DNA of 64,000 bases, from positions 1 through 64,000 of IMG/VR virus record IMGVR_UViG_2832142748_000002. One strand, written 5' to 3'. Below are positions 1-64,000 of the stretch, one piece after another. Numbering within the stretch: the stretch's first letter is position 1; each line of letters begins with the position of its first letter. The notes beneath the pieces are model-generated. The model did not search any database, had not been told where the DNA came from, and was given only the letters and a program-made list of their open reading frames with translations. Source of the stretch: a virus (taxonomy: Duplodnaviria > Caudoviricetes). A program made the translations under genes and the position numbers.

Positions 1-237
1 CGTCAATCCCGAGGAGTACCTGGCCGACGTGCTGCTGCGCGTCCAGACGCACCCGAACGCCCGCATCGGAGAGATGCTGCCGCACGAGTGGAAGCGCCTT
101 CGCGCCGCCGATTCGTCCTGAGCCCCCTGCTCAGGTCCGCCCCGTCAGCCCGCTCTCACACAGGCTCGCGACCACCGCCGAGCACGGTCCCCGTCCCTCT
201 GCAATAGGCTCGGTCACGTCGCTCGCCGGACGGATAC
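1..237 (+). mobile_element. IS66-family element, 3' end (transposase C-terminus and right terminal IR)
   Basis: Bases 2-121 translate VNPEEYLADVLLRVQTHPNARIGEMLPHEWKRLRAADSS*, an IS66 TnpC C-terminal motif. The sequence ends ...gccggacggatac at 237, the reverse complement of a GTA-type IS66 terminus. Confidence 0.8.
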
Positions 238-960
238 GCTGAGCTGGCGCGGATAGACGCAAGCGAGCCGATATCGAGGGTGAGGGCGGCGCCGAGGAGG
301 GGGCGAGGAGGGCCGCTCATGGGGCCACCCGATCCGTGCGCCAGTCGGATGGAGACGCCGCACAGCTCGTTGAGAGACGCGCTGGACATGGCCGCCCTCA
401 CATCAGGGGCGAACTAGGAGACCTGGATCTCTTGACGCTGGTGAATTGAGCCTCAACACCCGCAACCTGGGGAGACCTCCGGAGCCGGGGCCCGCCGCAC
501 ACCCGCCATGTGCAGGCACTGGCGCTCCTGAATCGCTCCCCCCTCCAGCTTCCTCTACGCACGCCAAACCCGCTGCCTCCACACGTCATCCAGGCGAACA
601 CATCGCGGTCAAACGTCCTCCTCTCGACTCCGTCTCGTCCACTCGCGGCGTCTCCTCCTTCGGCGACTCCTGCCCGGCCTCTACATGGGGCTCCACGCAC
701 ACCTCCTCCTTTGCTTGGGGAACAGCGCCGCGAGCACCGCCTCACGAGGATCCCGTGGAGCTGCAGCGACTGCCGCGCACTTCGCGGGAGTTGGATGCCG
801 GATGGCTGAAGGCCGTGTCGCGCGTGGTGAAGGCGATGGTGTCGGTGCGGCTCGCGCTGCATCCAGCCGCTCCGGTGCCCCGGACGAGGGCATCCGGGGC
901 AGGGAAGAAGCGCCGAGCCCCTGGCCAGGTCTGGTTCACCGGCGGGAGCGCGGGCGTGCC

Positions 961-3207
961 CTACTCGTTCGAATCCTGTCGGACAGGCCTGAGTTCAAAG
1001 TGGGACTGCAACTCCGCCAGAGGAGTGGTGAGCTTGCGCGGTGCAGTGACCACGAGATGGCGAGCCGCACGTGTCAGAGCTACGTATGTTGAGCGCAGCA
1101 ACTGGTCCTCGGTCATGTTGCGCTTCGCACGTCCCGGCTCGATGAGGCCGACGCAGTCGAACTCCAGGCCCTTGGTGTGGAGTGTCGGCGTGATGTGCAC
1201 TGTGTCGCGGTTGTGTAGGTCCACCGCCTTGGATCGACGGCACGAAATATGGTGCTCTTGCAGCAGAGGCTTGACGATGTCTGCCACCTGCTCACGCAGT
1301 TCATCGTCATCGCAGATGAGAACGATGGACCACTCTGGATGCTCCCGTTTCAGCTTGATGACTCGGGACGCGAGTTCCGCGAGCCGGGCTTCAACGTTGC
1401 CTCCCTGAATCAACTCTGGCTTCTGGCCGCTCAGGTCTTCACGTGCCTCAAAGGGAGCAGTTGTGCCGAAGTGCGCCCGGTAGTAGCTCGCAGCGAGTTC
1501 CCCCAATTCGCGCGTCTGCCGGTAATTCTTGCGGAAAAGTCCCACCTGGCCGTCCCCGCCCCCTAGCGAAAATCCACCGTCAGGCCAGGAAGGGAGTCCA
1601 CCCGGGAACTTCAAGCGCTGCATCAGGTCACCCACGGCGGTGACACAGCGGTACTTCGTGTCCGCCAGCTCCAAAAGCAGTCGGGACTCCACAGGGCTGA
1701 AGTCCTGAGCTTCGTCCAATACAAGGTGGCTGACTCGCTCCCAGGGCTTCACGAAGCGCACCGTCGGCGCGGAGGGCACTCCATCTGACATCCAGCGCAC
1801 CATCCAGCCAATCAGAGGGCGGTCATTCTTCCGAATGCGACCTTCGGTCGCGTGTGAGCGCGCCTCGCGGAGTGCGTTCTCGGCCGCCGTGCGCGACAGC
1901 ACCTTGGCTTCAACCAAGGCATTCGCATGCCCTGCGAATGCTTCTGACTGAAGAAAGCCGAGGTAGACCTCTCCATGGTTCACCACTTGAGAGGCGAATG
2001 CATTGAGGCCTTCGCGAACCGCGATGGCCTGTGCCGAATCTCGCTCGCGCGAGAAGTGCTCGTTGGCGATGCGGAATGCCGAGACAAGCTTCCCAAGTCT
2101 CAAGCTTCCTGAGCGCAGGCCCCTCTCCGCTTCCCCAATCTCCCGCAGGTATTCGGCCCTGCGTGCATCCTTCGGACCCAAGCACTGATCGAAGTGGGCC
2201 TCGAGTACCGCAAGCGCCGAAGGCCAGCGGCCGCGCAAGGACTGAACGGTCCAACTCTTCAGCGGCTCGAGAATCGCCGCATGCGTCTTGATGGCCGCGA
2301 GCGCCTTGCTGTCCTTCAGCGGGTCAGCCTTCACATTGTCGAGTGCATGTGCCCCATCCAGCAGGTTTCGGGTCCACGCATCAATCGAGATGACGGGCAC
2401 CTGCGGGATGCGCAGTTCCTTGAGCAACCGCTCAAGGTAGCGCACCAGGATGTCGCTGTACGTCACAACCAGAGTTGACTCCTCGGTGAAGTGGGGGGCA
2501 TCCCGAGGAATATCGAGTTCGTCGTGTTGTGCCTCCAGGGCGTATGCCACCCGCTGAAGTGCGATGGTTGTCTTACCGCTGCCGGGGGCTCCCTCGACGA
2601 CAAGGTGGCCTCGCAGCGGCATCCGCAGATACGTGTCCTGGGTCCGGTCCGTCTCGAAAATGATTTCGCGCAGGCCGAATGCTGCTGCCGCCACCGGGCC
2701 CTCCGGCCGCAGGTCGGATGTAGCTGCATCTATCGTCTGCCGGGCGCTGGCAAAGTCGAATGCTCCCGACAGGGCCTCGTAGCGGCCGTTCCGAAGGTCA
2801 CCTTGCTGCACTTGGAACCTACCGCGCAGGTCAACGCGGTAGGTCTGTTCTCCCTTGGGAACAACGATCTCCTCTTCCTCTCCCAGATCAAACAGTCGCA
2901 GGCGCGCGAGTGGGGAGGTCCATGAGATGATGTGAGCCCCTCCTTGAAGAGCAAGCCCCTGGCGCGCCTTCGTCAGGTAGAGGCGCTTGGCCTCCTTCCC
3001 ATTGCAGATCGCGTCGATACGCACCGAGAAGGGGTCACCTGCCAGTTCGCGAAACGCCGCATACTGGATCTGCCGCTGCTGGTCCAAGGCCTGTGGACCG
3101 AAGACACTCTGCCCTGCCTGCGATGCGCGCTGATTCGCCTCGCGGATGGCGTGGGCCAATGCTGCAAGATCCTCGGTCAAGAGGGCTTTCAGGTTCGACA
3201 CAGTCAT
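961..3207 (-). CDS. HelD/HelR-like superfamily-1 helicase (RNAP-recycling ATPase family)
   Basis: Motifs VEGAPGSGKTTIALQRVAY, VLDEAQDFS, GDLMQR, KGLEFD, YVALTRA, plus a HelD-like N-terminus (PFSVRID..LYL..ISWTSPLA). Start refined to ATG 3207, which has a GGAGA RBS. Confidence 0.75.
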   Translation of the reverse strand: MTVSNLKALLTEDLAALAHAIREANQRASQAGQSVFGPQALDQQRQIQYAAFRELAGDPFSVRIDAICNGKEAKRLYLTKARQGLALQGGAHIISWTSPLARLRLFDLGEEEEIVVPKGEQTYRVDLRGRFQVQQGDLRNGRYEALSGAFDFASARQTIDAATSDLRPEGPVAAAAFGLREIIFETDRTQDTYLRMPLRGHLVVEGAPGSGKTTIALQRVAYALEAQHDELDIPRDAPHFTEESTLVVTYSDILVRYLERLLKELRIPQVPVISIDAWTRNLLDGAHALDNVKADPLKDSKALAAIKTHAAILEPLKSWTVQSLRGRWPSALAVLEAHFDQCLGPKDARRAEYLREIGEAERGLRSGSLRLGKLVSAFRIANEHFSRERDSAQAIAVREGLNAFASQVVNHGEVYLGFLQSEAFAGHANALVEAKVLSRTAAENALREARSHATEGRIRKNDRPLIGWMVRWMSDGVPSAPTVRFVKPWERVSHLVLDEAQDFSPVESRLLLELADTKYRCVTAVGDLMQRLKFPGGLPSWPDGGFSLGGGDGQVGLFRKNYRQTRELGELAASYYRAHFGTTAPFEAREDLSGQKPELIQGGNVEARLAELASRVIKLKREHPEWSIVLICDDDELREQVADIVKPLLQEHHISCRRSKAVDLHNRDTVHITPTLHTKGLEFDCVGLIEPGRAKRNMTEDQLLRSTYVALTRAARHLVVTAPRKLTTPLAELQSHFELRPVRQDSNE

Positions 3208-3465
3208 GCTGTCTCTCCAGGAGCTCACAGCATAGCCTACCGTGCTGGTCGTGACGCCAGCGGCGGTGGAGTCAGTCCCCGCCAACGCAAGATTTGCTGT
3301 CGGTTTGCGGCGGAAGCATTGGACCCTTGAAATCTTCGCAGCCGCTTGTGCAGCCCGGGAGAAGAAGGCGAAGTGGTATGGCCGCCCTTGGAATGAGGGG
3401 GTGGTCGTGACCCCTCCACGAGGCTCATTGTCCCCTCACTCCAAGATGCGCCTAGACTCGCGGCC

Positions 3466-3669
3466 ATGAGACCTCTTCTGCTCTTGTCTCTCCTGTTCAT
3501 TGGTGTCTCCGCTGAAGCTCGCGGTTCTGTCCGGACCAAGGGTTACACAACGAAGCGAGGGACGTATGTGGCGCCCAGCCACCGGACGAAGGGGAACCAT
3601 ACGAAGGTCGACAACTACTCCACCAAGGGCAACTCCAACCCCTACACGGGCAAGAAGGGCTCGAAATAG
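3466..3669 (+). CDS. Small secreted basic protein (VRTKGYTTKRGTYVAPSHRT...GNSNPYTGKKG family)
   Basis: Signal peptide followed by a widely conserved GYxxKxGTYVxPxxRT..N.ST.GN.NPYTG motif. Confidence 0.7.
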   Translation: MRPLLLLSLLFIGVSAEARGSVRTKGYTTKRGTYVAPSHRTKGNHTKVDNYSTKGNSNPYTGKKGSK

Positions 3670-3899
3670 CCTGGCCCGCGCTCTGTCTTGTGGCAATGCC
3701 ACTCCGAAGGCACCTGCAGCACGTCCATGATAAGGCCCTGCCGGCCGAGGCTGCTTTCGGGGAGGAGCGCGCCAATCCACCTTCGTCCAGCGCAGCAGTT
3801 GCTGCTGGGAGTGCGCCAGGTACGGAACGCAGGGCGAGTGCCCACGACTGGAAACGACCCTGTGGCCTGTCAGCCCTGGCCGTGCTGTCATGGATTGTC

Positions 3900-4544
3900 A
3901 TGACAACCGCTGTGGCCTTCCGCCGCGCCGCGAGCGCTGCTGCGCTCCTCGCTCTTGTCGGGTGCGGGTCCGCAACCGTCGGCGGTGGAGGAAGTCCTGC
4001 TCGCGCGAAGTGGGTCAGCCCGGTCGTCACCACGCCGGATGGCGGCCAACTCCGGACGACCATCTACTACGGGCCCTGGCAGTGCAGCGCCGCGTTCCTG
4101 ACTCGCTGCGAGTCGAAGTGCGCGGCGCAGGGCTACCCCCTCATGGGATGCATGTGGCTGGCCGACATCAAGGGGGACTGGCAGGGGCGCTACCTCTTCA
4201 TGCCCGCGGAGGCAGGTGGTCGCCTCGCCATCACCCACTGCTGCTGCGACTACCCCAAGGTGGCGGACCTCCAGCGGCGCCGTGACAAGTGGGACAACGC
4301 GCGCGAGCGCTTCCGGGATGAGTGGGGCTCCGAGTTCGGCGCGTGGCCGGCGACGAGCGCCGGGAAGAACTGGCCGGGACACCACATCTTTGACCTGGCC
4401 CATGGCGGGCCGCCGGTGGCGCCCGACAACGTCCTGCCTGTCCCTGGTGACGTGCACAAGCTCTTCAACGACGAGTACCCCGCCTGCTACGCGCCCGGCA
4501 GGAAGTGGCTGACGCCCGGCCCTGAGCGCCCCTACGCGGACTGA
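3900..4544 (+). CDS. SitA-like lipoprotein toxin with C-terminal HNH-type nuclease (copy 1)
   Basis: Lipobox LLALVG-C, Cys-rich escort region (YYGPWQC...THCCC), nuclease motif GHHIFDLAHGG...DNVLPVP..VH, and an adjacent SUKH immunity gene. Confidence 0.8.
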   Translation: MTTAVAFRRAASAAALLALVGCGSATVGGGGSPARAKWVSPVVTTPDGGQLRTTIYYGPWQCSAAFLTRCESKCAAQGYPLMGCMWLADIKGDWQGRYLFMPAEAGGRLAITHCCCDYPKVADLQRRRDKWDNARERFRDEWGSEFGAWPATSAGKNWPGHHIFDLAHGGPPVAPDNVLPVPGDVHKLFNDEYPACYAPGRKWLTPGPERPYAD

Positions 4545-4554
4545 GGACGCCACC

Positions 4555-5031
4555 ATGCCCATGGACAGCCTGCTGGCGGAGTTCTCCCGGCTCCACTTTC
4601 CCAACGCACCAGCGACACCCGCGCAGATCTCCGCTTTCGAGGCGCGCGTCGGCTGGAAGCTGGACGAGGAACTGCGCGCCTTCTACCTGCACGCGAACGG
4701 CGGCACCCTCTTCACGCCGCCGCCGAACACGAAGTACTGCTTCCTGTCGCTGGACGAAATTGTTCGGGCACGGGTCGCCATACGTGGAAGAGACCAGGAC
4801 AGCGCGGGCCCCGCATCGCACTTCACCCTGGTGGACATGCAGGACACCAACTTCGTCGTCGTGGACGTAGCGAAGCGGGAGGCCGGACACTACCCTCTGC
4901 TCGACGCCTTCCACGAAACGTACCCGGACGAGGTGCCGCGCATCGCCTCGTCCTTCGAGGAGTTCTTGGAGAAGGCCCTGCGCAGTGGCAACCGCTCCTT
5001 CTGGCTGAGCAGCGAGCCGCCAGAGGAGTGA
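4555..5031 (+). CDS. SMI1/KNR4 (SUKH) immunity protein (copy 1)
   Basis: PATPAQISAFEARVGWKLDEELRAFYLHANGG motif; directly downstream of the toxin. Confidence 0.9.
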   Translation: MPMDSLLAEFSRLHFPNAPATPAQISAFEARVGWKLDEELRAFYLHANGGTLFTPPPNTKYCFLSLDEIVRARVAIRGRDQDSAGPASHFTLVDMQDTNFVVVDVAKREAGHYPLLDAFHETYPDEVPRIASSFEEFLEKALRSGNRSFWLSSEPPEE

Positions 5032-5169
5032 GCACGCCGGGTCCATGGTGGCCCGTCCACTCGCGTGAGCTGTCCGCGCCGTGCCCACCCACGGCAAGAC
5101 GAAGACCCTCCCCGGAGCGGCGACGGAGCGTGTTCCCTCCGTCGCCTTCGCGCTTCACGGAGGGAGGCG

Positions 5170-7788
5170 TTACGGAGTGCGGACCAGGCGGATGCCGTAC
5201 CAGCTGCCGCCCAAACGTGCGCGTCCGTAGAAGCTGCCAGCCTTCATGGAATACTTGTAGTTGACCTTGGCGGGGGGCGTTCCCGGCGGTCCGGCGACGC
5301 CTCCGTTCTTCGCGTACCGGAAGCCGGCGTTCGCGTCGAACCGCCAGGTGTTCTGGTGGCTGTAGCACTGGGGCTTTTCACCCGCCCCCATGACCCACCG
5401 GAGCCTGTTCGCGTCATCCAGGTTGGTCACCATCTTCGAGTACGCCTCGTACCGGGTCTTGAACGTGGGGTCGATGGCATCCATCACGTGCGTTTCGATC
5501 CCCTTCCAGATGTTGGTGTAGGCATTGCCAATCAGGGAGTTGATGCCACCGTTGGTCCAGCTGGCGATGTCCTGCGTGGTGATCGGATAGTAGGGGACCT
5601 TGATGTTGACGGAGATGTTCGCCGTCTTCACCAGCCAGTTTCCGATCTTGTAATCCGCCAGGGTGTTGAACTTGGGCCGGGCCAGCGTGTTGTAGTTCTG
5701 GGGATACGGGACGATGTAGTCCGTATCCAGCTTCATGTTGTCCATGCCCACGACGATTTCGTCCGCGTAGGACGGTCCCCAGTAGCCAATCCCCAGGAAG
5801 CGCTTGCGACGCTGGAGCTTGCCCTTGATGCCGATCGTGTGGAACCCCACCTCGTAGTCGCCAATGTTGAGCTGGAAGCCCGGAGACTTGGCCTTGAAGA
5901 CGAAGCGGCGGTTGCCGAAGGGGATGTTCTCGGAGCGCTTGAAGTTCGAGCCCACCGGATAGGGCTGGTAGGCGATCGCGGGCGGAGTGAGGTTGCAGCT
6001 CGGTGCCGGAACGATGGTGCTGTCGCAGATGAAGTCCCGCTCGCCGTTGCCGGAATACGCCGCGGCACAGTTCTGGCTGTTCCACAGGTTGGGCGGCTTG
6101 GCGCTCGCCGCCAGCTCCACGACCGAGTTGGTCCCCGGGAAGAACTTCCGGCAGTACGCGACCGGATCCAGGTTGGCGCCCGAGACACAGTCGTTGTCCT
6201 TCAGCCACGCGCCGCCCGGCGCCTTGTGCGCGTTGACCTTGCCGTACCAGTACGAGATGCGGCCAAGCTCAGCCCCCTTGTTCCGCAGGGGAGCGCTGAC
6301 GCTCGCCAGGCCCTGCTCCGTGCCGTGGGTGCCCGATCCGGCGGGGCTGCCCACATCCGGGAGCGCCTGGAGCGTGGCGGCGCCGCTGGCGTCGTCATCA
6401 AAGCCAAGCAGCTTCACGGAAGGCGTACCGAACCCTCCCACCGTGCGGATGACGCCCGGCATGACCTGGTAGGACCCATTGCCCAGCGACGACTCTCCCG
6501 CGATGGACTGGAAGTTGGGGTCGGTGTTGATGGCATAGGCGTTGGCGTTGAACCAGGCGCGGTAGGCCGCGAGCGAGGACAGGTTGACCTGGAACACGCC
6601 CATGTTGGTGAGGTGGTACAGCTTGCCCTCGACGACGACCTGGAGGTCGCGGTCGACGAGGCGACGCAGGGTGTCGTCCTCGGTCAGGGCCGCGGCGAGG
6701 TCGTCCACGAATTCGCTGTAGGTCACGTCGACAATGGCATCCCCGGCCTGCTCCGAGGGGCGGGCCGTCGCCAGGTACGTCTTCGCGCTCACGAAGTTGG
6801 ACGGCACCATGTCGTTGGGGTGGATCTCCGCGCTCAGCGTGTAGGCCAGCGTGCCGGAGCAGCTCAGCGCCGAATAGCAACCGAGCCGCAGTTCATACAG
6901 GCCCGTGCGGGGCGCGGTGTATGTGATGCGGCTGCCGGTGCCACTGCACGCGTCGTCGCTGGCCACGAGTTCGACGTTGCCCTCGGCATCGATGAGGCGC
7001 AGGTAGGAATCACCGGCCACCGAAGAACCCGTGACACCACACGTGCCCGCGTCGATCACCTGCCCCTGGGACAGGTGGAGGACCAGGGTGGAGTAGCCCG
7101 CGGTGGCGCTGGTCGTGGTCGCGCCGCTGTAGCTCCGCGCGCCGCTGAGCACCGCCGTACGGCCCGGCGTCAGGACCGAGTACCCCACGGTGCCGCTACA
7201 GGTTCCCGTGGAGAAGCAGCCCATGCGGACTTCGTAGACGCCGGCGGTGGCGGCCGTGAAGGACAGGCGGCTGCCCGTGGTGCCACACGCGTCATCGTTG
7301 GCCGTGACCTCGGTGCCATTGAGCATCAGGCGCAGGTAGCTGTCGCCCGTGACCGAGGCTCCTTCGAGATCACAGGTGCCCGCCTCGAAGACCTGGCCCG
7401 CATTCAGCTTCACGGTGAACGACGGAGAGTTGGTCGTCGCGCTCGCGGTGGCGGTGGCGCTGAAGGGAGTGACGCCGCTGCTCCCGGTGCTGGCCGAAGT
7501 CGCGTCGGCGACCGTGTCCAGTGCGGAATAGAAGTCGGCGAAGCCGCTGGCCGTAGCGAAGTTCAGGACGCCGTTCGGGAAGTTGCTGTCCACGAGCAGC
7601 GTCGGCGCGACCCAGGGGCCCGGCGGATAGGAGGCCTCGAACTCCTCATCCACGAGCGCCTGGGTCTGCTCCGGCGGGTGCTCGGGCTCCACGGGACCTG
7701 GAACGTCTTCGCCGCCACATCCCCCGAGACCGAGCGTCAGGGTGACCAGCAGCAATGCCTTGAGGGGTGTCTTCACCGCGCGTTTCAT
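5170..7788 (-). CDS. Large mosaic lipoprotein with two PPC-like beta repeats and a Cys-rich module
   Basis: Lipobox LGLGG-C, two repeats of GQVxxAGTC...GDSYLRL...DDAC..GSR...G.YExRxGC, a YWYGKVN..C..YC module, and an 872-aa ORF with strong codon bias. Confidence 0.75.
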   Translation of the reverse strand: MKRAVKTPLKALLLVTLTLGLGGCGGEDVPGPVEPEHPPEQTQALVDEEFEASYPPGPWVAPTLLVDSNFPNGVLNFATASGFADFYSALDTVADATSASTGSSGVTPFSATATASATTNSPSFTVKLNAGQVFEAGTCDLEGASVTGDSYLRLMLNGTEVTANDDACGTTGSRLSFTAATAGVYEVRMGCFSTGTCSGTVGYSVLTPGRTAVLSGARSYSGATTTSATAGYSTLVLHLSQGQVIDAGTCGVTGSSVAGDSYLRLIDAEGNVELVASDDACSGTGSRITYTAPRTGLYELRLGCYSALSCSGTLAYTLSAEIHPNDMVPSNFVSAKTYLATARPSEQAGDAIVDVTYSEFVDDLAAALTEDDTLRRLVDRDLQVVVEGKLYHLTNMGVFQVNLSSLAAYRAWFNANAYAINTDPNFQSIAGESSLGNGSYQVMPGVIRTVGGFGTPSVKLLGFDDDASGAATLQALPDVGSPAGSGTHGTEQGLASVSAPLRNKGAELGRISYWYGKVNAHKAPGGAWLKDNDCVSGANLDPVAYCRKFFPGTNSVVELAASAKPPNLWNSQNCAAAYSGNGERDFICDSTIVPAPSCNLTPPAIAYQPYPVGSNFKRSENIPFGNRRFVFKAKSPGFQLNIGDYEVGFHTIGIKGKLQRRKRFLGIGYWGPSYADEIVVGMDNMKLDTDYIVPYPQNYNTLARPKFNTLADYKIGNWLVKTANISVNIKVPYYPITTQDIASWTNGGINSLIGNAYTNIWKGIETHVMDAIDPTFKTRYEAYSKMVTNLDDANRLRWVMGAGEKPQCYSHQNTWRFDANAGFRYAKNGGVAGPPGTPPAKVNYKYSMKAGSFYGRARLGGSWYGIRLVRTP

Positions 7789-7846
7789 CCGAACTCCGCT
7801 TGACCGGGGGGCCTTGTGAAATTCCGCATTGCTGGAATATCAAGGT

Positions 7847-9412
7847 TCACTGCTTAACCATGAATATACAATTTTCCACCCATGGTAAAGTCCACCGGCA
7901 CGGGGCGATCCGCCTTGGGCCCCTGCCAGCGTCACGCGCCCGGTGGGGGATGACGTAGAGGAAGGACGGGAGCCCTCCGGGTACCCGATCCAGCGAACGC
8001 GCCTGAACGTCACCGGACAGCAAAACGCCCTGCTTCCCGTGGGGTTGGGAAGCAGGGCGAGTGACCCCGACAGGAATCGAACCTGTGGCCTGCGGTTTAG
8101 GAAACTGGCCAGTGGGGATTGAGCGGCCTTCCCCAGCCTTCCTCTGCCTTGCCAAACCTTCGTTTTTATTCACGTTTCGGCCTCCATGTAGGTCCTCAAC
8201 CTTCCTTGGTAATACCTGCGCTTCCTCAGTCTTCACGCCACGTGGACGCCACGGGTCGAGCGTCGCCGCCACGGCGTCGGAGCCCGCGCGAACGTGCTCA
8301 GGCAGCGCCACCGCGTAGTGCGCGCGCGTCGTCTCCACGTCCGCGTGGCCCAGCACTTCGGCCACCAGGCGGATGTCCTTCGTTGTCTGGTAGGCCACCG
8401 TCCCCCACGTGGAGCGCAGGTGCTTGAAGCGCAGTGTGAGGGGAGTGCCCTTGGGCCACAGCTGGAAGTTGCACCGCGGGCACCGTGAGGGGGCATCGTT
8501 CTGGCGCTCCTCCCGGAAGCCGCAGCCTTTGCGCCGACACACGTGCGTCCAGGCCTGCACCAGGCGGGCCCGCACGAGGGCGCGGCGGATGATGTCGTGG
8601 ATTCGCCAGCTCGGCCCGAAGGGCTTAGTCGTTCCGGGCCGCGGGAAGAGGTGGGGGCCCGGCGTCGCTAGCTGTTCCTCAAGCGTCGGTACCAGCACCT
8701 CGGGAATGGGCACCCGACGCTCGCGCCCACCCTTCGTGGTGTCGCGGTGTCCGCTCCGGCGCACGAGGAGGTAGCGCTCCACGAGGTGGACCTCGTCCTT
8801 GCGCAGCACGCGCACCTCGCCCTTGCGGAGTCCCGTCAGCACGCTGGTGGCAACAGCCGGGCGATGCTCCGGGCTCAGGGCGGCGAAGAGCTGGGCGACC
8901 TGCTCCGGCGTGTAGAAGCCCACTTCGCGCTTGGGCACTCGCACCTTCCCAGCCTTCTTGAAGGGATTGGGCCCGGAGAAGAGGCCGGCCTTCTCGTCCA
9001 GGAACGAGTAGAGGCCCTGCCCTGCCATCCGCACGTGCTCACGCGACTGGGGGGAGAGCTTCGTCAGCTTCGCGAGCACCTGAAGCACGTCCGCCGGCGT
9101 GACGGAGTCCACGAGTCTGGTGCCCAGCGCCGTCGCCACGTAGCGCAGCTTCTGCTCCAGGTTGCGCTTGCTGGCGAACTCCGGCGGAAGTGCATCGAGC
9201 CGCATGCGGATGGCCGCAGCCACGGTCGGTACCTCTCGTCGCTCCGCCTCCAGTCCGGCTTCCTCTCGCCACGCGCGATGCTCCACTTCGTGCGCTTCGC
9301 GGCGCGCCTCAGTGAGCGTTCTCGCGGGAATGACCCGACGGTGCGGCTTACCGTCCTTCCCCACCCAGCCAATCCGGAACTTCCCTGACGGCAGCTTCTG
9401 CGCCCAGGCCAC
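7847..9412 (-). CDS. int: Tyrosine integrase whose C-terminus reads through att into flanking DNA
   Basis: Catalytic motifs TGLRKGE, FKHLRSTW, VLGHADVETTRAHY; Cys-rich insertion; the ORF crosses the tRNA fragment. Confidence 0.95.
   Translation of the reverse strand: MAWAQKLPSGKFRIGWVGKDGKPHRRVIPARTLTEARREAHEVEHRAWREEAGLEAERREVPTVAAAIRMRLDALPPEFASKRNLEQKLRYVATALGTRLVDSVTPADVLQVLAKLTKLSPQSREHVRMAGQGLYSFLDEKAGLFSGPNPFKKAGKVRVPKREVGFYTPEQVAQLFAALSPEHRPAVATSVLTGLRKGEVRVLRKDEVHLVERYLLVRRSGHRDTTKGGRERRVPIPEVLVPTLEEQLATPGPHLFPRPGTTKPFGPSWRIHDIIRRALVRARLVQAWTHVCRRKGCGFREERQNDAPSRCPRCNFQLWPKGTPLTLRFKHLRSTWGTVAYQTTKDIRLVAEVLGHADVETTRAHYAVALPEHVRAGSDAVAATLDPWRPRGVKTEEAQVLPRKVEDLHGGRNVNKNEGLARQRKAGEGRSIPTGQFPKPQATGSIPVGVTRPASQPHGKQGVLLSGDVQARSLDRVPGGLPSFLYVIPHRARDAGRGPRRIAPCRWTLPWVENCIFMVKQ
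8021..8059 (-). terminator. Rho-independent terminator of the host tRNA gene
   Basis: Perfect 13-bp stem cgccctgcttccc/gggaagcagggcg followed by TTTTG on the minus strand, immediately 3' of the tRNA fragment. Confidence 0.8.
8061..8105 (-). other. Prophage att core: displaced 3' half of tRNA-Arg(CCU), not an intact tRNA
   Basis: Minus strand reads GT-TTCCTAA-ACCGCAGGCC-ACAGG-TTCGATT-CCTGT-CGGGGTCA-C (anticodon loop CCT, T-arm, acceptor 3' strand). The D-arm and 5' acceptor strand are absent. Confidence 0.85.
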
Positions 9413-9414
9413 GG

Positions 9415-9618
9415 TTACTTCCCTCCCCGCTGCTGCATCTCACGCCAGGCCAGGAGCCGCGCCGGGTCGAACCGCAGTGAACCGCCCACCTTGAAGCTGG
9501 GAACGCTGCCCTCTGCCGCGAGGCGGTAGAGCGTCTTCTCGCTGATGGCGAGGAACTGGGCGGCACGCCGCACGTCCCACGCGTCCTGCATCTGGCCGTT
9601 GCTGACTTCGCTGTTCAT
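9415..9618 (-). CDS. xis: Excisionase-like HTH protein
   Basis: WDVRRAAQFLAISEKTLYRLAAEGSVPSFKVGGSLRF (HTH_17 pattern), directly upstream of int. Confidence 0.85.
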   Translation of the reverse strand: MNSEVSNGQMQDAWDVRRAAQFLAISEKTLYRLAAEGSVPSFKVGGSLRFDPARLLAWREMQQRGGK

Positions 9619-9667
9619 CGACTTCTCCCACCGCCTGCGGCACTGAACGAAGGATTAGGTTTGAAGT

Positions 9668-9693
9668 GTGACAACAACCTGAAAGGTTGTCAC
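9668..9693. promoter_or_regulatory. Palindromic operator candidate upstream of xis-int
   Basis: gtgacaac...gttgtcac inverted repeat overlapping CAACCTGAAAGGTTG. Confidence 0.5.
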
Positions 9694-10193
9694 CCGGGCC
9701 GCACGGTGCCTGGACTGGAGAACCAGCCAGGGTACGCGCGCGTAGAGCAACTGCCGCGCCAGTTCAGGGTTTAAGCGCGGAGGGGGCGCTTCTCGTCAGC
9801 GCCAGTTCGAGTCCTCGACGACAGCGCACCGCCCCCGGCACGCGAGGGCTGAGCCTCGACGTGGGGAGCGCGAGCGACGGAGGTGCCATGCATGGACGCA
9901 CCGTCCGAGCCTGTGGATCCTGTGCGTGGGGAGCGAAGCGGCGCTGCGTGCGATGACGTCCCATGGCGACCCCAAAACAGGCCCCGCTGGTGCCTAGAGA
10001 ACACCAGCGGGAACCCGCGGACACACCTGCAGCACCATCACGTGGTTACAGGGCCCTATCACCGGCCAGACCATCACGACCAACCGGTGAATTCTGTGGT
10101 GAAGCTTTGGGATGCCCGCCGTCTCTAGGTCAGCGGGTGCTGCGGTACTGCTTCAGTAATCGTTACTGCTGGTGCGACTGAAAAGCAAGTCGA

Positions 10194-11165
10194 CTACTTC
10201 GAGATCGAGCGCGAAGCGCCGTCTTCCGGCTCCGCCTTCACCGGCGCGTAACACCCGCCCTTGTACTCGTAGAGGTCATCAGGACACGGCGGAGCGTCCT
10301 CAACATCCGCCTTCACCCAGCAACCGCCGTTGATCTCCTTCTGACTTCCGCGGCAGGGCGGCCTGCGCTGCACCTTGAAGGGCCGGGACGGCATGTCGCG
10401 AGCGATGAAGGGAGACACCTCGCTGACGAGGAGCACAGGCGCCTCGATCTCTTCGACCGCAGTCTGCCCAACGCCATTGGCCAGGACGGTGGACTCAGGC
10501 GTCTGGAGCTCCGCGACAACCGTGCTGGGAGGCTCATTGGATGGCGCGTGCTGGCGCTGCGGCCAAATGAGGTTGCCAAGAAACGCCGCAACGAGCAGTC
10601 CGAGCGCAGCGTCCTTCCAGTGCTGGACGACGAACGCCCTGCCCCTGTTCGCATGACGTCGCGCCAAGCCACGCCAGCGCTGTGCCCGGGTGAGCGGCGG
10701 TGACAACAGGTGCTCACGCAGCTCCGGCGCCCCCATGGCGCGGTCCAGAAGCTTCGGAAGATCCTCGCTCACAGCTACCAACTCCTCGTGCACCTTGGCG
10801 GTAGCCGCCGCGTGCGGCAGTCGCACCTGGAGCGCGCGGAACGCGGGGGAGTCGGAGGACGTCCAGGTGACCTCGAGGGACGCGCTGGGAAACTGCTCCA
10901 GCACTTCCTCCGGCGTTGTCTGGAGGAGCTGCGACTCCTCAACCTCCGGCCTGACGACGATGGCTGGCAGTCCCGTTTGGACGTGGCGCGCCAGGAAGAC
11001 GTCACCCTGCTCCGTCCGGCGCTCAATGCACCGGCTCAGGTGGTACTGCCCCACACGGCCGGTCTGCCGGCCCTCGTTGGCGCGCGGCTCTCCCGGACTC
11101 GCACCACCACCTCCGCGCGCCCGCTGAGACGCACCACCGCCCCGGCTATTCACACCGCTGCCCAT
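10194..11165 (-). CDS. Pseudokinase-like membrane protein with a myxobacterial Cys-rich ectodomain
   Basis: N-lobe-like YHLSRC..GDVFLARHVQTG with no HRD/DFG, one TM helix, and C-terminal MPSRPF..QRRPPC...EINGGCW...PPC...YEYKGGCY. Confidence 0.6.
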   Translation of the reverse strand: MGSGVNSRGGGASQRARGGGGASPGEPRANEGRQTGRVGQYHLSRCIERRTEQGDVFLARHVQTGLPAIVVRPEVEESQLLQTTPEEVLEQFPSASLEVTWTSSDSPAFRALQVRLPHAAATAKVHEELVAVSEDLPKLLDRAMGAPELREHLLSPPLTRAQRWRGLARRHANRGRAFVVQHWKDAALGLLVAAFLGNLIWPQRQHAPSNEPPSTVVAELQTPESTVLANGVGQTAVEEIEAPVLLVSEVSPFIARDMPSRPFKVQRRPPCRGSQKEINGGCWVKADVEDAPPCPDDLYEYKGGCYAPVKAEPEDGASRSISK

Positions 11166-11238
11166 CGCGCACTCTCGCTCGCCTGCCTGGAGGGGACTCC
11201 AGCGACCTGACTCTACGGCGTTTCCCTGACTCTCCGGG

Positions 11239-11532
11239 CTACTTCTTCGGCGACCGTCCGCGGCGCGGGGCTTCATGAGGCTCCGGCGTCGTCGAAGCCA
11301 GCGCGTCACTCTGCTCCGCCTTCTTCTCGCGGTAGTCGGCGATGGCCCAGCGGAGGAAGTGCTCGCACACGTCGCTGATCGTCCGCTTCTTCTCGGTTCC
11401 GCTCTCGACCTCAGCGATCTCCCTCAGCTCCTCCCACATCGACTCAGGGAGATAGACCGTGGAGCCCTTCTTCTTCTCTTCAGGCGGGGGAAACAGCGGC
11501 ATGGGGCGCTCACTTTCGACGGCTCTCTGCAC
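11239..11532 (-). CDS. Ribbon-helix-helix regulator (candidate repressor); alternative start at 11502
   Basis: GSTVYLPESMWEELREIA...TISDVCEHFLRWAI RHH pattern; divergent from the early operon. Confidence 0.75.
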   Translation of the reverse strand: MQRAVESERPMPLFPPPEEKKKGSTVYLPESMWEELREIAEVESGTEKKRTISDVCEHFLRWAIADYREKKAEQSDALASTTPEPHEAPRRGRSPKK

Positions 11533-11604
11533 TGCTGGCCTCCTTTCGTATGCGTCGGTCGCAGTTCGGTCAACGACGCAAAGATGTAGTCGCCAAGAAC
11601 TCCA

Positions 11605-11647
11605 ACGTCAAACTTGCACTAAACTAAATTTAGTTTAGATTGACGTT
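11605..11647. promoter_or_regulatory. Divergent-promoter operator region
   Basis: Perfect 20-bp palindrome CTAAACTAAATTTAGTTTAG (11619-11638), flanked by an AACGTCAA/TTGACGTT inverted pair. Confidence 0.7.
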
Positions 11648-11828
11648 CATTGAGGCGGACGGACGGGGCTCCACACGGGAGAGGGCGGATGGGCGGGCGC
11701 GAGTCGGGTGGCCGACGAGGACGCCAGCAGGAGCAGCACGGACACCAGCGAGTCAGGGCAGGCGAAGCGCGCGAAGGCGAAGCAGCTGTGCAACTCGGGG
11801 CACGCGGTGCCCCAGAAGGAGGAGTGCC

Positions 11829-11999
11829 GTGGCTGAGAAGAAGACGAAGGCGCCGCGCGAGGTGCTGCGCGCCTACTTCGATGAGCACGAGGTGGAGCCG
11901 GAGGTTCTGCGCGCGTGGCAGGAGCTGGACACCACCATTGGAGGCGTGGCGCTCCGCATGGAGGATGACGTCGCTCGGCTGAAGGGCGGCGCGAAGTAA
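11829..11999 (+). CDS. Phage early hypothetical protein
   Basis: GTG start with GGAG RBS; stop overlaps the next ATG (TAATG). Confidence 0.6.
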   Translation: MAEKKTKAPREVLRAYFDEHEVEPEVLRAWQELDTTIGGVALRMEDDVARLKGGAK

Positions 12000-12352
12000 T
12001 GCCCCTGCACGAGCTGGCCGAGGCGCTCACCGTCCTCGCTCGTGAGGGCTGGACGCCGCCGGACCGCGACGCGGCGAGCCTCGCGCAACAGGTGCGCGAG
12101 CTGGAGGCGCAGCAGGCCCAGACGCAGGAGGCGCTGCAGGCCGTCGAGTACCTCCAGGAGGCGTGCGAGCCCGACGGCACCGACGCCACGCGCGAGCGGT
12201 GGCTGCGCCTCCAGCGCCGCGTCACCAGTTCGCGACTCCAGTTGGCCCGCCTCAACGAGGCGGAGGTGTATCTGCGCGCGGAGTTGGAGCGCCAGGTGTG
12301 GCTCGCGCAGCACCTTCGCGCGCGGGCCGAGTCGCAGCGGGCCGCCGCGTAG
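11999..12352 (+). CDS. Phage early coiled-coil hypothetical protein
   Basis: Coupled to the upstream gene; good codon bias. Confidence 0.65.
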   Translation: MPLHELAEALTVLAREGWTPPDRDAASLAQQVRELEAQQAQTQEALQAVEYLQEACEPDGTDATRERWLRLQRRVTSSRLQLARLNEAEVYLRAELERQVWLAQHLRARAESQRAAA

Positions 12353-12402
12353 CACGTCAGACCTCATTGGCAAGACGAAGGCATTCAACCTGAGAGGTTG
12401 CA

Positions 12403-12612
12403 TTGCCGAATGGACGCCGCTCCCCCTGCCCCGCCTACGCCGAGCACCCGGACAGAAGCTGGGTGCTGTGCGAGCGCGAGTATGGACACGAGGGACGGCA
12501 CCGGTGTCGGGACATGGAGTGGGACTGCCTCACCCCGGAGGACGAGGTGCAGGCCGAGTTGCGAGAACTGCTGCGCCAGGCCGAGCAGGCCGCAGGCGAG
12601 CACTACGAGTAG
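12403..12612 (+). CDS. Phage hypothetical protein with C/H motif (C..C...GH.G.H)
   Basis: Sits in the early operon immediately upstream of the ERF gene. Confidence 0.55.
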   Translation: MPNGRRSPCPAYAEHPDRSWVLCEREYGHEGRHRCRDMEWDCLTPEDEVQAELRELLRQAEQAAGEHYE

Positions 12613-12624
12613 GAGCGGACGGCA

Positions 12625-13422
12625 ATGACGGGCACCAACACAACCACGGGCACCGCGGAGAAACCGCCGGAGCGCAGCTTGGTGCGCAAGCTGGCCGAGG
12701 TCATGGGCGAGGTGGAGCGCGTCCCGAAGTCAGGGCGCAACGACTTCCACCGCTACGACTACGCGACCGAGGCAGACATCGTCTCGGCCGTTCGGAAGGC
12801 CATGGCGGACCGCGCCCTCATGCTGATTCCCTCCGTGGTGAAGACGGAGTGGCGCGAGGTGGAGCGCAACAAGGGCGGCAAGGACCGAATCGCAACGCTG
12901 ACCGTGCGCTTCACACTGACCGACGGCGACAGCGGCGAAGAGCGGTCGTTCGAGGTGCTCGGCGAGGGGCAGGACCAGGGCGACAAGGCCACGTACAAGG
13001 CGCTCACCGGAGCGGTGAAGTACGCCTTGCTCAAGCTCTTCCTGATTCCCACTGGCGATGACCCGGAGGATGACGGGCAAGGCCAAAGCCAGCAGTCCCA
13101 GCGCGGAAGCCAGCAGCGCCCTCGTCAAGCAATGGACGACGGACCGCCCCCTCAGCGCACGGGTGCCCCGGCTCCTCGCACTACTCCTCGGAGTGGAGGT
13201 GCCGACGACGTCGCCGCCGCCATCGTCTCTGAAGCCGAGCAGGTGACCAAGGAGGAGTTCCCCGCGCTCTACGGGCGTGCACAAGGCCTCCCCAAGGGGA
13301 GCAAGGCTCGGGAGGTGGCGGGCGAAGCCGTGAAGGCCTCCGCAAAGCGCCTGGGCTTCTCTGCCAAGCAGGTTGCCGCCATGCAGAAGCCGGTGGGACG
13401 CGAGCCCGGCGCGGAGGGCTGA
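12625..13422 (+). CDS. erf: ERF-family ssDNA annealing recombinase
   Basis: KLAEVMGEVERVPKSGRNDFHRYDYATEADIV...GEGQDQGDKATYKALTGAVKYALLKLFLIPTGDDPE. Confidence 0.9.
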   Translation: MTGTNTTTGTAEKPPERSLVRKLAEVMGEVERVPKSGRNDFHRYDYATEADIVSAVRKAMADRALMLIPSVVKTEWREVERNKGGKDRIATLTVRFTLTDGDSGEERSFEVLGEGQDQGDKATYKALTGAVKYALLKLFLIPTGDDPEDDGQGQSQQSQRGSQQRPRQAMDDGPPPQRTGAPAPRTTPRSGGADDVAAAIVSEAEQVTKEEFPALYGRAQGLPKGSKAREVAGEAVKASAKRLGFSAKQVAAMQKPVGREPGAEG

Positions 13423-13424
13423 CC

Positions 13425-13670
13425 GTGCGCCGCTGCCGCCCGCGCAAGCCGTCCTCCGAAGTCGTTCGGCACCGGTCCAACCGGGCCGAGTACTTCGCGG
13501 GCCTGCGCGCACTGCGCGGCGAACAGCAGGAACTGCCAGCGCCGCGCCAACTCGACGTACGCGTGGACTGCTGCGCGAAAGCAACCATCCAGGACTGCGC
13601 GTGTGGTGGCTCGCGCGTCTGCCCGGACCATGGCGGCCCGGTGTGCTTCGGGAAGTTCAGCCACGACTGA
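13425..13670 (+). CDS. Small Cys-rich phage hypothetical protein
   Basis: Starts 2 nt after erf; DCC...CAC...CPDH...C. Confidence 0.5.
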   Translation: MRRCRPRKPSSEVVRHRSNRAEYFAGLRALRGEQQELPAPRQLDVRVDCCAKATIQDCACGGSRVCPDHGGPVCFGKFSHD

Positions 13671-13727
13671 TTGCGCAGCACCGCGCGTTCCGACAGCCGC
13701 ATCACGCGGCCCGGGCCGATCTCCTAG

Positions 13728-13829
13728 CGCGCGGGGTTGCAACCCGGTGGCATTGGGCCACCGGGCCTTGTCGGTGGAGCGGCCAGCACAACACCTGGCT
13801 GGACGGAGCGTTCCACCTCACCCCGCGCG
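13728..13829 (+). ncRNA. Candidate structured RNA (three-way junction)
   Basis: 10-bp closing stem, a 9-bp hairpin and a 9+5-bp hairpin, all nested in an intergenic gap; strand assumed from operon direction. Confidence 0.35.
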
Positions 13830-13949
13830 GCATAGGGCCTCGCGGGGCCTCTCACGGCGCTGGCGTTGAGCGCTGCCCGGCGAGGGCGGTCCCCACTCCC
13901 GTCCTCGCCGGGTCCTTCTCTCGCAGTGCCACCACAAGAGGCCGTCCTC

Positions 13950-14330
13950 ATGAACGAAGTCGTCGCAGCGATCATCCTTGGCGTGTTCCCCACAGCCCCG
14001 CAGAAGCGAAAGCTTGAGAAGTTGCGCGGTCCGGACGGTGAGTTCGTGGGCTTCCCACTCAAGGACGTCCCCTCCTTCATTGATGGCTCCACGACCGGAA
14101 GCGGTGTGCCCGCCGCCCTCGGCATCCCCGTGGCCATCGCGAACAGGTTCAAGGAGGCCCCCGGCGCCGTGGACCTTCCCGTCTGTCGCGTCGAGGACTT
14201 GTCCAAGGTGCTGAAGAAGCCGCTGGCCTTGGCGACGAAGCGGTGGAAGCAACTCGCGAAGTGGGCTTCCGCGAATGGCGTGGAACTCGGAGAGCCATCG
14301 CTGATCCTCGGACACATCAACAGAGGCTGA
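13950..14330 (+). CDS. Phage hypothetical protein
   Basis: ATG 13950 with GAGG RBS; coding-like composition. Confidence 0.55.
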   Translation: MNEVVAAIILGVFPTAPQKRKLEKLRGPDGEFVGFPLKDVPSFIDGSTTGSGVPAALGIPVAIANRFKEAPGAVDLPVCRVEDLSKVLKKPLALATKRWKQLAKWASANGVELGEPSLILGHINRG

Positions 14331-14486
14331 GCCCCACGAGCAACACCGCGCCACCACCTAGCGCGCGCAACACCAGCAGCACCTGCCGATGACGGGGCGA
14401 GGGCCCCCGCTGGACGTCCCAGCGCTCCCGGTTCGAGTCCGGCGTCGGCAACTCCGTCCAGCCGCAACACCAATCCCCGGAGTCGT

Positions 14487-15620
14487 ATGTCTTTCTCCCC
14501 GCGTCTTATCGCGCTGGCACTCGTGTGCCTCGTCGCGTGCAGTTCCAGCGAGTACAGCACCCGTGGTGAGTCCGAAGCGAAGCCCCGCGCGGACACGGCT
14601 GGCGTCATCCTCTTCGGCCTCCCGTCCTTTCCCAAAAACATGCAGAGCTACTGCCGCAACAGTTCGGACACGGCGATGACCAACTACGAGGCCAAGCGGG
14701 GGGCCATCCCCGACGACCTCGTCAAGTGCACCTCCGTCCATCTCCAGGCGGATTGCCTACGCGCAGCCCTCGCAAAGCACAGCTCCAACTGGAGCGGCGC
14801 CGACGAGGCCTGGGAGGCACGCTTCCCGGCTGCTGACTGGGACAACCTTCCCAACACCGCCTACGCGGATGCCGAGGATGCATTGGACAATGCGGAGGAC
14901 ACGCATCCGGCGTGCAAGGGCAAAGGGGTGGCGTTGAGGGCCGGAGCCATCGTCGGACACATCCTCGCCGGAGCCGGCACCGCAGACGGCAAGCCCTTGG
15001 ACTGGACCGCACACAAGAGCCCCGCCCGGGCGGCCACGTTCGACTTCGAGTCGTTCATCCCCGCCCGGGCTGCTGACTTCGGCGCCCCTCGCGAGGCGCA
15101 GGAGGTCTGGACAGCTTGGCGCAACGAAGCCATCACCGAGGCCCGCTCGGCGGCCGCCAACGCATACCTCGCACAGAAGGAGGGGCGGCTCGACGTGGAC
15201 GGCGCGAAGTGCTTCGTGTGGACCCGCTTCTCCCGTGCCTCCGGTGGGAGCATGAGCCTGATTGATGCCCGAGCCATCGCGCTGGGGGAGAAGATCCGGA
15301 AGGTCCCCATCAACGCGCCGGCCTGGGTGAAGGCCACGTCGAACAAGATCCAGGATGAGGCCGAGGAGAAGTGCGACGACTCGGACAACATCGGCGTCAA
15401 ATACATGAACCGCATCGAGAGTGACGCGCGGCTGGCGGCACTTCGCTCCGAGGCGGACGCAGCCATGATGGGAATGCTGAGGTTCGTCAACAACGCGAAG
15501 ATATTCGTGGAGGCTGCCGCGACTGGTGGACTGAGCCCCGCGAACCTCCCTCTACCGTTCCTCGGCGGGGACCTCGTCGAGAAGTACCGCCCCCACAAGG
15601 GCTACGACGGCCCGCTGTAG
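14487..15620 (+). CDS. Cys-rich lipoprotein of unknown function
   Basis: Lipobox CLVA-C with GGAG RBS; 377 aa; multiple Cys. Confidence 0.7.
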   Translation: MSFSPRLIALALVCLVACSSSEYSTRGESEAKPRADTAGVILFGLPSFPKNMQSYCRNSSDTAMTNYEAKRGAIPDDLVKCTSVHLQADCLRAALAKHSSNWSGADEAWEARFPAADWDNLPNTAYADAEDALDNAEDTHPACKGKGVALRAGAIVGHILAGAGTADGKPLDWTAHKSPARAATFDFESFIPARAADFGAPREAQEVWTAWRNEAITEARSAAANAYLAQKEGRLDVDGAKCFVWTRFSRASGGSMSLIDARAIALGEKIRKVPINAPAWVKATSNKIQDEAEEKCDDSDNIGVKYMNRIESDARLAALRSEADAAMMGMLRFVNNAKIFVEAAATGGLSPANLPLPFLGGDLVEKYRPHKGYDGPL

Positions 15621-15767
15621 GCACTGATGTGGCTGGCCAGCGAGAGCGAGGCCGCCGCGACTCCGAAGCACTTCAAGTACCGAGCGGGCGGCACAGCGCG
15701 GGCCGCCCGCCCGCTTCCCGCGCGCCGTCACGACGGCGGCGCGATCACCCCCAACAACGAGACGAAA

Positions 15768-16178
15768 GTGGCGACGAAGACGGAGACGAAGAGCAGTGGT
15801 GGCCTGCTGGAGCTGGCAGAGAGGCTGGAGGAGGTCGCGCAGCTGCTGCGTGACACTGTGGCGAAGCTGGGTGGCGTGGTGACGTCCGCGCCCGCGGCGA
15901 AGGCGCCCCTGGCGAGCGCGGCCAAGCCGTCGAAGCCCGGCACGGCGAAGGCGGCGCAGGAGGACGGCACGCGCGTGTGCGCCATCAAGGGCTGCGGCAA
16001 GCCCAGCCGGACGAAGGGCTACTGCGCGGCGCACTACCAGAAGCTGCGCAACCTGGAGAAGACGAAGCGGCGTCCGGCGGACTGGGTGGACGACGCGAAG
16101 CCGAACACGGTGGAGGACGTCCTCCTGCCGCGCGGCCGCGCCGCCTCGAAGGCGCTGGCGGAGGCGAGCGCCCAATGA
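15768..16178 (+). CDS. VegA-like (myxobacterial histone-like vegetative protein) homologue
   Basis: C-terminal CAIKGCGKPSRTKGYCAAHYQKLR.LEKT.RRP.DW...LPRGRAASKALA matches the M. xanthus VegA C-terminal domain as I recall it; Ala/Lys-rich linker. Confidence 0.7.
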   Translation: MATKTETKSSGGLLELAERLEEVAQLLRDTVAKLGGVVTSAPAAKAPLASAAKPSKPGTAKAAQEDGTRVCAIKGCGKPSRTKGYCAAHYQKLRNLEKTKRRPADWVDDAKPNTVEDVLLPRGRAASKALAEASAQ

Positions 16179-17703
16179 AGCCAGCGGACGTCAGCGGCCT
16201 GCCGAAGGAGCTGGAGGAAGTCCGTCGCATCGCACTGGGCGAAGTGCCCGCCGATGAGGCGCAGGTCCGGGCCGCGCTGGCTCAGGCATGGGCCTGGCTC
16301 GCGCCGCTGACGTCCGCACTATTGCCGGCTGAACCGTCGCCCGGCGCGGCGAAGCACACGACCGAGGATGTGGAACGGTGGTTCCGGGCAGTGGTCGCGC
16401 GGACAAAGGGTTCCACCGAAACGGTGATGGCCCGGATGCTCCGGGACGCCGCGCTGGAGGGCGCTAAGGTGCCGGGGCTGGTGGCGGACAACGCCGTCCT
16501 CCTGAAGCTCGCCCTGGATGACGTCCCCGCGTGCGATTGGCAAAGCGGGCGGGGCACGTGTGACGAGACGGGGCGCCAGCCGCGGTGCCAATTCTGCCTG
16601 CGCCGGGATGAGCTGATGAACAGCCCCGGCGCATCCATGCTCGCAGAGCACGAGACGAAGGTGTCCGCCCTCCAGGCCCAGGTGGCGCATCTCACGGCCG
16701 AACTGGACAACCTGAAGGACTGCGAGCAAGGGGCGAATGCCGTTGCAGTTGAGGCGATGGCTGCGCAGCGCAAGGCCGAGTCCGAGCAGGACGAAGAACG
16801 CAAGGCGGTGGAGGCGATGACGAAGGCCATCGACAAGCACCTCCCCGGCATCTGCCCGGCGCAGTCCCCGGACGAGGGCATCCACCTGCTGGCCGAGCAG
16901 CGCGACGCCGCCCAGGCCCGCGTGGCGGAGCTGGAGCGCGAGTTGCGCATTCGCAACGATGACCACGCTTTCGAGCAGGACATGCGCATCAAGACCGAGT
17001 CCGAGCGCGACGCCCTCCGCGCAGGTGGAGGCGGTGCGCGACAGGGCGACTGAGGTGGCGGCGGCGCGGCAGGATCTGGCGGAGTGGGATCAGCAGACCG
17101 TGCTCTCATTCGAAGGGCTCCAGAAGGAAGGGCTCTCTGCATTCACCGAACTCTCGGCGGCGTTGGGGGAGGTTGTTCCTCGCCATCCCCGCCCCGCCCG
17201 CCGAGACGCGAGCCGACGAGGCGTCATGCGCGGGTGACGTCCCACCGTGCGAGGACTCCATGTGCGGCGACCCGGTGTGCACGAAGCACCGCGGCGCAAC
17301 GCCCGCCCCGAACTCTCCGGCTCTTCCGGAGGGTTCGACTCCGCCCGCCGAACCTGAAAGCGGGGCTTACACGTTGGCGGCGCGACGCTGGCTGGCGGCC
17401 GTTGAGCGCGCGGCCTCGAATGAGGCCGTCGCGAGTCGCTACCTAGTCAACGCCAATGGCGCATCCGTCCACCCCGGGGCGCTGCGCGAGGCCGTCCGCT
17501 GGGTGCTCCGCGGAGACGAGCCGGTTTGCGGCGAGCCCTCCACCGTGCAGGGCAGCGGCAAACCCGCCTCAAACCCCATGCTGTCCGCGCTCGACGTGCG
17601 CACCGCGGCGCCGCCGGGTCTGCGAGTGCGCGCCTTCGTTAACACCGTCATCGCAACAAGGGCCGGGCTCTCCTCTTCCTGTCCCGGCTCCTCACTCGCT
17701 TGA
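16175..17703 (+). pseudogene. Coiled-coil phage protein apparently broken by two frameshifts (about 17020 and 17180)
   Basis: ERDALRA continues as QVEAVRDRATEVAAARQ in another frame, then a third frame carries DVPPCEDSMCGDPVC. Confidence 0.5.
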
Positions 17704-17821
17704 GAGAGCGTTGCGGCACTTCAGTGAACCTCTGACCTCTCTGCATCCCGAGCCGCTTGAGGTGCGCCTCTCGTCTCGGGTCCTGGGTTCTGCCAAAATG
17801 CCCACGGGGGGCAGCATTCGC

Positions 17822-20800
17822 ATGAGAGAGCACATGCCCAGGCAAATTCTGACGTTGTGGCTCTGCGCCACCATGACACTCGGTGACCTCGCACAGGCCG
17901 CGCAGACACAACAGGCACAAGACGTTTCACCGAGGCTCCGCGGGCTGCTCGCAGCTCTCGATGATCCGAGCGGCCAAGTGGCGGCTGGAGCGCTGCGGTT
18001 GTTGATCAAGGAGAAGCGGGTTCCGGATGAACAGATCCCGCGTCTCGGCCGCATGCTCAAGGACCCCAATCCGCAAACCCGCCTTGACACAGCGCAGGCT
18101 TTGGGAGTCCTCGGCAAGGCCGCCAAGCAGCACGCCCCCCTCCTCACCGGCCTTCTCAGGGATCCAGACGTGTCCGTCCGCCAAGCTGCTGCGGAGGCCC
18201 TGGGAGCCATGGGTGAGGCCGCCAAGGATCAGGCTCCCCTCCTCGTCGACATGCTCAAGGACCCGGATGTGAACGTCCGAATTGCAGCAACGTTTGCGCT
18301 GAGAGAAATGGGCAAGGCCGCACAGGATCAAACCCTACGACTTACCGGCTTGCTGAAAGACCAGCACGGTGGTGTCCGCGCAGCAGCAGTGCAGGTGCTG
18401 GTAGCCATAGGCAAAGTTCCCAAGGAGGAGGCTCCGCACCTCGGCGACCTGCTCAAGGCCCCCAAGGAGAGCGTCCGCTATGCAGCAACGCAAGCGCTGG
18501 GCGCCCTGGGCGAGGCAGCCAAGGAGCAAGCTCCACTCCTCGTTGGCATGCTCAAGGATCCGGATAGTGGCGTCCGTGAGGCCGCAGTTCTAGCACTGGG
18601 TAACATGGGCGAGGCAGCCAAGGAGCAGGCTCCACTCCTCGTTGGCATGCTCAAGGACCCTAATGAGAATGTCAGTAGAGGAGCAGCAAAGGCTCTGGGC
18701 GCCATGGGCGAGGCAGCCAAGGAACAAGCCCCCCTCCTCGTTGACATGCTCAAGGATCCAGACTGGTCCATCCTCATCCCTGCTTTGCAGGCGCTGCAAG
18801 CCATGGGCAAGGCCGCCAGGGAACAGGTCCCGCGCATTAGCAACCTGCTCAAGGATCCGTCACCGTTCCGTCGAATTGTAGCAGCGGAATTGCTGGGACA
18901 CATGGGCGAGGCAGCCAAGGAGCAGGCTCCACTCCTCGTTGGCATGCTCAAGGACCCTAATGAGAATGTCAGTAAAGGAGCAGCAAAGGCTCTGGGCGCC
19001 CTGGGCGAGACAGCCAAGGAGCAGGCTCCATACCTCGCCGACATGCTCAAGGACCCTAATGAGAAAGTCCGCGATGCGGCAGTGCAAGCGCTGCAATACA
19101 TGGGCAAGGCCGCTAAGGATCAAGCTCCGCACCTTGTCGGCCTGCTCAAGGACCCCGAGAAGGACGTCCGCAAGGAAGCAGCGGCGGCACTGGGAGCCAT
19201 GGGCGAGGCAGCCAAGGAGCAGGCTCCATACCTCGCCGACATGCTCAAGGACCCCGATGAGAAAGTCCGCCTTGCAGCAGCGAAGGCGCTGAGCGACATG
19301 GGCGAGTTTGACAGGAAGTACGCGCCTCTAGCTCTGGAGCTTCTGGAGAACGAAACAGTTCAGTATGACTATGAAGCCAAGGGTCTCCTCATGACCATGG
19401 CCCCGCTCGAACTCCAGCACGTTGTCCTGCTCCTGGCGAAGGCAAGCGCGAATCCATGGGATCGCAACGACTGGCTGTTATGCGCTCACGTTACGGGCGG
19501 TGGTGAGCCACCGGTGGAGCGCGTCCTACGTTGGCTCCCAAGGCGGGCCTTCGCGGGACTCCCAACGGAGCTGACGCTCGAGGAGGCCCGGGAGACGATG
19601 CATGCGTTCGCCGTGGTCTGGCAACATTCCGGGAAGTACCCTGACCTGCGGGATGATCTAGCGGAGCAGATTGTACGAGTGGCCAGCCTTACCAAAGGCC
19701 AGTGGACGCTCACTGACGACAAGCTACTCGTGCAGCATCAGACAAACCTGAAGGCCTCCTACCCGGCGCATGCCGAGAGACTTCAGGCCATCAGGTCCTC
19801 TCTAGAGAGCTGGGGGAGAGTGAAGACCTTCGCGTGGACCTGGGTGGGGCACCTCTGCTTCTGGTTGCTCCTCCTGTTCGTCTACCCACGCTCGCCGCAA
19901 GTCCAGGCGGTTTTCTTCTGGAATCCGTGGGTGCGCACCATCACGGGCTTCGGGTATGTGGGCCTTCTGTTGACATGGGTGCCGATCCTGCGGCGCCGCC
20001 TCCTCGCGCCCTTTGCGAACCAGCTCCTGGCGGATGCAGATCTCGAGCGTTTCCCCAAGGAGAGTTACTTCCACGGCTCCCAGGTCTTCATCCCGTCCGC
20101 GGGCCGGAGCGTCCCCCTGCTCTCCGCCGTCCCCCAGCTGCGAGGCCAAGTGGTCTTGGAGGGAGCCTCGGGCCTGGGCAAGTCGCTGTTCATCCGGTAC
20201 CTGCTCCGCCACTCGAAGCAGCTCACGGTGTTTCTGCCCGCAGAGCGATGCCGGGAGGGTGTACTTGAGGCCATCCAGGCCAAGCTGGAGGGGCATGCGA
20301 AGGACACCGCCTTCCTGCAGAGCATCATTTACAGCGGCGCACTGGACATCTACATCGACGGACTCAACGAGGTGACGGCAGACACGCGTGCTCGCATCGT
20401 CCAGTTCGTCGAGCGCAACTTCCACGGCAACATCCTGCTTGCCACCCAGCGCATGGAGTGGACACCGCCCATCACGGCGCGCCTGTACGTGCTGCAGCCC
20501 CTCTCCGACGCCCAGGTGTCCGAGTTTCTGGCCAGCCGTGAGGTGCTGCTGGGTGAGAAGGCGCGGCTGCGTGGTCCAGAGTACCTCCAGTCATGTGAGC
20601 GATTCGTGCAGCGAGTCCTCGCCCCCGAGCAGCCCGAGGAGCTGCGCCTGTCGATGCGCGAGGTGCTCTCCAACCCGATGGACCTCACCGTCATCGCGCA
20701 GATGCTGGGCGAGGGGCACTCGCCGGATCTGTTCCGCCTGCGGCAGCAGCAATACGAGCTGATGGCCAGGGACTACCTGGAGGTCAACCTCGCAGAGTTC

Positions 20801-21295
20801 CCGCTGAATGGGTTCGCCGAGGAGTGCCACAGGATGCGGCTCGAGGATCGGCCGTCTCTGCCGGAGGAGCGCTTCGGTAAGGAGTTGCTGCGCCTGGAGT
20901 CCTTCAAGATCGTGGTGCGCCGGCAGTGGAAGGGGCCTGACGGGCGGGAGCACCGCGAGTGGCGTTTCCGCCATGACAAGCTTCAAGAATTCTTCATCGC
21001 CCAGGCACTCCTGGGGCAGGGCAACCCCCGCATTGCCCAGCACATGGACGATCCGCGCTTCCGGGGCGTCTACTTCCTGTTGGCGCTGCTGATGGATCCG
21101 GAGAGCGCGCATCAACTGCGAGATCGGCTGGTCGTTCACGCCGCCAGGACCCGCGACCACAGCGTGAGCGATGAGTTCGTCACCCTGCTGGAGGCGCGGC
21201 GCAAGTCCGAGCAGCTCCTGCATGCGCCGCCCCCGCGACCGCAGGATGACTCAGATCCCTCAAACAAGCACGGAGGAGGCGAGCGCGTGGCATGA
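17822..21295 (+). CDS. Signal peptide + HEAT-repeat array + 2 TM + NACHT/STAND NTPase
   Basis: About 14 x 33-aa HEAT repeats; TM segments; Walker A GASGLGKS; Walker B IYIDGLNE; WHD motif FRHDKLQEFFIA. Confidence 0.85.
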   Translation: MREHMPRQILTLWLCATMTLGDLAQAAQTQQAQDVSPRLRGLLAALDDPSGQVAAGALRLLIKEKRVPDEQIPRLGRMLKDPNPQTRLDTAQALGVLGKAAKQHAPLLTGLLRDPDVSVRQAAAEALGAMGEAAKDQAPLLVDMLKDPDVNVRIAATFALREMGKAAQDQTLRLTGLLKDQHGGVRAAAVQVLVAIGKVPKEEAPHLGDLLKAPKESVRYAATQALGALGEAAKEQAPLLVGMLKDPDSGVREAAVLALGNMGEAAKEQAPLLVGMLKDPNENVSRGAAKALGAMGEAAKEQAPLLVDMLKDPDWSILIPALQALQAMGKAAREQVPRISNLLKDPSPFRRIVAAELLGHMGEAAKEQAPLLVGMLKDPNENVSKGAAKALGALGETAKEQAPYLADMLKDPNEKVRDAAVQALQYMGKAAKDQAPHLVGLLKDPEKDVRKEAAAALGAMGEAAKEQAPYLADMLKDPDEKVRLAAAKALSDMGEFDRKYAPLALELLENETVQYDYEAKGLLMTMAPLELQHVVLLLAKASANPWDRNDWLLCAHVTGGGEPPVERVLRWLPRRAFAGLPTELTLEEARETMHAFAVVWQHSGKYPDLRDDLAEQIVRVASLTKGQWTLTDDKLLVQHQTNLKASYPAHAERLQAIRSSLESWGRVKTFAWTWVGHLCFWLLLLFVYPRSPQVQAVFFWNPWVRTITGFGYVGLLLTWVPILRRRLLAPFANQLLADADLERFPKESYFHGSQVFIPSAGRSVPLLSAVPQLRGQVVLEGASGLGKSLFIRYLLRHSKQLTVFLPAERCREGVLEAIQAKLEGHAKDTAFLQSIIYSGALDIYIDGLNEVTADTRARIVQFVERNFHGNILLATQRMEWTPPITARLYVLQPLSDAQVSEFLASREVLLGEKARLRGPEYLQSCERFVQRVLAPEQPEELRLSMREVLSNPMDLTVIAQMLGEGHSPDLFRLRQQQYELMARDYLEVNLAEFPLNGFAEECHRMRLEDRPSLPEERFGKELLRLESFKIVVRRQWKGPDGREHREWRFRHDKLQEFFIAQALLGQGNPRIAQHMDDPRFRGVYFLLALLMDPESAHQLRDRLVVHAARTRDHSVSDEFVTLLEARRKSEQLLHAPPPRPQDDSDPSNKHGGGERVA
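17930..19310 (+). repeat. Tandem 99-bp (33-aa) coding repeats
   Basis: Unit KEQAPLLVGMLKDPxxxVxxxAxxALGAMGEAA; 18604-18703 matches 18901-19000 at 99/100 nt. Confidence 0.9.
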
Positions 21296-21398
21296 GGCAG
21301 CGGCCAGGAAGGTGCGGATGAAGTAGAGGACACCGCGAGTGGACTGGGCAGAGTTTAACAGGAGGACATTTGCGGACACGCCCTGGTCCTCGTCCCGG

Positions 21399-21632
21399 AT
21401 GAAGTCTGCCGCGCTTGCATATTGGCCCAAGTTGGAGGGTCGACATGCAGGGGCCTGGAGTGAAGCTGAAGCAGGCGGAGAAGGAGGCGCTGGACGCGCT
21501 GATGTCTCGTACGGTGGCGTCTGCGACACCTGCTCCATCCCCGGGCGCAACAACCAGTGCGGCTCGCTGTGCAGCAACCCCGCGCAGTGCCAGTACTCCG
21601 CGTCCGGCAACTTCCACACCTGCGGATTCTGA
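21399..21632 (+). CDS. Small Cys-rich peptide (six Cys after a GG motif)
   Basis: ...VSYGG-VCDTCSIPGRNNQCGSLCSNPAQCQYSASGNFHTCGF*. Confidence 0.45.
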   Translation: MKSAALAYWPKLEGRHAGAWSEAEAGGEGGAGRADVSYGGVCDTCSIPGRNNQCGSLCSNPAQCQYSASGNFHTCGF

Positions 21633-21753
21633 CGCCCGCTCGTCTGTGGACGGCCGTCCCTGCCGCGAGATGGGACTGTAGGGCAAGCCCAGAGGGGAGA
21701 CGCAGGGCACGCGCGCTGCACACCTCCGGAGGGACACGCCTCACGGAGCCAGC

Positions 21754-22794
21754 ATGGACGCCATCTCACGCAGCCGCACCGCTCTCCTCCCCACCACCTA
21801 CCGCGAGCCCGCAGAGCAGCCCCAGCGCTCCACGCCGAAGCCCCGGGTCCTGGAGAGGTCAATCAACACCGTCGACGCATTCACGCCGCACACGCCCACC
21901 CACAAGGCGCTCGTAGACCAGGTCCGCCGCACGACGACGCCCACGGCCATCTCCATCCGCCCGCCTACCGAGGGTCTGACGAAGTCGGCGGAGAGCGAGC
22001 CGCGCGTCTCCGCCCAGGGCTTCTTCAGCTCCGTCGGCGACGCGCTGAAGGACTTCGGCGGGCGCGTGGTGGACGGAGTGGCTGGCATCGGCAAAGGCAT
22101 CTACGACAGCGTCAAGGGCACCCTGAAGAACACCTGGGAGATGGCGGAGACGTTCGGAAAGGGCATCGCCAACATCTTCACTGGCCGCTTCGCGGAGGGC
22201 TTCACCCAGCTCGGACTGAGCGTCCTCAAGGCCATCCAGACGCCGACGGACGGGCTCCTGCGCCTGGGAGGAAGCATCCTCAGCGCCATCCAGACGATGC
22301 TCTTCATCGAGCCCACGAGCCGCAAGCTGACGGGCGACGAGCTGGCGGCGCTGCACGAGGTGTACGGGGACTCCATCGACTACACGCGCATCGAGATCAA
22401 GGAAGGCAACGCGGGGCTTCTCACGGTGGGGGGACGACCCTTCACCCATGGGGACACCATCTACATTCCCAAGGACTCACTGCCCCTGCAGCCGGAACTG
22501 CTCGTGCACGAGGCGGCCCACGTGTGGCAGCACCAGCACGGGGGCAACGACTACATGTCCGAGGCCCTGGTGGCGCAGCTCTTCGGCGACGGCTACAACG
22601 TCGGCAAGGCCCTCCGGCAAGGCAAGTCCTGGGAGCAGATGAACCCGGAGCAGCAGGCGGAGTTCATTGAGTTGGCCTTCGGTCAGGGCTGCTTCGAGAC
22701 GCCGCCGGCGCCGTTCGAGCTCGGCGGCAAGGACTACACTCAACAGCTTGAGGCCGCGAAGAAGTCCCTCCGCGCCGGCCAGGGAGCACCGTGA
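21754..22794 (+). CDS. DUF4157-like HExxH zinc metallopeptidase / effector
   Basis: YGDSIDYTRIEI...PFTHGDTIY...LLVHEAAHVWQHQHGG...NPEQQAEFI. Confidence 0.75.
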   Translation: MDAISRSRTALLPTTYREPAEQPQRSTPKPRVLERSINTVDAFTPHTPTHKALVDQVRRTTTPTAISIRPPTEGLTKSAESEPRVSAQGFFSSVGDALKDFGGRVVDGVAGIGKGIYDSVKGTLKNTWEMAETFGKGIANIFTGRFAEGFTQLGLSVLKAIQTPTDGLLRLGGSILSAIQTMLFIEPTSRKLTGDELAALHEVYGDSIDYTRIEIKEGNAGLLTVGGRPFTHGDTIYIPKDSLPLQPELLVHEAAHVWQHQHGGNDYMSEALVAQLFGDGYNVGKALRQGKSWEQMNPEQQAEFIELAFGQGCFETPPAPFELGGKDYTQQLEAAKKSLRAGQGAP

Positions 22795-23204
22795 CCATGC
22801 GCCTCCACCGCGTCTTGCCGCGCGCGCTCGTCGTCCTCCAGGTGTTGCTCCTCACCGCCTGCCAACCGCCGCTGGAGGTGACGCTCGCCTCCGGCAACGA
22901 GCGCCTGCCCGGCCCCGTCTTCCTCGTCGACGAGCCGTCCCAGGACGGGGGGCCGCCGCGGTACGACGTCATCCGCGTGCTGTCCGCAGACGGGACGCAG
23001 GTGTGGCACGTCCGCGCCCTCTCCTTCGGTGGGACGCGCGGACGCCGCGTCGTCTACGGCGAGGTGCCGGAGGGCTTCGAGACGGTGCAGCCCCCACAGC
23101 CCTTGGAGAGCGGGCGTCTCTACAGCATCGGCGTCTCAGGGGAAGCGTCGGGCGCGCTGCGCTTCATCGTCGGACAGGACGGCGACGTCCGGCCGGAGAA
23201 GTAG
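22791..23204 (+). CDS. Lipoprotein (candidate immunity partner)
   Basis: Lipobox LLTA-C; GTGA overlap with the peptidase gene. Confidence 0.75.
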   Translation: MTMRLHRVLPRALVVLQVLLLTACQPPLEVTLASGNERLPGPVFLVDEPSQDGGPPRYDVIRVLSADGTQVWHVRALSFGGTRGRRVVYGEVPEGFETVQPPQPLESGRLYSIGVSGEASGALRFIVGQDGDVRPEK

Positions 23205-23443
23205 CCGCCCGCCGGACTGGAGCGCGGCACCGCGAATGCGGCGTTCGAGTAGGCAGATGATGAGAATGACCGCCGCCAAGGCCACTATAGGCGGGCCGGA
23301 GGTGCTTTTGCCATATCTGCGCAAGCATACCGTCACATTGCCAAGCTTGACAGAGGGCAAGATATTGGGCTTTGCCGGCTTGTCCTTACTTTTCCGCCTG
23401 TGCTATAGTTGAACTACAACCCATTGCCCTTCCTAATCTTCCT

Positions 23444-24154
23444 ATGAAATCATCAAGCGCACTTCTTGTTCCTTTAGCCGCCTTCTTGATCCTCGCCGGC
23501 TGCGGCGGCACTCAAGATGAGGCGTTCAATACACTGGAAGACCAACTAAATGCTCTGATTGCACATGAAGAAGGAAGCTCCAGCGGGGAAGCTTGGTCGC
23601 AGCGTATCACTCAAGATGCTTTGACAATCTCGCTTTCATCAGACAGCGATCCACAATCGGTCGAAAGGAAGTTCGAATTAACGATTAAGGACAACAAGAG
23701 CATCCCAATCGAGGAGGAACTTGGGCATACCGAGATTTTGCCCTCATCGGATCTTAGCCTTCTGGTTCTTCATTCCAGTGCCAGCAATGGCATTTACATC
23801 TTCAGCCTTGGAACCGACCAGAATCGCAAGGCAATTGAGCTTTTGAAGAACGATCCGATCCTCAAGACCGCCATCAAGGCTGACGTGCTTTGCGATGGGA
23901 TAGCACTATCTTCCGGTTCCTGGAGGCGAGATGCTCTTCATCCAAAAGATGAAGTTTCGGCCTTTTATGCCCAGCCTGATAGTGGCGGTGGCGGTGGCGG
24001 TGGCACGGCACCTTCCTGCACCTCAGGAGGCGCAGGCTCTTCAAGCTGCTCCATCTCGGAGGCTTATAACATGGGCTGCAGCGTTACCTGTAACGCCGGC
24101 TATTACGCCTGCTGCATGTCGAGCAACACTACATGCAAGTGCTTCAAGGGGTAA
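23444..24154 (+). CDS. Lower-GC lipoprotein with a C-terminal Cys-rich domain
   Basis: Lipobox ILAG-C; poly-Gly linker then SCTSGGAGSSSCS...CSVTCNAGYYACC...CKC. Confidence 0.7.
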   Translation: MKSSSALLVPLAAFLILAGCGGTQDEAFNTLEDQLNALIAHEEGSSSGEAWSQRITQDALTISLSSDSDPQSVERKFELTIKDNKSIPIEEELGHTEILPSSDLSLLVLHSSASNGIYIFSLGTDQNRKAIELLKNDPILKTAIKADVLCDGIALSSGSWRRDALHPKDEVSAFYAQPDSGGGGGGGTAPSCTSGGAGSSSCSISEAYNMGCSVTCNAGYYACCMSSNTTCKCFKG

Positions 24155-24369
24155 GTCCTTCCTCTACATCGTTGCCTCCAAGTCCTTTCTCGTGGACAAG
24201 ATCAACGACCCCTCAATTCTGAGAACTGCAAGGTTCGCCACCACGAGAACCCTGTGTCGGGGGATTCCCTAGATTGTTGGACTGCGCGCGCGGCGTTACT
24301 CGTCGTCCAAACTCGGGCGGGAGGAGGCGCAATGATCCGCTTGGGGTTGTAGCGCCCCTTCGGTGAGGC

Positions 24370-24568
24370 ATGGCCTCCCTCTTCCGCCGTGCCCTCACGG
24401 CCTTGGGCTTCCTGCCCAGCCGCCAAGGGCCCCCTCGTCCACGGCCTGCCCATCTTCTCGTTCTCGCCCCGGCGCGGCAGCCGAGAGGTGCTCGTTGCGT
24501 ACCGGGAGAACGAGGGGCTGCACGTCGTGGTGGACCAGGACGGCAGCGTGCGACCGGAGAAGGAGTAG
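24370..24568 (+). pseudogene. Frameshifted small ORF ending ...VVVDQDGSVRPEKE
   Basis: One frameshift in a C run near 24430 joins MASLFRRAL... to LVHGLPIFSFSPRRG...; its 3' end resembles that of 22791-23204. Confidence 0.4.
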
Positions 24569-24660
24569 CGCGCCTGGGTCGGTCCGCGCGTCCTACCCAA
24601 CAGGATGCACTCGCGGCCGTGACTTAACTTTCTCGTTTTGCCGTGCTGGCATGTTGAGCC

Positions 24661-25302
24661 ATGTCAGCCGCTTTCGTCCTCCGCAGCGCCGTGAGCGCCG
24701 CCGCGATCCTCGCCCTCGCCGGGTGCGGGTCGGCTACCGTCGGTGGGGGTGGTAGTTCTGCGCGTGCGAAGTGGGTCGGCTCGGTCGTCAGGACGCCGGA
24801 CGGCGGGCAGCTGCGCACGACCATCTACTACGGGCCCTGGCAGTGCAGCGCCGCGTTCCTGTCCCGCTGCGAGTCGAAGTGCGCGGCGCAGGGCTACCCT
24901 CTCATGGGCTGCATGTGGCTGGCCGACATCAAGGGGGACTGGCAGGGGCGCTACCTCTTCATGCCCGCGGAGGCCGGTGGCCGCCTCGCCATCACCCACT
25001 GCTGTTGCGATTACCCGACCGTGTCGAACGGCCGCCAGTTGCGGGAGAAGTGGAAAAACGCCCGTGAAGGCTTTCGTCGCCAGTGGGGCTCTGAGTTCGG
25101 AGAGTGGCCGTCAACGAACGGGGCCAACTGGCAGGGCCACCACATCTTCGATTTGGCGCACGGCGGTCCGCCGGTGGCGCCCGACAACGTGCTTCCGGTG
25201 CCGCAGGACGTCCACCAAGTCTTCAACGACGAATACCCCGCCTGCTACGCCCCTGGCGGCAAATGGCTCACGCCAGGTCCCGCGCGGCCGTACGTGGACT
25301 GA
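24661..25302 (+). CDS. SitA-like lipoprotein toxin with HNH-type nuclease (copy 2)
   Basis: Lipobox ILALAG-C; paralogue of 3900-4544. Confidence 0.8.
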   Translation: MSAAFVLRSAVSAAAILALAGCGSATVGGGGSSARAKWVGSVVRTPDGGQLRTTIYYGPWQCSAAFLSRCESKCAAQGYPLMGCMWLADIKGDWQGRYLFMPAEAGGRLAITHCCCDYPTVSNGRQLREKWKNAREGFRRQWGSEFGEWPSTNGANWQGHHIFDLAHGGPPVAPDNVLPVPQDVHQVFNDEYPACYAPGGKWLTPGPARPYVD

Positions 25303-25311
25303 GGAGCCACC

Positions 25312-25770
25312 ATGTCCATGGAAAGCCTGCTGGCCGAAGTCTCCCGACTCCACTTCCCTCGCCCTCCTGCCACGCTCGCGCAGGTCGCCGCCTTCGAGGC
25401 ACGCGTGGGGTGGAGGCTTGATGAGGACCTGCGCGCCTTCTACCTGCACTGCGATGGATGTGATCTCTTCGTTTCCTCGCCGGACACCCGCTTCCGCGTG
25501 CTGCCGCTGGAGCAAATCATGCGGGCGCGCATCGCCGTCCGCGGCAACGACAGGGACGAAGCCGGAGCGGCATCCCTCTACACGCTCGTGGACATGCAGG
25601 ACTCCGACTACGTCGTCCTGGACGTGGCACGGAGTGAGTCCGGCCGCTACTCCCTCTTCGACGCGTGGCACGAGACGTTCCCCGAACTGGTGCCTGTTGC
25701 ATCGTCCTTCAGCGAGTTCCTGGAGAAGGCGCTTCGCAGCAGCAACAGCGCCTTCTGGCTGGACGGATGA
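25312..25770 (+). CDS. SMI1/KNR4 immunity protein (copy 2)
   Basis: PATLAQVAAFEARVGWRLDEDLRAFYLHCDG; paralogue of 4555-5031. Confidence 0.9.
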   Translation: MSMESLLAEVSRLHFPRPPATLAQVAAFEARVGWRLDEDLRAFYLHCDGCDLFVSSPDTRFRVLPLEQIMRARIAVRGNDRDEAGAASLYTLVDMQDSDYVVLDVARSESGRYSLFDAWHETFPELVPVASSFSEFLEKALRSSNSAFWLDG

Positions 25771-25788
25771 GCCCGCCGGAGGGCTGAG

Positions 25789-25833
25789 CGGTTCCGGTTT
25801 CTCGCCCTAATTTGAGAGGGAAAACCGGAACCG
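25789..25833. terminator. Hairpin between convergent units
   Basis: 12-bp inverted repeat cggttccggttt/aaaccggaaccg. Confidence 0.55.
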
Positions 25834-25844
25834 GGTGCGACTCA

Positions 25845-27002
25845 TTCACGCCTCGGGTAATCCGGTCGTCGTCCAAAGCGAGCCGAAGAGCTTGAGGACG
25901 ACGTGAGGCCGTGTCCGGAAGTAGCCCAGGCCCGAGCGCAGCGCCTGTTGCAACTCGGTCATCTCGTCGAAGAGAAGGTTGTGCGTGGCCCGCTGGCGCA
26001 GGGGCCGCCACAGCCGTTCAATGGGTTGAAGCTGAGGGCTGTAGGGCGGCAGCCGGTACAGGGAGAGGTGCGGGAAGCGGCGCAAGGCCCAATCCACGGG
26101 GCGCCCGCGGTGCCAGGGCGCGTTGTCGATGATGAGGACGACTTGCCGCCACGCCGTGGCGGGATAGGCGCGGGCGACGTCGAGCAGGTGGTGGGCGAAA
26201 GCCACCTGCATGCGCTTTGTCTTGGAGAGTCCATCCTTGCGACGCGCTCGGGTGCGGCTGCCGTACAGCCTGCTCGTCACCGCGCCCGTCGTGAGGTTGG
26301 CGGAAGCGAAGGTGTGCACCACGTCCTTACAGTCGCGGGTGCCAATGACGGGGCGGCATCCCTTCACGCCCAGCGTCGCCGTCAGCGTCGGCACCATGGG
26401 AAATCTCGCTTCGTCCTGGCTCAAGAGGGCGATGTCACCTGCTTGCGCCTGGCGTTTTTTTCACTCAATTCCTGCCGCGCCTGCTGCTGGCGTGAAGCGT
26501 CCGCGCGAAGGAAGCGATAGGTGGGCCGGTACAGACGCACGCCATGGCGACGGCAGAAGTCCCCCATGGCCGTCTCCCGCGCCCGAATCCCCGTCTGGCG
26601 GTAGAGGAAGTCCGCCAGCGCCTCATGCGTCCAATTCGCCCGCTTGACGCCGCAGGCCCTTGGCCCCCGCTGGACCCAGCCCAGAATCACTGGCGCCAGC
26701 CCCTCGGGAATCAACGGCGTGCGGCCCGGTGCCCACTGAATCCTCAACCCGCTCAAGCCTCCCGCTCGATAGCGGGCGAGGAAGCGCTGGACGTTGCGTG
26801 GCGTCGTCCCCAGGTCCTCGGCAATCTGCTGCTGGGAGCGCCCTCGGGACGTCATCAGCACCGCCTGGCACCTCTCACGCAGACGTCGGTCCTCCGTCGT
26901 GCGGAAGCAGGATTCCAGCTCGCTCCGCTGCTCCTCGCTCAGCGCCAGTCCGCTCATGCTCCTTCAACCCGGCTGACACGACGGATTCTTCCGGGCCGTG
27001 AA
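25845..27002 (-). mobile_element. IS630-family element; transposase split by an A7 -1 frameshift site
   Basis: HTH ORF 26421-26957 and DDE ORF 25846-26424 (SQDEARF, IIDNAPWH, LPPYSPQLQPIERLW); slip site at 26455-26461; imperfect terminal IRs ttcacg...cgtgaa; TCA repeated on both flanks. Confidence 0.9.
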
Positions 27003-27710
27003 TCAGGCGGCGCGGGCAACCGTGGCCGCGCCTGCCTCAAGGCGCCGCGCGGCGGCCTCGCAGTAGCGCTCTTCCAGTTCCACGCCGACTGCGCGGAGCC
27101 CAAGTGACTGCGCGGCGACGAGCGTGGCCCCGGAGCCGACGAACGGATCCAGGACGAGGCCGCCCGTCGGGCAGGAGCGCTCCAGCAGGTAGCTCAGCAG
27201 GTTGACCGGCTTCTCGGTGGGGTGCGTGCGCGCCCGCGCGGGCACCGGCGGGTAGCCATCGAGGACCGCGCCGTGCCGCTTCCCAGCGAGCGCGCGACGT
27301 GTCGGCCCGGCGCCGTGCAGCACCACCTCGTAGTCCGGCGCGAAGCTGGCGGCGCAGTCACCCATGCCGCCGCGCGCCTTCCACCACATCAGCGCGCCCT
27401 TGATCTTCAGGTGGGCGCTAGCCGCGTCGAAGAAGTCCGGCCAGCTCTCCCAGTGGCAGAAGACGAAGGCGTGCAGGTCCGGCTTCAGCGCGGGCCCCGC
27501 AGCCGTGAGCGCCTGGCGGAAGACGCGCATGCCCTGGCGGGAGCCGTCCGCACGAATGGCGGCGCCGCTCTTCCCCTTTGCCTCGTAGGCCATCCCGTAG
27601 GGCGGGTCGGTGAGGAGCACGTCCACGGATCCGGACGGGAGTCCGGGCAGCGCGTCGCGGCAGTCGGCATGGAGCAGGGTGATGGTGTCGGTCTGGAAGT
27701 AGGGCTTCAC
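27003..27710 (-). CDS. Beta-class N6-A/N4-C DNA methyltransferase
   Basis: TDPPYG precedes HPTEKP and DPFVGSGAT; GTG start at 27710. Confidence 0.9.
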   Translation of the reverse strand: MKPYFQTDTITLLHADCRDALPGLPSGSVDVLLTDPPYGMAYEAKGKSGAAIRADGSRQGMRVFRQALTAAGPALKPDLHAFVFCHWESWPDFFDAASAHLKIKGALMWWKARGGMGDCAASFAPDYEVVLHGAGPTRRALAGKRHGAVLDGYPPVPARARTHPTEKPVNLLSYLLERSCPTGGLVLDPFVGSGATLVAAQSLGLRAVGVELEERYCEAAARRLEAGAATVARAA

Positions 27711-27922
27711 TCTGGGGGCCTCGTCGGGCACGTGGGGCGAGGTGCACCACACGCGCGCGTGGTGCACACGGGATGCCGCTCGGCTGCCATCCTCACTATC
27801 CAGACGTACAGTTCTCAGGAAGGACTGCCACATGGACTGGTAGTCCAAGTCCTTCCGGTGCTTCAGTTCGTCATCAAGCGTGGGACGGGGTGTCTCACGT
27901 CATCGAAGAAAGGAAGTCTGGA

Positions 27923-28246
27923 ATGCCGCACAGCCGTGAAGTCGTAGACCTCATTGCAGAGCTGAAGGCGCAGCGCCCTGTGGGTGAATTCGAAGTCACC
28001 GGACACCACACAGCCGACGAATACATTTGGGTGGCGGTCCGGCACACGGACGGCTCGCCAGCGTGCACCGTGCCGACGAGCATTGTGCCAGCGGATGGCC
28101 TGCAGGGCCTGATTCAGCAGTATGGCCGGCAGGAGTTAACCCGGGGAGCTGGCTGCTTGCCGGAGTGCACACGCTGCTCGAAGGAGATGATCTGGCGGCC
28201 ATTGGACGTGGATGACACCAAGGTCGCGCTCGTCGCCGCTGCGTAG
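27923..28246 (+). CDS. Hypothetical moron protein
   Basis: AAGGAAG RBS, ATG 27923, followed by a terminator hairpin. Confidence 0.55.
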   Translation: MPHSREVVDLIAELKAQRPVGEFEVTGHHTADEYIWVAVRHTDGSPACTVPTSIVPADGLQGLIQQYGRQELTRGAGCLPECTRCSKEMIWRPLDVDDTKVALVAAA

Positions 28247-28262
28247 CCCCCTCAAGCAGCAA

Positions 28263-28293
28263 CGGCCCGCCCCGAGTCATCCGGGGCGGGCCG
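28263..28293. terminator. Bidirectional terminator-like hairpin
   Basis: Perfect 12-bp stem cggcccgccccg/cggggcgggccg between convergent genes. Confidence 0.6.
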
Positions 28294-28300
28294 CAGCGCT

Positions 28301-28485
28301 TCATCAGCCGAACGTCCATCGCACGCCCGCGCCAGCCATCCGCTCGCGCTGATTGGCCTCCACGAAACCGAAGACGCCCAGGTTCTGCCGGAGCCGCGCC
28401 CCACCCTCCAGGCGCGCGTAGGCGCCCGTAAGGGAGGTGACGCCCGCCTGGGCCTCCAGGTAGCCCGAACCGGCATGTCAGACCA
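28301..28485 (-). pseudogene. Displaced 3' remnant of the small beta-rich lysis-region gene
   Basis: SDMPVR-(frameshift)-GYLEAQAGV...FGFVEANQRERMAGAGVRWTFG* parallels SDVPVRHGYAEI...FAFAEASSGTRMAGAGLRWLF*. Confidence 0.65.
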
Positions 28486-28502
28486 ACGTCGTAGGTTGGG
28501 CC

Positions 28503-29144
28503 ATGTCAAACTGCCCGCCAAAACCTCGGAAGCGTCGCAATGTTGCCGAGCGATTCTGGGAAAAGGTCCGCAAGGGAGAGGGGTGTTGGGAGTGGGCCCT
28601 TGCCCACCTGCGGGGATATGGGGTCTTCACAGCGAACGGAAAGCACCTGCGGGCGCACCGGGTCGCATGGGAACTGACCAACGGTCCCATCCCAGATGGC
28701 ATGTTGGTCTGCCACCACTGCGACAATCCTGGGTGCGTCAGGCCCGACCATCTCTTCCTGGGCTCAAATGCCGACAACAGCTCAGACAGGGACTCAAAGG
28801 GACGCCAAGCCCGTGGCGCAAAAGTTGTGCCGCTCACCCTCCCACGCGGTGACGAGCACTGGACTCGTCGTCAACCCGATCGCCTGCAGCGTGGTGACGC
28901 GAATCCGTCTCGAAGGCTTCGGGAGAAGCTCAAGCGCGGCGAGTCGCATCCAAAGGCGAAGATCACCCGCGAAGTTGTTCTTGAAATCAGGGCGGCTCAC
29001 GCCGAGGGCGTCTTGGCCAAAGCTCTGGCGGAACGCTTCGGCGTAAGCCGTCATCTGATCTACCGAGTCGTCAAGAAGACGTTATGGGCGCACGTCGTTT
29101 CAGAAAAGCCACCTGAGCCCGGCCCCTGCCATCCGGGTTCCTGA
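28503..29144 (+). CDS. Free-standing HNH (homing-type) endonuclease
   Basis: RFWEKV...CWEW...GYG...RAHRVAWEL..GPIP.GMLVCHHCDNPGCVRPDHLFLGSNADN. Confidence 0.9.
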   Translation: MSNCPPKPRKRRNVAERFWEKVRKGEGCWEWALAHLRGYGVFTANGKHLRAHRVAWELTNGPIPDGMLVCHHCDNPGCVRPDHLFLGSNADNSSDRDSKGRQARGAKVVPLTLPRGDEHWTRRQPDRLQRGDANPSRRLREKLKRGESHPKAKITREVVLEIRAAHAEGVLAKALAERFGVSRHLIYRVVKKTLWAHVVSEKPPEPGPCHPGS

Positions 29145-29330
29145 CGAGGCTTCGGCGAATGCGAAGGCGCCGAGATGGTTGGTCGGTCGATAGCCAACCT
29201 CTCCGCGAACTCGCCATCCGCTACCCGATGCCACGGTGGCGGTGATCTCGGCATACCCGTGGCGCACCGGCACGTCGCTCAGCACCCGCGACAGCCCCGC
29301 GGCGACTTCTACCCGCGGGGCATCGAAGGG
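29100..29330 (-). CDS. Small beta-strand-rich protein (start uncertain)
   Basis: PFDAPRVEVAAGLSRVLSDVPVR...MAGAGLRWLF*; has a paralogous remnant at 28301-28485. Confidence 0.5.
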   Translation of the reverse strand, partial: PFDAPRVEVAAGLSRVLSDVPVRHGYAEITATVASGSGWRVRGEVGYRPTNHLGAFAFAEASSGTRMAGAGLRWLF

Positions 29331-29839
29331 ACCGCCGCCACCGCCGCCGTGGCGACCGGGCCCAGCGCGGCGGTGCTGCCGATGGCGCCGAGCGCGAGCT
29401 CCAGCGCCTCCGCGCGCACCTTCACGTCGGCCTTCTGCGCGCCGTGGATGGAGGCGAACTCCAGCTTCACGGCCTCCTGCTCCCAGGGCTTCAGCGGGCG
29501 CCAGCCGTTGGCCTTCAGCCAGGAGTCCGCCACCTCCAGGCCCTTGGCCACCTTGTCGAGGGCGTTCTCCTCCTCGTCCATCGCGGCGAAGTCCTCCACC
29601 ACGTGGAAGGCATGGAAGGCCACGGTGGCGACGATGCGCTTGCGCCGGGTGGTAAGCCAGGTGCCGCCGGCGAAGAGGCCGACGGCACCGGCGACGATGC
29701 CCAGGCCGATGCCGATGTTCCCCGGTGTGAACAGCGCGTCCAGGATGCTGGAGCTGGCGCCGGTGGACGCCTGGGCCAGGGCCGCCGGAGCGGCGAGGAC
29801 GACCGGGAGACACGCGGCCAGGGTGAGACGCTTCTTCAT
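29309..29839 (-). CDS. Holin-like membrane protein
   Basis: Two N-terminal hydrophobic segments, a basic TTRRKR stop-transfer, and an LL-H-holin-like tail; lies in the lysis region. Confidence 0.6.
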   Translation of the reverse strand: MKKRLTLAACLPVVLAAPAALAQASTGASSSILDALFTPGNIGIGLGIVAGAVGLFAGGTWLTTRRKRIVATVAFHAFHVVEDFAAMDEEENALDKVAKGLEVADSWLKANGWRPLKPWEQEAVKLEFASIHGAQKADVKVRAEALELALGAIGSTAALGPVATAAVAAVPSMPRG

Positions 29840-29915
29840 GGGGTGCTTCTCCTTCTGGGGTGTGGGGCTCCCGGGAGCGCCCCGGGCGAGCGCCGGCAGC
29901 TGCCGGAGGAAGACG

Positions 29916-30410
29916 TCAGACGCGCGGCATCCAGTTCCAGCAGCCGGGCACGGGCGCCTCGGTGGGGGCCTGGGACACGTCGGACGCCGTGAAGGGCAGG
30001 AAGCGGGGCGGCTTCACCAGGAGCTCCACGGTGCCGTCGTCGTTGACGGCGGTGATGTCCGCCGCGCACACCACCTCGTCGCGCTGGTAGTGGACGGCCC
30101 GGCCGACGCTGGGCTTCTGCCCGGGCGGCACCATGGGAGCGCCGACCGGGCCCGGCGGCACCGCCACGGACGCGACCGGGGTGTTGATGGCCTCGGCCAC
30201 CGCGAGCCAGCCGGCGCGAACCAGCGCGGAGCACTTCTCGAACGGGGGCAGCTCGGCGCCCGTCACCGCGGAGCGCCCGCCGGTGACGCTGCCGTAGCAG
30301 GTGTAGAGCGTGAGGGCCGTGGCGAGCTTGCCGGGGCTGGCCTGGGCCAGAGCCCTTTCGGCGGCGGTGATGAGATCGGCGGGCGGCGTGTACGGCGCGG
30401 GTGAGGACAT
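29916..30410 (-). CDS. Phage hypothetical protein
   Basis: KPSVGRAVHY...AADITAV...W.WMPRV motif common in phage ORFs. Confidence 0.6.
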   Translation of the reverse strand: MSSPAPYTPPADLITAAERALAQASPGKLATALTLYTCYGSVTGGRSAVTGAELPPFEKCSALVRAGWLAVAEAINTPVASVAVPPGPVGAPMVPPGQKPSVGRAVHYQRDEVVCAADITAVNDDGTVELLVKPPRFLPFTASDVSQAPTEAPVPGCWNWMPRV

Positions 30411-30509
30411 GCTGGTGCTCCTGGTGGTGCTGCGGGTTGGACGTCGGGAAAGAGATTCGGCGGCACAGCGGCACCCGAAGAGAGCGCGCCATGGGCAGGC
30501 AGGTGCAAC

Positions 30510-30998
30510 TCAGGAGACGAAGGGCAGGCGCCGGAAGCCGAGAACGTCGGGGCGGTACTCCACGCGGGTGAAGGACTTCACCTTCGCGTCCGCGCGCACC
30601 GCATCGTCCAGCGTGAGCGTCTTGCTGCCGCCCCCGGAGGCGCCCACCACGACTCCCGCGCCCACGTGCACCATGACGTGGTCCGGATCGCCGGCCTTGC
30701 CGTACAGCACCAGGTCTCCAGGCTGCAGGTCCGCCGCGCTCGCCACCGGAGCGCACTCCGCCCACAGCCGGTCCGTGTTGTGCGTCGCGCGCCAGTCCTT
30801 CCCGCCCACCTGATTGAAGCACCACGTCACGAGGCCGGAGCAGTCGAAGAGGCGCGGGCCATCCGCCGCGGCTCGCTGGCCCTTCGCGCCCCAGCGGTAG
30901 GGCGAGTGCATCTGCGCGAGGACGAGCTGAAGGAAGGCGGCGCGCTGCGAGGTGATAGGCATGGTGAGGCTCCGGCTGCTGGGAGTAGGCGGCGTCAT
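30510..30998 (-). CDS. NlpC/P60 cell-wall peptidase (endolysin)
   Basis: PYRWGA...FDCSGLV...LQPGDLVLY...DHVMVHVG. Confidence 0.85.
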   Translation of the reverse strand: MTPPTPSSRSLTMPITSQRAAFLQLVLAQMHSPYRWGAKGQRAAADGPRLFDCSGLVTWCFNQVGGKDWRATHNTDRLWAECAPVASAADLQPGDLVLYGKAGDPDHVMVHVGAGVVVGASGGGSKTLTLDDAVRADAKVKSFTRVEYRPDVLGFRRLPFVS

Positions 30999-31078
30999 GG
31001 AGAAGCGCTGACCCAGACCGCCAGGACGAGGGCGGCGCACACGGCGAGCATGTGCGCGGCGAAGAGGGAGAGGCTCAC
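30995..31078 (-). CDS. 27-aa hydrophobic peptide coupled into the lysis cassette
   Basis: MSLSLFAAHMLAVCAALVLAVWVSASP; GTGA overlap upstream and ATGA overlap downstream. Confidence 0.5.
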   Translation of the reverse strand: MSLSLFAAHMLAVCAALVLAVWVSASP

Positions 31079-31632
31079 CGGCGCCTCATGGGGGAACCGG
31101 GCTCGGACGCGTCCTGCGTGAGCTGGTGCTGGGCGGGCGCCTGGGCCTGGACGAACCAGCGGCCGCAGTCGCGCAGCCCAGCGAGCCCCAGCAGGCCGAC
31201 GACGACGCCCACCACCCACAGCGCCCCAGCCTGACGGGAGTTCCGGTGCTCCTGCGCGTCCTGGCGCTCCCGGATGGCGGGGATGGCCTCCACCGCAACC
31301 CCGTGGGCGGCCGAGGACTTCTCCAGCGCCTCCACCTTCGCTGCCAGCCCGGGCACCGCACCGACGGCCGGCGCGTGCTCCGTCACGCGCCGGTCCACCT
31401 CCATGATGCGATCTTCCAGGCGGCGCACCTGCTCGGCGGTGGCCATGCGCTCGCCGACGCCGCGCACCTCCGTCTGGACGCCCTCCATGAGCCGGTGGAG
31501 GTCCACCGCCATCCGCTCGGCGGCTTTCAGCGCCGTGCCTGCGCGCTCGTTCGTCGCCTCCTGCTGGGCGGCAAGCCGGGCGAGGTCCTCACGGACAGTG
31601 TTGTCGGGGGTACGGCGGGGAGCGGGGGGCAT
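31075..31632 (-). CDS. Coiled-coil protein with a C-terminal TM (XhlA-/holin-like lysis accessory)
   Basis: Long heptad region followed by ALWVVGVVVGLLGLAGL. Confidence 0.6.
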   Translation of the reverse strand: MPPAPRRTPDNTVREDLARLAAQQEATNERAGTALKAAERMAVDLHRLMEGVQTEVRGVGERMATAEQVRRLEDRIMEVDRRVTEHAPAVGAVPGLAAKVEALEKSSAAHGVAVEAIPAIRERQDAQEHRNSRQAGALWVVGVVVGLLGLAGLRDCGRWFVQAQAPAQHQLTQDASEPGSPMRRR

Positions 31633-31824
31633 ACCGCCGCATGGTCAACGCTCGCGTGGACGGTGTCCGGCGGCACTTGTGCGAGCCCGCCCACCGAATC
31701 AGCAGCAAACAGGAGTCGTAGACGCCCCAGGAACACAGGTTCAGATGACAAGCAATAAGTCCGTTCTATAGCGTCTGCCGGAACGCAGGCTCTCTACTTA
31801 GCAATCGGACTCTAAAAACCATCC

Positions 31825-33108
31825 ATGCGAATCATTGAAGAAATCGACAGTGGCGGCTTCGGCAAAATCGAGAAAGTAGAACTCTCAGACGGCACAATCG
31901 CCGCAAGAAAGACTTTCTCACCCAGCGTCAAGGTGGCAACCAATGAGGAGCGCGAGAAGCTAAGAAAACGATTCTGCCGAGAGGTGCGAATTCAGCGCGG
32001 ACTATCGTCCGACCTGTTCCTGCCGGTGCTTGACGCCGATCTTAACGGGCCCGCACCTTGGTTCACAATGCCGCTCGCCGACAAGTCATACATTGAGCAG
32101 ATCGAAGAAGACAAGCAGTCCGGGATCATTACCAGCGAAGCTCTTGCAGACATTCTTAACGGATTAGAGGAACTACACAGGCTTGACTATGTACATCGTG
32201 ACTTAAAACCCGCGAACATCCTTCTTCACGAAGGAACATGGAAACTGGCCGATTTCGGGTTGGCCTTGCCTCCGAACGGAGGGACATCCAGACTGAGTTC
32301 GCAGTATTCAGCGTGGGGCTCAGAACACTATGCAGCCCCCGAACAATACACCGACTTCTCAAACGTTCGACCTTCTGCCGACATCTACTCGTTCGGCTGT
32401 ATTCTTCACGATCTCGTAGCAAACGCGAGCAGAATCCCTTATCAGCGGCAAACCTGTAGCGGGCCGTTCGCCCCAATCATAGAAAAATGCACCGAAACAA
32501 TCCCAACAAAGCGCTTCAAGACAATTAGCGGGCTTCGATCCGCACTTCTAGGTCTCCTCGCTCAGCCGAACAGCATCAAGATCTCTCTCGAATCAGGGGA
32601 GTGGATCAAAGAACTCGACTCAGTCAACACCTGGACAATCGAAACTGTCGCAAACTTCGAGCGCTACTTAAAAACAACCGACACGGAGCAAAAATGGGCC
32701 ATCCTGGATAAGTTCAATGAAGAAACTATCACCATCCTGTCGAAACTCGACCCAGACCTTTGGCTGTCGCTAGGGCTGGTTTATTCCGACTGGGCACGCG
32801 GATCATTCGACTTCTCATACTGCGACGTGGTTGCAGTGCGCCTGCTCGCCATCTTCAAGTCGACAAGCTCACTGGAGCTCAAGGCATCCATTGCGCTTTC
32901 CCTTGCCGAACTTGCATATTCCCACAATCGCTGGTTCGTCATGGAACGACTATTCACGATTTGCGGTCACAGTTGCGACGCAGCCGCAGCCGCTCGAATC
33001 GCTCTTGAGATCCAGGCAGAGGAGTTTCAGAGGCCATTCAAGAGATGTGCAGAGGGAATTCGGCGCACGCCAACCATGTTCCATCCAATTATCGCAGGTG
33101 TCCTCTGA
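31825..33108 (+). CDS. Hanks-type Ser/Thr protein kinase moron
   Basis: SGGFGKI, AARK, VHRDLKPANIL, ADFGLA, YAAPEQ, ADIYSFG; lower GC; antisense to the late operon. Confidence 0.92.
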   Translation: MRIIEEIDSGGFGKIEKVELSDGTIAARKTFSPSVKVATNEEREKLRKRFCREVRIQRGLSSDLFLPVLDADLNGPAPWFTMPLADKSYIEQIEEDKQSGIITSEALADILNGLEELHRLDYVHRDLKPANILLHEGTWKLADFGLALPPNGGTSRLSSQYSAWGSEHYAAPEQYTDFSNVRPSADIYSFGCILHDLVANASRIPYQRQTCSGPFAPIIEKCTETIPTKRFKTISGLRSALLGLLAQPNSIKISLESGEWIKELDSVNTWTIETVANFERYLKTTDTEQKWAILDKFNEETITILSKLDPDLWLSLGLVYSDWARGSFDFSYCDVVAVRLLAIFKSTSSLELKASIALSLAELAYSHNRWFVMERLFTICGHSCDAAAAARIALEIQAEEFQRPFKRCAEGIRRTPTMFHPIIAGVL

Positions 33109-33129
33109 AGCTCAGAGCCGAGCAAGTCG

Positions 33130-33669
33130 CTAGTTCGTTGCCCCAACGGCTCTGTCCTTTCCGACGCCAAGCAACCAGTCGCGAAAGGCGGGCCAGGAGT
33201 CCTCAGTGATGAGTCCGCGTGCGGCAGCGTTCGCCTGCCACTCGCGGATGAGCCCGTCACCGCGCTGGAGCAGCCAGGGCCGCCCGAAGGCGGTCCGCTG
33301 CTCCAGCATGTACTTCTCGAACTCGGCCACCGTCTGCTCGAACGTGGCCAGCGGGTTGAAGACGAGCCAGTCGTAACCCTTGTCCTTCGCGTAGAAGCGC
33401 TCGTCCTGGCCGACCATCTCTACGGTGGAGTACTTCCCCCAGTCGTCGCTGCTGCCGGGGGCCGCGCCCGCGGACTCCAGCTGCACCAGCTCCTGCTCGA
33501 GCGCCGACTTCTTCACCAGCGTGGCGGAGTTCACCTCAGCGGCCGCGCGCGACAGTGCGGCTGAGGCATCGAGCTGCCCCTTGATGCGGGCGATCTCCAG
33601 CCGCAGGTCCCGCTTTCGGGCCTCGTTGGCGTTGATGGTGTAGACGTCGCTCTGCGTGAGGGTGGGCAT
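33130..33669 (-). CDS. Tail-associated hypothetical protein
   Basis: Directly follows the tail fibre gene with a GGAG RBS. Confidence 0.65.
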   Translation of the reverse strand: MPTLTQSDVYTINANEARKRDLRLEIARIKGQLDASAALSRAAAEVNSATLVKKSALEQELVQLESAGAAPGSSDDWGKYSTVEMVGQDERFYAKDKGYDWLVFNPLATFEQTVAEFEKYMLEQRTAFGRPWLLQRGDGLIREWQANAAARGLITEDSWPAFRDWLLGVGKDRAVGATN

Positions 33670-33678
33670 GGCCGACTC

Positions 33679-35814
33679 CTAGATGGGCTGCTTGATGTTG
33701 TGGCTGAGGAGGCCCGCGGACTCGTACGTCCGGGCCCCGTGCACGGTGAGCTTCACGACGGCGCCCTCCCCTTCCGGCGCGACGCGCCGCACGAGCCCCG
33801 GGCGCAGGCCCTCCAGCAGCTCGCCGGGCCGAAGCGCGCGGACCTGCGTCCAACCTGCGAAGCGCCGGTAGACGAGGTGGTTGGGCGTCGCAACCAGGAC
33901 GCGGCCATCCGTCAGCTCCACCCGCCAGCGCGCGGCCCGGTGGCTGGAGGCGGCCGTCACCTCAAAGGTGCCCACCCGGCGCGTGTCCTCGTGCTGGGTG
34001 AGGACGCGCATGCCGGGGCGGATGGACGCCGCAGGCACCTCCTGCCCGTCCTCCAGCGTGATGAGCGTCTCGGGCGCTACGCATGTGCCGCCCGTCCCGC
34101 CGGAGCCGCCGCCGCCGCCACCCGCGGGCGCGCCACTGAAGGGCGAGGTCGTGGACTTCGCGAAGTTGATGCCCAGCCCGGCGCCGAACGTGGGGGTGAA
34201 CCACATGGAGGCGCTCACGCCGTAGACGCCGTGCACCTCGCACAGGAGCGCGACGTACTCTCCCAGGTTCTGGCCGTAGAGCCCCGAGAGGGCCGCCGGG
34301 TACTGGAAGGTGTGGGTGATGGCGATGCGGTTGACCGCGTTGCCGTCCACTGCGGCGGCGTACTTCCGGTCCGCGAGGGTGATGTAGCGCGTGCCCCGGT
34401 ACGTGGCGCTGACGCTGCTGTAGTAGTCCACCTTGAGGTAGCGGAGCGCGTCGAGGTTGTCGTCGATGCTGGAGGGCTGGATGAAGAAGTGGTGCACCAG
34501 CCAGGAGTGGACGATGGGCGTCGTGTACCGGAAGTAGTCCGTGCACTGGACGTCCAGCCGGTCAATGAGCGGCGCCCCGCCGCGCACGCCCGTGTTGTTG
34601 CTCCCCCGGTAGTGGACGCGCCCCGCGGCCGATGTCCCATCCAGCGCCTGGTTGGCCCGGAAGAAAGGCGTGTCCAACAGGTAGCTACCAATCTGCACGT
34701 TGCCGCCGGCCGCCTTGAAGGCGGTGCCCACGTTGTCTAGCTTCGCCCCGGCGACGGGCACGCCGTTGCCGTCCTCCGCGTAGTTGGACGTCTGGAGGGT
34801 GTTGGCCACAAGCAGGTCGAACGTCACCATCTTCCGCATGGAGATGGCGTCCAGGTACACGGCCTTGCCGGCGTCCGCTCCCACGGCATTGAGCTCGAAG
34901 TACAGCTGCACGCCGGTGCACCCGGCCGGGCACGTGCCCTTCAGCTTCACGCGCTGGTAGCCCGTCGTGAGCGTGACGGCGACGGAGGTGATCTGACCGT
35001 CGTAGCTGCCGCTCGCCCCCTCCCAGAGAAGGAAGAGCGTCGCGCCAGACTGGGCGAGCGCGGCCGAGGACTTCACCCAGGCCTCGGCGTAGAACTGATC
35101 CCCAGCGGTGCACTTGATGCGGCCACCGGGTGCGGTGCTCCGGTAGCCGCCGATGAAGTTGAGGCCCACGAAGCCGCCCCCCACGGGCACGGGCAGCTTG
35201 CGGCACCAGCGCCCCTCCTTCGCGCTGGAGGGCTCCTCCACCAGCCTGTCACCCTCGGGGGACTGGCCCAGTGCGGCCGCGCCGGCTTCCGAGTACCCGT
35301 TGGGCACCAGGTTGTCCGTGGGCGGCAGCAGCAGGTGCGTGAAGCTGATGGCCGCCGCCGCCACCGCGGCGCTGGTGACGGAGCTCGCCGACATGTGCCG
35401 GGCGTAGACGCTCCCCGTCGGCACATTGGAGAGGTCCGCCACTGCCATGGTGAGGGTGTCCGGGTCCGCCACCACGCTACCGCCGAGGACGCGCCAGTTG
35501 CTCTGGCTGCCGTTGGTGTAGAGGGCCTGGACAGCGCACTGCACCTCCGTCGGCAGCTTCAGCTTCAGCGGCGCCACCCACCGTCTCTCGGAGGGGCCGA
35601 ACTTCCGGGGCTCCAGCAGGTAGCTGTCCGTGTTGTTGGGGTCGCTGCCCTCGTAGACGACGACCTGGAAGCCCGCGAGGAGGTGCGCGGGGAGCACCTC
35701 CTCGTGCGTCCAGCGGATGTCCAGGTAGCGCGACTTGACGAGCTGTGGGGAGCGGACGCCGTCCACCTCCCGGTCGTAGACGCCGGCCGCTTCTTCCTGC
35801 TCGCGCGAGCGCAT
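33679..35814 (-). CDS. Tail fibre / receptor-binding protein with a C-terminal Hint domain
   Basis: FN3-like N-terminus, CBM-like segment (NLVPNGYSE), Gly linker, Hint C...ATPNH...LLSHN (33697-34083). Confidence 0.8.
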   Translation of the reverse strand: MRSREQEEAAGVYDREVDGVRSPQLVKSRYLDIRWTHEEVLPAHLLAGFQVVVYEGSDPNNTDSYLLEPRKFGPSERRWVAPLKLKLPTEVQCAVQALYTNGSQSNWRVLGGSVVADPDTLTMAVADLSNVPTGSVYARHMSASSVTSAAVAAAAISFTHLLLPPTDNLVPNGYSEAGAAALGQSPEGDRLVEEPSSAKEGRWCRKLPVPVGGGFVGLNFIGGYRSTAPGGRIKCTAGDQFYAEAWVKSSAALAQSGATLFLLWEGASGSYDGQITSVAVTLTTGYQRVKLKGTCPAGCTGVQLYFELNAVGADAGKAVYLDAISMRKMVTFDLLVANTLQTSNYAEDGNGVPVAGAKLDNVGTAFKAAGGNVQIGSYLLDTPFFRANQALDGTSAAGRVHYRGSNNTGVRGGAPLIDRLDVQCTDYFRYTTPIVHSWLVHHFFIQPSSIDDNLDALRYLKVDYYSSVSATYRGTRYITLADRKYAAAVDGNAVNRIAITHTFQYPAALSGLYGQNLGEYVALLCEVHGVYGVSASMWFTPTFGAGLGINFAKSTTSPFSGAPAGGGGGGSGGTGGTCVAPETLITLEDGQEVPAASIRPGMRVLTQHEDTRRVGTFEVTAASSHRAARWRVELTDGRVLVATPNHLVYRRFAGWTQVRALRPGELLEGLRPGLVRRVAPEGEGAVVKLTVHGARTYESAGLLSHNIKQPI

Positions 35815-35824
35815 GCCCTCCCAT

Positions 35825-38305
35825 TTACGGAGGAGGCGTGGACGAAATCCCCAGGGTAAGGGTGGCAGGCACCGTGGGCACGGACACCACGAGGACGCTC
35901 GCCGCGCTGGTGCTGTAGTTGCCCGAGGTGTCGATGGCCTTCACGTGCACCAGCTGGTTGGTGCCCGGCGCCGGCAGGGCCCATTCGTAGGTGGTGGCTC
36001 GCACCTTGCCGATGAGGCTGCCCACCTCCCAGCTGCTGCCGTAGCGCAGCTCGTAGGTGTCCCGGTCCAGGTCCGGCACCTCCGCCCAGCGCAACGTCGC
36101 GGTGCTTCCGTTGAGGACGCAGGTGAGGCCCGTCACGTTGGAGGGAGGGGCCGCCTTGCCCACCACGGTGTGGCTGGCCGAGGCGTAGGTGGTGACGAGG
36201 CCGTTGAGGACGGCGGCCACCTGGACGGTGTACTCGCCCGGCAGGCAGTCCTGGAGCTCCCAGAAGTGCGTCTGCACCGGTGGCTCCGACGTCCAGTTGC
36301 CGCCCTCGCGCCGCCAGCGCACGCGGTACTCCGTGGCCGTGGCCACCTGCGTCCAGCGGGCCGTCACCATGACCTTCACGCCACCATTCGTCGTCTTGTA
36401 CAGCGACTCGCCCACCGCGAGGCCCGCAGGTGGCGCGGACGAGGGCAGCACGGACGTGGGCAAGGGCTGCAGCTTCACGCCGTGCTCCACCTCCGCGTAC
36501 TTCCCCGGCTCGTGGCGCAGGGCGGTGATTTCGTAGAGGTGCGGCTCCACCTCCGCGACGTTGAGGATGCGCCAGAGGGTGGGCGTCAAGTCGGACGCGG
36601 CCAGCACCCAGACGGCCTGGGGCTGGGGCGCGGCCGAGAAGGGCGTGGCCACCGTGAGGGCCCGGTACGGCGCCGGCGCGAGCGCGGCCAGCGGGCGCTC
36701 CTCCACGGTGCCGTCCGGCAGCACCGCGGAGAGGGCGTACGTCTTCCCTGCTTCCAGGGTGACGTCCGCGTCGAGCTCCACCTGGCTGGCGGTGGCGGCC
36801 ACCACGCGCCCGCCCCACCTGCGCCCGGCGCGGTATGGGTCCTGGAGCTTCACCACGGCGCCGGGGTTGCGCATGGCGCCCTCGAAGCCGGTGCGGAACG
36901 TCACCGTCTCCGTCTCCAGCCTCTCGGTGAGGAGCAGCCACCGGCCCACGCGCTGCGCCTGGCCCCGGGAGGTGCAGCCGAGCGCCACCACCTCGGTGGG
37001 GTTGTAGCCGTAGGTGGCGAGGCCCTCTTCGTCGGTGACGTACTCCTGGGCCACCTTGAAGTGGTTGTCCGGGTCGTTCCAGCTGACGAGGGCCACCGTG
37101 TGGCGTGCGCGCTTGCCGCTGGAGGCATACGTGAAGAGGCCCTCCACCACGTTGGCCGGCGTGAAGAGGTACTCGGCGTCGCGCGGCGCGTCCTGGGCGA
37201 CGAAGACGGCGCCGGAGGCCCAGTACGTCATGCCGCGGAAGACGGACGCGAGGTTGTTGATGACCTTGTACGCGTCCTCCTGCGTCTGGAGGTAGAGGTT
37301 GCAGCGGAAGCGCGGCTCCATGCCGCCCTTCCCGTCCGGCACCAACTCGTCGCAGTACTTCCCCACCGTGTAGAGGCCCCATTTGTCCACGGCGGCCTCG
37401 TTGAGGTAGCGGCCCAGGCCGTAGCGCTTCGTCGTCAGCAAGTCGTAGAAGCACCAGGCCGGGTTGTCCGTCCAGGCCACCTTCCACGTGCCGTCCCAGG
37501 TGCCCTCGTACGTCCGGGCCACGGGGTTGTAGTTGCTGGGCACGCGCACCCGCAGCCCGCGAATCCGGTAGCTGCGCGTGGGGATGCTGCTGAACTGGCT
37601 CGCCGGCACCTGCAGCGCGCAGAGGGCGGTGTTGGGGAAGGAGAGCTTCTCGTCCAGCAGCGTTGCGTAGGACTTCCAGAGGACCTTGTTCTGCTTCGTG
37701 ACGCTGTCGGCCTCCTCGCTGACGCGCGTGACGCGGATGTCCCACGGGGGCGAGCCCGTCAGCTCCACGCGGAAGGTGCGCTCGTAGGGGCTGGTGCACT
37801 TCCCGCGGAAGAGCTCCGCGCCCTGGAAGGACTGCTCCACGTAGCCGCCGCCGTTGCTCTGCACGGCGATGGAGACGAGGACGCGGGTGGGCAGCAGGTC
37901 GCCCGTCGTCGGATCCTGGTAGGTGAGCTGGGGCGCCTGGAGGGTGACGCGCACGGCGTCCACCCCCGGGTCCGTCACGGTGCGCACCACCGGGGTTGCG
38001 TGCTTCACCTCCACGCCCACGGAGTACTCCGCCTCGCCGGACGGGAAGCCGGGGATGTACTCCTGGGACTGCGTGCCGCGCACGTCGTAGACGGTGACGC
38101 CGGTGAAGTTGAAGGTGCCGTCGGGATTCTGGATGGCGACGCCGTCCAGGTAGACGGACTTCAGCCCGTCGACGAGGCCCTGAATCTCCCCCTCGCACAG
38201 CAGGTCCAACACGCGCGCCTTGGAGCTGGACTTCAACGTGTTCGGAGACTCGACGGGCGTCCGCTGGGCGCCGCCCTCCCCCTTGCCGCCGCTGCTGCCA
38301 CCCAT
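35825..38305 (-). CDS. Lambda gpJ-like central tail fibre / host specificity protein
   Basis: TPVESPNTLKS...DLLCEGEIQGL...AWTDNPAWCFYDLLT..RYGLG; FN3 repeats. Confidence 0.92.
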   Translation of the reverse strand: MGGSSGGKGEGGAQRTPVESPNTLKSSSKARVLDLLCEGEIQGLVDGLKSVYLDGVAIQNPDGTFNFTGVTVYDVRGTQSQEYIPGFPSGEAEYSVGVEVKHATPVVRTVTDPGVDAVRVTLQAPQLTYQDPTTGDLLPTRVLVSIAVQSNGGGYVEQSFQGAELFRGKCTSPYERTFRVELTGSPPWDIRVTRVSEEADSVTKQNKVLWKSYATLLDEKLSFPNTALCALQVPASQFSSIPTRSYRIRGLRVRVPSNYNPVARTYEGTWDGTWKVAWTDNPAWCFYDLLTTKRYGLGRYLNEAAVDKWGLYTVGKYCDELVPDGKGGMEPRFRCNLYLQTQEDAYKVINNLASVFRGMTYWASGAVFVAQDAPRDAEYLFTPANVVEGLFTYASSGKRARHTVALVSWNDPDNHFKVAQEYVTDEEGLATYGYNPTEVVALGCTSRGQAQRVGRWLLLTERLETETVTFRTGFEGAMRNPGAVVKLQDPYRAGRRWGGRVVAATASQVELDADVTLEAGKTYALSAVLPDGTVEERPLAALAPAPYRALTVATPFSAAPQPQAVWVLAASDLTPTLWRILNVAEVEPHLYEITALRHEPGKYAEVEHGVKLQPLPTSVLPSSAPPAGLAVGESLYKTTNGGVKVMVTARWTQVATATEYRVRWRREGGNWTSEPPVQTHFWELQDCLPGEYTVQVAAVLNGLVTTYASASHTVVGKAAPPSNVTGLTCVLNGSTATLRWAEVPDLDRDTYELRYGSSWEVGSLIGKVRATTYEWALPAPGTNQLVHVKAIDTSGNYSTSAASVLVVSVPTVPATLTLGISSTPPP

Positions 38306-38306
38306 G

Positions 38307-39365
38307 TCAGTCCTCCACCGTTGGGTCCGCCTTCTTCACGTTGTGGCTGAGGAGGCCGTCGGAGACGTAGGTGTGCGCGCCCGCCACGGTGAGGCGTACC
38401 ACCGGCCCGCGCTCACCGCGCGTCACCTGGCGCACCACGCCCGGCCGGGCGCCCACCAGTCGCGTGCCGGCCGCGAGGTGCCGCAGTTCCACCCAGGCGT
38501 CCTCCGTCCGCACGCGGTGGGTGCCGGTGGCCTCCAGGCGTCGGCCGTCCTCCAACTCCAGCAGCCAGCGGACGCCCTCGGCGGGCTCCGCTGCGATGAC
38601 GGGGAAGACGTCCCACTCCAGCGTCTCCTCGTCCTGGGTGCGCACCGCCATGCCCACCTGGACTTCGCCTGCCGGCACTTCCCGGCCGTCCGCCAGGAGG
38701 ATGGGCACCCACGGCGCGGGGCAGGTGCCGCCGCCAGGGGTGGTTCCGCCGACGCCCGTCTGTCCGCTGCCGCTGTTGCCCCCGAAGCCGCCGTCGGACC
38801 ACTCGGTGACGATGCCGGCGGAGACGACGCAGCTGCCCACCTCCATCTCCCCGTAGCAGATGGGCACCGGGTGGCCCTGGGCGAGCGTGTTGACGGGGCC
38901 GTTGAAGACGTAGCTGGGCTTGTTGGCGTCCTTCTCGTCAGGCCCATTCGCGGTGGGCGGGGCGAAGAGGAGCTGGGAGACGCCGCCGGCCATCAGGGAG
39001 ATGCCCGCGGTGATGAGGGGCACGCCCGCGCCGTACCCGTAGACGGAGAGGACGACGCCGGCGGCGATGAGCACCGCACCCGCCACCACCTGGAACCAGC
39101 CGGACTTCGCCCCGGCCAGCGCGGGCATGAGGGTGAGGACGCGCGCGCCGGTGGGCATGCCCAGGTCGTCCTCCCCCACGTCCCGCTTGCCCGCGAAGAC
39201 GTGGTAGCCGGGCTCGCTGTTCTCCGCGAGGTAGCGCCGGAAGCCGTCGCAGACGGCCGAGAGGGCGCGCACCGCCTCCGCAGGCGAGGGCACCGAGAGG
39301 TCCATCTTCCACACGCGCCCGAAGCGCTTCCCCAGCGGACCACCCAGGACGATGGTCGTCAGCAT
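38307..39365 (-). CDS. Lambda gpI-like tail assembly protein with an appended Hint domain
   Basis: LGGPLGKRFGR..SPAEAVRAL...FNGPVNTLAQGHPVPICYGEMEVGS; Hint C...ATGTH...LLSHN (38340-38723). Confidence 0.9.
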   Translation of the reverse strand: MLTTIVLGGPLGKRFGRVWKMDLSVPSPAEAVRALSAVCDGFRRYLAENSEPGYHVFAGKRDVGEDDLGMPTGARVLTLMPALAGAKSGWFQVVAGAVLIAAGVVLSVYGYGAGVPLITAGISLMAGGVSQLLFAPPTANGPDEKDANKPSYVFNGPVNTLAQGHPVPICYGEMEVGSCVVSAGIVTEWSDGGFGGNSGSGQTGVGGTTPGGGTCPAPWVPILLADGREVPAGEVQVGMAVRTQDEETLEWDVFPVIAAEPAEGVRWLLELEDGRRLEATGTHRVRTEDAWVELRHLAAGTRLVGARPGVVRQVTRGERGPVVRLTVAGAHTYVSDGLLSHNVKKADPTVED

Positions 39366-40090
39366 CGGGAGACGTGCCTCACGACGCGCTGGGTGATGCG
39401 CTCCCAGAAGCCGGAGTACGTCTCCCGGCCGGACAGGCGCCCCATGACGTGGTGCAGGAGGACATCCCCGCCCAGGTAGACGCCCGCGTGGTTGGGCACC
39501 GGGGCGCGCAGCTGCATAAGGAGGACGTCATGCTCGCGCAGGGCCTGGCCCGTCACATCCACGAAGCCCGCCCGGCCGAAGCCCTCCTGGTAGAGGTTGC
39601 CACCCTTCGCCCACCAGTCGTCCGGGCGCTCGAAGTCGGGCAGTGCCAGGCCCAGGCGCTCCCGGTAGTAGTCCTGGATGAGGGAGTAGCAGTCCAGGAC
39701 GCCGTGGCTGAAGGTGCGGCCCACCAGCGGCGGCCGGTAGCCGTCCGGGTACCAGAGGCACCAGTGCCCCACCGGCACGTTGAGGATAAGCCAGGGCAGG
39801 CCCCAGCGCTCCATCATCACCCGGTCCGCCTCGCTCGGCTCCGGCGCGGCGTTGGGGTGGGAGTGCACCACTGCCACCACCTCGCCATCCCCTTCCGCCC
39901 GCGCATAGTCCTCGGGCGACAGGACGAAGTGCGCCTGGCCGTCGGCGAGGTTCCGGCAGGGCCGGTACCGCTGGGCGCCTCCAACCAGCACCACGAGGCC
40001 GCAGGACTCGCGGGGATAGTCCGCCTGGGCGTGTGCGAACGCGGCGCCCAGGACGTCATCAGCCAGCGTCAGCCGGCAGGGGTCGACCAT
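39359..40090 (-). CDS. Lambda gpK-like JAB + NlpC/P60 tail assembly protein
   Basis: RESCGLVV, VHSHPNAAPEPSEAD, GVLDCYSL, NHAGVY. Confidence 0.92.
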   Translation of the reverse strand: MVDPCRLTLADDVLGAAFAHAQADYPRESCGLVVLVGGAQRYRPCRNLADGQAHFVLSPEDYARAEGDGEVVAVVHSHPNAAPEPSEADRVMMERWGLPWLILNVPVGHWCLWYPDGYRPPLVGRTFSHGVLDCYSLIQDYYRERLGLALPDFERPDDWWAKGGNLYQEGFGRAGFVDVTGQALREHDVLLMQLRAPVPNHAGVYLGGDVLLHHVMGRLSGRETYSGFWERITQRVVRHVSRC

Positions 40091-40146
40091 GCCGGCATCG
40101 TCGGCGGTAGCGTGGACGACGTCCCTTCAGACTCTGCACGCCAACA

Positions 40147-40974
40147 TCAATGCTGCATCTCGTTGATGACCGCATCCACGAACTGCAGGCGACACTCCGG
40201 AGCGGGATGTTTCGACTGCGCTTCGCCCTCATCACATCGGATTGGCAGAACCAGAGCCGGCTGCTCGCACGAAACGGAATTGATCCCGGCATCGGCAAGA
40301 TCGGCACGGGCGCGCGCAATCATCTTGGCGACAGGCGTATTGGGCGACTCGGCGAGAGCCCGGAGTTCCTCGTTCGTGACAACACCACCGTCGGCGCGCT
40401 TCATGTTTGGCCCTCTCAACCGGAGCATCAGCTGGAAAGAGCATGACTCAACGGAACGCGCGAACAGGCGCGCGCTCTCTTTATCTATTTTATCCTTCGC
40501 CTTTGGCCCGGCCCAGGCCACCCGACAGTCCTTGATGACGGGCCGCTTGAGGAGGAGGCCTCGCACTGTACCGTGGAAGGCAACAAGCTGCCCCTTCGCC
40601 AGCTCCGCGACGGCTTGCATCTGCTCGTCCGGAACAAGGCACATGACAGAGCTCATCATCTCGCCCACGTCCAGCGAGATGACGATGTTATCTGTCGCGT
40701 CCTTGGCAATGTCTTGGATGAGTCCCGTCACCTCCACCTGCTTGCTGCGGTACTTCATGTCCGCTGCCACCTCGTTCTCGGCGTAAGCCTCCCAAAGCTG
40801 GCGCGGGCCCACGAGGATGAGCCCTGGTGCGGCAGGAGCTGGAGGTGGACTGGGAGCCCTGGCGGCTGGGCCCGAGGTATCGCTGGGTGCTGCTGCCACC
40901 TGCTCCGGGGCCCGTCCCGCCTCCTGCTTGCACCCGACTACCGTCAGCACTGCAACAAGCCACCACGCGCGCAT
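40147..40974 (-). CDS. OB-fold (tRNA_anti-like) lipoprotein moron
   Basis: Lipobox VVG-C; YAENEVAADMKYRSKQVEVTGLIQDI. Confidence 0.75.
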   Translation of the reverse strand: MRAWWLVAVLTVVGCKQEAGRAPEQVAAAPSDTSGPAARAPSPPPAPAAPGLILVGPRQLWEAYAENEVAADMKYRSKQVEVTGLIQDIAKDATDNIVISLDVGEMMSSVMCLVPDEQMQAVAELAKGQLVAFHGTVRGLLLKRPVIKDCRVAWAGPKAKDKIDKESARLFARSVESCSFQLMLRLRGPNMKRADGGVVTNEELRALAESPNTPVAKMIARARADLADAGINSVSCEQPALVLPIRCDEGEAQSKHPAPECRLQFVDAVINEMQH

Positions 40975-41067
40975 CGTCCCCTCCAGTGAGACGTGGGAGG
41001 ACAGCACGGGGCACCAGAACGACGCAAGGAGTCGGGCTTGGCGGCGGGCGTCTCTGGAAAGGATGGA

Positions 41068-41580
41068 TCACACCTCCACCAGCAGAACCGCCAGGGCCAG
41101 CAGCCGCTCCCGGACGCGGGCGCGCAGGGTGGCGGCGGCGGCCACGGCACGGCGCCAGGCATTCAGCGCGGCGGACGCCTCGCGCGCCAGCTCCGCCAGC
41201 AGCAGCGGCACGGGACGACGCGACAGATTCGTGGCCTGGGCGCAGTAATCACGTGCGGGACCCGTGCGGCCCGCGCTTCGGTACAGCGTGGCCCGGCGTG
41301 CGAGTAGCTCCGCGCGGGCCTCCCCTGACGCGGCGGACACCAGCCTGCCCAGTGGCTCCAGCCGCTCTGCCTCTTCTTCCGGCGTGCCCGTGCCGGGCGG
41401 AGGCAGCAGGTCCAGCAGCGCCTGTGCCGCCCACGCGTCCAGCGGCCCCTCCGCCAGTAGGCTGCGCAGCGAATCTGCGGCGGCGCTCGCGCGGCCCAGT
41501 GCGAGGCACAGCTAGGCTAGTTCGCGGCGGGCCTGACAGCGGGCGTCGCCCGCCAGCCGGGGTCGCAGTTCCACCACGTC
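41068..41580 (-). pseudogene. Fragment A of a large myxobacterial TPR protein
   Basis: ELRPRLAGDARCQARRELA*LCLALGRA...AWAAQALLDLLPPPGTGTPEEEAERLE with an in-frame TAG. Confidence 0.6.
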
Positions 41581-41611
41581 TCCCACGCCTCGCGCAAGTT
41601 GGCAAGCCGCG

Positions 41612-42541
41612 TCAGATGACCTCGATGGTCGGCTCAGCGTCTTCACCAGTGCCAACTGCGAGAACGCTCCGCCGCCGAGCCGGGTCAGCCTTCGAGCGCT
41701 CCTTCGCAACTTTCTGAACGAGGTCAGCTCGGTGGATGGTCGCGGCCGCTTCCGCCTTCACATCGTTCACGACCACGAGGCCGCAGGACGATGAGAGGTG
41801 ACGGGGCACTCCTTTCACCTTGACCGTCTCCCCGGAGAGCGATGCCAAGGCCGCATGCAGGCGACGCCGTGCCTGTTCCAGCGGAGTCGCTGGCATCACG
41901 ACAACAACCTCATCACCGCCCTTTCTGTAGGCATCGCCCACGTCGGAGACTGCCTTTTCGAGGACATGGAAGAACGCCTTGATGGCCTCATCGCCAGTGG
42001 CGTGATCACCGTCCTCGTTGAATGCCTTGAGCCCGTTCATGTCGAGATAGGCCACAGAAACTGGCGAATCTGCCTGGATATTCATAATGGCGATCGCCAA
42101 GTCACGCTCAGCATAGCGTCCATCGTAAAGGATATCAAAAGGCTCTCGAAGCCGGGTCGCCCGAAGCTCGTCTTGCAGTCGCGCCAATTCCAGTCGACCC
42201 AGGTGGCCCATCTCCAGGCCTACAGTCTGCCCCGACAATAGCCGCCCGACAAGCAATGCCTGTTCTCGGCGGTCTTCGCTCTCCATCTGCTGGGCGAGCG
42301 TACTCGTGTATCGCATGTCGATAGAGTCATAGCCCCTTCGAGTATCGGGGCCATTGAGGATGCCGCGATGAATGAGCGACATCACCATTTGCATTTTTTT
42401 CGCGGACATGAACTCACTCCCGCCCAGAGGGAATGAAACGCTAATCCAGCGCTCCTGCTCAAATCGAGCAAGGAACTGCAACTCGCGGAAACGAGCATCA
42501 TTCACGTAGTCAGCCATGCCGGATGGGTCCTCGTGCGCCAT
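41612..42541 (-). CDS. GGDEF-domain protein (diguanylate cyclase-like) moron
   Basis: AYLDMNGLKAFNEDGDHATGD...AYRKGGDEV; novel N-terminal domain; alternative start at 42517. Confidence 0.85.
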   Translation of the reverse strand: MAHEDPSGMADYVNDARFRELQFLARFEQERWISVSFPLGGSEFMSAKKMQMVMSLIHRGILNGPDTRRGYDSIDMRYTSTLAQQMESEDRREQALLVGRLLSGQTVGLEMGHLGRLELARLQDELRATRLREPFDILYDGRYAERDLAIAIMNIQADSPVSVAYLDMNGLKAFNEDGDHATGDEAIKAFFHVLEKAVSDVGDAYRKGGDEVVVVMPATPLEQARRRLHAALASLSGETVKVKGVPRHLSSSCGLVVVNDVKAEAAATIHRADLVQKVAKERSKADPARRRSVLAVGTGEDAEPTIEVI

Positions 42542-42664
42542 ACACAGGCAGCAACGCCTGCTTTGTCAGCGAACCATAAGAGAAGAAGACAACGGGGCAG
42601 AAGCACTATCCCTTGGCCAGCGGAATGCCTCAGGGGTCTTCATGACCCGCCCGAGAAAAGAAGC

Positions 42665-43360
42665 CTACCGGATCAGCCCTACCGCCGGAAATCCCCCGTA
42701 CGGAAGCACTGCGGTAGTCCCAAAGCGCAGCTTGCAGCTTGTGAGGCGCTTCCCGCAGCGGTCCTCGGTGGCACTGGACGTCAGCGTATCGTCCAGCTTC
42801 GCTACCGGGGGCCCCGCGTAGCCGCAGCCCTCCCCCCGGTACTCCCAGGGGCACATCTGCGTGATGATGCGCAGGGGGATGCGGACGCCGTCCAGGTCGC
42901 ACTTCGCGGCCAGGCTGAACTCGATGACGTGCTTGTTCTCCACCGTCTTCTGATCCACCACGAATTCGTCGTCCGGGAAGGCATCCAGCGGCGAGGCGGT
43001 GGGGTTGACGCCCCCGGGGTAGTTCACCGCGTCCAGGTAGCGGACGAAGGTGCGCTTCCGGAGGACGCGCGCGCCCAGCAGATCGTTCAAGTCCCGCGCC
43101 ATGGCGCCGATGGTGCCGGCGACGTTGGCGAGCGTCAGGGTGGGCCGGGGCAGCCGGCCCATGCCCGACTTGTCGAAGCCCTTCACCTGGATGGCCCAGG
43201 GCTCGTACGCCATGCCCTGCCAGACGACGGGCCCGCGGAGGCCATTGGTACCCGCGTGGAAGTGGCTGACGCCCCCGCCAGGCAGGTTGGTGGCGTCCAG
43301 GACGAAGAGCTCCACGAGGGCCCCCGCGTCCAGCCTCTGGATGTCGTTGGCGATGCTCAC
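42665..43360 (-). CDS. Lambda gpL-like minor tail protein
   Basis: VELFVLD...WQG.AY.PW..PRPTLTLAN...CPWEYRGEGCGY...CGKRLTSCKLRF. Confidence 0.92.
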   Translation of the reverse strand: MSIANDIQRLDAGALVELFVLDATNLPGGGVSHFHAGTNGLRGPVVWQGMAYEPWAIQVKGFDKSGMGRLPRPTLTLANVAGTIGAMARDLNDLLGARVLRKRTFVRYLDAVNYPGGVNPTASPLDAFPDDEFVVDQKTVENKHVIEFSLAAKCDLDGVRIPLRIITQMCPWEYRGEGCGYAGPPVAKLDDTLTSSATEDRCGKRLTSCKLRFGTTAVLPYGGFPAVGLIR

Positions 43361-43944
43361 CCTGCCTCCTCCTGGAACGTCGCAGTGAAGTCGTAGGCAT
43401 TGAAGCCCTTCGCGGTGCGGTGCCACTCCTCGCACACGACGTGCGCCACCAGTTCGCCCGCGCCGGTGAAGGTGAGCGCCGCCCCAGCGGCTGGCGCCGC
43501 AGTGAAGGTGACGAGACCCGAGGCAGAGAGCACGTAGGCGGTCCCCGCCACCTGGGCGACGCCCGCCACGTAGACGGTGGGCGGCGCCGACCAGTCTGCG
43601 GCGGGCACCAGCAGATGCGGCATCTCCGGGGACAGCGGACGCTGGAGGAGCCACTGTGTCCGCGCCTCGTCTCCCACCCCGAAGGGCTGCGCGGCGACCG
43701 ACCAAGCTGTGTCCGGGGTGACGAACTCGAAGGGCTCGACGCCCGCGCGGGCGCGCAGGAAGGACTCCAGGGCGTCCGCGTCCACCTTCGTGAGGCTGGA
43801 GAACTGGAGGGCCCAGCGCCGCAGGACGGGGTTGAGTCCGTCCCCGGATCGCTGGGTGTAGCCCTCACCGAACTGCGCCTTGCGCACCCGGAGCACCGAG
43901 TCCGCCTGGGCCCCGTAGTCCGGAGTGAAGGGGAAGCGCTCCAT
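43357..43944 (-). CDS. Lambda gpM-like distal tail protein with an inserted beta domain
   Basis: VRKAQFGEGYTQRSGDGLN...FL..RAGVEPF.F; insert QPFGVGD...GLVTFTAAPAAGAALT. Confidence 0.85.
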   Translation of the reverse strand: MERFPFTPDYGAQADSVLRVRKAQFGEGYTQRSGDGLNPVLRRWALQFSSLTKVDADALESFLRARAGVEPFEFVTPDTAWSVAAQPFGVGDEARTQWLLQRPLSPEMPHLLVPAADWSAPPTVYVAGVAQVAGTAYVLSASGLVTFTAAPAAGAALTFTGAGELVAHVVCEEWHRTAKGFNAYDFTATFQEEAG

Positions 43945-44163
43945 GGCCTACCGCCCCCTTTTGGGCATCCACCTGGTCATGCGGCAGATCATTGGCGACA
44001 GCGTGGACGGTGGCCGTCGTGACTTCGAGGCAGTCCTGAAGCGCAGTCGTCCATCCTGACGCTAGGGCGGACCGCCCCTTCGCTGCATGTAAAGTCTCGC
44101 TCCTCAGGTCCTGCTCCCTAACAAGAGCGTCTCCGCCGCATTTTCCGAGTTACAGTTGCAAGG

Positions 44164-44598
44164 CTAGTATGGAATGTCCTCGTCCGAGGAAATGCCATCC
44201 TTGACTGAGACGCGGACGCAACTGTCGCAGAGTCTCTTTCCAGAGAATTCTCCCGCGCCCGGCGAAGTAACCAAGGGCCACGGGGCGGTATACGGAACAG
44301 ACTTGCGGCACTTTGCGCAAGTAACGAATTTCGCCTTTAGGCGTGATTGCTCACTCGATTTGGGGACCAATAGAAGTTCTTGAGCGGTGCCGTTGCTAAA
44401 GTGAGCGCATAGCTCATCTGCAGTGAGCCTTTTTGCGCGAACAAGATCAGCCGCACTTCGGCAGAACTCCACAACCGCCTTTAGGCAGGCGCTGCAATAG
44501 ATGACCGGGTCCTTGCCTAGTTGAATGCGCGCCCAGTCGTCCACGCGCTGGGAGCAGAATCGACAAGGAAGCTGACCGGATTTCTTCACTCGTGCCAC
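44164..44598 (-). CDS. Double zinc-finger protein (ClpX-ZBD-like first finger)
   Basis: CRFC...IYCSAC and CAKC...LCDSC; AAGGAGG RBS before GTG 44598. Confidence 0.6.
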   Translation of the reverse strand: MARVKKSGQLPCRFCSQRVDDWARIQLGKDPVIYCSACLKAVVEFCRSAADLVRAKRLTADELCAHFSNGTAQELLLVPKSSEQSRLKAKFVTCAKCRKSVPYTAPWPLVTSPGAGEFSGKRLCDSCVRVSVKDGISSDEDIPY

Positions 44599-44870
44599 GT
44601 CCCTCACCTCCTTGGCGACCCTACCAGACCGACGGGCCAAATACGTGGATCCAGCACGGATCGCACAGCCGAACTCCGAGAGCCTTCGCGCGCACCGATG
44701 TTCACCTGCTTGCCCCGTGCACCCCGCGCGATTCAAGCAGGAAGGGCGCGCGTCAAGGCTACGTCGTCCTGCGGGTCCACAAAGTCCGAAGGCGCGCAGA
44801 CTGCCGGGGTACAATCCTGCGTTCGTTATGCAACCTCGGTGTAGATGACCGAGCGAGACAGGACCATTTC

Positions 44871-45179
44871 ATGAGCGGCTTTGAAAAAGGTGGCATGTAC
44901 GATCTCACATGGAAGAAGGCCGTGACGTGGCACTCTCCGGTCTGCCAAGCCAATGCGTGCTGGCACGAGAATTCTTACAACGGAGGAGACGACTTCCTCG
45001 ATCAGCTCTTCGAAACCCAACTTCGACCGCGCGGATTCGCCCGCCATCCAATCAAGACTACTTCAGCATTGCGTCTCTCGGGACCGGGCATCAGCGCCGG
45101 GAGCACAGACGAACTGTTCTCTGCGATCCGAAAGCCTCTTCCAGCGCCGATACATCCTAGAAACGTGTCTTCGCCATGA
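44871..45179 (+). CDS. Hypothetical moron protein
   Basis: Short lower-GC ORF with an AGGA RBS-like sequence. Confidence 0.3.
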   Translation: MSGFEKGGMYDLTWKKAVTWHSPVCQANACWHENSYNGGDDFLDQLFETQLRPRGFARHPIKTTSALRLSGPGISAGSTDELFSAIRKPLPAPIHPRNVSSP

Positions 45180-45306
45180 CGGCCTTCTGCTAGCGGCCCG
45201 GAGGCATCATTACCGCTGACCGCCTGTCACAAGGAGCAGAGCGAACAGATCCGTTTCCTGGCTTGGTCGCGCAGCGCTGCCAGCGTGAAGGCCTTCCCCA
45301 GCGCCG

Positions 45307-45416
45307 CCTACCTACTCAACAAAGGTGTGCGTCATTCCACCTGGGGCCCTCTCCTCGCGCCTCACCTTGCGGACTGCGTCAAGGCGGCGGCCCAGGCGCT
45401 TCGCCTCAGCGCGCCC
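45307..45416 (-). repeat. Degenerate copy of the tape measure gene 3' end
   Basis: 45325-45380 matches 47337-47392 at 49/56 nt, then 32/35 nt after a 3-nt gap. Confidence 0.85.
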
Positions 45417-45486
45417 TCGTCGGCGCTCGCCTTGACGCTGGGGGCGCTGCGCCAGGTTCGGACCGGCGGCCGCAGTTCAGCAGCAG

Positions 45487-45804
45487 CTACCTCAACTCGC
45501 GTCGTCGTAACAGCCTGCCCGCGTAGTCCCGCTTGGCGTAGCAGTTCGTTGCCCGGTGTCCTTTGTGGCCGCAGCGGAAGCACACGAAGCCTTTCGCACC
45601 GTGGATGCGGCCGTGGACGCCTCGCGACACCGCAGTGAGGTTCTCCGGCCGGTTGTCCCCCTTGTCGCCGTTGATGTGGTGGACGACTTGCCCCTCTTGG
45701 AGAGGCCCCCCGAGCTTCTCCTCCATCGTGTAGACGTGGACGAACCGCATCCGTCCGTCACGGGCCCGGAACGTCTTGTAGCCGTTCTTCCATCCGAAGC
45801 TCAT
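45487..45804 (-). CDS. Mini HNH nuclease fused to a CCHC zinc knuckle
   Basis: VVHHINGDKGDNRPENL...H...H followed by CFRCGHKGHRATNC. Confidence 0.8.
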   Translation of the reverse strand: MSFGWKNGYKTFRARDGRMRFVHVYTMEEKLGGPLQEGQVVHHINGDKGDNRPENLTAVSRGVHGRIHGAKGFVCFRCGHKGHRATNCYAKRDYAGRLLRRRELR

Positions 45805-45957
45805 GCGGCCTCCTGGGTGCCCACGTGGCGGCAGTGCTACGTGGGGAACCCCAATAGCATACCACAAAAGACCACATTGGACCACCTGCACGAATGAATG
45901 AGCCCCGCATATGCGGAGTAGCCGCTGGGCGGCTGAGTTACTGACGACGCCAAGCTC

Positions 45958-47050
45958 AAGGCGAACGTGGAAGCGCGGCTGGTGCGCGTGGGCGACGCGC
46001 TGGTGGCGCTGGAGAAGGCCGCGCGGCTCGCGCCGGACGCGGCCGTGCTGCTGGACCTGGAGGACCTGAGCCTGCGCTGCGAGCGGCCCGAGCATGCCCG
46101 CAGTGCGCTGGAGTCGCTGCTGTCCACGCTGCCGCGCACCGCGGCGCCGGAGAAGCTGGCGGACGTGCGCGCGCGGCTGGGCCGGGCGTGTGAGCTCCTG
46201 GGCGACCGTGAGGGCGCCATTGCCGCGTACGCGCAGGCGTTCCCGCTGCGGCGGCTGGACGACGTGCGCGCCACTCGGCTGGAAGCCCTCTACACGGAGG
46301 CCGGCGAGATGCAGGCACTGGCCGAGCTATGGGCCACGCGCGCGCAGGCGCTGGCGGGCGCGGACCGGTCGGAAGAAGCGGCGCCGCTGTTCTTCCAGAG
46401 CGCGCGCGCCCTGCTGGAGCGCGGGGAGAAGGCCGCCGCGCTGATGCGCCTGGCTTCCGCGCTGGAGGCGAGCCCCGAGGGACCGCTCGCCGCGGAAGTG
46501 CTGGAGGCCCTGGCCGAGCTGGAGCTGGAGCGCGGCGAGAAGCTGGAGGCGGCGCGGCTGTACGCGCGGCGGGCCACGCTGGTGCCAGAGGCCCGGGCGG
46601 GCGCGAAGCTGCTCTTCCGCGTCGCTGCTGGCCGCGGGCACCAGCCGCGAGGAGGCCTTCCTCGCCGAGGCGCTGGAGCGCGACGCGACGTTCGCGCCCG
46701 CGCGGATCCGCCGGGGCGAGCTGCGGCTGACCACGGATGCCCGCGCCGCGCTGGAGGACTTCGAGGCGGTGCTGGCCCTGCCGCCCGCGGACGTGGATGC
46801 CCCGCGTGAGGCGGAGCGCGTGGCCCTCACGCGCAAGGCCGCCACCGCCGCCGTGCGCGCGAACCGCACGGACGCGGCCCGGCGCCTGCTCGCGGAGTTC
46901 TGCGCGCGCACGCCGAAGGACTTGGACGCGCGGCTTGAGTTGGCCGCGCTGCACCGCAAGGCCGGCGCCAGCCGGGCCCGGGCGGACCTGCTGGCGGAGC
47001 TGTGGCCGCGCCTCGCCGGAGCCGCCCGCTGCCCGCCCTGCGAATCCTGA
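45958..47050 (+). pseudogene. Fragment B of a large myxobacterial TPR protein
   Basis: TPR-like helices, frameshift near 46621, ends DLLAELWPRLAGAARC; abrupt GC rise. Confidence 0.65.
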
Positions 47051-47072
47051 GCGGGCGGCCGCGGCTCTACCT

Positions 47073-47210
47073 CTAGAAGAACGCCGCGAGCAGGCTGAGC
47101 ACCGCAGGCAAGAGCAACAACAGGTTGATGACCGCGTAGAGGAGAGAGAGCCACGCTGCGGTACGGCGGATGGACGACGTCTTGATTCGCTTGGTGATGT
47201 TCTTGTTCAT
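47073..47210 (-). CDS. 45-aa basic/hydrophobic membrane peptide
   Basis: MNKNITKRIKTSSIRRTAAWLSLLYAVINLLLLLPAVLSLLAAFF. Confidence 0.5.
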   Translation of the reverse strand: MNKNITKRIKTSSIRRTAAWLSLLYAVINLLLLLPAVLSLLAAFF

Positions 47211-47317
47211 ACCCACCACGTAACGAATTGATCTAAAAATTTGACGGATGGTCCGTTCTCCCCATACCCCTGGTCGGCGCCTCGACCATGGACGGGGTAC
47301 GCCCCTCCCCTCTTCTC

Positions 47318-50300
47318 CTACCGCCCCCGGACGAACGTGTACGTCATGCCTCCGGGGGCCATCTCCTCGCGCATCACCTTCCGGACTGCGTCCGCGAGGC
47401 GGCGGCCCAGACGCTCCGCCTCCGCGCGCCCGCCCTCCCCTGACGCGCTCACCTGGGAGGAGCCGTCCGAGTTGATGGTGATGGAGATGGTCTGGTTAAC
47501 GTCCCCTCCCCCCAGCGCCTCGTTGGGGACGATGCGGCCGGAGCTGGAAGGGATGAAGAGCTCCGGCCCCAACTCGCCCACCAGGTGCGCCTGCTGCGCG
47601 CGGACGGACCCGCCGGCCGCGTGCGCGCCGCCCAGCATGAAGTTGTAGGTGCCGCTCATGTCCGCGCCGCCGACCATGGTGGAGCCGCTGCCGCCGGACG
47701 AGCCCATCCCGCTGATGGCGTCCATGCCCAGGTTGACGAGCGCCATGAAGGCCTTCTGCGCCGCGAGCCGCGCCAGGTCCTTCAGGATGCCATCCACGAG
47801 GGCGGAGAACTCCAGCCGGCCCGTGGTGACGAAATTCGCGAAGGCGTCCGCCATGTGCTGCGTGGCCGTGCCGACGATCTCCTTCGTGTAGGAGAAGCCA
47901 CCGTGGAGCTGGTCCTGGAGGCGCTCCACTTCCTGCCGGTACTGCTCCGCGGTGATGCGCCCCTCGGCGAAGAGCTGCTTCACCATCTCCAGGCGCTTCT
48001 GCAGCTCCGCCGTCGGGTTGAGCTGCTTGGCGAGTTGGTCCATCTCCGTCTTCAGCGCCGCCTCGGCCTTGCCCTCCGGCGTCCACATCTCCCGGGCCTT
48101 CTTCATGGCCTTCGCGTACTCCTCCGCCTTGATGCGCTGAGCCGCGAGCTCCTCGCCCAGCAGCTTCTGGGCCTGGGCGTACTTCACGGTGTCCTGATTG
48201 CCCAGCTCGCGATTGAGGCTCTGGAGCACCTGCTTGCGCTCCTCCTCCGCCTTCTTCACCCGCTCCGTCTCCTCCTTCTGCTTCCGGAGGGCCTCCAACT
48301 GGGCGATGGCCGCGTCCGCCCGCGCGATCATCTTCGGGTCTTTCAGCGAGCGGTATTCGTCGGAGAGCTCCTTCGCTTCGTCCTTCGTCTTGCCGAGGGT
48401 GCGCGCCTCCTCTTCCAGGTTCATCAGCCACTGCTCCTGGCGCTTGAGCAGCTTCTCCCGGGCCTTCTCCTCCTGCTCTGCCTCCTTGAGTGAGGCCTTC
48501 GTGTTGGCGGTGCTCTCCTTCGCGGCGGCCGCGCTCACCTTCGCGTCTTCCGCTCGTGCAGCCCGCACCCGCTGGAGGCTCTTCTCGATGTCGGCCGCGC
48601 GCTGCATTTGGATGCTGAGATCCTTCTCCAGGGGCGCTAGCTTCTTCTCAATGTCCTCGGCGTAGGCGGGGTCCGCACGAACCTTCGAGAATGGCACGTC
48701 ACGACCTATGTTCTTCGACAGCCTTTCATCGTTGTAGTGATTCAGCACGATCCAACGCTTCACGCCGTTGTTGGGATCGTTGATTTCCTTTTCGAGCCGG
48801 TCAATCTCAGCCAAGGCCGCCACCAGATCCTCCTGGGAGAGGCTTTCGTAAACCCTGACGACATCCTCCGCTGAGTCGCCAACGTTTTTCAGGGCATCCT
48901 GGTATCTCCCCCCCAGCGACGCCATTTCCGTGCGCGCGATAGCGGCGGCCTTCTGCGCCTTCTCGTAGTCCTTGAGGGCCTTCGTTTCGCGGATGAGGTT
49001 CTCCGCGATTTGACTGCCACGGGTGGCGTTGGCGCCGCTCTCTTGAGCGAACTGCCGCGTCTTCTCCTTCGCGTCCTCTGCGGCTTTGCCGTACTCGTGC
49101 CAGAGGGCGACCGCCGTGGTGAGGGCGCCGGTGATGATGCCGATGGGCCCACCCATGAACTCCAGCGCCGTCTTCCCCGCGCGCGCCGCCAGGGACGCGC
49201 CCTCGATGGCTGACGCCTCCCTCACCTTCGCCAGCGCCAGCTCCGTGGAAGCCAGCGTGGCACGCTTCGTCGCCGACATGAGGCTGCCCTCCACGGCCGC
49301 CGAAGCCTGGAGCGCCGCGAGCTTCTTCTCCAACATGGCCTGCGCCGAGCGGAGCGCGGCGATGCGGCTCTCGTCGGCGGCCCGGGCGTACTTCGCCTCG
49401 GCGAGCGCGGCGCTCGCAGCGGACTCGCGCGCCTGGGTGAGCGCGGTGGACTTCGCAACCAGCCCCTTCACCCACTCCTGGGCCCACGTGGCCCCGCGCA
49501 TGGCCGCCACCACCACCAGCGCCTCACCGAAGAGCTTCACGGCGTAGGTGGCCGTCTCGAAGTTCTCCGTCAGCGCCCGGACTCCCGGCTCCGTCGCGGA
49601 GAGGATGTCGCCGCCCACCTCGCCCTGGAGCTCCGAGAAGCGCGCGCGGAGCTGGTCCAAGGCGAATTGGGGCGTGCTCGCCATCTTGTTGAAGGCGGCC
49701 TCCGTGCGTCCGGCGGAGTCCTGCATGTGCTTCAGGGAGGCGGCGAAGTCCGCGGAGGCGGTGCCGGTGAGCGTCATCACCGGAAGCAGGGCTTCCACGC
49801 CCCCGAAGAGCATGGCCATCTCCTCGGTACTGCCACGCGTCTTCTCTTTCACGTCCTGGAGGAAGCCGGCGAGCCCTTTGGCCTTCAGCGCGGTGACGGA
49901 GAACTCCAGGCCGAGCGCGTCCGCGAGCTTCGCTGCTTCGTGGGACGGCTTCGCGGTGGCGGCGATGATGGCGCGCAGGCCTTCCATGGCCGTGGACGTC
50001 TGGATGTTGTTCTTCGTGAGGGCACCCGTGGCCGCGAGCAGTTCCGCGAGGCTGACGCCCGTCTGGGAGGCGATGGGGGCCACCCGGCCGATGAAGCGTG
50101 AGAGGTCCTCGATGCTCGTCTTCCCATCCGCGGCGCTCACGAACATCATGTCCGCCGCCTGGGTGACGTTGCGCAGCTGGCTGCCGTAGCTGGCCATGAC
50201 GCCCGTCAGGCCGTCCGCAGCCGTCCTCACGTCCGTCACGCCGCCAATGGCCAGCTTGTTGGAGACGGTGAGCAACTCCGTGGCCTTCGCCGCGTCGCTC

Positions 50301-51061
50301 GCGCCCGCGCTGAGGATTTCGTAGAGGGCCCCGGCCTGGTCCGTGGGTGTCCGGCCGAACTGGTTGCCCAGCTCCTTCACCTTCGCGGTGAGGGAGTCCA
50401 TCATCCCCAGCTGGTCCTGCTCCAGCACCGTGGAAACCTGGGCCATCGCCGTCGAGAACCGCAGCGCCTCTTCCGTGGCGCTCTTGATGGCGGCTCCCGC
50501 CGCCGCGACGCCGAGGAACTGGCCCGCCAGGCTCTTCATCCCGTCCGCGAACTTGCTCACCGGAGGCTCGGCCTTTGCGGCCTCCTCCTTCACCTTGCGG
50601 AGAGCGTCCGCCGCCCCCTCTTTCTGCTTCCCCATCTCGTCGAAGCGCTTGTTGAGGGACTCCACATGCCCCAGGAAGCGCGACAGCGCGGACGTGTCCG
50701 CGAGCGTCGCCTGGAGCTTTCCGGCCGCGCCACCGAGGGACATGAGCTGGGCCTCCAGCGCCCCCGTCGCCGTCGCCGTCGCCGTGAAGGCTGTCTGGAT
50801 CTTCGCCGCGGACTGCTCCAGCACCGAAAGGTGCGAGGTGGCGGCCCGGATGTCGGCCAGCGCCTTCGACGTGCCGTCCAGGCTCCGCGTCGCGCGGGCG
50901 AAGGCCTTCGTGAGGGCCTCGGTGGCGTTCTCCAGGCCCGATGTCCTCCGCTCCGTCTTCTCGGCAGCCTCCTCCAGCCCACCCAGCGACGTGACGGCCT
51001 CTTTCGCGTCGGAGGTGTCGATGCGGATGCTCAGCTCAGCCAGGTCAAAGCCACCGGACAT
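47318..51061 (-). CDS. Tape measure protein
   Basis: 1247-aa Ala-rich helical protein with a TP901-type core (FSTAMAQVSTV...GKTSIEDL) and a lambda-H-like C-terminus (LVGELGPELFIP..GRIVPN). Confidence 0.92.
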   Translation of the reverse strand: MSGGFDLAELSIRIDTSDAKEAVTSLGGLEEAAEKTERRTSGLENATEALTKAFARATRSLDGTSKALADIRAATSHLSVLEQSAAKIQTAFTATATATGALEAQLMSLGGAAGKLQATLADTSALSRFLGHVESLNKRFDEMGKQKEGAADALRKVKEEAAKAEPPVSKFADGMKSLAGQFLGVAAAGAAIKSATEEALRFSTAMAQVSTVLEQDQLGMMDSLTAKVKELGNQFGRTPTDQAGALYEILSAGASDAAKATELLTVSNKLAIGGVTDVRTAADGLTGVMASYGSQLRNVTQAADMMFVSAADGKTSIEDLSRFIGRVAPIASQTGVSLAELLAATGALTKNNIQTSTAMEGLRAIIAATAKPSHEAAKLADALGLEFSVTALKAKGLAGFLQDVKEKTRGSTEEMAMLFGGVEALLPVMTLTGTASADFAASLKHMQDSAGRTEAAFNKMASTPQFALDQLRARFSELQGEVGGDILSATEPGVRALTENFETATYAVKLFGEALVVVAAMRGATWAQEWVKGLVAKSTALTQARESAASAALAEAKYARAADESRIAALRSAQAMLEKKLAALQASAAVEGSLMSATKRATLASTELALAKVREASAIEGASLAARAGKTALEFMGGPIGIITGALTTAVALWHEYGKAAEDAKEKTRQFAQESGANATRGSQIAENLIRETKALKDYEKAQKAAAIARTEMASLGGRYQDALKNVGDSAEDVVRVYESLSQEDLVAALAEIDRLEKEINDPNNGVKRWIVLNHYNDERLSKNIGRDVPFSKVRADPAYAEDIEKKLAPLEKDLSIQMQRAADIEKSLQRVRAARAEDAKVSAAAAKESTANTKASLKEAEQEEKAREKLLKRQEQWLMNLEEEARTLGKTKDEAKELSDEYRSLKDPKMIARADAAIAQLEALRKQKEETERVKKAEEERKQVLQSLNRELGNQDTVKYAQAQKLLGEELAAQRIKAEEYAKAMKKAREMWTPEGKAEAALKTEMDQLAKQLNPTAELQKRLEMVKQLFAEGRITAEQYRQEVERLQDQLHGGFSYTKEIVGTATQHMADAFANFVTTGRLEFSALVDGILKDLARLAAQKAFMALVNLGMDAISGMGSSGGSGSTMVGGADMSGTYNFMLGGAHAAGGSVRAQQAHLVGELGPELFIPSSSGRIVPNEALGGGDVNQTISITINSDGSSQVSASGEGGRAEAERLGRRLADAVRKVMREEMAPGGMTYTFVRGR

Positions 51062-51159
51062 GCTCCAGCCCTTTCACGCAAACCCACGATCCTCAACGCC
51101 CGCCACAACTGAACACACGTCAAGTGGAACTACTCACACAAACATGGTGGCATCGGGGC

Positions 51160-52146
51160 ATGAGATCGCTAGTCATTTTCATTTTTATTGCTACATCGTC
51201 AGCAGCAACAGCAGCAGACAACCCCACATCTTCGGGCGAGGCGACTCAAAAACAGCTTTCAGAATCAATCAGCGGGCTTGAATCAATCTCAATGCTCTCC
51301 GCCTACGCATTCGCCACAATCCCGCATTCTATAGAGCAAGCCGGACTGAGCGAGCCAAGTCTACAAGCGCTTACCAGAGCGCAGCTTCAGGCCGCTGGAC
51401 TCACAATCGGAACTACCGCCGAGGACAATGGCCCTAACCTAATAGTATCCCTCAAGATCCTTGCTACGGGGACTGGGAAGTCCAGCCAGCACGTAGTTGA
51501 AATCCAAATGCGACTACACCAAGAGGCACTTCTAGCGTCAGACCAGCGAAGAACGCGACCCATTACTTGGTTCTACAGCAAGCTCAGCCTACACCCCAGC
51601 AACGCAAAGCAGACAGCAAGCGCGGCTCTTGACGAGCTTACGAACGGAATAGATAAGTTCATCGCCGACACTGCGGCAGCAAAAGCCAGGCTTGTGCGAC
51701 TCAAGGCAATTAGCCTAGCCAACTCATCTACAGCGCTCATCAAGGAGACTGACGACAAAGAGTCCGCCACAACAAGACACTACGGCGCCGCCCCAGAAAC
51801 GACCGAGACGAAGAGGCAACGTCGTATTGCTTTCTACAACTCACCCAGTACCCCGAGAAGCGACCCGGACTTCTACACGACAACCTCGGGAGCAGACGCC
51901 ACGACGTTCGTTCGAATGTTCCGCCTCAAGGAACTGAATCCTTCAAAACGGAAAGAGTTCCTCGAATCCGACGCTGAGTTGTTCGGATGTGTCGCGCAGA
52001 CGTTCTTGGAAATGGGTTTCAGTCGCCTTTCCGTCCAGGAGATGGACACCCACGAAGAAGTCGTAAAGGAAATGGCATCGCTAAAATCCTCGGTCAAATG
52101 CGAGAGCGCCCAAGCGGGCGACAAGCGGACCTCCGCCCAGGACTGA
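51160..52146 (+). CDS. Secreted hypothetical moron
   Basis: Signal peptide MRSLVIFIFIATSSAATA; lower GC; antisense to the tail operon. Confidence 0.65.
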   Translation: MRSLVIFIFIATSSAATAADNPTSSGEATQKQLSESISGLESISMLSAYAFATIPHSIEQAGLSEPSLQALTRAQLQAAGLTIGTTAEDNGPNLIVSLKILATGTGKSSQHVVEIQMRLHQEALLASDQRRTRPITWFYSKLSLHPSNAKQTASAALDELTNGIDKFIADTAAAKARLVRLKAISLANSSTALIKETDDKESATTRHYGAAPETTETKRQRRIAFYNSPSTPRSDPDFYTTTSGADATTFVRMFRLKELNPSKRKEFLESDAELFGCVAQTFLEMGFSRLSVQEMDTHEEVVKEMASLKSSVKCESAQAGDKRTSAQD

Positions 52147-52174
52147 TCGCCTGCCATTACCAATCCATCTCTCC

Positions 52175-52534
52175 TCACTTCTTCGAGACTTCGACCAGGA
52201 ACGCTTCGTCTAACCGGCGGAGGAGCTGCACCTCGAAGGGCGTGGGGCGGCTGCCGGAGAGGCGGCCCCAGGACTCCATGTCCTGGAAGGAGATGGGGTT
52301 GAGGGTGAAGGCGCCGGCACCGCGGGCGTTGGACAGCTCGGCGAACCACCCCCAGACGTGGGCGAGGGCCTCGGGCAGAGGGGGCGCCTCCAATAACTCC
52401 GGCGGCGGCTTCCCGGTGGCGCGCTCCACCTGCTCCAGGTGGGCACGGACGGAGACGCCCTCCGCGTCGGTGCGGCTCAGGCGGAATTCGTGACGGGCGA
52501 AGTCGAGGAGTCGCTCGGCTTCTCCTCGAAAAAA
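52175..52534 (-). CDS. Tail assembly chaperone gpT part (-1 frameshift extension)
   Basis: T TTT TTC heptamer at 52528-52534; continues RGEAERLLDFARHEF...VWGWFAELS. Confidence 0.8.
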   Translation of the reverse strand, partial: FFRGEAERLLDFARHEFRLSRTDAEGVSVRAHLEQVERATGKPPPELLEAPPLPEALAHVWGWFAELSNARGAGAFTLNPISFQDMESWGRLSGSRPTPFEVQLLRRLDEAFLVEVSKK

Positions 52535-52932
52535 CTCGCGCGGTCCCCCACCGCCTCGTCCACCTGGCGGCGCAGCCACGGGTGCGCGGTGAAGAGGCGC
52601 CGGGCATTGTCGGGCGTGAGGGGCACCGCCGCGCCGTGCTCCATGACACCCGTCCAGGAGACGGTGCAGGACACCAGCAGCTCCAGCGCGTCGGCCTCCA
52701 TGTCCCGCGGCACCTCCTGCCGGGCGCGGCGGCCGGCACGCGGCGCGCTGGCGGTGGCCCTGTCGATGAGGGAGCGCGTGGCGTCGCGGTAGCGCGGCGA
52801 GTCCATGCCAGCCACCTCCACCTGCATGCCCGTGGGCTGGCCGGTGACGGGGTGGAGGATGTCCACGGTGAGGGTGTCGTGGTGGATGAGGCTGGAAAGG
52901 TCGAAGCCGGAGGCGGCGGGGGCGGTGCTCAT
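52477..52932 (-). CDS. Tail assembly chaperone gpG
   Basis: Lies between tail tube and tape measure; slippery site near its 3' end. Confidence 0.85.
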   Translation of the reverse strand: MSTAPAASGFDLSSLIHHDTLTVDILHPVTGQPTGMQVEVAGMDSPRYRDATRSLIDRATASAPRAGRRARQEVPRDMEADALELLVSCTVSWTGVMEHGAAVPLTPDNARRLFTAHPWLRRQVDEAVGDRASFFEEKPSDSSTSPVTNSA

Positions 52933-52975
52933 GGGGTGCTCCTGGTGAGGGGGGACGGGCTGCGCAGGCCGCGGG

Positions 52976-54124
52976 CTACGCGTTGCTGCGCTGGTAGAGG
53001 ATGGAGGCGCCGGACGTGGAGTCCAGCAGCGCCGTGAAGGGCATGGACACCTGGACGGGCCCCTCCTTCGGGTTGTCGAGTTCGCCGCCCGTGTACTTGA
53101 GGCGGGGAATCCGGAGGGTGTGGAAGTCCGTCCCGTTGACGTCCTGCAGCACCACCTCCAGCGAGGACTCGGACTCGTCGAGGAACTTCGCCAGCAGCTC
53201 CTGCCCCATGAAGTAGGCCGAGAGGGTGCCGGACACGCCGAAGCCGCCCTCGTGGATCTCCGTGGCGGAGCGCTGGCCGATGACGCCCTTCGTGGAGCGC
53301 CCGTTGGTGATGTCCAGGTCCAGGGACGTGACGTTGGCCACCAGCTGCCCGCCCTCGCGCAGGCTGCCGGTGAAGGCGTCGAAGGGGCTGTTGGTGCCCG
53401 GGGGCGTGACGGTGGCCGCGTGCGACGCCGTGGCCATCTGCATGTCCTTGCCCAGCAGGGCGAAGGTGCCGGTGATGATCTCCTCCGGCTTGATGGAGAG
53501 CTTCAGGCTGTCCACCGCGCAGCCGCGGTAGAGGGCGTACTGGTTGATGTCCGTGAAGGCGCGCTCGAAGGAGAACGTCTTCAGGACGGTGCCGGACTTC
53601 AGCCGGCGGCCCACCAGCGCCACGGTGCGCCCGGCGGCGGCCACGTCGTCCTCCAGCTCCCGGTCCACCGTGAGGGCCAGGGCGGTGACGGCCTCGACGC
53701 GCGCGCGGCCGTTGTTGCCCGCTTCCGCGAAGCCGGACACCAGCACCTGGTCCCCGGGCAGGAAGCCTTCGGCGAGGAAGCTGCCGGCGGTGCGCACCAG
53801 GGTGCCCGTGGCCGCGTCCGCGGCGAGGGAGACGCTGCCGGTGGTGGCCGTGGCCCAGGTGCCGCTGAGGGCGGCCTCCAGCAGGTCGTCGAAGGTGCCG
53901 AGGGAGAGCTCGACGCCGATGTCCCCGCCGACGCTCACCATGCCGTGGCGCAAGTCGGAGAGGTGCCGGTCGGCCCGAATCTCGTTGGACTGGTAGTTGG
54001 CCTTCGAGAGGTTGAGGCCCGTGCTGGTGAAGCGCAGGGCCTTGTAGGTGGTGCTGGCCGCGACGCCGAAGGAGGCCTCGGAGGTGAAGCGCAGCGCAGT
54101 GCGCTGGCCGGAAGCGGAAGGCAT
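52976..54124 (-). CDS. Major tail tube protein
   Basis: LRFTSTGLNLSK..YQSNEIRADR...VGGDIGVELS; GCAVDSLKLSI. Confidence 0.85.
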   Translation of the reverse strand: MPSASGQRTALRFTSEASFGVAASTTYKALRFTSTGLNLSKANYQSNEIRADRHLSDLRHGMVSVGGDIGVELSLGTFDDLLEAALSGTWATATTGSVSLAADAATGTLVRTAGSFLAEGFLPGDQVLVSGFAEAGNNGRARVEAVTALALTVDRELEDDVAAAGRTVALVGRRLKSGTVLKTFSFERAFTDINQYALYRGCAVDSLKLSIKPEEIITGTFALLGKDMQMATASHAATVTPPGTNSPFDAFTGSLREGGQLVANVTSLDLDITNGRSTKGVIGQRSATEIHEGGFGVSGTLSAYFMGQELLAKFLDESESSLEVVLQDVNGTDFHTLRIPRLKYTGGELDNPKEGPVQVSMPFTALLDSTSGASILYQRSNA

Positions 54125-54154
54125 GGGTTTCTCCTGTCGCGCGAGGCGACGGTG

Positions 54155-54574
54155 CTACGCGTGGACGAGCCAGAAGACGGAAACGGGACGCATCCACCAG
54201 GGCTCCTCGCGGAGGCCCGGCCCGGCGGAGGCGGACTGGATGCGGACGACGGTGGCGCCTACCTGCAGTGAGGTGCCGCGCGCGAAGCCGTCGCACACGG
54301 CCTGCGCGGCGGCGTTGGCGGGCCCTGCGCCCTCACCCAGGGGATAGAAGAGGGACACCTGGAAGACGCCAGGGTGGCGCGTCTGCGCATCCTGGCCCAG
54401 GCCAGCGGCGCCGGTGCGTGCGGGCAGGTGGTCCACCCGCGCCCAGGGCATGCCCTCCTTCGGTGAGAAGAGGACGTTGGGGAAGGCGATGTTGTCCACC
54501 CCCACCACGGACGCCAGCACGTCCGCGGCCCGCGCCTCCAGCGCCCGGGGGATGTCCAGGAGGACGGTGCTCAC
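54155..54574 (-). CDS. Tail terminator-like protein
   Basis: IAFPNVLFSP...GVFQVSLFYPLGEG; position in the module. Confidence 0.75.
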   Translation of the reverse strand: MSTVLLDIPRALEARAADVLASVVGVDNIAFPNVLFSPKEGMPWARVDHLPARTGAAGLGQDAQTRHPGVFQVSLFYPLGEGAGPANAAAQAVCDGFARGTSLQVGATVVRIQSASAGPGLREEPWWMRPVSVFWLVHA

Positions 54575-54990
54575 TTCGCCGCCTCCTCGAGGATTTCATC
54601 CAGCTGGGCGAGGGTGGTGCGCACGACGCCCTTCGGGGCCTGCTGACTCCAGCCGAACTCAATCCGGCGGGCGTAGGGCAGGTTGTTGGTGATGAAGACG
54701 GTGTCGCCCAGCTCCACCCCCTCCAGCTTCGCGCCCTCGCGGGAGATGGTGCCGCTGCCGTCCTTGTCCTCCGCCTCCACGGTGCCAGCGGGCCGCTCAG
54801 CAATGCCCACCTGCCAGTTGCCGCGGAAGCGTCCGGTGTCCACCGGGGAGGCGGTGACGACGTTGGCCAGGACGCCCAGCGCCGTCTTGCGCACCACCTC
54901 GTTGGCCTTCGCCTGGGTGGCTTTCACGGAGGCCTGCACCTGCTTGGAGAAGCGGGCCCCCTTGCGGATGCGCGAGTCCACCTTCGTCAT
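54571..54990 (-). CDS. HK97 gp10-like neck protein
   Basis: SPVDTGRFRGNWQ...ITNNLPYARRIEFGWSQQAPKGVVR. Confidence 0.85.
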   Translation of the reverse strand: MTKVDSRIRKGARFSKQVQASVKATQAKANEVVRKTALGVLANVVTASPVDTGRFRGNWQVGIAERPAGTVEAEDKDGSGTISREGAKLEGVELGDTVFITNNLPYARRIEFGWSQQAPKGVVRTTLAQLDEILEEAAK

Positions 54991-55373
54991 GCGGACACCC
55001 GGAGGTTGAAGAGGATGGGGGTGCCGCCCAGCTGCGTCGGCGGGTCCGTGCGCAGCACGCGCCAGGTGCGGCCCTCCAGTGGGCCCACGGTGTCGCCCGG
55101 CGCCGGCACCACAGGCAGGCCGCCAGCCGCGACGAGCACCTTCCGCCGGTCCGCGCGGGTGGTGCCGCCGTCGGTGAGGCTGTCGCCCTCCTTGTCCTGG
55201 CCGCTGTCCGCCTGCACCAGCACCTGGACGGGGTACGTCGCCGTGGACGCCACCACCTTCGCGGTGGCCACGTCGTAGGTGCCCGGCCCGGCCCGCGTGA
55301 GGGTGGCCTCCTGGCCGTAGCGCTTCACCAGCGCCAGGGCCTTCGTCGCCAACCTGTCGGCCTGGGCGCTCAT
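54987..55373 (-). CDS. Head-closure / head-tail joining protein
   Basis: LVKRYGQEATLTR...PAPGDTV; coupled by ATGA overlaps. Confidence 0.75.
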   Translation of the reverse strand: MSAQADRLATKALALVKRYGQEATLTRAGPGTYDVATAKVVASTATYPVQVLVQADSGQDKEGDSLTDGGTTRADRRKVLVAAGGLPVVPAPGDTVGPLEGRTWRVLRTDPPTQLGGTPILFNLRVSA

Positions 55374-55861
55374 CCGCGCACCGTGGTGTGGACGCGGATG
55401 CCGCCCGCGCTGCCCTGGACGAGGGGCCCCAGCAGCGCCAGTACCTGGGAGGGGATGGGCCGGTGCGTCTCCTTCGACGTCTTCAGCGGGCCCACCGTCA
55501 CGCCCTCGTCCACCACGGGCCCGAGGCCGGCCGTCCAGTCCTCGCCCAGCAGCCGGAAGGCGAACTCCGCCACCGCGGCCTTCACGCGCCGGGGGACGGC
55601 GCCCTCCGCCACCGGGCACCCGTCGAGCACCACGCCCCGGCGTGGCCAGGCCAGTGCCTGCTCCGCGTCGGCGCGCGCGCCCAGCCACTCACAGCGCGAG
55701 TCCAGGACGGACGTCGCCCACTGCAGGTGCCGCTCCTTCGCCGCCACGTCAGCAGCGGCCCAGGCGTCGTTGTGGCCGCGCGCCGCGTGGTAGGCGTCCG
55801 CCTCCGCGACGTCGCAGTAGGAGTCGGTGAGCGGGCCGCCGGGGGTGGTGTCGAGCGCCAT
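55370..55861 (-). CDS. Head-tail adaptor (DnaT-like annotation family)
   Basis: DSYCDVAEADAYHAARG...QALAWPR...VPRRVKAA. Confidence 0.8.
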   Translation of the reverse strand: MALDTTPGGPLTDSYCDVAEADAYHAARGHNDAWAAADVAAKERHLQWATSVLDSRCEWLGARADAEQALAWPRRGVVLDGCPVAEGAVPRRVKAAVAEFAFRLLGEDWTAGLGPVVDEGVTVGPLKTSKETHRPIPSQVLALLGPLVQGSAGGIRVHTTVRG

Positions 55862-55882
55862 GGGCAGGTCCTCGTGCGCGGA

Positions 55883-56374
55883 CTACTTCGCCGCCTTGCC
55901 GGCCTTGGGCGCCTTCTCCTGGGCCTCGGTGGCGGGCGCGTCGGTGGCCGGTGCGCCCTTGGCACTGTTCTCGGTGGCGCCAGCGGTCGCACCCGCCTTG
56001 GCCTTCGCCTCCGCGCGCGCCAGCTTCGCCTCCAGGTCCTCGCGCTCGCGCCGGGCCCTCTCCAGCAGGCTCTCGCGCTCGCGGTGGGCCGCCTCCAACT
56101 GGGCCTGCAAATCCTCCACGTCCCGCGCGCTCACCTCCGAGGACGCCCCGCGGGCGGACGGCGTCTCGCCCTGGGACGCCAGCCAGGCGCGGTGCGCCTC
56201 GCGCCCTTCCAGGCTGCCCTCGGGGTAGGCGCTGTAGTAGCGCGTGAGGAGGCGCTGCGCGTGCTCACTGCCGCGCGAGGGGAGGATGAGCTCTCCCTCC
56301 TCGAAGCGGAAGCCGCCCAGCTCAATGTCCTTGCCCGCGTTCGGGCCCACCAAAACCATACGAATGCCGTCCAT
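55883..56374 (-). CDS. Hypothetical head-associated protein
   Basis: Lies between capsid and adaptor; Ala/Lys-rich tail. Confidence 0.65.
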   Translation of the reverse strand: MDGIRMVLVGPNAGKDIELGGFRFEEGELILPSRGSEHAQRLLTRYYSAYPEGSLEGREAHRAWLASQGETPSARGASSEVSARDVEDLQAQLEAAHRERESLLERARREREDLEAKLARAEAKAKAGATAGATENSAKGAPATDAPATEAQEKAPKAGKAAK

Positions 56375-56448
56375 GCGAAAGGCTCCTGTGCTGCCGAAGG
56401 TGTGAGGGAAGGAGGAGGGGCTGCCGACGCGGCCGACTCCTGGTGACG

Positions 56449-57381
56449 TCAGGCGAGGGGCGCGACGCGCACGCCCTTCACCACCGCGAGGGCGTAGTCG
56501 TTGTAGTTGGCCATGCCGCAGTACCAGACGATGCGGTCGATGCTCTCGTCCTTGGCCTGCGCCTCGCCCACCGTCTTGATGTGGATGCCCGCGCTGTCGC
56601 CCGGCGCCGTCAGCCCGGCGATGCCCACCTTCCGGCTGCCGTCGTCGAAGCAGCCCGCGGCGATGGTGGTGCAGTCGGTGGCCGTCCCCTGCGTCTGGTT
56701 GGTGGGGATGGAGTCATTCACGAAGATGGGAATGCCCCGGTACACCGGCACCGTCTTCCCACTGGGCAGGGTGAGGACGTCGTTGATGCTCGCGCCCCCC
56801 AGCTTGCGCAGGTAGGCGTAGTGCCGGTTGAGGAGCACCTCCGCCATGGTGATGAAGTCCACCTCGCCGTCCTTCGCCTTCACCTTCGAGATGAGGTCGT
56901 CGAGGATGCCCACGTCGTAGAGGGCGCCGTTGGTGCCGGCCACCAGCGTCTGGCCCGCCGCTACCTGGGTGAGGAGGCCGGGGAACTCGTCGTTGAGCCC
57001 CGTGCCGTTGATGAACATGTTGCGGAAGCGGCGCCCCGCGGCCTTCGCCTTGCTGGCCACCTGGTACGTCCGCTGGTCGTTGACGTTGCTGCGCGTGGCC
57101 TGGATGAGTCCGTCCACCTCCGCGTCGCCGATGATGCGCGTCAGCGTCGCGGTGGACTGCTCCACCGTGGCCGGATTCTTCGCGGTGATGGTGCCGCCGA
57201 CGCCGAGCACCTGCACGTCACCCAGCACCGACTCCTTGTTCCACGTGTGCGAGTTGCCCTCCAACTCGTCGAAGGGCAGCCGCTCGTAGAGGCGGTCGGT
57301 GGTGATGATGGTTTCGACGACACCGGCAACCAGGTCGTCTTTGCACAGCTTGGCGGACTCAGCGAGGGTGATGGAAGGCAT
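56449..57381 (-). CDS. Major capsid protein (HK97 fold)
   Basis: MPSITLAESAKL...LPFDELEGN...IIGDAEVD; follows the scaffold; GAGGAG RBS. Confidence 0.85.
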   Translation of the reverse strand: MPSITLAESAKLCKDDLVAGVVETIITTDRLYERLPFDELEGNSHTWNKESVLGDVQVLGVGGTITAKNPATVEQSTATLTRIIGDAEVDGLIQATRSNVNDQRTYQVASKAKAAGRRFRNMFINGTGLNDEFPGLLTQVAAGQTLVAGTNGALYDVGILDDLISKVKAKDGEVDFITMAEVLLNRHYAYLRKLGGASINDVLTLPSGKTVPVYRGIPIFVNDSIPTNQTQGTATDCTTIAAGCFDDGSRKVGIAGLTAPGDSAGIHIKTVGEAQAKDESIDRIVWYCGMANYNDYALAVVKGVRVAPLA

Positions 57382-57554
57382 GCGGGTGGACTCCTCCTCG
57401 GGGAGAGGGAGGTGAAACAGGGCGGGAAGACGCGCCAAGGGCGAAGGGGTGTCAGGGCCCCGGGGCGTATGAAAGGGATTGGACGAGAGGGGCACTGCCG
57501 GGCATCCCGCCCGGTTCGCCTCGGTGACGCATCCCGCGTCCTCGGGGCCTACTC

Positions 57555-58304
57555 CTATTTGCGATTGGCCAAGCCCGCCGAGATGCGCTGCGTCGGGTTC
57601 AGCTTGTCGCTACCGCTGGGCATCGCGCCCGTCCTCGGCCCCGGTTGCGTCCCGCTTCCGGAGGCACTCGTGCTGTCGAAGGCACGAGCGAAGTTGGCGT
57701 CCTTCTTGAGCTCCGTGACGAACTCTCGAATCGTCAGGAAGCCGCCCTTGCCGTTGCCGCGAGGATCGCCCTCCGCGTCAACAACCCGAGCCAAGAATGA
57801 ACCACCTTCCTCAATCACTTTCACATGCTTCTGGACGTGGGGCAAGAGCAACACCGCACTTCCTTTCAGCTCCGCGAGGGCTGCCGTGGCCTCCGCGTCC
57901 ACGAGGTGCTTGTGGAGCGAGGCGCGCATGCGCTCCACGACGGTGTCGCGCTCGCCGAGCGCCTTCGCGTGGCCGGCCTCGAGGTCCGCCTTCAGCTTCT
58001 CGAAGTTGGCAGCGCCGTCCTTCCCTTCCTGGGCCTTCGCCAGCGCCGCCTTCAGCTCGCCGAGGGACTTCTCCACGTCCTCCGGCGTCTTGCCGAGCTT
58101 CAGCCACGCCGCCTGGGCCGTCGTCAGCGCCTTGCTGCTCTTGCGCTCCTTGTCCAGGGCGGTGGTGAGCCCACTGTGGTCCATGCGCTTGAAGACGTCC
58201 GCGTCGAGGGCGAACTTGCCGCCCTCCCCCTTCGCGTACAGCCCGCGGAACTTCTCCGGGACGATGTCCAGCGCGTCCAGCTCCTGCTGCCACTCGAATT
58301 CCAC
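57555..58304 (-). CDS. Capsid scaffolding protein
   Basis: Coiled coil, GLTTALDKERK, C-terminal SGSG...NPTQRISAGL. Confidence 0.8.
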   Translation of the reverse strand: MEFEWQQELDALDIVPEKFRGLYAKGEGGKFALDADVFKRMDHSGLTTALDKERKSSKALTTAQAAWLKLGKTPEDVEKSLGELKAALAKAQEGKDGAANFEKLKADLEAGHAKALGERDTVVERMRASLHKHLVDAEATAALAELKGSAVLLLPHVQKHVKVIEEGGSFLARVVDAEGDPRGNGKGGFLTIREFVTELKKDANFARAFDSTSASGSGTQPGPRTGAMPSGSDKLNPTQRISAGLANRK

Positions 58305-58334
58305 GTGTCTGCCTTTCTCGGCCCAACGGGCCGG

Positions 58335-59534
58335 CTACAGCTGTGCCTTCTTGAAAGCGGCGGCCTCGGTGGCGCGCAGCGCGTCCAGGGTGAGCGTCTT
58401 GCCGCTGGCGTCGGTGAAGCTGCCGAGGCGGAGGCCTCCGTCCCGGAAGAGGCGCCCGCGCGCGGGCCCCAACACCTCGTCCTGGAAGCTGGTGGGCTGA
58501 CGGCGCAGCCAGTCCTCGTAGGACAGGCCCTTCGGCGCGGAGCCGATGTTCTCCTTGGCCCAGCGCTCGCGGACGCGCTTCACCGCAGCGCCGCGCTCCT
58601 TCTCCGTCATGTCCTTCCATGCCTCGCCGGCCTTCGCCTTTGCCTCGGCCCGGAAGTCGATTTCCCGGTTCCGCCTGTCGCGCGTGTCCCGGACGGTGGG
58701 CCTGTCGCCCACGAGGCGCACGCCGTCGATGACGGGGATGGTGGTGCTGCGGCAGCGCCAGTGCGCCGGCGGTCGCGGGCCCCCGCGCACCGGGAAGGTG
58801 TGGCCGTCACGGGAGGCGCACAGCAGCGTGGTGCGGCCGTCCAGCGTGGACACCCAGCGCACCTCTCGCACCAGGTCCTCGTTGGCCCGGTACACCTCCT
58901 CGCGGGCCTGGGTGGCCACGTGGTTGAGGGCGGTGCGCGCCACGGCTTCCGCGCCGCGGCGGCTGCCCTCCAGTGCCCCATCCCCGCTGACGAGGTCCCG
59001 GACAATCTGCTGCGTCGTCCGGCCCTCCACCACCCCGGCCTGAATGGTGCGCTCGATGCGCGCCAGGTCCGCCGGCTCCATGCCGCCCACCCACGTCTCG
59101 AAGAGGGCGCCGTTGAAGGGCCTGGAGAAGACGGCCGCCTCCAGCACCTCCGCCGTGGGCGCGGCGATGGAGACGTCCACGATGAGCGTCTCCTCCAGCA
59201 GGGCCGCCTGCCACCGCGCCTCGTACGCCGCGAAGGAGGCCGCCTCCTCCTGCAGCGTGCTGGAGATGGCCGCGTAGGCTCCGGCCCGGAGGGTGCGCAC
59301 CTCGGACAGCAGGCCCGCGATGCGCTCCGTCGTCTCGCGGCCGGTGTCGTACCCGCCCGTGTCCTCGACGGCCTGGAGGCGCGAGGCGAGCTGCTCCGTC
59401 AGGCGCTCCTCCGTGTCATTGAGGAGGCCCACGACGCGCCGGGCGACGCCCGCCTTGTAGCGCTCCAGCTGGACGGCGTGCGCGACGGAGCGCTCCAGCA
59501 GCTCCTCGTTGGCGGTGGGGAGGCCGGTGCTCAC
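58335..59534 (-). CDS. SPP1 gp7 / Mu gpF-like head morphogenesis protein
   Basis: VARTALNH...RWVSTLDGRTT..C...PPAHWRCRSTTIP. Confidence 0.9.
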   Translation of the reverse strand: MSTGLPTANEELLERSVAHAVQLERYKAGVARRVVGLLNDTEERLTEQLASRLQAVEDTGGYDTGRETTERIAGLLSEVRTLRAGAYAAISSTLQEEAASFAAYEARWQAALLEETLIVDVSIAAPTAEVLEAAVFSRPFNGALFETWVGGMEPADLARIERTIQAGVVEGRTTQQIVRDLVSGDGALEGSRRGAEAVARTALNHVATQAREEVYRANEDLVREVRWVSTLDGRTTLLCASRDGHTFPVRGGPRPPAHWRCRSTTIPVIDGVRLVGDRPTVRDTRDRRNREIDFRAEAKAKAGEAWKDMTEKERGAAVKRVRERWAKENIGSAPKGLSYEDWLRRQPTSFQDEVLGPARGRLFRDGGLRLGSFTDASGKTLTLDALRATEAAAFKKAQL

Positions 59535-59749
59535 CGCGTCCCCCGCTTCACCTGGACGGGTGCGTTGGAGCGCTGCTCGCGGAGATGCCGCGCCTGATGC
59601 AGCTCACGCAGACGGCGGCGTACCTTCCGCGCACCGCGGCGGTTGGAGCGGAACCAGTGGGCGGCCCGCGCGAAGTCTTCCGTGAGGCACGGCAGTTGCT
59701 CCCCAAGGAGTCCCGCCGCGCACAGCGTCTCGTCATGGAGCAGCTTCAC
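59531..59749 (-). CDS. Small basic hypothetical protein
   Basis: Four-base start/stop overlaps with both portal and gp7. Confidence 0.55.
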   Translation of the reverse strand: MKLLHDETLCAAGLLGEQLPCLTEDFARAAHWFRSNRRGARKVRRRLRELHQARHLREQRSNAPVQVKRGTR

Positions 59750-61227
59750 AGGGCACCTCCGGCGAGCTGCCCAGGCCCCTGCGCGGACGGCACCTGGCCG
59801 CCAGCCGCCGGCGCCGTGCGGAGGCTGCCCAGGGCGGGCCCCTCGCTCGCGAGGCGCTCCCCATCCGCCTCCACGTCGAAGTCGGCCATGAGGACGCCGC
59901 GGCGCTTGAGCTCCGCCAGGAAGGCCTCGCGGGAAATCTCCCGGGCCGCGCGCGCCTTGAAGAGGACGTCCAGGCCCTGCGCGTCAGACTCGGAGATGCC
60001 GAAGTCGGTGTGCACCTCCACCTTCAGCTTCGCGTCTTCCACGTCCAGGGCCAGCCACCGGGCCGCGAAGTAAAAAGCCAGCTCCAGCGCGTCGCTGAAG
60101 GACTCCGCCATGGCCTGCAGCTCGGAGTGCGACTGCGCGGTGTTGATCGACTTCTCGGTGGCCGTGGGGGTGCCGGAGCGCCGGACGAGGAGTTCCACGC
60201 CCAGCATGGCCATCTCGTCCTTCAAGTCCTCCAGGTCCTGCCGGCCGGCCTCGATGGCCTTCCCCGAGTGCTCGACGTAGTAGAACTTCCCCTGCGGACT
60301 GCTGGTGGTGAGGAGCGCGTGGGGCCCCACCGTCACCTTCCCCGAGCCTCGTGACTCCCCTTCCCCGCGGTCCTGCTCCAGCCCAGAGGCCGCCAGGATG
60401 GGGAAGCGCGCCACGTTGAGGATGTTCCGCTGGTCGCTGGCGGACTGCCAGTGCTCCACGTTCTTGTCCGCCAGGTCCATCAGCGGCGGCTTCGCGGCGC
60501 ACAGGGCCGTGCGCTCCCCGGCGTACCAGGTGACGAGGGGGATGAAGCCCAGCGTGTTGGGGCCGCTCGCAGCCTCCTTCCACTCGCTGGTGCCGCTGCG
60601 CTCGTAGACGGTCCAGGTGTCGCGCTCGAGGACGCGCACCCGCTCCACCTTCACCTCGTCGAAGCCGTCCCGGCGCGTCTCGCTCTCGCGGATGCGCACG
60701 TGGGTGAGCACCTCCACCCCGCCCACCGTCTCCGCGTACGCGGCGATGAGGGACTCGGCGGAGACGTGCACGAAGTAAGGGCGGAGGCCGGCGCGCTGCT
60801 CGTCCTCCAGCGTCTTCACCGTCTCCGAGTCCACCACCGGGAAGTCCACGAGGATGTGGGCGAGGCCCTTGGCCAGGCCGTCCCGGAAGACGCCGCGGGC
60901 CCAGGCGGTGACGTCGCTGCCCTGCCTGTCCACGTCATCCACCAGGACGCGCAGCGGCTCCGGCGCGGAGTCGCCCAGGCGCACCGGCTTGGCGAAGGGC
61001 TTCGCGGCGAGGTTGCGCACCGTCTTGCCGAAGACGTTGAGGAGGACGGCGCGCGCGAGGCGCTCCTTGTACGCCGCGTCCTCCTCCGCGTGGTACTGCG
61101 GCAGGTAGGTGCGGCCGGCGGCGCGCATGGTGCCGGTGCCGCCCAGGAGGGCCAGGACGAGGGCCCATGCGGGCTGCATGGCCCGGTAGGCGCCGCTGGG
61201 GGTGCTGACGTCGGAGGCGCCGCTCAT
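59746..61227 (-). CDS. Portal protein (DUF4055-like)
   Basis: LLGGTGTMRAAGRTYLP...Y..RLARAVLLN...KPPLMDLA..NVEHWQSASD. Confidence 0.9.
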   Translation of the reverse strand: MSGASDVSTPSGAYRAMQPAWALVLALLGGTGTMRAAGRTYLPQYHAEEDAAYKERLARAVLLNVFGKTVRNLAAKPFAKPVRLGDSAPEPLRVLVDDVDRQGSDVTAWARGVFRDGLAKGLAHILVDFPVVDSETVKTLEDEQRAGLRPYFVHVSAESLIAAYAETVGGVEVLTHVRIRESETRRDGFDEVKVERVRVLERDTWTVYERSGTSEWKEAASGPNTLGFIPLVTWYAGERTALCAAKPPLMDLADKNVEHWQSASDQRNILNVARFPILAASGLEQDRGEGESRGSGKVTVGPHALLTTSSPQGKFYYVEHSGKAIEAGRQDLEDLKDEMAMLGVELLVRRSGTPTATEKSINTAQSHSELQAMAESFSDALELAFYFAARWLALDVEDAKLKVEVHTDFGISESDAQGLDVLFKARAAREISREAFLAELKRRGVLMADFDVEADGERLASEGPALGSLRTAPAAGGQVPSAQGPGQLAGGAL

Positions 61228-61760
61228 CCGGGCACCACGAGGAAGGGGCCTCGCACGCCGTTGTTGAAGCGCTCCGCCGCGCGAAGGGCCGTACGCACGC
61301 GCTCCACCGGCTTCGCGCCCTTGGTGGCGAAAAGGGCTCCGCGCGCGACGTCCGCACCGCAGCCGACAGCCGCGAAGGAGTCCCGCGACTCGCCCACCTG
61401 GTAGTCGTCTTCGACCGTGAAGAGGCGGCCGCAGACGCCCACCAGGAAGTGGCCACCGCGCTCCTGTCCGTTCTCCTGGTGCGCGAAACCCGCGTCCTTC
61501 AGCGTCGCGCGCAAGGCATCAACGAAGTCCACCACCATGAAGCGCTCCAGGGCGCTTGTCCGGCGAGGTGGCGGCGGCGGCCGGAAGGCGTGGCGCAGCA
61601 CCTGTCCCATCCGGAAGGAGGTGGTGAAACCGAGGACGTAGGGCCCGTTGCGGAACACCTTCGCGTCCTTCCGCACCACCAACTGCCAGCTGTTGGAGCC
61701 AGCGCTGTCCCCGCCGACGTACACGCGTCCCTGGTGAACCACTCCGGCAATGCACGTCAC
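61224..61760 (-). CDS. HslV / proteasome-beta-like Ntn threonine peptidase
   Basis: After Met removal: T1, D17 and K33 at canonical spacing; AAVGCG in place of AIGSG. Confidence 0.8.
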   Translation of the reverse strand: MTCIAGVVHQGRVYVGGDSAGSNSWQLVVRKDAKVFRNGPYVLGFTTSFRMGQVLRHAFRPPPPPRRTSALERFMVVDFVDALRATLKDAGFAHQENGQERGGHFLVGVCGRLFTVEDDYQVGESRDSFAAVGCGADVARGALFATKGAKPVERVRTALRAAERFNNGVRGPFLVVPG

Positions 61761-62254
61761 AGCACCACCTCCATGCGGCGGATCGCCGCCTCGCCGCACA
61801 CCGCGGTGAAGACGCTCGCCACCACGTGGCCCTGCATCGCGGACGGGCCGGACAGCAGCAGGTGCAGCACCTCCGGCCGCTCGGCGTTGAGGGTCTCGCG
61901 AACGGAGGCCTCGTCGGTGCGCGACAACCTGGCGGGCCCACCCGGGTGGGTGTGCCAGTCGCCCAGGTAGCGCAGGCACGGAGACACCCGGCCCAGGAGG
62001 CGGTTGTCGCGGACGCGGTCCGCCGCGAAGCCCACGCGGCCGCGCACGGCACGCCGGCCTGGGCCGGTGATGGCGAGCACGTGGGCCTCGCCGTCCACCA
62101 CGGCGCCCAGCAGCAGGCCGCCCGTCTCCAGCGGGGCGCGTACCCGCGCCAGGCGCAGGGCCTTCGCCAAGACGCCGGGCGCCAGGCGCACGCGGTAGCC
62201 GTCGGAGACGTAAAGGGCCGGCGCCGACGCCGACGGCAGCGGGCAGGCCATCAC
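61757..62254 (-). CDS. Prok-JAB / JAMM metalloisopeptidase (deubiquitinase-like)
   Basis: ETGGLLLG...AITGPG...YLGDWHTHPGGPARLSRTD = E...HxH-x7-S-x2-D. Confidence 0.88.
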   Translation of the reverse strand: MMACPLPSASAPALYVSDGYRVRLAPGVLAKALRLARVRAPLETGGLLLGAVVDGEAHVLAITGPGRRAVRGRVGFAADRVRDNRLLGRVSPCLRYLGDWHTHPGGPARLSRTDEASVRETLNAERPEVLHLLLSGPSAMQGHVVASVFTAVCGEAAIRRMEVVL

Positions 62255-63807
62255 CGGTAGCTCCTCACCTGGAAGGTGGCGGTCCCCTCGCCGAGCATCA
62301 GCTCCGTGAGGGCCCACACCTCCGCGTCCATGCGGTTGGGGCTCCAGGTGGACTCCCCGGGCACCCACGTCGTCTGCTCGTCCTCCAGCGCGGGCAGGCG
62401 CCCCACGTGGTGGGCCATGCCGCGCTCGAAGAGGGCCGCCACCGGCTCCGCGCGCTTCGCCTTGCCACGCGAGGCCGTCACCACCTTTACGGTGACGTGC
62501 TTCTTCATCTCGCGGGCCTTGGCGCGGAGGTTCGTCTCCACCATGTCGCCGCCGAAGTTCTTCTCGCCCACAACAGCGTCCGCGCTCTCTTTCTCGTAGA
62601 CGGCCAGGGACTTCGCGGCCCATCCCTCCGCGGAGTACTTCGCGGAGTCGTCGCGCCAAACGTAGGCGTGGCCGTTGCTGGCCTTGCCCGCGCAGACGAT
62701 GCCCACCTCGTCGTTGGCGGGCCCGTCGCCGCCGGCAGGGTCGACCGCCACCACCACGCGCACCATGGGCAGGGGGTTGCCCTCGGCGTCCTTCGGCAGC
62801 GAGGAGACGCGGGTGTTGTCCAGCACCTCCTGCGTCCACAGCGCGCCCACCGCTGCGGCCTTGAAGGCCTCCTCCACCGTCGCCGGGTACTCGCGGCGGA
62901 AGTCGTGGATGCCCTTCTCGTAGACGGAAATCTTCGCCCGGCGCCAGGCGAGCTGCGCGTCGTCCAGCTCGAAGCCGTGCGCCTCGCGGCAGAGGGCGGC
63001 GTACCGCTCCTCCTCGCTGGTGCGCTCGAAGCCGGGCGGCACCTCGCGCCGGTACTCCTCCTGCCAGAACCAGGGGACGAAGATGAGCTCGAAGTCGTTC
63101 TCCCCCTTCTGCGCCGCCATGCACAGGTGGTGGAAGAGGCCCTGGGGCCCGTCGCTGGTGCTCTCCAGGATGACTTCGGTGCCCGGCGCCGTCGGCACGC
63201 CCTCCATGACGCCGCGCATGTGCGTCGCGGCGTTGGGCCAGAAGGCCACCTCGCTGCCGTGGAAGTACTGGATGGTGGAGGAGCGGCCCGTCCCTTTCGC
63301 GCCCGCAGTGCCCACCTTGTAGCCGGAGGACAGCTTGTCGAAGAGGAGCTCCTTCGCGTTGGAGGCGCTCGTCGAAGGCTTCACCAGGGCCGGAACGTGG
63401 TCGTGGTACCTCTTCGCCATGTCGAAGAGGTTCACCGTCGCCGCGTCCTCGTGCGTGAGGATGTAGGCGCGCACGCCCTTCAGGTGGCTCACCTTCCAGT
63501 AGAAGCGGGCCTCGACGTACGTGCTGCAGCCCTGCTGGCGCCCCTTCAGGACGATGGCGCGCACGAAGCCCCGGCGCTTCAGCTGGGCCTCCAGCCGCTC
63601 GTGGATGTACAGCTGCGCGCGGTTCAGCTTCAGCGCCGGCAGCTCCCCGCCCGTCACCTCCTTCGGGCGGATGCGCAGGCACCGCGAGGCGTAGTGCGGG
63701 AAGTCGTCCTTCAGCCGCTGGCGGATGGCCTTCTCTCGCGCAGAGAGGGGCGCTGGGGCCGCGCCCTGGCGGGACTCGGCCGCGCGGCGGCGGGCGGGGG
63801 CGCTCAT
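62251..63807 (-). CDS. terL: Terminase large subunit
   Basis: IVLKGRQQGCST, FHGSEVAFW, ILEST..G, VVAVDPAGG, RMDAEVWAL. Confidence 0.93.
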   Translation of the reverse strand: MSAPARRRAAESRQGAAPAPLSAREKAIRQRLKDDFPHYASRCLRIRPKEVTGGELPALKLNRAQLYIHERLEAQLKRRGFVRAIVLKGRQQGCSTYVEARFYWKVSHLKGVRAYILTHEDAATVNLFDMAKRYHDHVPALVKPSTSASNAKELLFDKLSSGYKVGTAGAKGTGRSSTIQYFHGSEVAFWPNAATHMRGVMEGVPTAPGTEVILESTSDGPQGLFHHLCMAAQKGENDFELIFVPWFWQEEYRREVPPGFERTSEEERYAALCREAHGFELDDAQLAWRRAKISVYEKGIHDFRREYPATVEEAFKAAAVGALWTQEVLDNTRVSSLPKDAEGNPLPMVRVVVAVDPAGGDGPANDEVGIVCAGKASNGHAYVWRDDSAKYSAEGWAAKSLAVYEKESADAVVGEKNFGGDMVETNLRAKAREMKKHVTVKVVTASRGKAKRAEPVAALFERGMAHHVGRLPALEDEQTTWVPGESTWSPNRMDAEVWALTELMLGEGTATFQVRSYR

Positions 63808-64000
63808 TCCAGCGCCCCCAGCGCGTCCTCGTGGCTGAACTGGACGGTGGTCTCCACCTTGTCGACGAAGAGGCGCAGGTGCTTGCCCAGCAGCTCCAAG
63901 GACTTCGTCTTGTCCCAGAGCTTCACCTTGGCCACGGTGCCGATGGCCTCGCCGTCCACGGTGAGCTGCTCCACCTCGATGGAGGAGATGGCTCGGCGCA
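63804..64000 (-). CDS. terS: Terminase small subunit (partial, C-terminal end)
   Basis: AISSIEVEQ...KVKLWDKTKSLELLGKHLRLF; ATGA overlap with terL. Confidence 0.85.
   Translation of the reverse strand, partial: RRAISSIEVEQLTVDGEAIGTVAKVKLWDKTKSLELLGKHLRLFVDKVETTVQFSHEDALGALE

What the first reader, a model, noticed from the sequence alone, without database searches (positions are those of the whole stretch)
38307..39365. Lambda gpI-like tail protein carrying an appended self-processing Hint domain
Seen: the normal gpI end (YGEMEVGSCVVSAGIVT) is followed by a Gly-rich linker, then GGGT|C-Hint-TxxH-SHN and VKKADPTVED. The +1 residue is Val, so canonical splicing is not expected. Known: gpI has a ubiquitin-like fold and partners with the JAB protein gpK; BIL/Hedgehog Hints form an N-terminal thioester that is hydrolysed or attacked by an external nucleophile. 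Inference: the Hint could activate the gpI C-terminus without E1/E2 and ligate it. A candidate acceptor is the adjacent gpJ, whose N-terminus is GGSSGG after Met loss. This would be a phage self-conjugation or tail-locking mechanism.
Basis: partly seen in the sequence, partly recalled or inferred. Interest (0 to 1): 0.88.

Follow-up and report, generated by a model that had tools for sequence, protein, structure and literature searches.

The report
Self-cutting Hint domain capping phage gpI
A Corallococcus prophage makes its tail-tip plug protein (lambda gpI type) with an extra intein-like "Hint" domain at the end that very probably cuts itself off; the same unannotated cap sits on the neighbouring fibre gene and on many other phage tail proteins, and I found no paper describing what it is for.

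Summary
The gene lies on the minus strand (38307-39365, 352 aa). It encodes a complete lambda-type gpI, a 24-residue Gly-rich linker, and a 128-residue Hint domain with Cys1, TxxH and His-Asn. The +1 residue is Val and a 10-residue tail follows.

The Hint models at pLDDT 90-96 and superposes on DnaB mini-inteins and on solved BIL domains.

It is not specific to gpI:
- A 49%-identical copy ends the 711-aa fibre gene after gpJ.
- An exhaustive search found 303 protein clusters (E<=1e-10) in which this Gly-linker/Hint/x-Lys cassette caps gpJ, fibres, spikes and gpI.
- Both junction chemistries are almost invariant. A +1 Cys/Ser/Thr is almost never present. Lys at +1 or +2 occurs in 96%.

Best reading: a type-A-BIL-like, non-canonical self-excising module that matures tail-tip proteins.

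The ubiquitin-like domain is N-terminal, and its conserved Gly lies 130 residues before the Hint. The proposed gpJ acceptor N-terminus is not conserved. Lysine-directed ligation, as in Tetrahymena BUBL BIL2, is not excluded.

This scan found the same cap on other phage DNA before. New here are the gpI fusion and its constant pairing with a second Hint. Nothing was tested biochemically.

The parts
38307..39365 (-). Whole gpI-Hint gene (352 aa plus stop). Its start overlaps the gpK stop by 7 nt.
39111..39365 (-). Residues 1-85: ubiquitin-like beta-grasp domain of gpI, ending in the conserved ...LAGAK glycine (G85).
   Evidence: AF2 pLDDT ~75-93 with a strand/helix pattern that I take to be beta-grasp, not checked by fold search. 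PF06805 is weak (E 8e-4, below cut-off). G85 is invariant in A3. Domain description in PMC1779556.
38967..39101 (-). Residues 89-133: two hydrophobic helices, the counterpart of lambda gpI H1/H2.
   Evidence: AF2 helices at 89-108 and 114-133. Lambda H1/H2 are predicted transmembrane helices (PMC11101478).
38796..38933 (-). Residues 145-190: conserved gpI C-terminal (TAPI-C, plug and beta-strand) region. Ordinary gpI proteins end here.
   Evidence: phrog_32 covers residues 2-188. Invariant F154, N159, T160, G164, Y171, G172, G177, A183, G184 in A3. Disordered in the monomer model.
38724..38795 (-). Residues 191-214: Gly-rich linker ending GGGT, the N-terminal scissile junction.
   Evidence: In the family, positions -2 and -3 are Gly in 87 and 84 of 140 domains.
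38340..38723 (-). Residues 215-342: Hint domain. Cys215, TxxH (T280..H283), Arg324 at the block F Asp position, H331-T-Y, S340-H341-N342.
38307..38339 (-). Residues 343-352, VKKADPTVED, plus the stop codon: short C-flank with Val at +1 and the family-conserved Lys at +2.
39359..40090 (-). gpK homologue (JAB plus NlpC/P60).
   Evidence: Pfam Prok-JAB E 2.1e-18 and NLPC_P60 E 9e-11. phrog_30 E 1.5e-110.
35825..38305 (-). gpJ homologue (826 aa). It is short, ends after FN3-type domains and has no Hint.
   Evidence: FNIII-A_GpJ E 6.9e-37 and Phage-tail_3 E 3.6e-25. phrog_31 E 1.4e-287.
33679..35814 (-). 711-aa fibre protein after gpJ, ending in the second Hint.
   Evidence: phrog_18983 tail fibre E 2.1e-5. 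NCBIfam GTA_spike_fiber domain is weak. NCBI names its orthologues 'Hint domain-containing protein'.
33697..34083 (-). Second Hint domain (fibre residues 578-706: Cys578, TPNH, SHN, then IKQPI).
   Evidence: 49% identity to the gpI Hint, blastp E 5e-35. Own-genome search finds only these two close copies.
33130..33669 (-). 179-aa ORF that follows the fibre-Hint gene. It is conserved next to fibre-Hint genes in relatives, matches no family, and may be a fibre accessory protein.
   Evidence: (40% identical ORF after the fibre-Hint gene in L022).

Best explanation
The gene encodes a complete lambda-type tail-tip plug protein, gpI. Its C-terminus is extended by a flexible Gly linker and a type-A-BIL-like Hint domain.

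Inferred mechanism:
1. After translation, Cys215 attacks the Thr214-Cys215 peptide bond (N-S acyl shift). This gives a thioester at the new gpI C-terminus.
2. Asn342, helped by His341, cyclises and cuts the bond to Val343.
3. The thioester is then resolved in one of two ways. Water may hydrolyse it, giving plain cleavage. Or an amine of the short C-flank may attack it: the freed alpha-amine, as proposed for type-A BILs, or the conserved Lys344 side chain.
4. Either way the 14-kDa Hint leaves, and mature gpI, with or without a decapeptide tag, remains in the tail tip.

The cassette (Gly linker, Hint, x-Lys, few residues) is a general, movable C-terminal cap of phage tail-tip and fibre proteins. 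It most likely works as a removable maturation or assembly module. In function it resembles the self-cleaving C-terminal chaperone domains of tailspikes (my own knowledge), but it uses Hint chemistry.

Shown here: domain identities, fold, residue conservation, distribution and gene context. Inferred: every chemical step and the biological purpose.
For: Identity of the parts:
- gpI: phrog_32 E 1.6e-55 over residues 2-188.
- Plain gpI proteins end at residue ~190 of this protein.
- Hint: 4o1r E 6.7e-5 end to end; NCBIfam intein N- and C-terminal models weak; AF2 pLDDT 90-96.
- Foldseek: 1mi8 E 3.8e-12 TM 0.84; BUBL BIL2 6y75 E 8.9e-12; C. thermocellum BIL 2lwy TM 0.84; Hedgehog 1at0.

Both junctions are under selection. 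In 172 family domains:
- Cys1 162/164
- block B His 172/172
- penultimate His 170/171
- terminal Asn 171/171

Canonical splicing is excluded:
- The +1 residue is K/V/A/I/L/M in 144 of 157 domains, Ser or Thr in 7, and never Cys.
- The block F Asp position is K or R in 119/172.

The module is general:
- 706 representative clusters at E<=1e-3 and 303 at E<=1e-10.
- Carriers are gpI (7/41 small proteins), gpJ phrog_31 (9/54), tail protein phrog_1101 (8/54), Phage-tail_3 (11/54), Rcc01698_C (4/54), fibres and spikes.
- The Hint sits within 15 residues of the C-terminus in 93 of 157 domains.

Context:
- A second copy ends the fibre in this prophage.
- In all 4 loci with complete downstream genes, gpI-Hint co-occurs with a Hint on gpJ or on the post-J fibre.
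- gpI-Hint is not one clade in the Hint tree: at least 3 changes are forced. A divergent second lineage exists.
[quoted passage not shown] Other gpI proteins carry unrelated C-terminal extensions. The C-terminus therefore tolerates an appendage.

Type-A BIL behaviour (His-Asn, no +1 nucleophile, cleavage at either end) is summarised in PMC7765530.
Against: - There is no biochemical or proteomic evidence of processing for any member.
- No match was found among 50,697 deposited phage genomes, so no studied virion carries the module.
- No Pfam Hint-clan model reaches its cut-off on either copy.
- If only removal were needed, the invariant His-Asn and the 96%-conserved Lys just after it would be unnecessary. 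That hints at a more specific reaction.
- About a third of family members have more than 60 residues after the Hint. 'C-terminal cap' does not describe all of them.
- The benefit of a removable cap on gpI is conjecture.
Confidence: 0.65

Rival explanations
1. Lysine-directed ligation, BUBL-like. The thioester at the gpI C-terminus is resolved by a lysine epsilon-amine. This could be the module's own conserved Lys344, giving a branched tag. It could also be a lysine of a neighbouring tail protein or of the host envelope, giving ATP-free covalent cross-links in or from the tail tip. The fibre Hint would do the same at the distal fibre end.
For: - Lys at +2 in 127/171 domains and at +1 in 38/171.
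- His-Asn is invariant although the C-flank is only 2-10 residues long.
- Tetrahymena BUBL BIL2 is the second-best structural match. It is reported to form a K(epsilon-NH2)-C-terminus isopeptide and to conjugate its N-flank to other proteins without ATP (PMC8616854).
- The Hint sits at the receptor-proximal end of fibres and gpJ in many members.
Against: - No data on products exist.
- Conserved +1/+2 residues may only shape the active site for Asn cyclisation.
- In BUBL the nucleophilic Lys lies in a folded ubiquitin-like C-flank, not in a short tail.
- The family is only ~15-17% identical to BIL2.
Confidence: 0.15
2. First reader's model. The Hint activates the gpI C-terminus like an E1/E2-free ubiquitin system and ligates it to the free alpha-amine of gpJ (GGSSGG after Met removal), locking the tail tip.
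For: - Thioester chemistry is plausible.
- gpJ starts 2 nt after the gpI stop and begins MGGSSGG.
- Natural TAPI-TAPJ fusion proteins exist (PMC1779556).
[quoted passage not shown] A joined I-J chain is therefore structurally conceivable.
Against: - The ubiquitin-like domain is N-terminal, with its Gly at residue 85 (PMC1779556).
- In L015, L016, L017 and L019 the called gpJ has roughly 9-23 residues before the Gly-rich stretch.
- The same stretch occurs in Hint-less L024.
- The same Hint caps gpJ itself (L019) and fibres, where this acceptor makes no sense.
Confidence: 0.05
3. Hitch-hiking, intein-like passenger. The cassette has no adaptive role. It persists at the recombination-prone 3' ends of tail genes because it removes itself cleanly. 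It spread within the phage from the fibre gene to gpI.
For: - gpI-Hint was found only where a fibre or gpJ Hint is also present (4 of 4 informative loci).
- Fibre-Hint occurs without gpI-Hint.
- The gpI label needs at least 3 origins on the tree.
- Catalytic residues would be conserved under this model too.
- An HNH_3 endonuclease gene lies in the tail module at 45487-46095.
Against: - There is no endonuclease inside the Hint.
- The two copies in one phage are only 30-59% identical, no closer than orthologues, so the spread is not recent.
- Persistence in hundreds of divergent clusters at one kind of site, with a conserved linker and Lys, suggests function.
Confidence: 0.1
4. The Hint is not removed and serves as a permanent outer decoration or binding domain of the tail tip.
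For: Other gpI proteins carry unrelated C-terminal add-on domains. The lambda gpI C-terminus pairs with the gpJ FNIII-A domain (PMC10721106). That this site faces outward is my assumption.
Against: Near-invariance of Cys1, the block B His and His-Asn is not expected for a purely structural domain.
Confidence: 0.05

Closest known systems
Type-A bacterial intein-like (BIL) domains (Amitai 2003; Dassa 2004, as cited in PMC7765530; C. thermocellum BIL, PDB 2LWY) and Pfam PT-HINT (PF07591)
   Same: - Hint fold.
- N-terminal Cys and C-terminal His-Asn.
- No Cys/Ser/Thr at +1.
- Placed in variable, non-housekeeping proteins.
- 2lwy superposes at TM 0.84.
- 23 of 54 family members touch PT-HINT at E<1e-3.
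   Different: - The hosts are phage tail-tip and fibre proteins.
- There is usually no cargo after the domain, only 2-15 residues.
- Own hallmarks: Gly linker, C-P-A-P start, K/R at the block F Asp position, Lys at +1 or +2.
- This protein scores 14.1 bits against the PT-HINT cut-off of 27.7.
Tetrahymena thermophila BUBL BIL2 (PDB 6Y75, 6TMM)
   Same: - A ubiquitin-like domain and a BIL-type Hint in one polypeptide.
- A non-canonical reaction that uses a lysine amine and needs no ATP (PMC8616854).
- Second-best structural match, E 8.9e-12.
   Different: - In BUBL the ubiquitin-like domain ends directly at Cys1. Here 130 residues (two hydrophobic helices and the plug region) separate G85 from Cys215.
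- The C-flank here is a decapeptide, not a second ubiquitin-like domain.
- Identity is 15-17%.
Class 1 mini-inteins (Ssp/Npu DnaB, 1MI8, 4O1R)
   Same: - Best sequence and structure matches.
- Blocks A, B, F and G are recognisable, including the 'GR..(A/S)T..HR' stretch and the ending 'HN'.
   Different: - No +1 nucleophile.
- Block F Asp is replaced by Arg or Lys.
- The domain is not inserted in a conserved site of a housekeeping protein but appended after the normal end of the host protein.
- It therefore cannot restore a host protein by canonical splicing.
Lambda gpI / TAPI (PF06805, PHROG 32) with gpK and gpJ
   Same: - Residues 1-190 are an ordinary gpI: beta-grasp, two hydrophobic helices, C-terminal plug region.
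- The gene sits between gpK (JAB plus NlpC/P60) and gpJ.
   Different: - Carries 162 extra residues.
- NCBI names its relatives only 'tail assembly protein' or 'hypothetical protein'.
Self-cleaving C-terminal intramolecular chaperone domains of tailspikes and fibres (Peptidase_S74). This is a functional analogy from my own knowledge.
   Same: A C-terminal domain of a trimeric tail protein that is released by autoproteolysis after doing its job.
   Different: Unrelated fold and chemistry (Ser-Lys dyad versus Cys thioester and Asn cyclisation). Pfam gave no S74 match for this protein.

Membership tests
Lambda gpI / tail assembly protein I (PF06805, PHROG 32) | Sequence match over the whole gpI length | tested here: met
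   phrog_32 E 1.6e-55, residues 2-188 on profile positions 4-198 of 203. PF06805 reaches only 20.1 bits against a cut-off of 23.8.
Lambda gpI / tail assembly protein I (PF06805, PHROG 32) | N-terminal ubiquitin-like beta-grasp ending in a conserved Gly, followed by hydrophobic helices and a C-terminal domain | tested here: met
   AF2 model. G85 and 18 further columns are invariant with stand-alone gpI. Architecture as described in PMC1779556 and PMC11101478.
Lambda gpI / tail assembly protein I (PF06805, PHROG 32) | Gene between gpK (JAB plus NlpC/P60) and gpJ | tested here: met
Canonical (class 1) intein | Hint fold with Cys/Ser at position 1, block B TxxH, and terminal His-Asn | tested here: met
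Canonical (class 1) intein | Cys, Ser or Thr at +1 | tested here: not met
   Val343 here. In the family, 7 of 157 domains have Ser or Thr and none has Cys.
Canonical (class 1) intein | Inserted inside a conserved host protein whose two halves continue across it | tested here: not met
   Stand-alone gpI proteins end about 25 residues before Cys215. Only 10 non-homologous residues follow the Hint.
Canonical (class 1) intein | Block F Asp (defining role from my own knowledge) | tested here: not met
   Arg324 here. K or R in 119/172 family domains.
Type-A BIL domain | Hint with N-terminal Cys, conserved C-terminal His-Asn and no +1 nucleophile | tested here: met
   Definition taken from PMC7765530.
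Type-A BIL domain | Sits in variable regions of non-conserved bacterial proteins | tested here: inconclusive
   It sits at variable C-termini of many different tail proteins. gpI itself, however, is a conserved protein.
Type-A BIL domain | Match to the family's sequence model (PT-HINT PF07591 used as proxy) | tested here: not met
   14.1 and 15.8 bits against a cut-off of 27.7 for the two copies. 23/54 relatives match at E<1e-3.
Type-A BIL domain | Autocleavage or splicing activity | not testable with these tools
   Needs expression and mass spectrometry.
BUBL-type ubiquitin-dispensing BIL | The C-terminal Gly of the ubiquitin-like domain directly precedes Cys1 | tested here: not met
   G85 versus Cys215.
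BUBL-type ubiquitin-dispensing BIL | A lysine amine resolves the thioester | not testable with these tools
   Lys at +1 or +2 is conserved in 165/171 domains. This is compatible but not a test.
Hedgehog Hog domain | Sterol-recognition region after the Hint; no terminal Asn step | tested here: not met
   Only 10 residues follow the Hint, and His-Asn is invariant.

The most novel reading that the evidence does not exclude
The Gly-linker/Hint/x-Lys cassette is an ATP-independent protein-ligation module of phage tails. The thioester made at the C-terminus of gpI, and of the distal fibre, is captured by a lysine amine. The lysine could be the module's own conserved Lys, or one on gpJ, another tail protein or the host envelope. 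The result would be covalent isopeptide links in the tail tip or to the cell surface. This would be a bacterial-virus counterpart of Tetrahymena BUBL conjugation.
Probability: 0.15. Interest if true: 0.85.

Novelty: new variant of a known kind. Interest (0 to 1): 0.6.

Why it matters
Known routes for maturing phage tails are host or phage proteases and Ser-Lys self-cleaving chaperone domains (my own knowledge). Hint (thioester plus Asn cyclisation) chemistry at the ends of tail-tip proteins turned up in no paper in my nine literature searches. It is also missing from Pfam-level annotation of these proteins.

The family is large, with 303 clusters at E<=1e-10. It sits on the parts that decide host range and DNA release: the gpI plug, gpJ and the fibres.

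If it only cuts itself off, it is a new maturation route and a natural source of small self-removing tags. If the conserved Lys makes isopeptides, it would be a second natural case of Hint-driven protein conjugation, this time in viruses of bacteria.

The gpI case is well suited for testing, because lambda gives a structural frame for where the processed end sits.

Tried and rejected
- tblastn of the Hint against 50,697 GenBank phage records found no match at E<=1e-5.
- The search for related loci on genome contigs failed twice. The first alignment was too diverse. With the closer alignment, the pattern [AD]GLLSHN[VIA]K gave 5 stretches, none confirmed.
- PHROG scan of ten members with long regions after the Hint: 7 had no match, and the matches in the other 3 did not identify the C-terminal region, so I could not say what the Hint separates there.
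- The Hint tree (172 rows, 135 columns) is too poorly resolved to order events. I use only the lower bound of 3 changes. I did not run the AU test for gpI monophyly.
- Within-phage identity between the gpI Hint and the fibre Hint showed no sign of recent duplication.
- Literature searches found no description of Hint-capped tail proteins. The library omits most subscription journals, so this is not proof of absence.
- Read-through or frameshift joining gpI to gpJ was considered and rejected. gpJ lies in another frame after a TGA stop, with its own ATG, and nothing supports recoding.
- The Myxococcaceae tally (22 of 121 genomes with any Hint-like match) includes one weak match in the unpublished genome G049. 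No claim here rests on it.
Full report
**What is there**

The window is 67% G+C. The closest relatives of the gene are in Corallococcus (93% identity), then Pyxidicoccus and Myxococcus. The genome is 10.8 Mb.

Coordinates 33.1-63.8 kb hold a siphophage-type morphogenesis block, all on the minus strand. In order:
- terminase (62251-63807)
- portal (59746-61227)
- Mu-F-like protein
- capsid
- tape measure (47318-51061)
- an HNH_3 endonuclease (45487-46095)
- gpM and gpL
- two inserted genes (GGDEF, 41612-42541; OB-fold tRNA_anti-like, 40147-41007)
- gpK (JAB plus NlpC/P60, 39359-40090)
- the gene in question (38307-39365)
- gpJ (35825-38305)
- a 711-aa fibre (33679-35814)
- a 179-aa ORF

The 352-aa product matches PHROG 32 'tail assembly protein' over residues 2-188 (E 1.6e-55). 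Aligned with stand-alone gpI proteins of Cupriavidus, Achromobacter, Dyella and others, those proteins stop where residue ~190 lies here (A3).

Then come 24 Gly-rich residues ending GGGT, then Cys215. The last 138 residues match the NpuDnaB mini-intein from end to end (E 6.7e-5). They also touch NCBIfam's intein N- and C-terminal models weakly.

AlphaFold2, run on a 22-sequence alignment, gives:
- a confident N-terminal domain whose strand and helix pattern I take to be the beta-grasp (residues 1-81); no fold search tested this
- two helices (89-133)
- a disordered stretch (135-213)
- a Hint at pLDDT 90-96 (215-344)

Foldseek ranks the Ssp DnaB mini-intein first (E 3.8e-12, TM 0.84). The Tetrahymena BUBL BIL2 domain is next (E 8.9e-12), the C. 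thermocellum BIL is at TM 0.84, and the Hedgehog autoprocessing domain comes further down.

No Pfam Hint-clan model reaches its cut-off on this copy or the fibre copy. NCBI names relatives of this gene only 'tail assembly protein' or 'hypothetical protein'.

**It is not a gpI peculiarity**

The fibre gene after gpJ ends in a paralogous Hint: 49% identity, E 5e-35, Cys578, SHN, then IKQPI. These are the only two close copies in the genome.

An exhaustive phmmer run of the Hint against 1.84 billion representative proteins gave 706 hits at E<=1e-3 and 303 at E<=1e-10. In the best 150 proteins (157 domains):
- The domain is preceded by a Gly run.
- It starts C-P-A-P and ends (L)LSHN.
- It lies within 15 residues of the C-terminus in 93 cases.
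- 50 have more than 60 residues after it, and some proteins carry two in tandem.

The carriers are tail proteins:
- gpI in 7 of 41 small members
- gpJ (phrog_31) in 9 of 54 large members
- tail protein phrog_1101 in 8
- Phage-tail_3 in 11
- Rcc01698_C in 4
- plus fibres and spikes

In other Myxococcaceae the homologous fibre, about 1,090 aa with the Hint, occurs with no lambda-type K, I, L or J gene in the about 13 kb upstream that I fetched.

**Conservation says both ends react but not by canonical splicing**

Over 172 aligned domains:

| Position | Count |
|---|---|
| Cys1 | 162/164 |
| Block B His | 172/172 |
| Penultimate His | 170/171 |
| Terminal Asn | 171/171 |
| Block F Asp position is Lys or Arg (Arg324 here) | 119/172 |
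| Lys at +2 | 127/171 |
| Lys at +1 | 38/171 |

The +1 residue is K, V, A, I, L or M in 144 of 157 domains, Ser or Thr in 7, and never Cys.

This is the signature given for type-A BIL domains: conserved His-Asn, no C-flank nucleophile, cleavage at either end (PMC7765530). From my own knowledge of Dassa et al. 2004 (reference 69 of that review), a type-A BIL with Ala at +1 also spliced. The proposed route is Asn cyclisation first, then attack of the freed alpha-amine on the thioester.

**Where the appendage would sit**

In lambda virions gpI is a trimer. Residues 135-223, up to the last residue, are resolved. [quoted passage not shown] The two hydrophobic helices are thought to enter the outer membrane on opening, while the C-terminal strands stay on gpJ (PMC11101478).

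Other gpI proteins carry unrelated 60-130-residue C-terminal extensions. A second, divergent gpI-Hint lineage also exists (P0204, P0251). The gpI C-terminus is therefore a tolerated attachment point.

1. The ubiquitin-like domain is N-terminal. Its conserved terminal Gly is G85 (A3). Iyer et al. predicted that the gpK JAB domain cuts there (PMC1779556). The Hint is joined 130 residues later, to the plug part, so it cannot 'activate a ubiquitin-like C-terminus'.

2. The proposed acceptor is not conserved. In four other gpI-Hint phages the called gpJ has roughly 9-23 residues before the Gly-rich stretch. A Hint-less Achromobacter-type prophage has the same stretch.

3. In locus L019 the Hint caps gpJ itself, and elsewhere it caps fibres. 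That acceptor is meaningless there.

In its favour:
- Natural TAPI-TAPJ fusions exist (PMC1779556).
- BUBL BIL2 shows that a Hint can conjugate its N-flank to a lysine without ATP (PMC8616854).

I therefore keep ligation as a minority reading. Lysine-directed ligation stands at 0.15 and the gpJ alpha-amine version at 0.05.

**A pattern worth noting**

In every locus with complete downstream genes, gpI-Hint comes with a second Hint on the distal protein:
- the post-J fibre in this window, in Pyxidicoccus L015 and in soil contig L016
- gpJ itself in L019

Two further loci are truncated. The Myxococcus eversor gpI-Hint and fibre-Hint proteins lie on contigs of identical length.

The reverse does not hold. 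The two Hints of one phage are 30-59% identical, no closer than orthologues. On the poorly resolved Hint tree, gpI carriers need at least 3 origins. This fits either old intragenomic spread of the cassette or a functional link. Four loci are too few to decide.

**Verdict**

This is a real, complete Hint on a real gpI. It most probably excises itself (0.65). It belongs to a large, unannotated, tail-specific branch of BIL-like domains. This scan has met that branch before on other phage DNA (e1-3482894, e1-3291780, e1-3318316), and the same fusion in two related genomes (e1-5867746, e1-5867761). New here are the gpI host, the pairing rule, and the arguments against the ubiquitin-style reading. 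All chemistry is inferred.

Noticed in passing
window 33679-35814 (-): The 711-aa fibre after gpJ ends in a second Hint (Cys578 ... SHN, then IKQPI) that is 49% identical to the gpI one. NCBI names its orthologues 'Hint domain-containing protein', whereas the gpI fusion is not flagged.
   Followed up: yes
window 40147-41007 and 41612-42541 (-): Two non-structural genes sit between gpL and gpK: an OB-fold tRNA_anti-like protein and a GGDEF diguanylate-cyclase-domain protein. They look like prophage cargo ('morons'). The Pyxidicoccus relative has a different insert at the same place (a 565-aa gene with weak AAA_16 and faint KAP_NTPase matches, on the opposite strand).
   Followed up: partly
window 45487-46095 (-): A free-standing HNH_3 endonuclease gene lies inside the tail module, between the tape-measure gene and gpM.
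   Followed up: no
window ~61757-62240 (-): A Prok-JAB domain (E 1.8e-10) is encoded between the terminase and portal genes. The 641-aa ORF listed there overlaps the terminase frame, so the real gene is probably a short JAB protein. It would be a second JAB besides gpK.
   Followed up: partly
G000 contigs C512:22866-23297 and C56:3278-3625: Two more distant Hint-like matches occur elsewhere in the genome, in open frames of ~2,100 and ~685 aa (E 7e-16 and 4e-10 to the family profile). Similar ~2,000-aa frames occur in many Myxococcaceae. They are probably toxin-type PT-HINT proteins, not tail proteins.
   Followed up: no
proteins P0204, P0251 (metagenomic gpI, 354-355 aa): A second, much more divergent Hint (start C-V-V-I-D, end HHN-K) is fused to gpI behind a GGMGGG linker. 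This looks like an independent gpI-Hint fusion.
   Followed up: partly
proteins P0005, P0011, P0017, P0026, P0032, P0063 and others: Some family members carry two Hint domains in tandem, or a Hint followed by 100-600 further residues of unknown nature. There the Hint may cut a polyprotein rather than cap it.
   Followed up: partly
locus L016 12853-15420: The post-J fibre Hint of this soil contig ends LLSSN, so the penultimate His is replaced by Ser.
   Followed up: no

What the first reader, a model, noticed from the sequence alone, without database searches (positions are those of the whole stretch)
61224..62254. Deubiquitinase-like JAB and proteasome-beta-like protease wedged between terminase and portal
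Seen: terL-JAB-HslV-like-portal are chained by GTGA/GTGA/ATGA overlaps, so they are likely co-translated as late genes. The JAB has an intact JAMM motif, and the Ntn protein has T1/D17/K33. Known: this JAB type (ETGG..G..GPG..YLG.WHTHP) resembles Cap3 of type II CBASS and the deubiquitinase of Bil systems. Bil conjugates Ubl to the phage central tail fibre, and Cap2 conjugation primes CD-NTases. Inference: the pair may be a phage anti-ubiquitylation module that removes and degrades host Ubl/CD-NTase conjugates during assembly. Alternatively, no S78 or S49 prohead protease is visible in the head module, so the HslV-like protein may be the maturation protease.
Basis: partly seen in the sequence, partly recalled or inferred. 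Interest (0 to 1): 0.9.

Follow-up and report, generated by a model that had tools for sequence, protein, structure and literature searches.

The report
Phage Cap3-like isopeptidase plus proteasome-like peptidase
A prophage of a myxobacterium carries two intact accessory peptidase genes between its terminase and portal genes: one resembles the enzyme that switches off CBASS immune priming and may be a viral counter-defence tool, the other is a phage-borne proteasome relative of unknown role, and they are separate passengers rather than a fixed pair or a head-maturation protease.

Summary
On the minus strand, terL (62251-63807), a 165-aa JAB (61757-62254), a 178-aa N-terminal-Thr hydrolase (61224-61760) and the portal (59746-61227) are chained by GTGA/GTGA/ATGA overlaps. 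The JAMM motif and T1/D17/K33 are intact.

The JAB is Cap3-like. CBASS JAB profiles give the best matches, and the best solved structure is a Cap3-CD-NTase complex (9ILD, TM 0.75/0.81). Its nearest non-phage relatives follow Cap2-type E1-E2 genes.

The second protein is a BPH/HslV-like proteasome homologue. It most likely belongs to the AAH group described in 2021 and is common in phages and prophages.

The two genes are not an obligate module:
- In related Myxococcaceae prophages the terL-portal junction is empty, holds the JAB alone, holds the JAB plus a protein with a weak Tad2-like domain match, or holds JAB plus Ntn.
- Only 5 of 160 other Ntn loci have a JAB nearby, and all 5 are myxophage.

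Relatives with the same head module lack the Ntn gene, so a prohead-protease role is unlikely.

The lysogen itself encodes a canonical type II CBASS. The most likely role of the JAB, untested, is reversal of Cap2-made conjugates late in infection.

This scan had already reached the same reading for JAB-only relatives on other DNA.

The parts
62251..63807 (-). Terminase large subunit (terL)
   Evidence: Pfam Terminase_6C 2.6e-10; PHROG terL families, e.g. phrog_979 2e-20.
61757..62254 (-). Orphan Cap3-like JAB/JAMM isopeptidase, 165 aa. GTG start overlaps the terL stop (GTGA); an in-frame ATG follows at 62251.
   Evidence: Prok-JAB 1.5e-11. PADLOC CBASS JAB 5e-17 and TIGR02256 1e-12, both NCBIfam scores below their cut-offs. 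AF2 model pLDDT 92.7; best PDB match 9ILD Cap3, TM 0.75/0.81. JAMM residues invariant. dN/dS 0.21-0.30.
61224..61760 (-). Proteasome-homologue Ntn peptidase, 178 aa (AAH-like, BPH/HslV fold). GTGA overlap with the JAB stop, ATGA overlap with the portal start.
   Evidence: phrog_1040 1.4e-19. T2/D18/K34 invariant. AF2 pLDDT 91; BPH 5OVS TM 0.80, HslV about 0.70. More than 2300 homologues and 204 phage records. GC3 0.86 against 0.95-0.96 for its neighbours. dN/dS about 0.11.
59746..61227 (-). Portal protein (DUF4055 type)
   Evidence: PF13264 1.3e-40; phrog_145 6e-134.
58335..59534 (-). MuF-like head morphogenesis protein
   Evidence: PF04233 1.3e-9; phrog_241 2.8e-126.
57555..58304 (-). Head scaffolding protein
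   Evidence: phrog_206 1.8e-34.
56449..57495 (-). Major head protein. The true start is probably near 57381, because the PHROG match begins at residue 39.
   Evidence: phrog_212 3e-61.

Best explanation
The terL-portal junction of this Myxococcaceae temperate-phage lineage is a cargo slot. Here it holds two separately acquired accessory peptidase genes. Each is spliced in with 4-nt stop/start overlaps, so both are translated with the late packaging and head genes.

(1) The JAB is an orphan relative of Cap3, the isopeptidase of type II CBASS. It most likely cleaves the bond at the C-terminus of CD-NTases (or of other substrates of Cap2-type E1-E2 enzymes). That would undo the conjugation that primes cyclic-nucleotide signalling, at the time when capsid and packaging proteins are made. 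This makes it a candidate anti-CBASS enzyme of a kind not yet described.

(2) The Ntn protein is a free-standing proteasome homologue of the BPH/HslV group, most likely AAH. It becomes active once its initiator Met is removed. It is a widespread mobile phage and prophage gene whose target is unknown, and it acts independently of the JAB.

Shown here: the anatomy, family resemblance, folds, separability of the two genes, purifying selection, and the presence of Cap2/Cap3 CBASS in the host.

Inferred: the substrates and the counter-defence role.
For: Cap3 likeness of the JAB:
- CBASS JAB profiles give the best matches.
- 9ILD (Cap3-CD-NTase) is the best match both by sequence and by fold, ahead of Rpn11 by three orders of E-value.
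- The nearest non-phage homologues P0036, P0040 and P0071 each lie directly after a Prok-E2_B+ThiF gene.
- In a quick tree the myxophage JABs form one clade (SH-aLRT 95) that groups with four CD-NTase+Cap2-linked Cap3s (SH-aLRT 91).
- It is an orphan: no E1/E2 lies next to it.

Cargo slot:
- G139: terL and portal directly coupled by GTGA, no insert.
- G066: an unrelated 298-aa gene.
- G064: a 521-aa protein with a C-terminal Tad2-like domain, plus the JAB.
- G143, G166, L213, L214, L218, L220, L221: JAB alone.
- The window and at least 6 others: JAB plus Ntn.

Host targets:
- Contig C344 of the lysogen encodes patatin - CD-NTase (C-terminal Ala) - Cap2 (E2_B+ThiF) - Cap3.
- Contig C485 encodes a further CD-NTase ending in Gly next to a ThiF protein.
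- Cap2-type E2_B is found in 16 of 208 Myxococcaceae genomes.

Other support:
- Cap3 is an established cGAS isopeptidase that reverses conjugation (PMC10097602).
- Orphan JABs with the same YLGDWHTHP motif sit in packaging or head modules of unrelated phages: lambda-like L225, Mu-like L226, BPP-1-like L228 and L229.
- Ntn: fold and catalytic triad; broad occurrence in phages and prophages; described phage proteasome homologues (PMC8665760).
Against: - No biochemical or genetic test exists, and substrate specificity cannot be read from the sequence.
- The JAB scores far below the curated cut-offs of TIGR02256 (48 against 128 bits) and NF050170 (30 against 200 bits).
- It is only 35% identical over 68 residues to the host's own Cap3.
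- Its closest E1-E2-linked relatives have no visible CD-NTase nearby, so the natural substrate of this subclade may not be a CD-NTase.
- Of the six genomes carrying the JAB prophage, only this one has a Prok-E2_B gene.
- The repeated placement of orphan JABs inside head modules could instead point to a virion-assembly role.
- The Tad2-like match in the same slot is below Pfam's cut-off (20.3 against 25 bits).
Confidence: 0.45

Rival explanations
1. JAB and Ntn work as one module, a miniature Rpn11-plus-proteasome. The JAB strips Ubl or CD-NTase conjugates and the Ntn ring degrades them.
For: - The two genes are adjacent and translationally coupled.
- After Cap3, the next-best structural matches of the JAB are Rpn11 proteins.
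- The pair recurs in at least 7 related prophage loci.
Against: - The JAB stands alone in at least 5 closely related prophages. One of these is 92% identical to the window's JAB and lies in the same genome as a JAB+Ntn prophage (L213 against L212).
- The Ntn has no Cap3-like JAB within 6 kb in 155 of 160 loci by profile search.
- Ntn GC3 is 0.86 against 0.95 for the JAB, which suggests a separate and later acquisition.
- The junction DNA shows the Ntn as a clean insertion after the JAB's ...IRRME.
Confidence: 0.08
2. The HslV-like Ntn protein is the prohead maturation protease of this phage.
For: - No S78/S49-type protease is detected in the head module.
- Some Ntn homologues lie next to terL, terS, portal or MuF genes in other phages.
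Against: - Prophages with the same terL-portal-MuF-scaffold-MCP module lack it: G139, G066, G064, G143, G166, L213 and L214.
- The module has a separate scaffolding protein (phrog_206). From general knowledge, such heads (SPP1, P22) need no protease.
- In two other phages the gene directly downstream of the Ntn is a classical head maturation protease, phrog_80.
- In Geobacillus virus E3 and Psychrobacter phage D'Alembert it lies among nucleotide-metabolism, methylase and small unnamed genes.
- Many homologues sit in non-phage chromosomal contexts.
Confidence: 0.04
3. The JAB serves virion assembly. It would process a head or packaging protein, or be packaged and injected, rather than attack a host defence.
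For: - Orphan Cap3-like JABs lie inside packaging or head modules of at least four unrelated phage types.
- Stand-alone JAB 'metalloproteases' are annotated in many actinophages, e.g. Mycobacterium phage Patience and Gordonia phage Yikes.
Against: - The JAB is absent from two prophages of the same lineage whose head genes align full length (G139, G066).
- The actinophage JABs are only distant structural matches (TM 0.45-0.55, E at least 5e-5), against Cap3 at TM 0.75-0.81 and E 8e-11.
- No candidate Ubl-type or GG-ended substrate was identified in the head module.
Confidence: 0.15
4. Lysogenic conversion: the prophage genes act for the lysogen. They might damp autoimmunity of the host's own CBASS or alter host proteostasis, rather than help lytic growth.
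For: - The lysogen has several CBASS operons, one of which (C485) has a Cap2-like gene but no Cap3.
- The prophage carries other moron-like genes (first-stage notes).
Against: - The genes have no room for a promoter of their own, because of the 4-nt overlaps on both sides.
- No promoter-like site was found in 55000-64000.
- They should therefore be silent in a repressed prophage.
Confidence: 0.08

Closest known systems
Cap3 of type II CBASS (V. cholerae VC0181 / TIGR02256; NF050170; PDB 9ILD Cap3-CD-NTase complex)
   Same: The JAMM catalytic motif, the ETGG and YLGDWHTHP signature motifs, and a size of about 160 aa. It is the best match by sequence and by fold. The nearest cellular relatives follow Cap2-type E1-E2 genes.
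   Different: It is encoded alone in a phage late operon, with no Cap2 or CD-NTase. It scores well below the curated family cut-offs. It is 35% identical over 68 aa to the host's own Cap3. If it acts as proposed, it would work against the defence system rather than as its internal regulator.
AAH and PPH proteasome homologues of phages and their hosts (Fuchs, Alva, Lupas 2021, PMC8665760); BPH (PDB 5OVS); HslV
   Same: A compact N-terminal-Thr hydrolase without a propeptide; T1/D17/K33; the fold is closest to BPH (TM 0.80) and then HslV (about 0.70). Homologues are concentrated in Actinobacteria and alpha-proteobacteria and occur in phages, matching the description of AAH.
   Different: No HslU-like ATPase partner is nearby. 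It matches no Pfam proteasome model and no NCBIfam HslV model. It is 178 aa, longer than the roughly 140-aa PPH of T5-like phages, which align to only about 77% of it. Here it sits in a myxophage head operon.
Known anti-CBASS proteins: Acb1, Acb2/Vs.4, Acb3, Acb4, ICP3 gp15
   Same: A proposed role as a phage-encoded antagonist of CBASS.
   Different: The known antagonists degrade or sequester the nucleotide signal, or inhibit the cyclase or the effector. None is an isopeptidase. The EVADES catalogue text has no mention of JAB, isopeptidase or ubiquitin.
Lambda gpK-type tail-assembly JAB and actinophage head-module JAB 'metalloproteases' (e.g. Mycobacterium phage Patience)
   Same: Phage-encoded JAB domains inside structural operons. 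This same prophage also has a gpK-like JAB at 39359-40090.
   Different: They are only distant structural matches (BFVD TM 0.43-0.63). The myxophage JAB is much closer to bacterial Cap3.

Membership tests
Prok-JAB (PF14464) | Score above Pfam's gathering cut-off, with an intact E...HxHx7SxxD motif | tested here: met
   44.6 bits against a cut-off of 25. E43, H101, H103, S111 and D114 are invariant in A3.
Cap3 (TIGR02256 / NF050170) | Score above the curated NCBIfam cut-offs | tested here: not met
   TIGR02256: 48.1 bits against 127.6. NF050170: 30.5 bits against 200.
Cap3 (TIGR02256 / NF050170) | Encoded in an operon with a Cap2 E1-E2 fusion and a CD-NTase | tested here: not met
   The flanking genes are terL and Ntn/portal. 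The host's real Cap3 operon is elsewhere, on C344.
Cap3 (TIGR02256 / NF050170) | Fold closest to solved Cap3 | tested here: met
   9ILD_A: E 8e-11, TMq 0.75, TMt 0.81. It ranks first, ahead of Rpn11.
Cap3 (TIGR02256 / NF050170) | Cleaves conjugates or fusions at the CD-NTase C-terminus | not testable with these tools
   This needs biochemistry.
BilC (Bil system deubiquitinase) | JAB encoded with a Ubl, an E2 and an E1 (BilABCD), or specific similarity to BilC | tested here: inconclusive
   No Ubl, E1 or E2 lies nearby. No Bil entry is among the best 50 PDB matches. No BilC profile was available to score.
Proteasome homologues, group I (AAH/BPH/HslV) | N-terminal catalytic Thr directly after Met, plus D17 and K33 | tested here: met
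   T2, D18 and K34 are invariant in 24 homologues.
Proteasome homologues, group I (AAH/BPH/HslV) | Ntn alpha-beta-beta-alpha fold like BPH/HslV | tested here: met
   Model pLDDT 91. 5OVS BPH TM 0.80; HslV about 0.70.
AAH cluster (PMC8665760) | Clusters with the AAH representative (WP_035979212) | not tested
   The representative sequence was not on hand. The assignment rests on size, fold and the Actinobacteria/alpha-proteobacteria/phage distribution.
HslV proper | Matches HslV/proteasome curated models and pairs with HslU | tested here: not met
   No Pfam proteasome hit and no NCBIfam HslV hit. No AAA+ gene is adjacent.
Prohead maturation proteases (S78/S77/S14/S49 or Mu I type) | Homology to a known prohead protease family and a constant presence in the head module | tested here: not met
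   No such family match. The gene is absent from relatives with the same head module.

The most novel reading that the evidence does not exclude
Phages have repeatedly captured Cap3-type isopeptidases and placed them in their late packaging/head operons as a new enzymatic class of anti-CBASS (anti-Cap2-conjugation) factor. In this myxophage lineage the terL-portal junction would then be a counter-defence islet: it also takes up a protein with a Tad2-like domain and a viral proteasome homologue, and that homologue may itself attack host defence proteins.
Probability: 0.3. Interest if true: 0.75.

Novelty: new variant of a known kind. Interest (0 to 1): 0.55.

Why it matters
Type II CBASS is primed by ubiquitin-like conjugation of its cyclase. 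Every phage antagonist described so far acts on the nucleotide signal, the cyclase or the effector, not on the conjugation step.

A virus-encoded Cap3 mimic would be the first counter-defence aimed at a bacterial ubiquitin-like modification. It would parallel the deubiquitinases and deISGylases of animal viruses. It can be tested directly with existing CBASS assays.

The work also gives a natural set of near-isogenic prophages: empty slot, JAB only, and JAB plus Ntn. These could be used to dissect both genes. It also places a 2021-described but functionally unknown phage proteasome homologue in a defined genetic context.

Tried and rejected
- The look-up of sequencing runs: no RNA holder is listed.
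- The promoter/terminator scan of 55000-64000 found no promoter-like site, and terminator-like sites were at the level expected by chance.
- tblastn of the JAB against 50,697 phage records found no match at E 1e-3. The IMG/VR pattern scan was needed to find viral relatives.
- phmmer of the Ntn against PDB sequences found no hit. The fold search was needed.
- PADLOC has no model matching the Ntn.
- The careful maximum-likelihood JAB tree did not finish in time. Only the quick tree is reported, and its long branches (L229-L231) make several placements unsure.
- Rejected: that the 4-nt overlaps imply functional coupling of JAB and Ntn. The same overlaps couple terL directly to the portal in G139 and the JAB directly to the portal in L213, so they are a property of the slot.
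- Rejected: recent capture of the host's own Cap3, given 35% identity over 68 aa.
Full report
**Anatomy.** The last 8 kb of the window is the packaging and head module of a prophage, all on the minus strand:
- terL, 62251-63807
- a 165-aa JAB protein, 61757-62254
- a 178-aa N-terminal-Thr hydrolase (Ntn), 61224-61760
- a DUF4055-type portal, 59746-61227
- a MuF-like protein, 58335-59534
- a scaffolding protein, 57555-58304
- the major head protein, 56449-57495

These calls rest. The JAB has a complete JAMM motif (E43, H101xH103, S111, D114), invariant in 80 homologues. The Ntn protein begins M-T. T2, D18 and K34 (T1/D17/K33 after Met removal) are invariant in 24 homologues that are 57-85% identical to it. 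Both genes are under purifying selection relative to 90-95% identical relatives: dN/dS is 0.21-0.30 for the JAB and about 0.11 for the Ntn, similar to the portal and terL.

**What the JAB is.**
- It matches Pfam Prok-JAB.
- Its best profile matches are the 'JAB' models of CBASS in PADLOC (5e-17) and TIGR02256, the VC0181/Cap3 family. It scores far below the curated NCBIfam cut-offs.
- The only PDB sequence hit better than Rpn11 is 9ILD_A.
- A confident AlphaFold model (pLDDT 92.7) matches 9ILD_A, 'complex structure of Cap3 and CD-NTase', at TM 0.75/0.81 and E 8e-11. That is three orders of magnitude ahead of Rpn11.
- Viral JABs in BFVD, including the actinophage 'metalloproteases' and gpK-like proteins, are much more distant (TM 0.43-0.63).
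- Close orthologues (60-90% identity) exist only in Myxococcaceae. The next relatives (below 50%) are cellular, and the three I could place each lie directly downstream of a Prok-E2_B+ThiF (Cap2-type) gene.
- In a quick tree the myxophage JABs form one clade that groups with four Cap3s from complete CD-NTase-Cap2-Cap3 operons (SH-aLRT 91). Long branches mean this should be read with care.

The protein therefore works like, and descends from, the Cap3 kind of JAB. It fails the formal family tests for score and operon context, so I call it Cap3-like and not Cap3.

**What the Ntn protein is.**
- It matches phrog_1040, 'peptidase HslV family', but no Pfam or NCBIfam model.
- Its model (pLDDT 91) is closest to the bacterial proteasome homologue BPH (5OVS, TM 0.80) and then to HslV (about 0.70).
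- Homologues number over 2300 in the protein collection and occur in 204 phage records.
- The best genomic matches are concentrated in Actinobacteria (Dactylosporangium, Streptomyces, Actinoplanes) and alpha-proteobacteria (Mesorhizobium, Azospirillum, Devosia).
- This fits the 'AAH' group of Fuchs, Alva and Lupas (2021), who also described the shorter 'PPH' of T5-like phages and noted that phages spread both (PMC8665760). I could not score it against their representative sequence, so AAH membership is inferred.

**Are the two a module?** No, on three lines of evidence.

First, I collected 160 loci encoding Ntn homologues: the best 80 from species genomes and the best 80 from IMG/VR. A profile search finds a Cap3-like JAB within 6 kb in only five of them, all Myxococcaceae prophages. 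Elsewhere the neighbours are very diverse. A minority are packaging or head genes: terL, terS, HNH, portal, MuF and, twice, a classical head maturation protease. Many are ordinary chromosomal genes. In Geobacillus virus E3 and Psychrobacter phage D'Alembert the gene lies among nucleotide-metabolism, methylase and small unnamed genes.

Second, I looked in the other direction, within 208 Myxococcaceae genomes and in IMG/VR. The same prophage lineage shows every state of the terL-portal junction:
- terL directly coupled to the portal by GTGA (G139)
- an unrelated 298-aa gene (G066)
- a 521-aa protein whose C-terminus weakly matches the Tad2-like (Thoeris anti-defence) domain, followed by the JAB (G064)
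- the JAB alone (G143, G166, L213, L214, L218, L220, L221)
- JAB plus Ntn (the window, G141, G145 twice, L211, L212, L215, L217, L219; some of these may be the same genomes in two collections)

One genome holds both a JAB-only and a JAB+Ntn prophage, with JABs 92% identical to the window's (L212 and L213).

Third, the junction DNA shows the Ntn as a clean insertion after the JAB's ...IRRME. Its GC3 (0.86) is lower than that of its neighbours (0.95-0.96).

The slot is thus a cargo hotspot. The 4-nt overlaps are a property of the slot, and the two genes arrived separately.

**Head-maturation protease?** This is unlikely. Relatives with the same terL-portal-MuF-scaffold-capsid module lack the Ntn gene, and two lack both genes. 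The module has its own scaffolding protein. Heads of that type are known to assemble without a protease (general knowledge of SPP1 and P22). In other phages the Ntn sits beside a classical prohead protease or outside the head module.

**Likely mechanism of the JAB.**
- Cap3 is an established isopeptidase that removes the CD-NTase from the conjugates made by Cap2. Conjugation raises cyclic-nucleotide output and defence (PMC10097602).
- An orphan Cap3-like enzyme expressed with the late genes would be expected to reverse that priming.
- The lysogen itself has suitable targets. Contig C344 carries patatin - CD-NTase (ending ...SSSSA) - Cap2 (E2_B+ThiF) - Cap3. Contig C485 carries a CD-NTase with a SAVED effector, and a second CD-NTase ending in Gly next to a ThiF protein.
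- Cap2-type E2_B genes occur in 16 of 208 Myxococcaceae species genomes, including both host genera.
- The phage JAB is not a recent copy of the host Cap3 (35% identity over 68 aa).
- Orphan JABs with the same motifs also sit in packaging or head modules of unrelated viral contigs: between a gpA-sized gene and a lambda-type portal (L225), between Mu gpG-like and Mu protease-like genes (L226), after a T7-type portal and a Bbp19-like gene (L228), and directly before a gpA-type terL (L229).
- This repeated placement fits late-expressed counter-defence cargo, but it equally keeps a virion-related role open.
- I found no paper describing a phage Cap3 homologue as an anti-CBASS factor. The listed antagonists are Acb1-4 and an ejectosome protein, and a 268-protein anti-defence catalogue does not mention JAB or isopeptidase.
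- Everything about substrate and phenotype remains inference.

**The Ntn's role is open.** It is intact, conserved and widely mobile. It has no propeptide and no ATPase partner nearby. The best that can be said is that it is a free-standing proteasome-type peptidase carried as phage cargo.

**Relation to earlier notes of this scan.** A follow-up on a JAB-only relative in another genome reached the same Cap3-like, candidate anti-CBASS reading (e1-5794968). The same pair was flagged on another genome (e1-5865205). A separate note described actinophage head-module JABs (e1-4376138), which my fold search shows to be a more distant class.

**Verdict.** The genes and motifs are real. The Cap3 resemblance is well supported. 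The 'two-enzyme anti-ubiquitylation module' and 'maturation protease' readings are not supported. The finding is a new variant of known kinds: an orphan viral Cap3-like isopeptidase and a phage proteasome homologue sharing a cargo slot. Interest is moderate to good, mainly because the anti-conjugation hypothesis is new and directly testable.

Noticed in passing
L182:4224-5789 (G064, same slot between terL and JAB): A 521-aa repeat-rich protein whose last 60 residues weakly match the Tad2-like (Thoeris anti-defence 2) domain: PF11195, E 8e-4, 20.3 bits against a cut-off of 25. G066 has a related 298-aa N-terminal-type protein in the same slot (L183:4994-5890), with no family match.
   Followed up: partly
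G000 contig C344 (L202:3808-8196, minus strand): A canonical type II CBASS in the lysogen: patatin effector, DncV-like CD-NTase ending in Ala, Cap2 (Prok-E2_B+ThiF), and Cap3 (Prok-JAB).
   Followed up: yes
G000 contig C485 (L204:1215-9746): Two more CD-NTase genes in tandem. One has a SAVED-domain effector; the other has a 583-aa ThiF protein and no JAB. They are preceded by an ECF sigma factor and a Ser/Thr kinase gene. Both cyclases end in Gly.
   Followed up: partly
L225, L226, L228 (=L227), L229, L230 (IMG/VR contigs): Orphan Cap3-like JABs (YLGDWHTHP motif, intact JAMM) embedded in packaging or head modules of unrelated phages: lambda-like, Mu-like, BPP-1-like, and gpA-type terL neighbours.
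   Followed up: partly
L187, L188, L189 (G145, G141): between portal and MuF: A second variable slot. Inserts of 1.7-3.5 kb separate portal and MuF in these relatives, whereas the two genes are about 200 nt apart in the window. The contents were not examined.
   Followed up: no
L015-L056 (28 Dactylosporangium loci): The Ntn homologue lies in a conserved, apparently chromosomal locus. It is preceded by one shared unknown ORF of about 240 aa that overlaps its start by 4 nt.
   Followed up: no
window 39359-40090 (-): A second Prok-JAB gene in the same prophage (E 3.7e-18). It lies in the tail module and is presumably the lambda gpK-type tail assembly protein.
   Followed up: no
window 57382-57495 (-): The longest ORF of the major head protein carries a 38-residue N-terminal extension not covered by the PHROG match. 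The real start is probably the ATG at 57381.
   Followed up: no
L207/L208:2579-3773: A Cap2-like E1-E2 plus JAB pair with no visible CD-NTase. It lies beside divergent HTH and Peptidase_M78 genes (CapH/CapP-like regulators) and a SIR2-TPR gene, and may be a conjugation-based defence module of another type.
   Followed up: no
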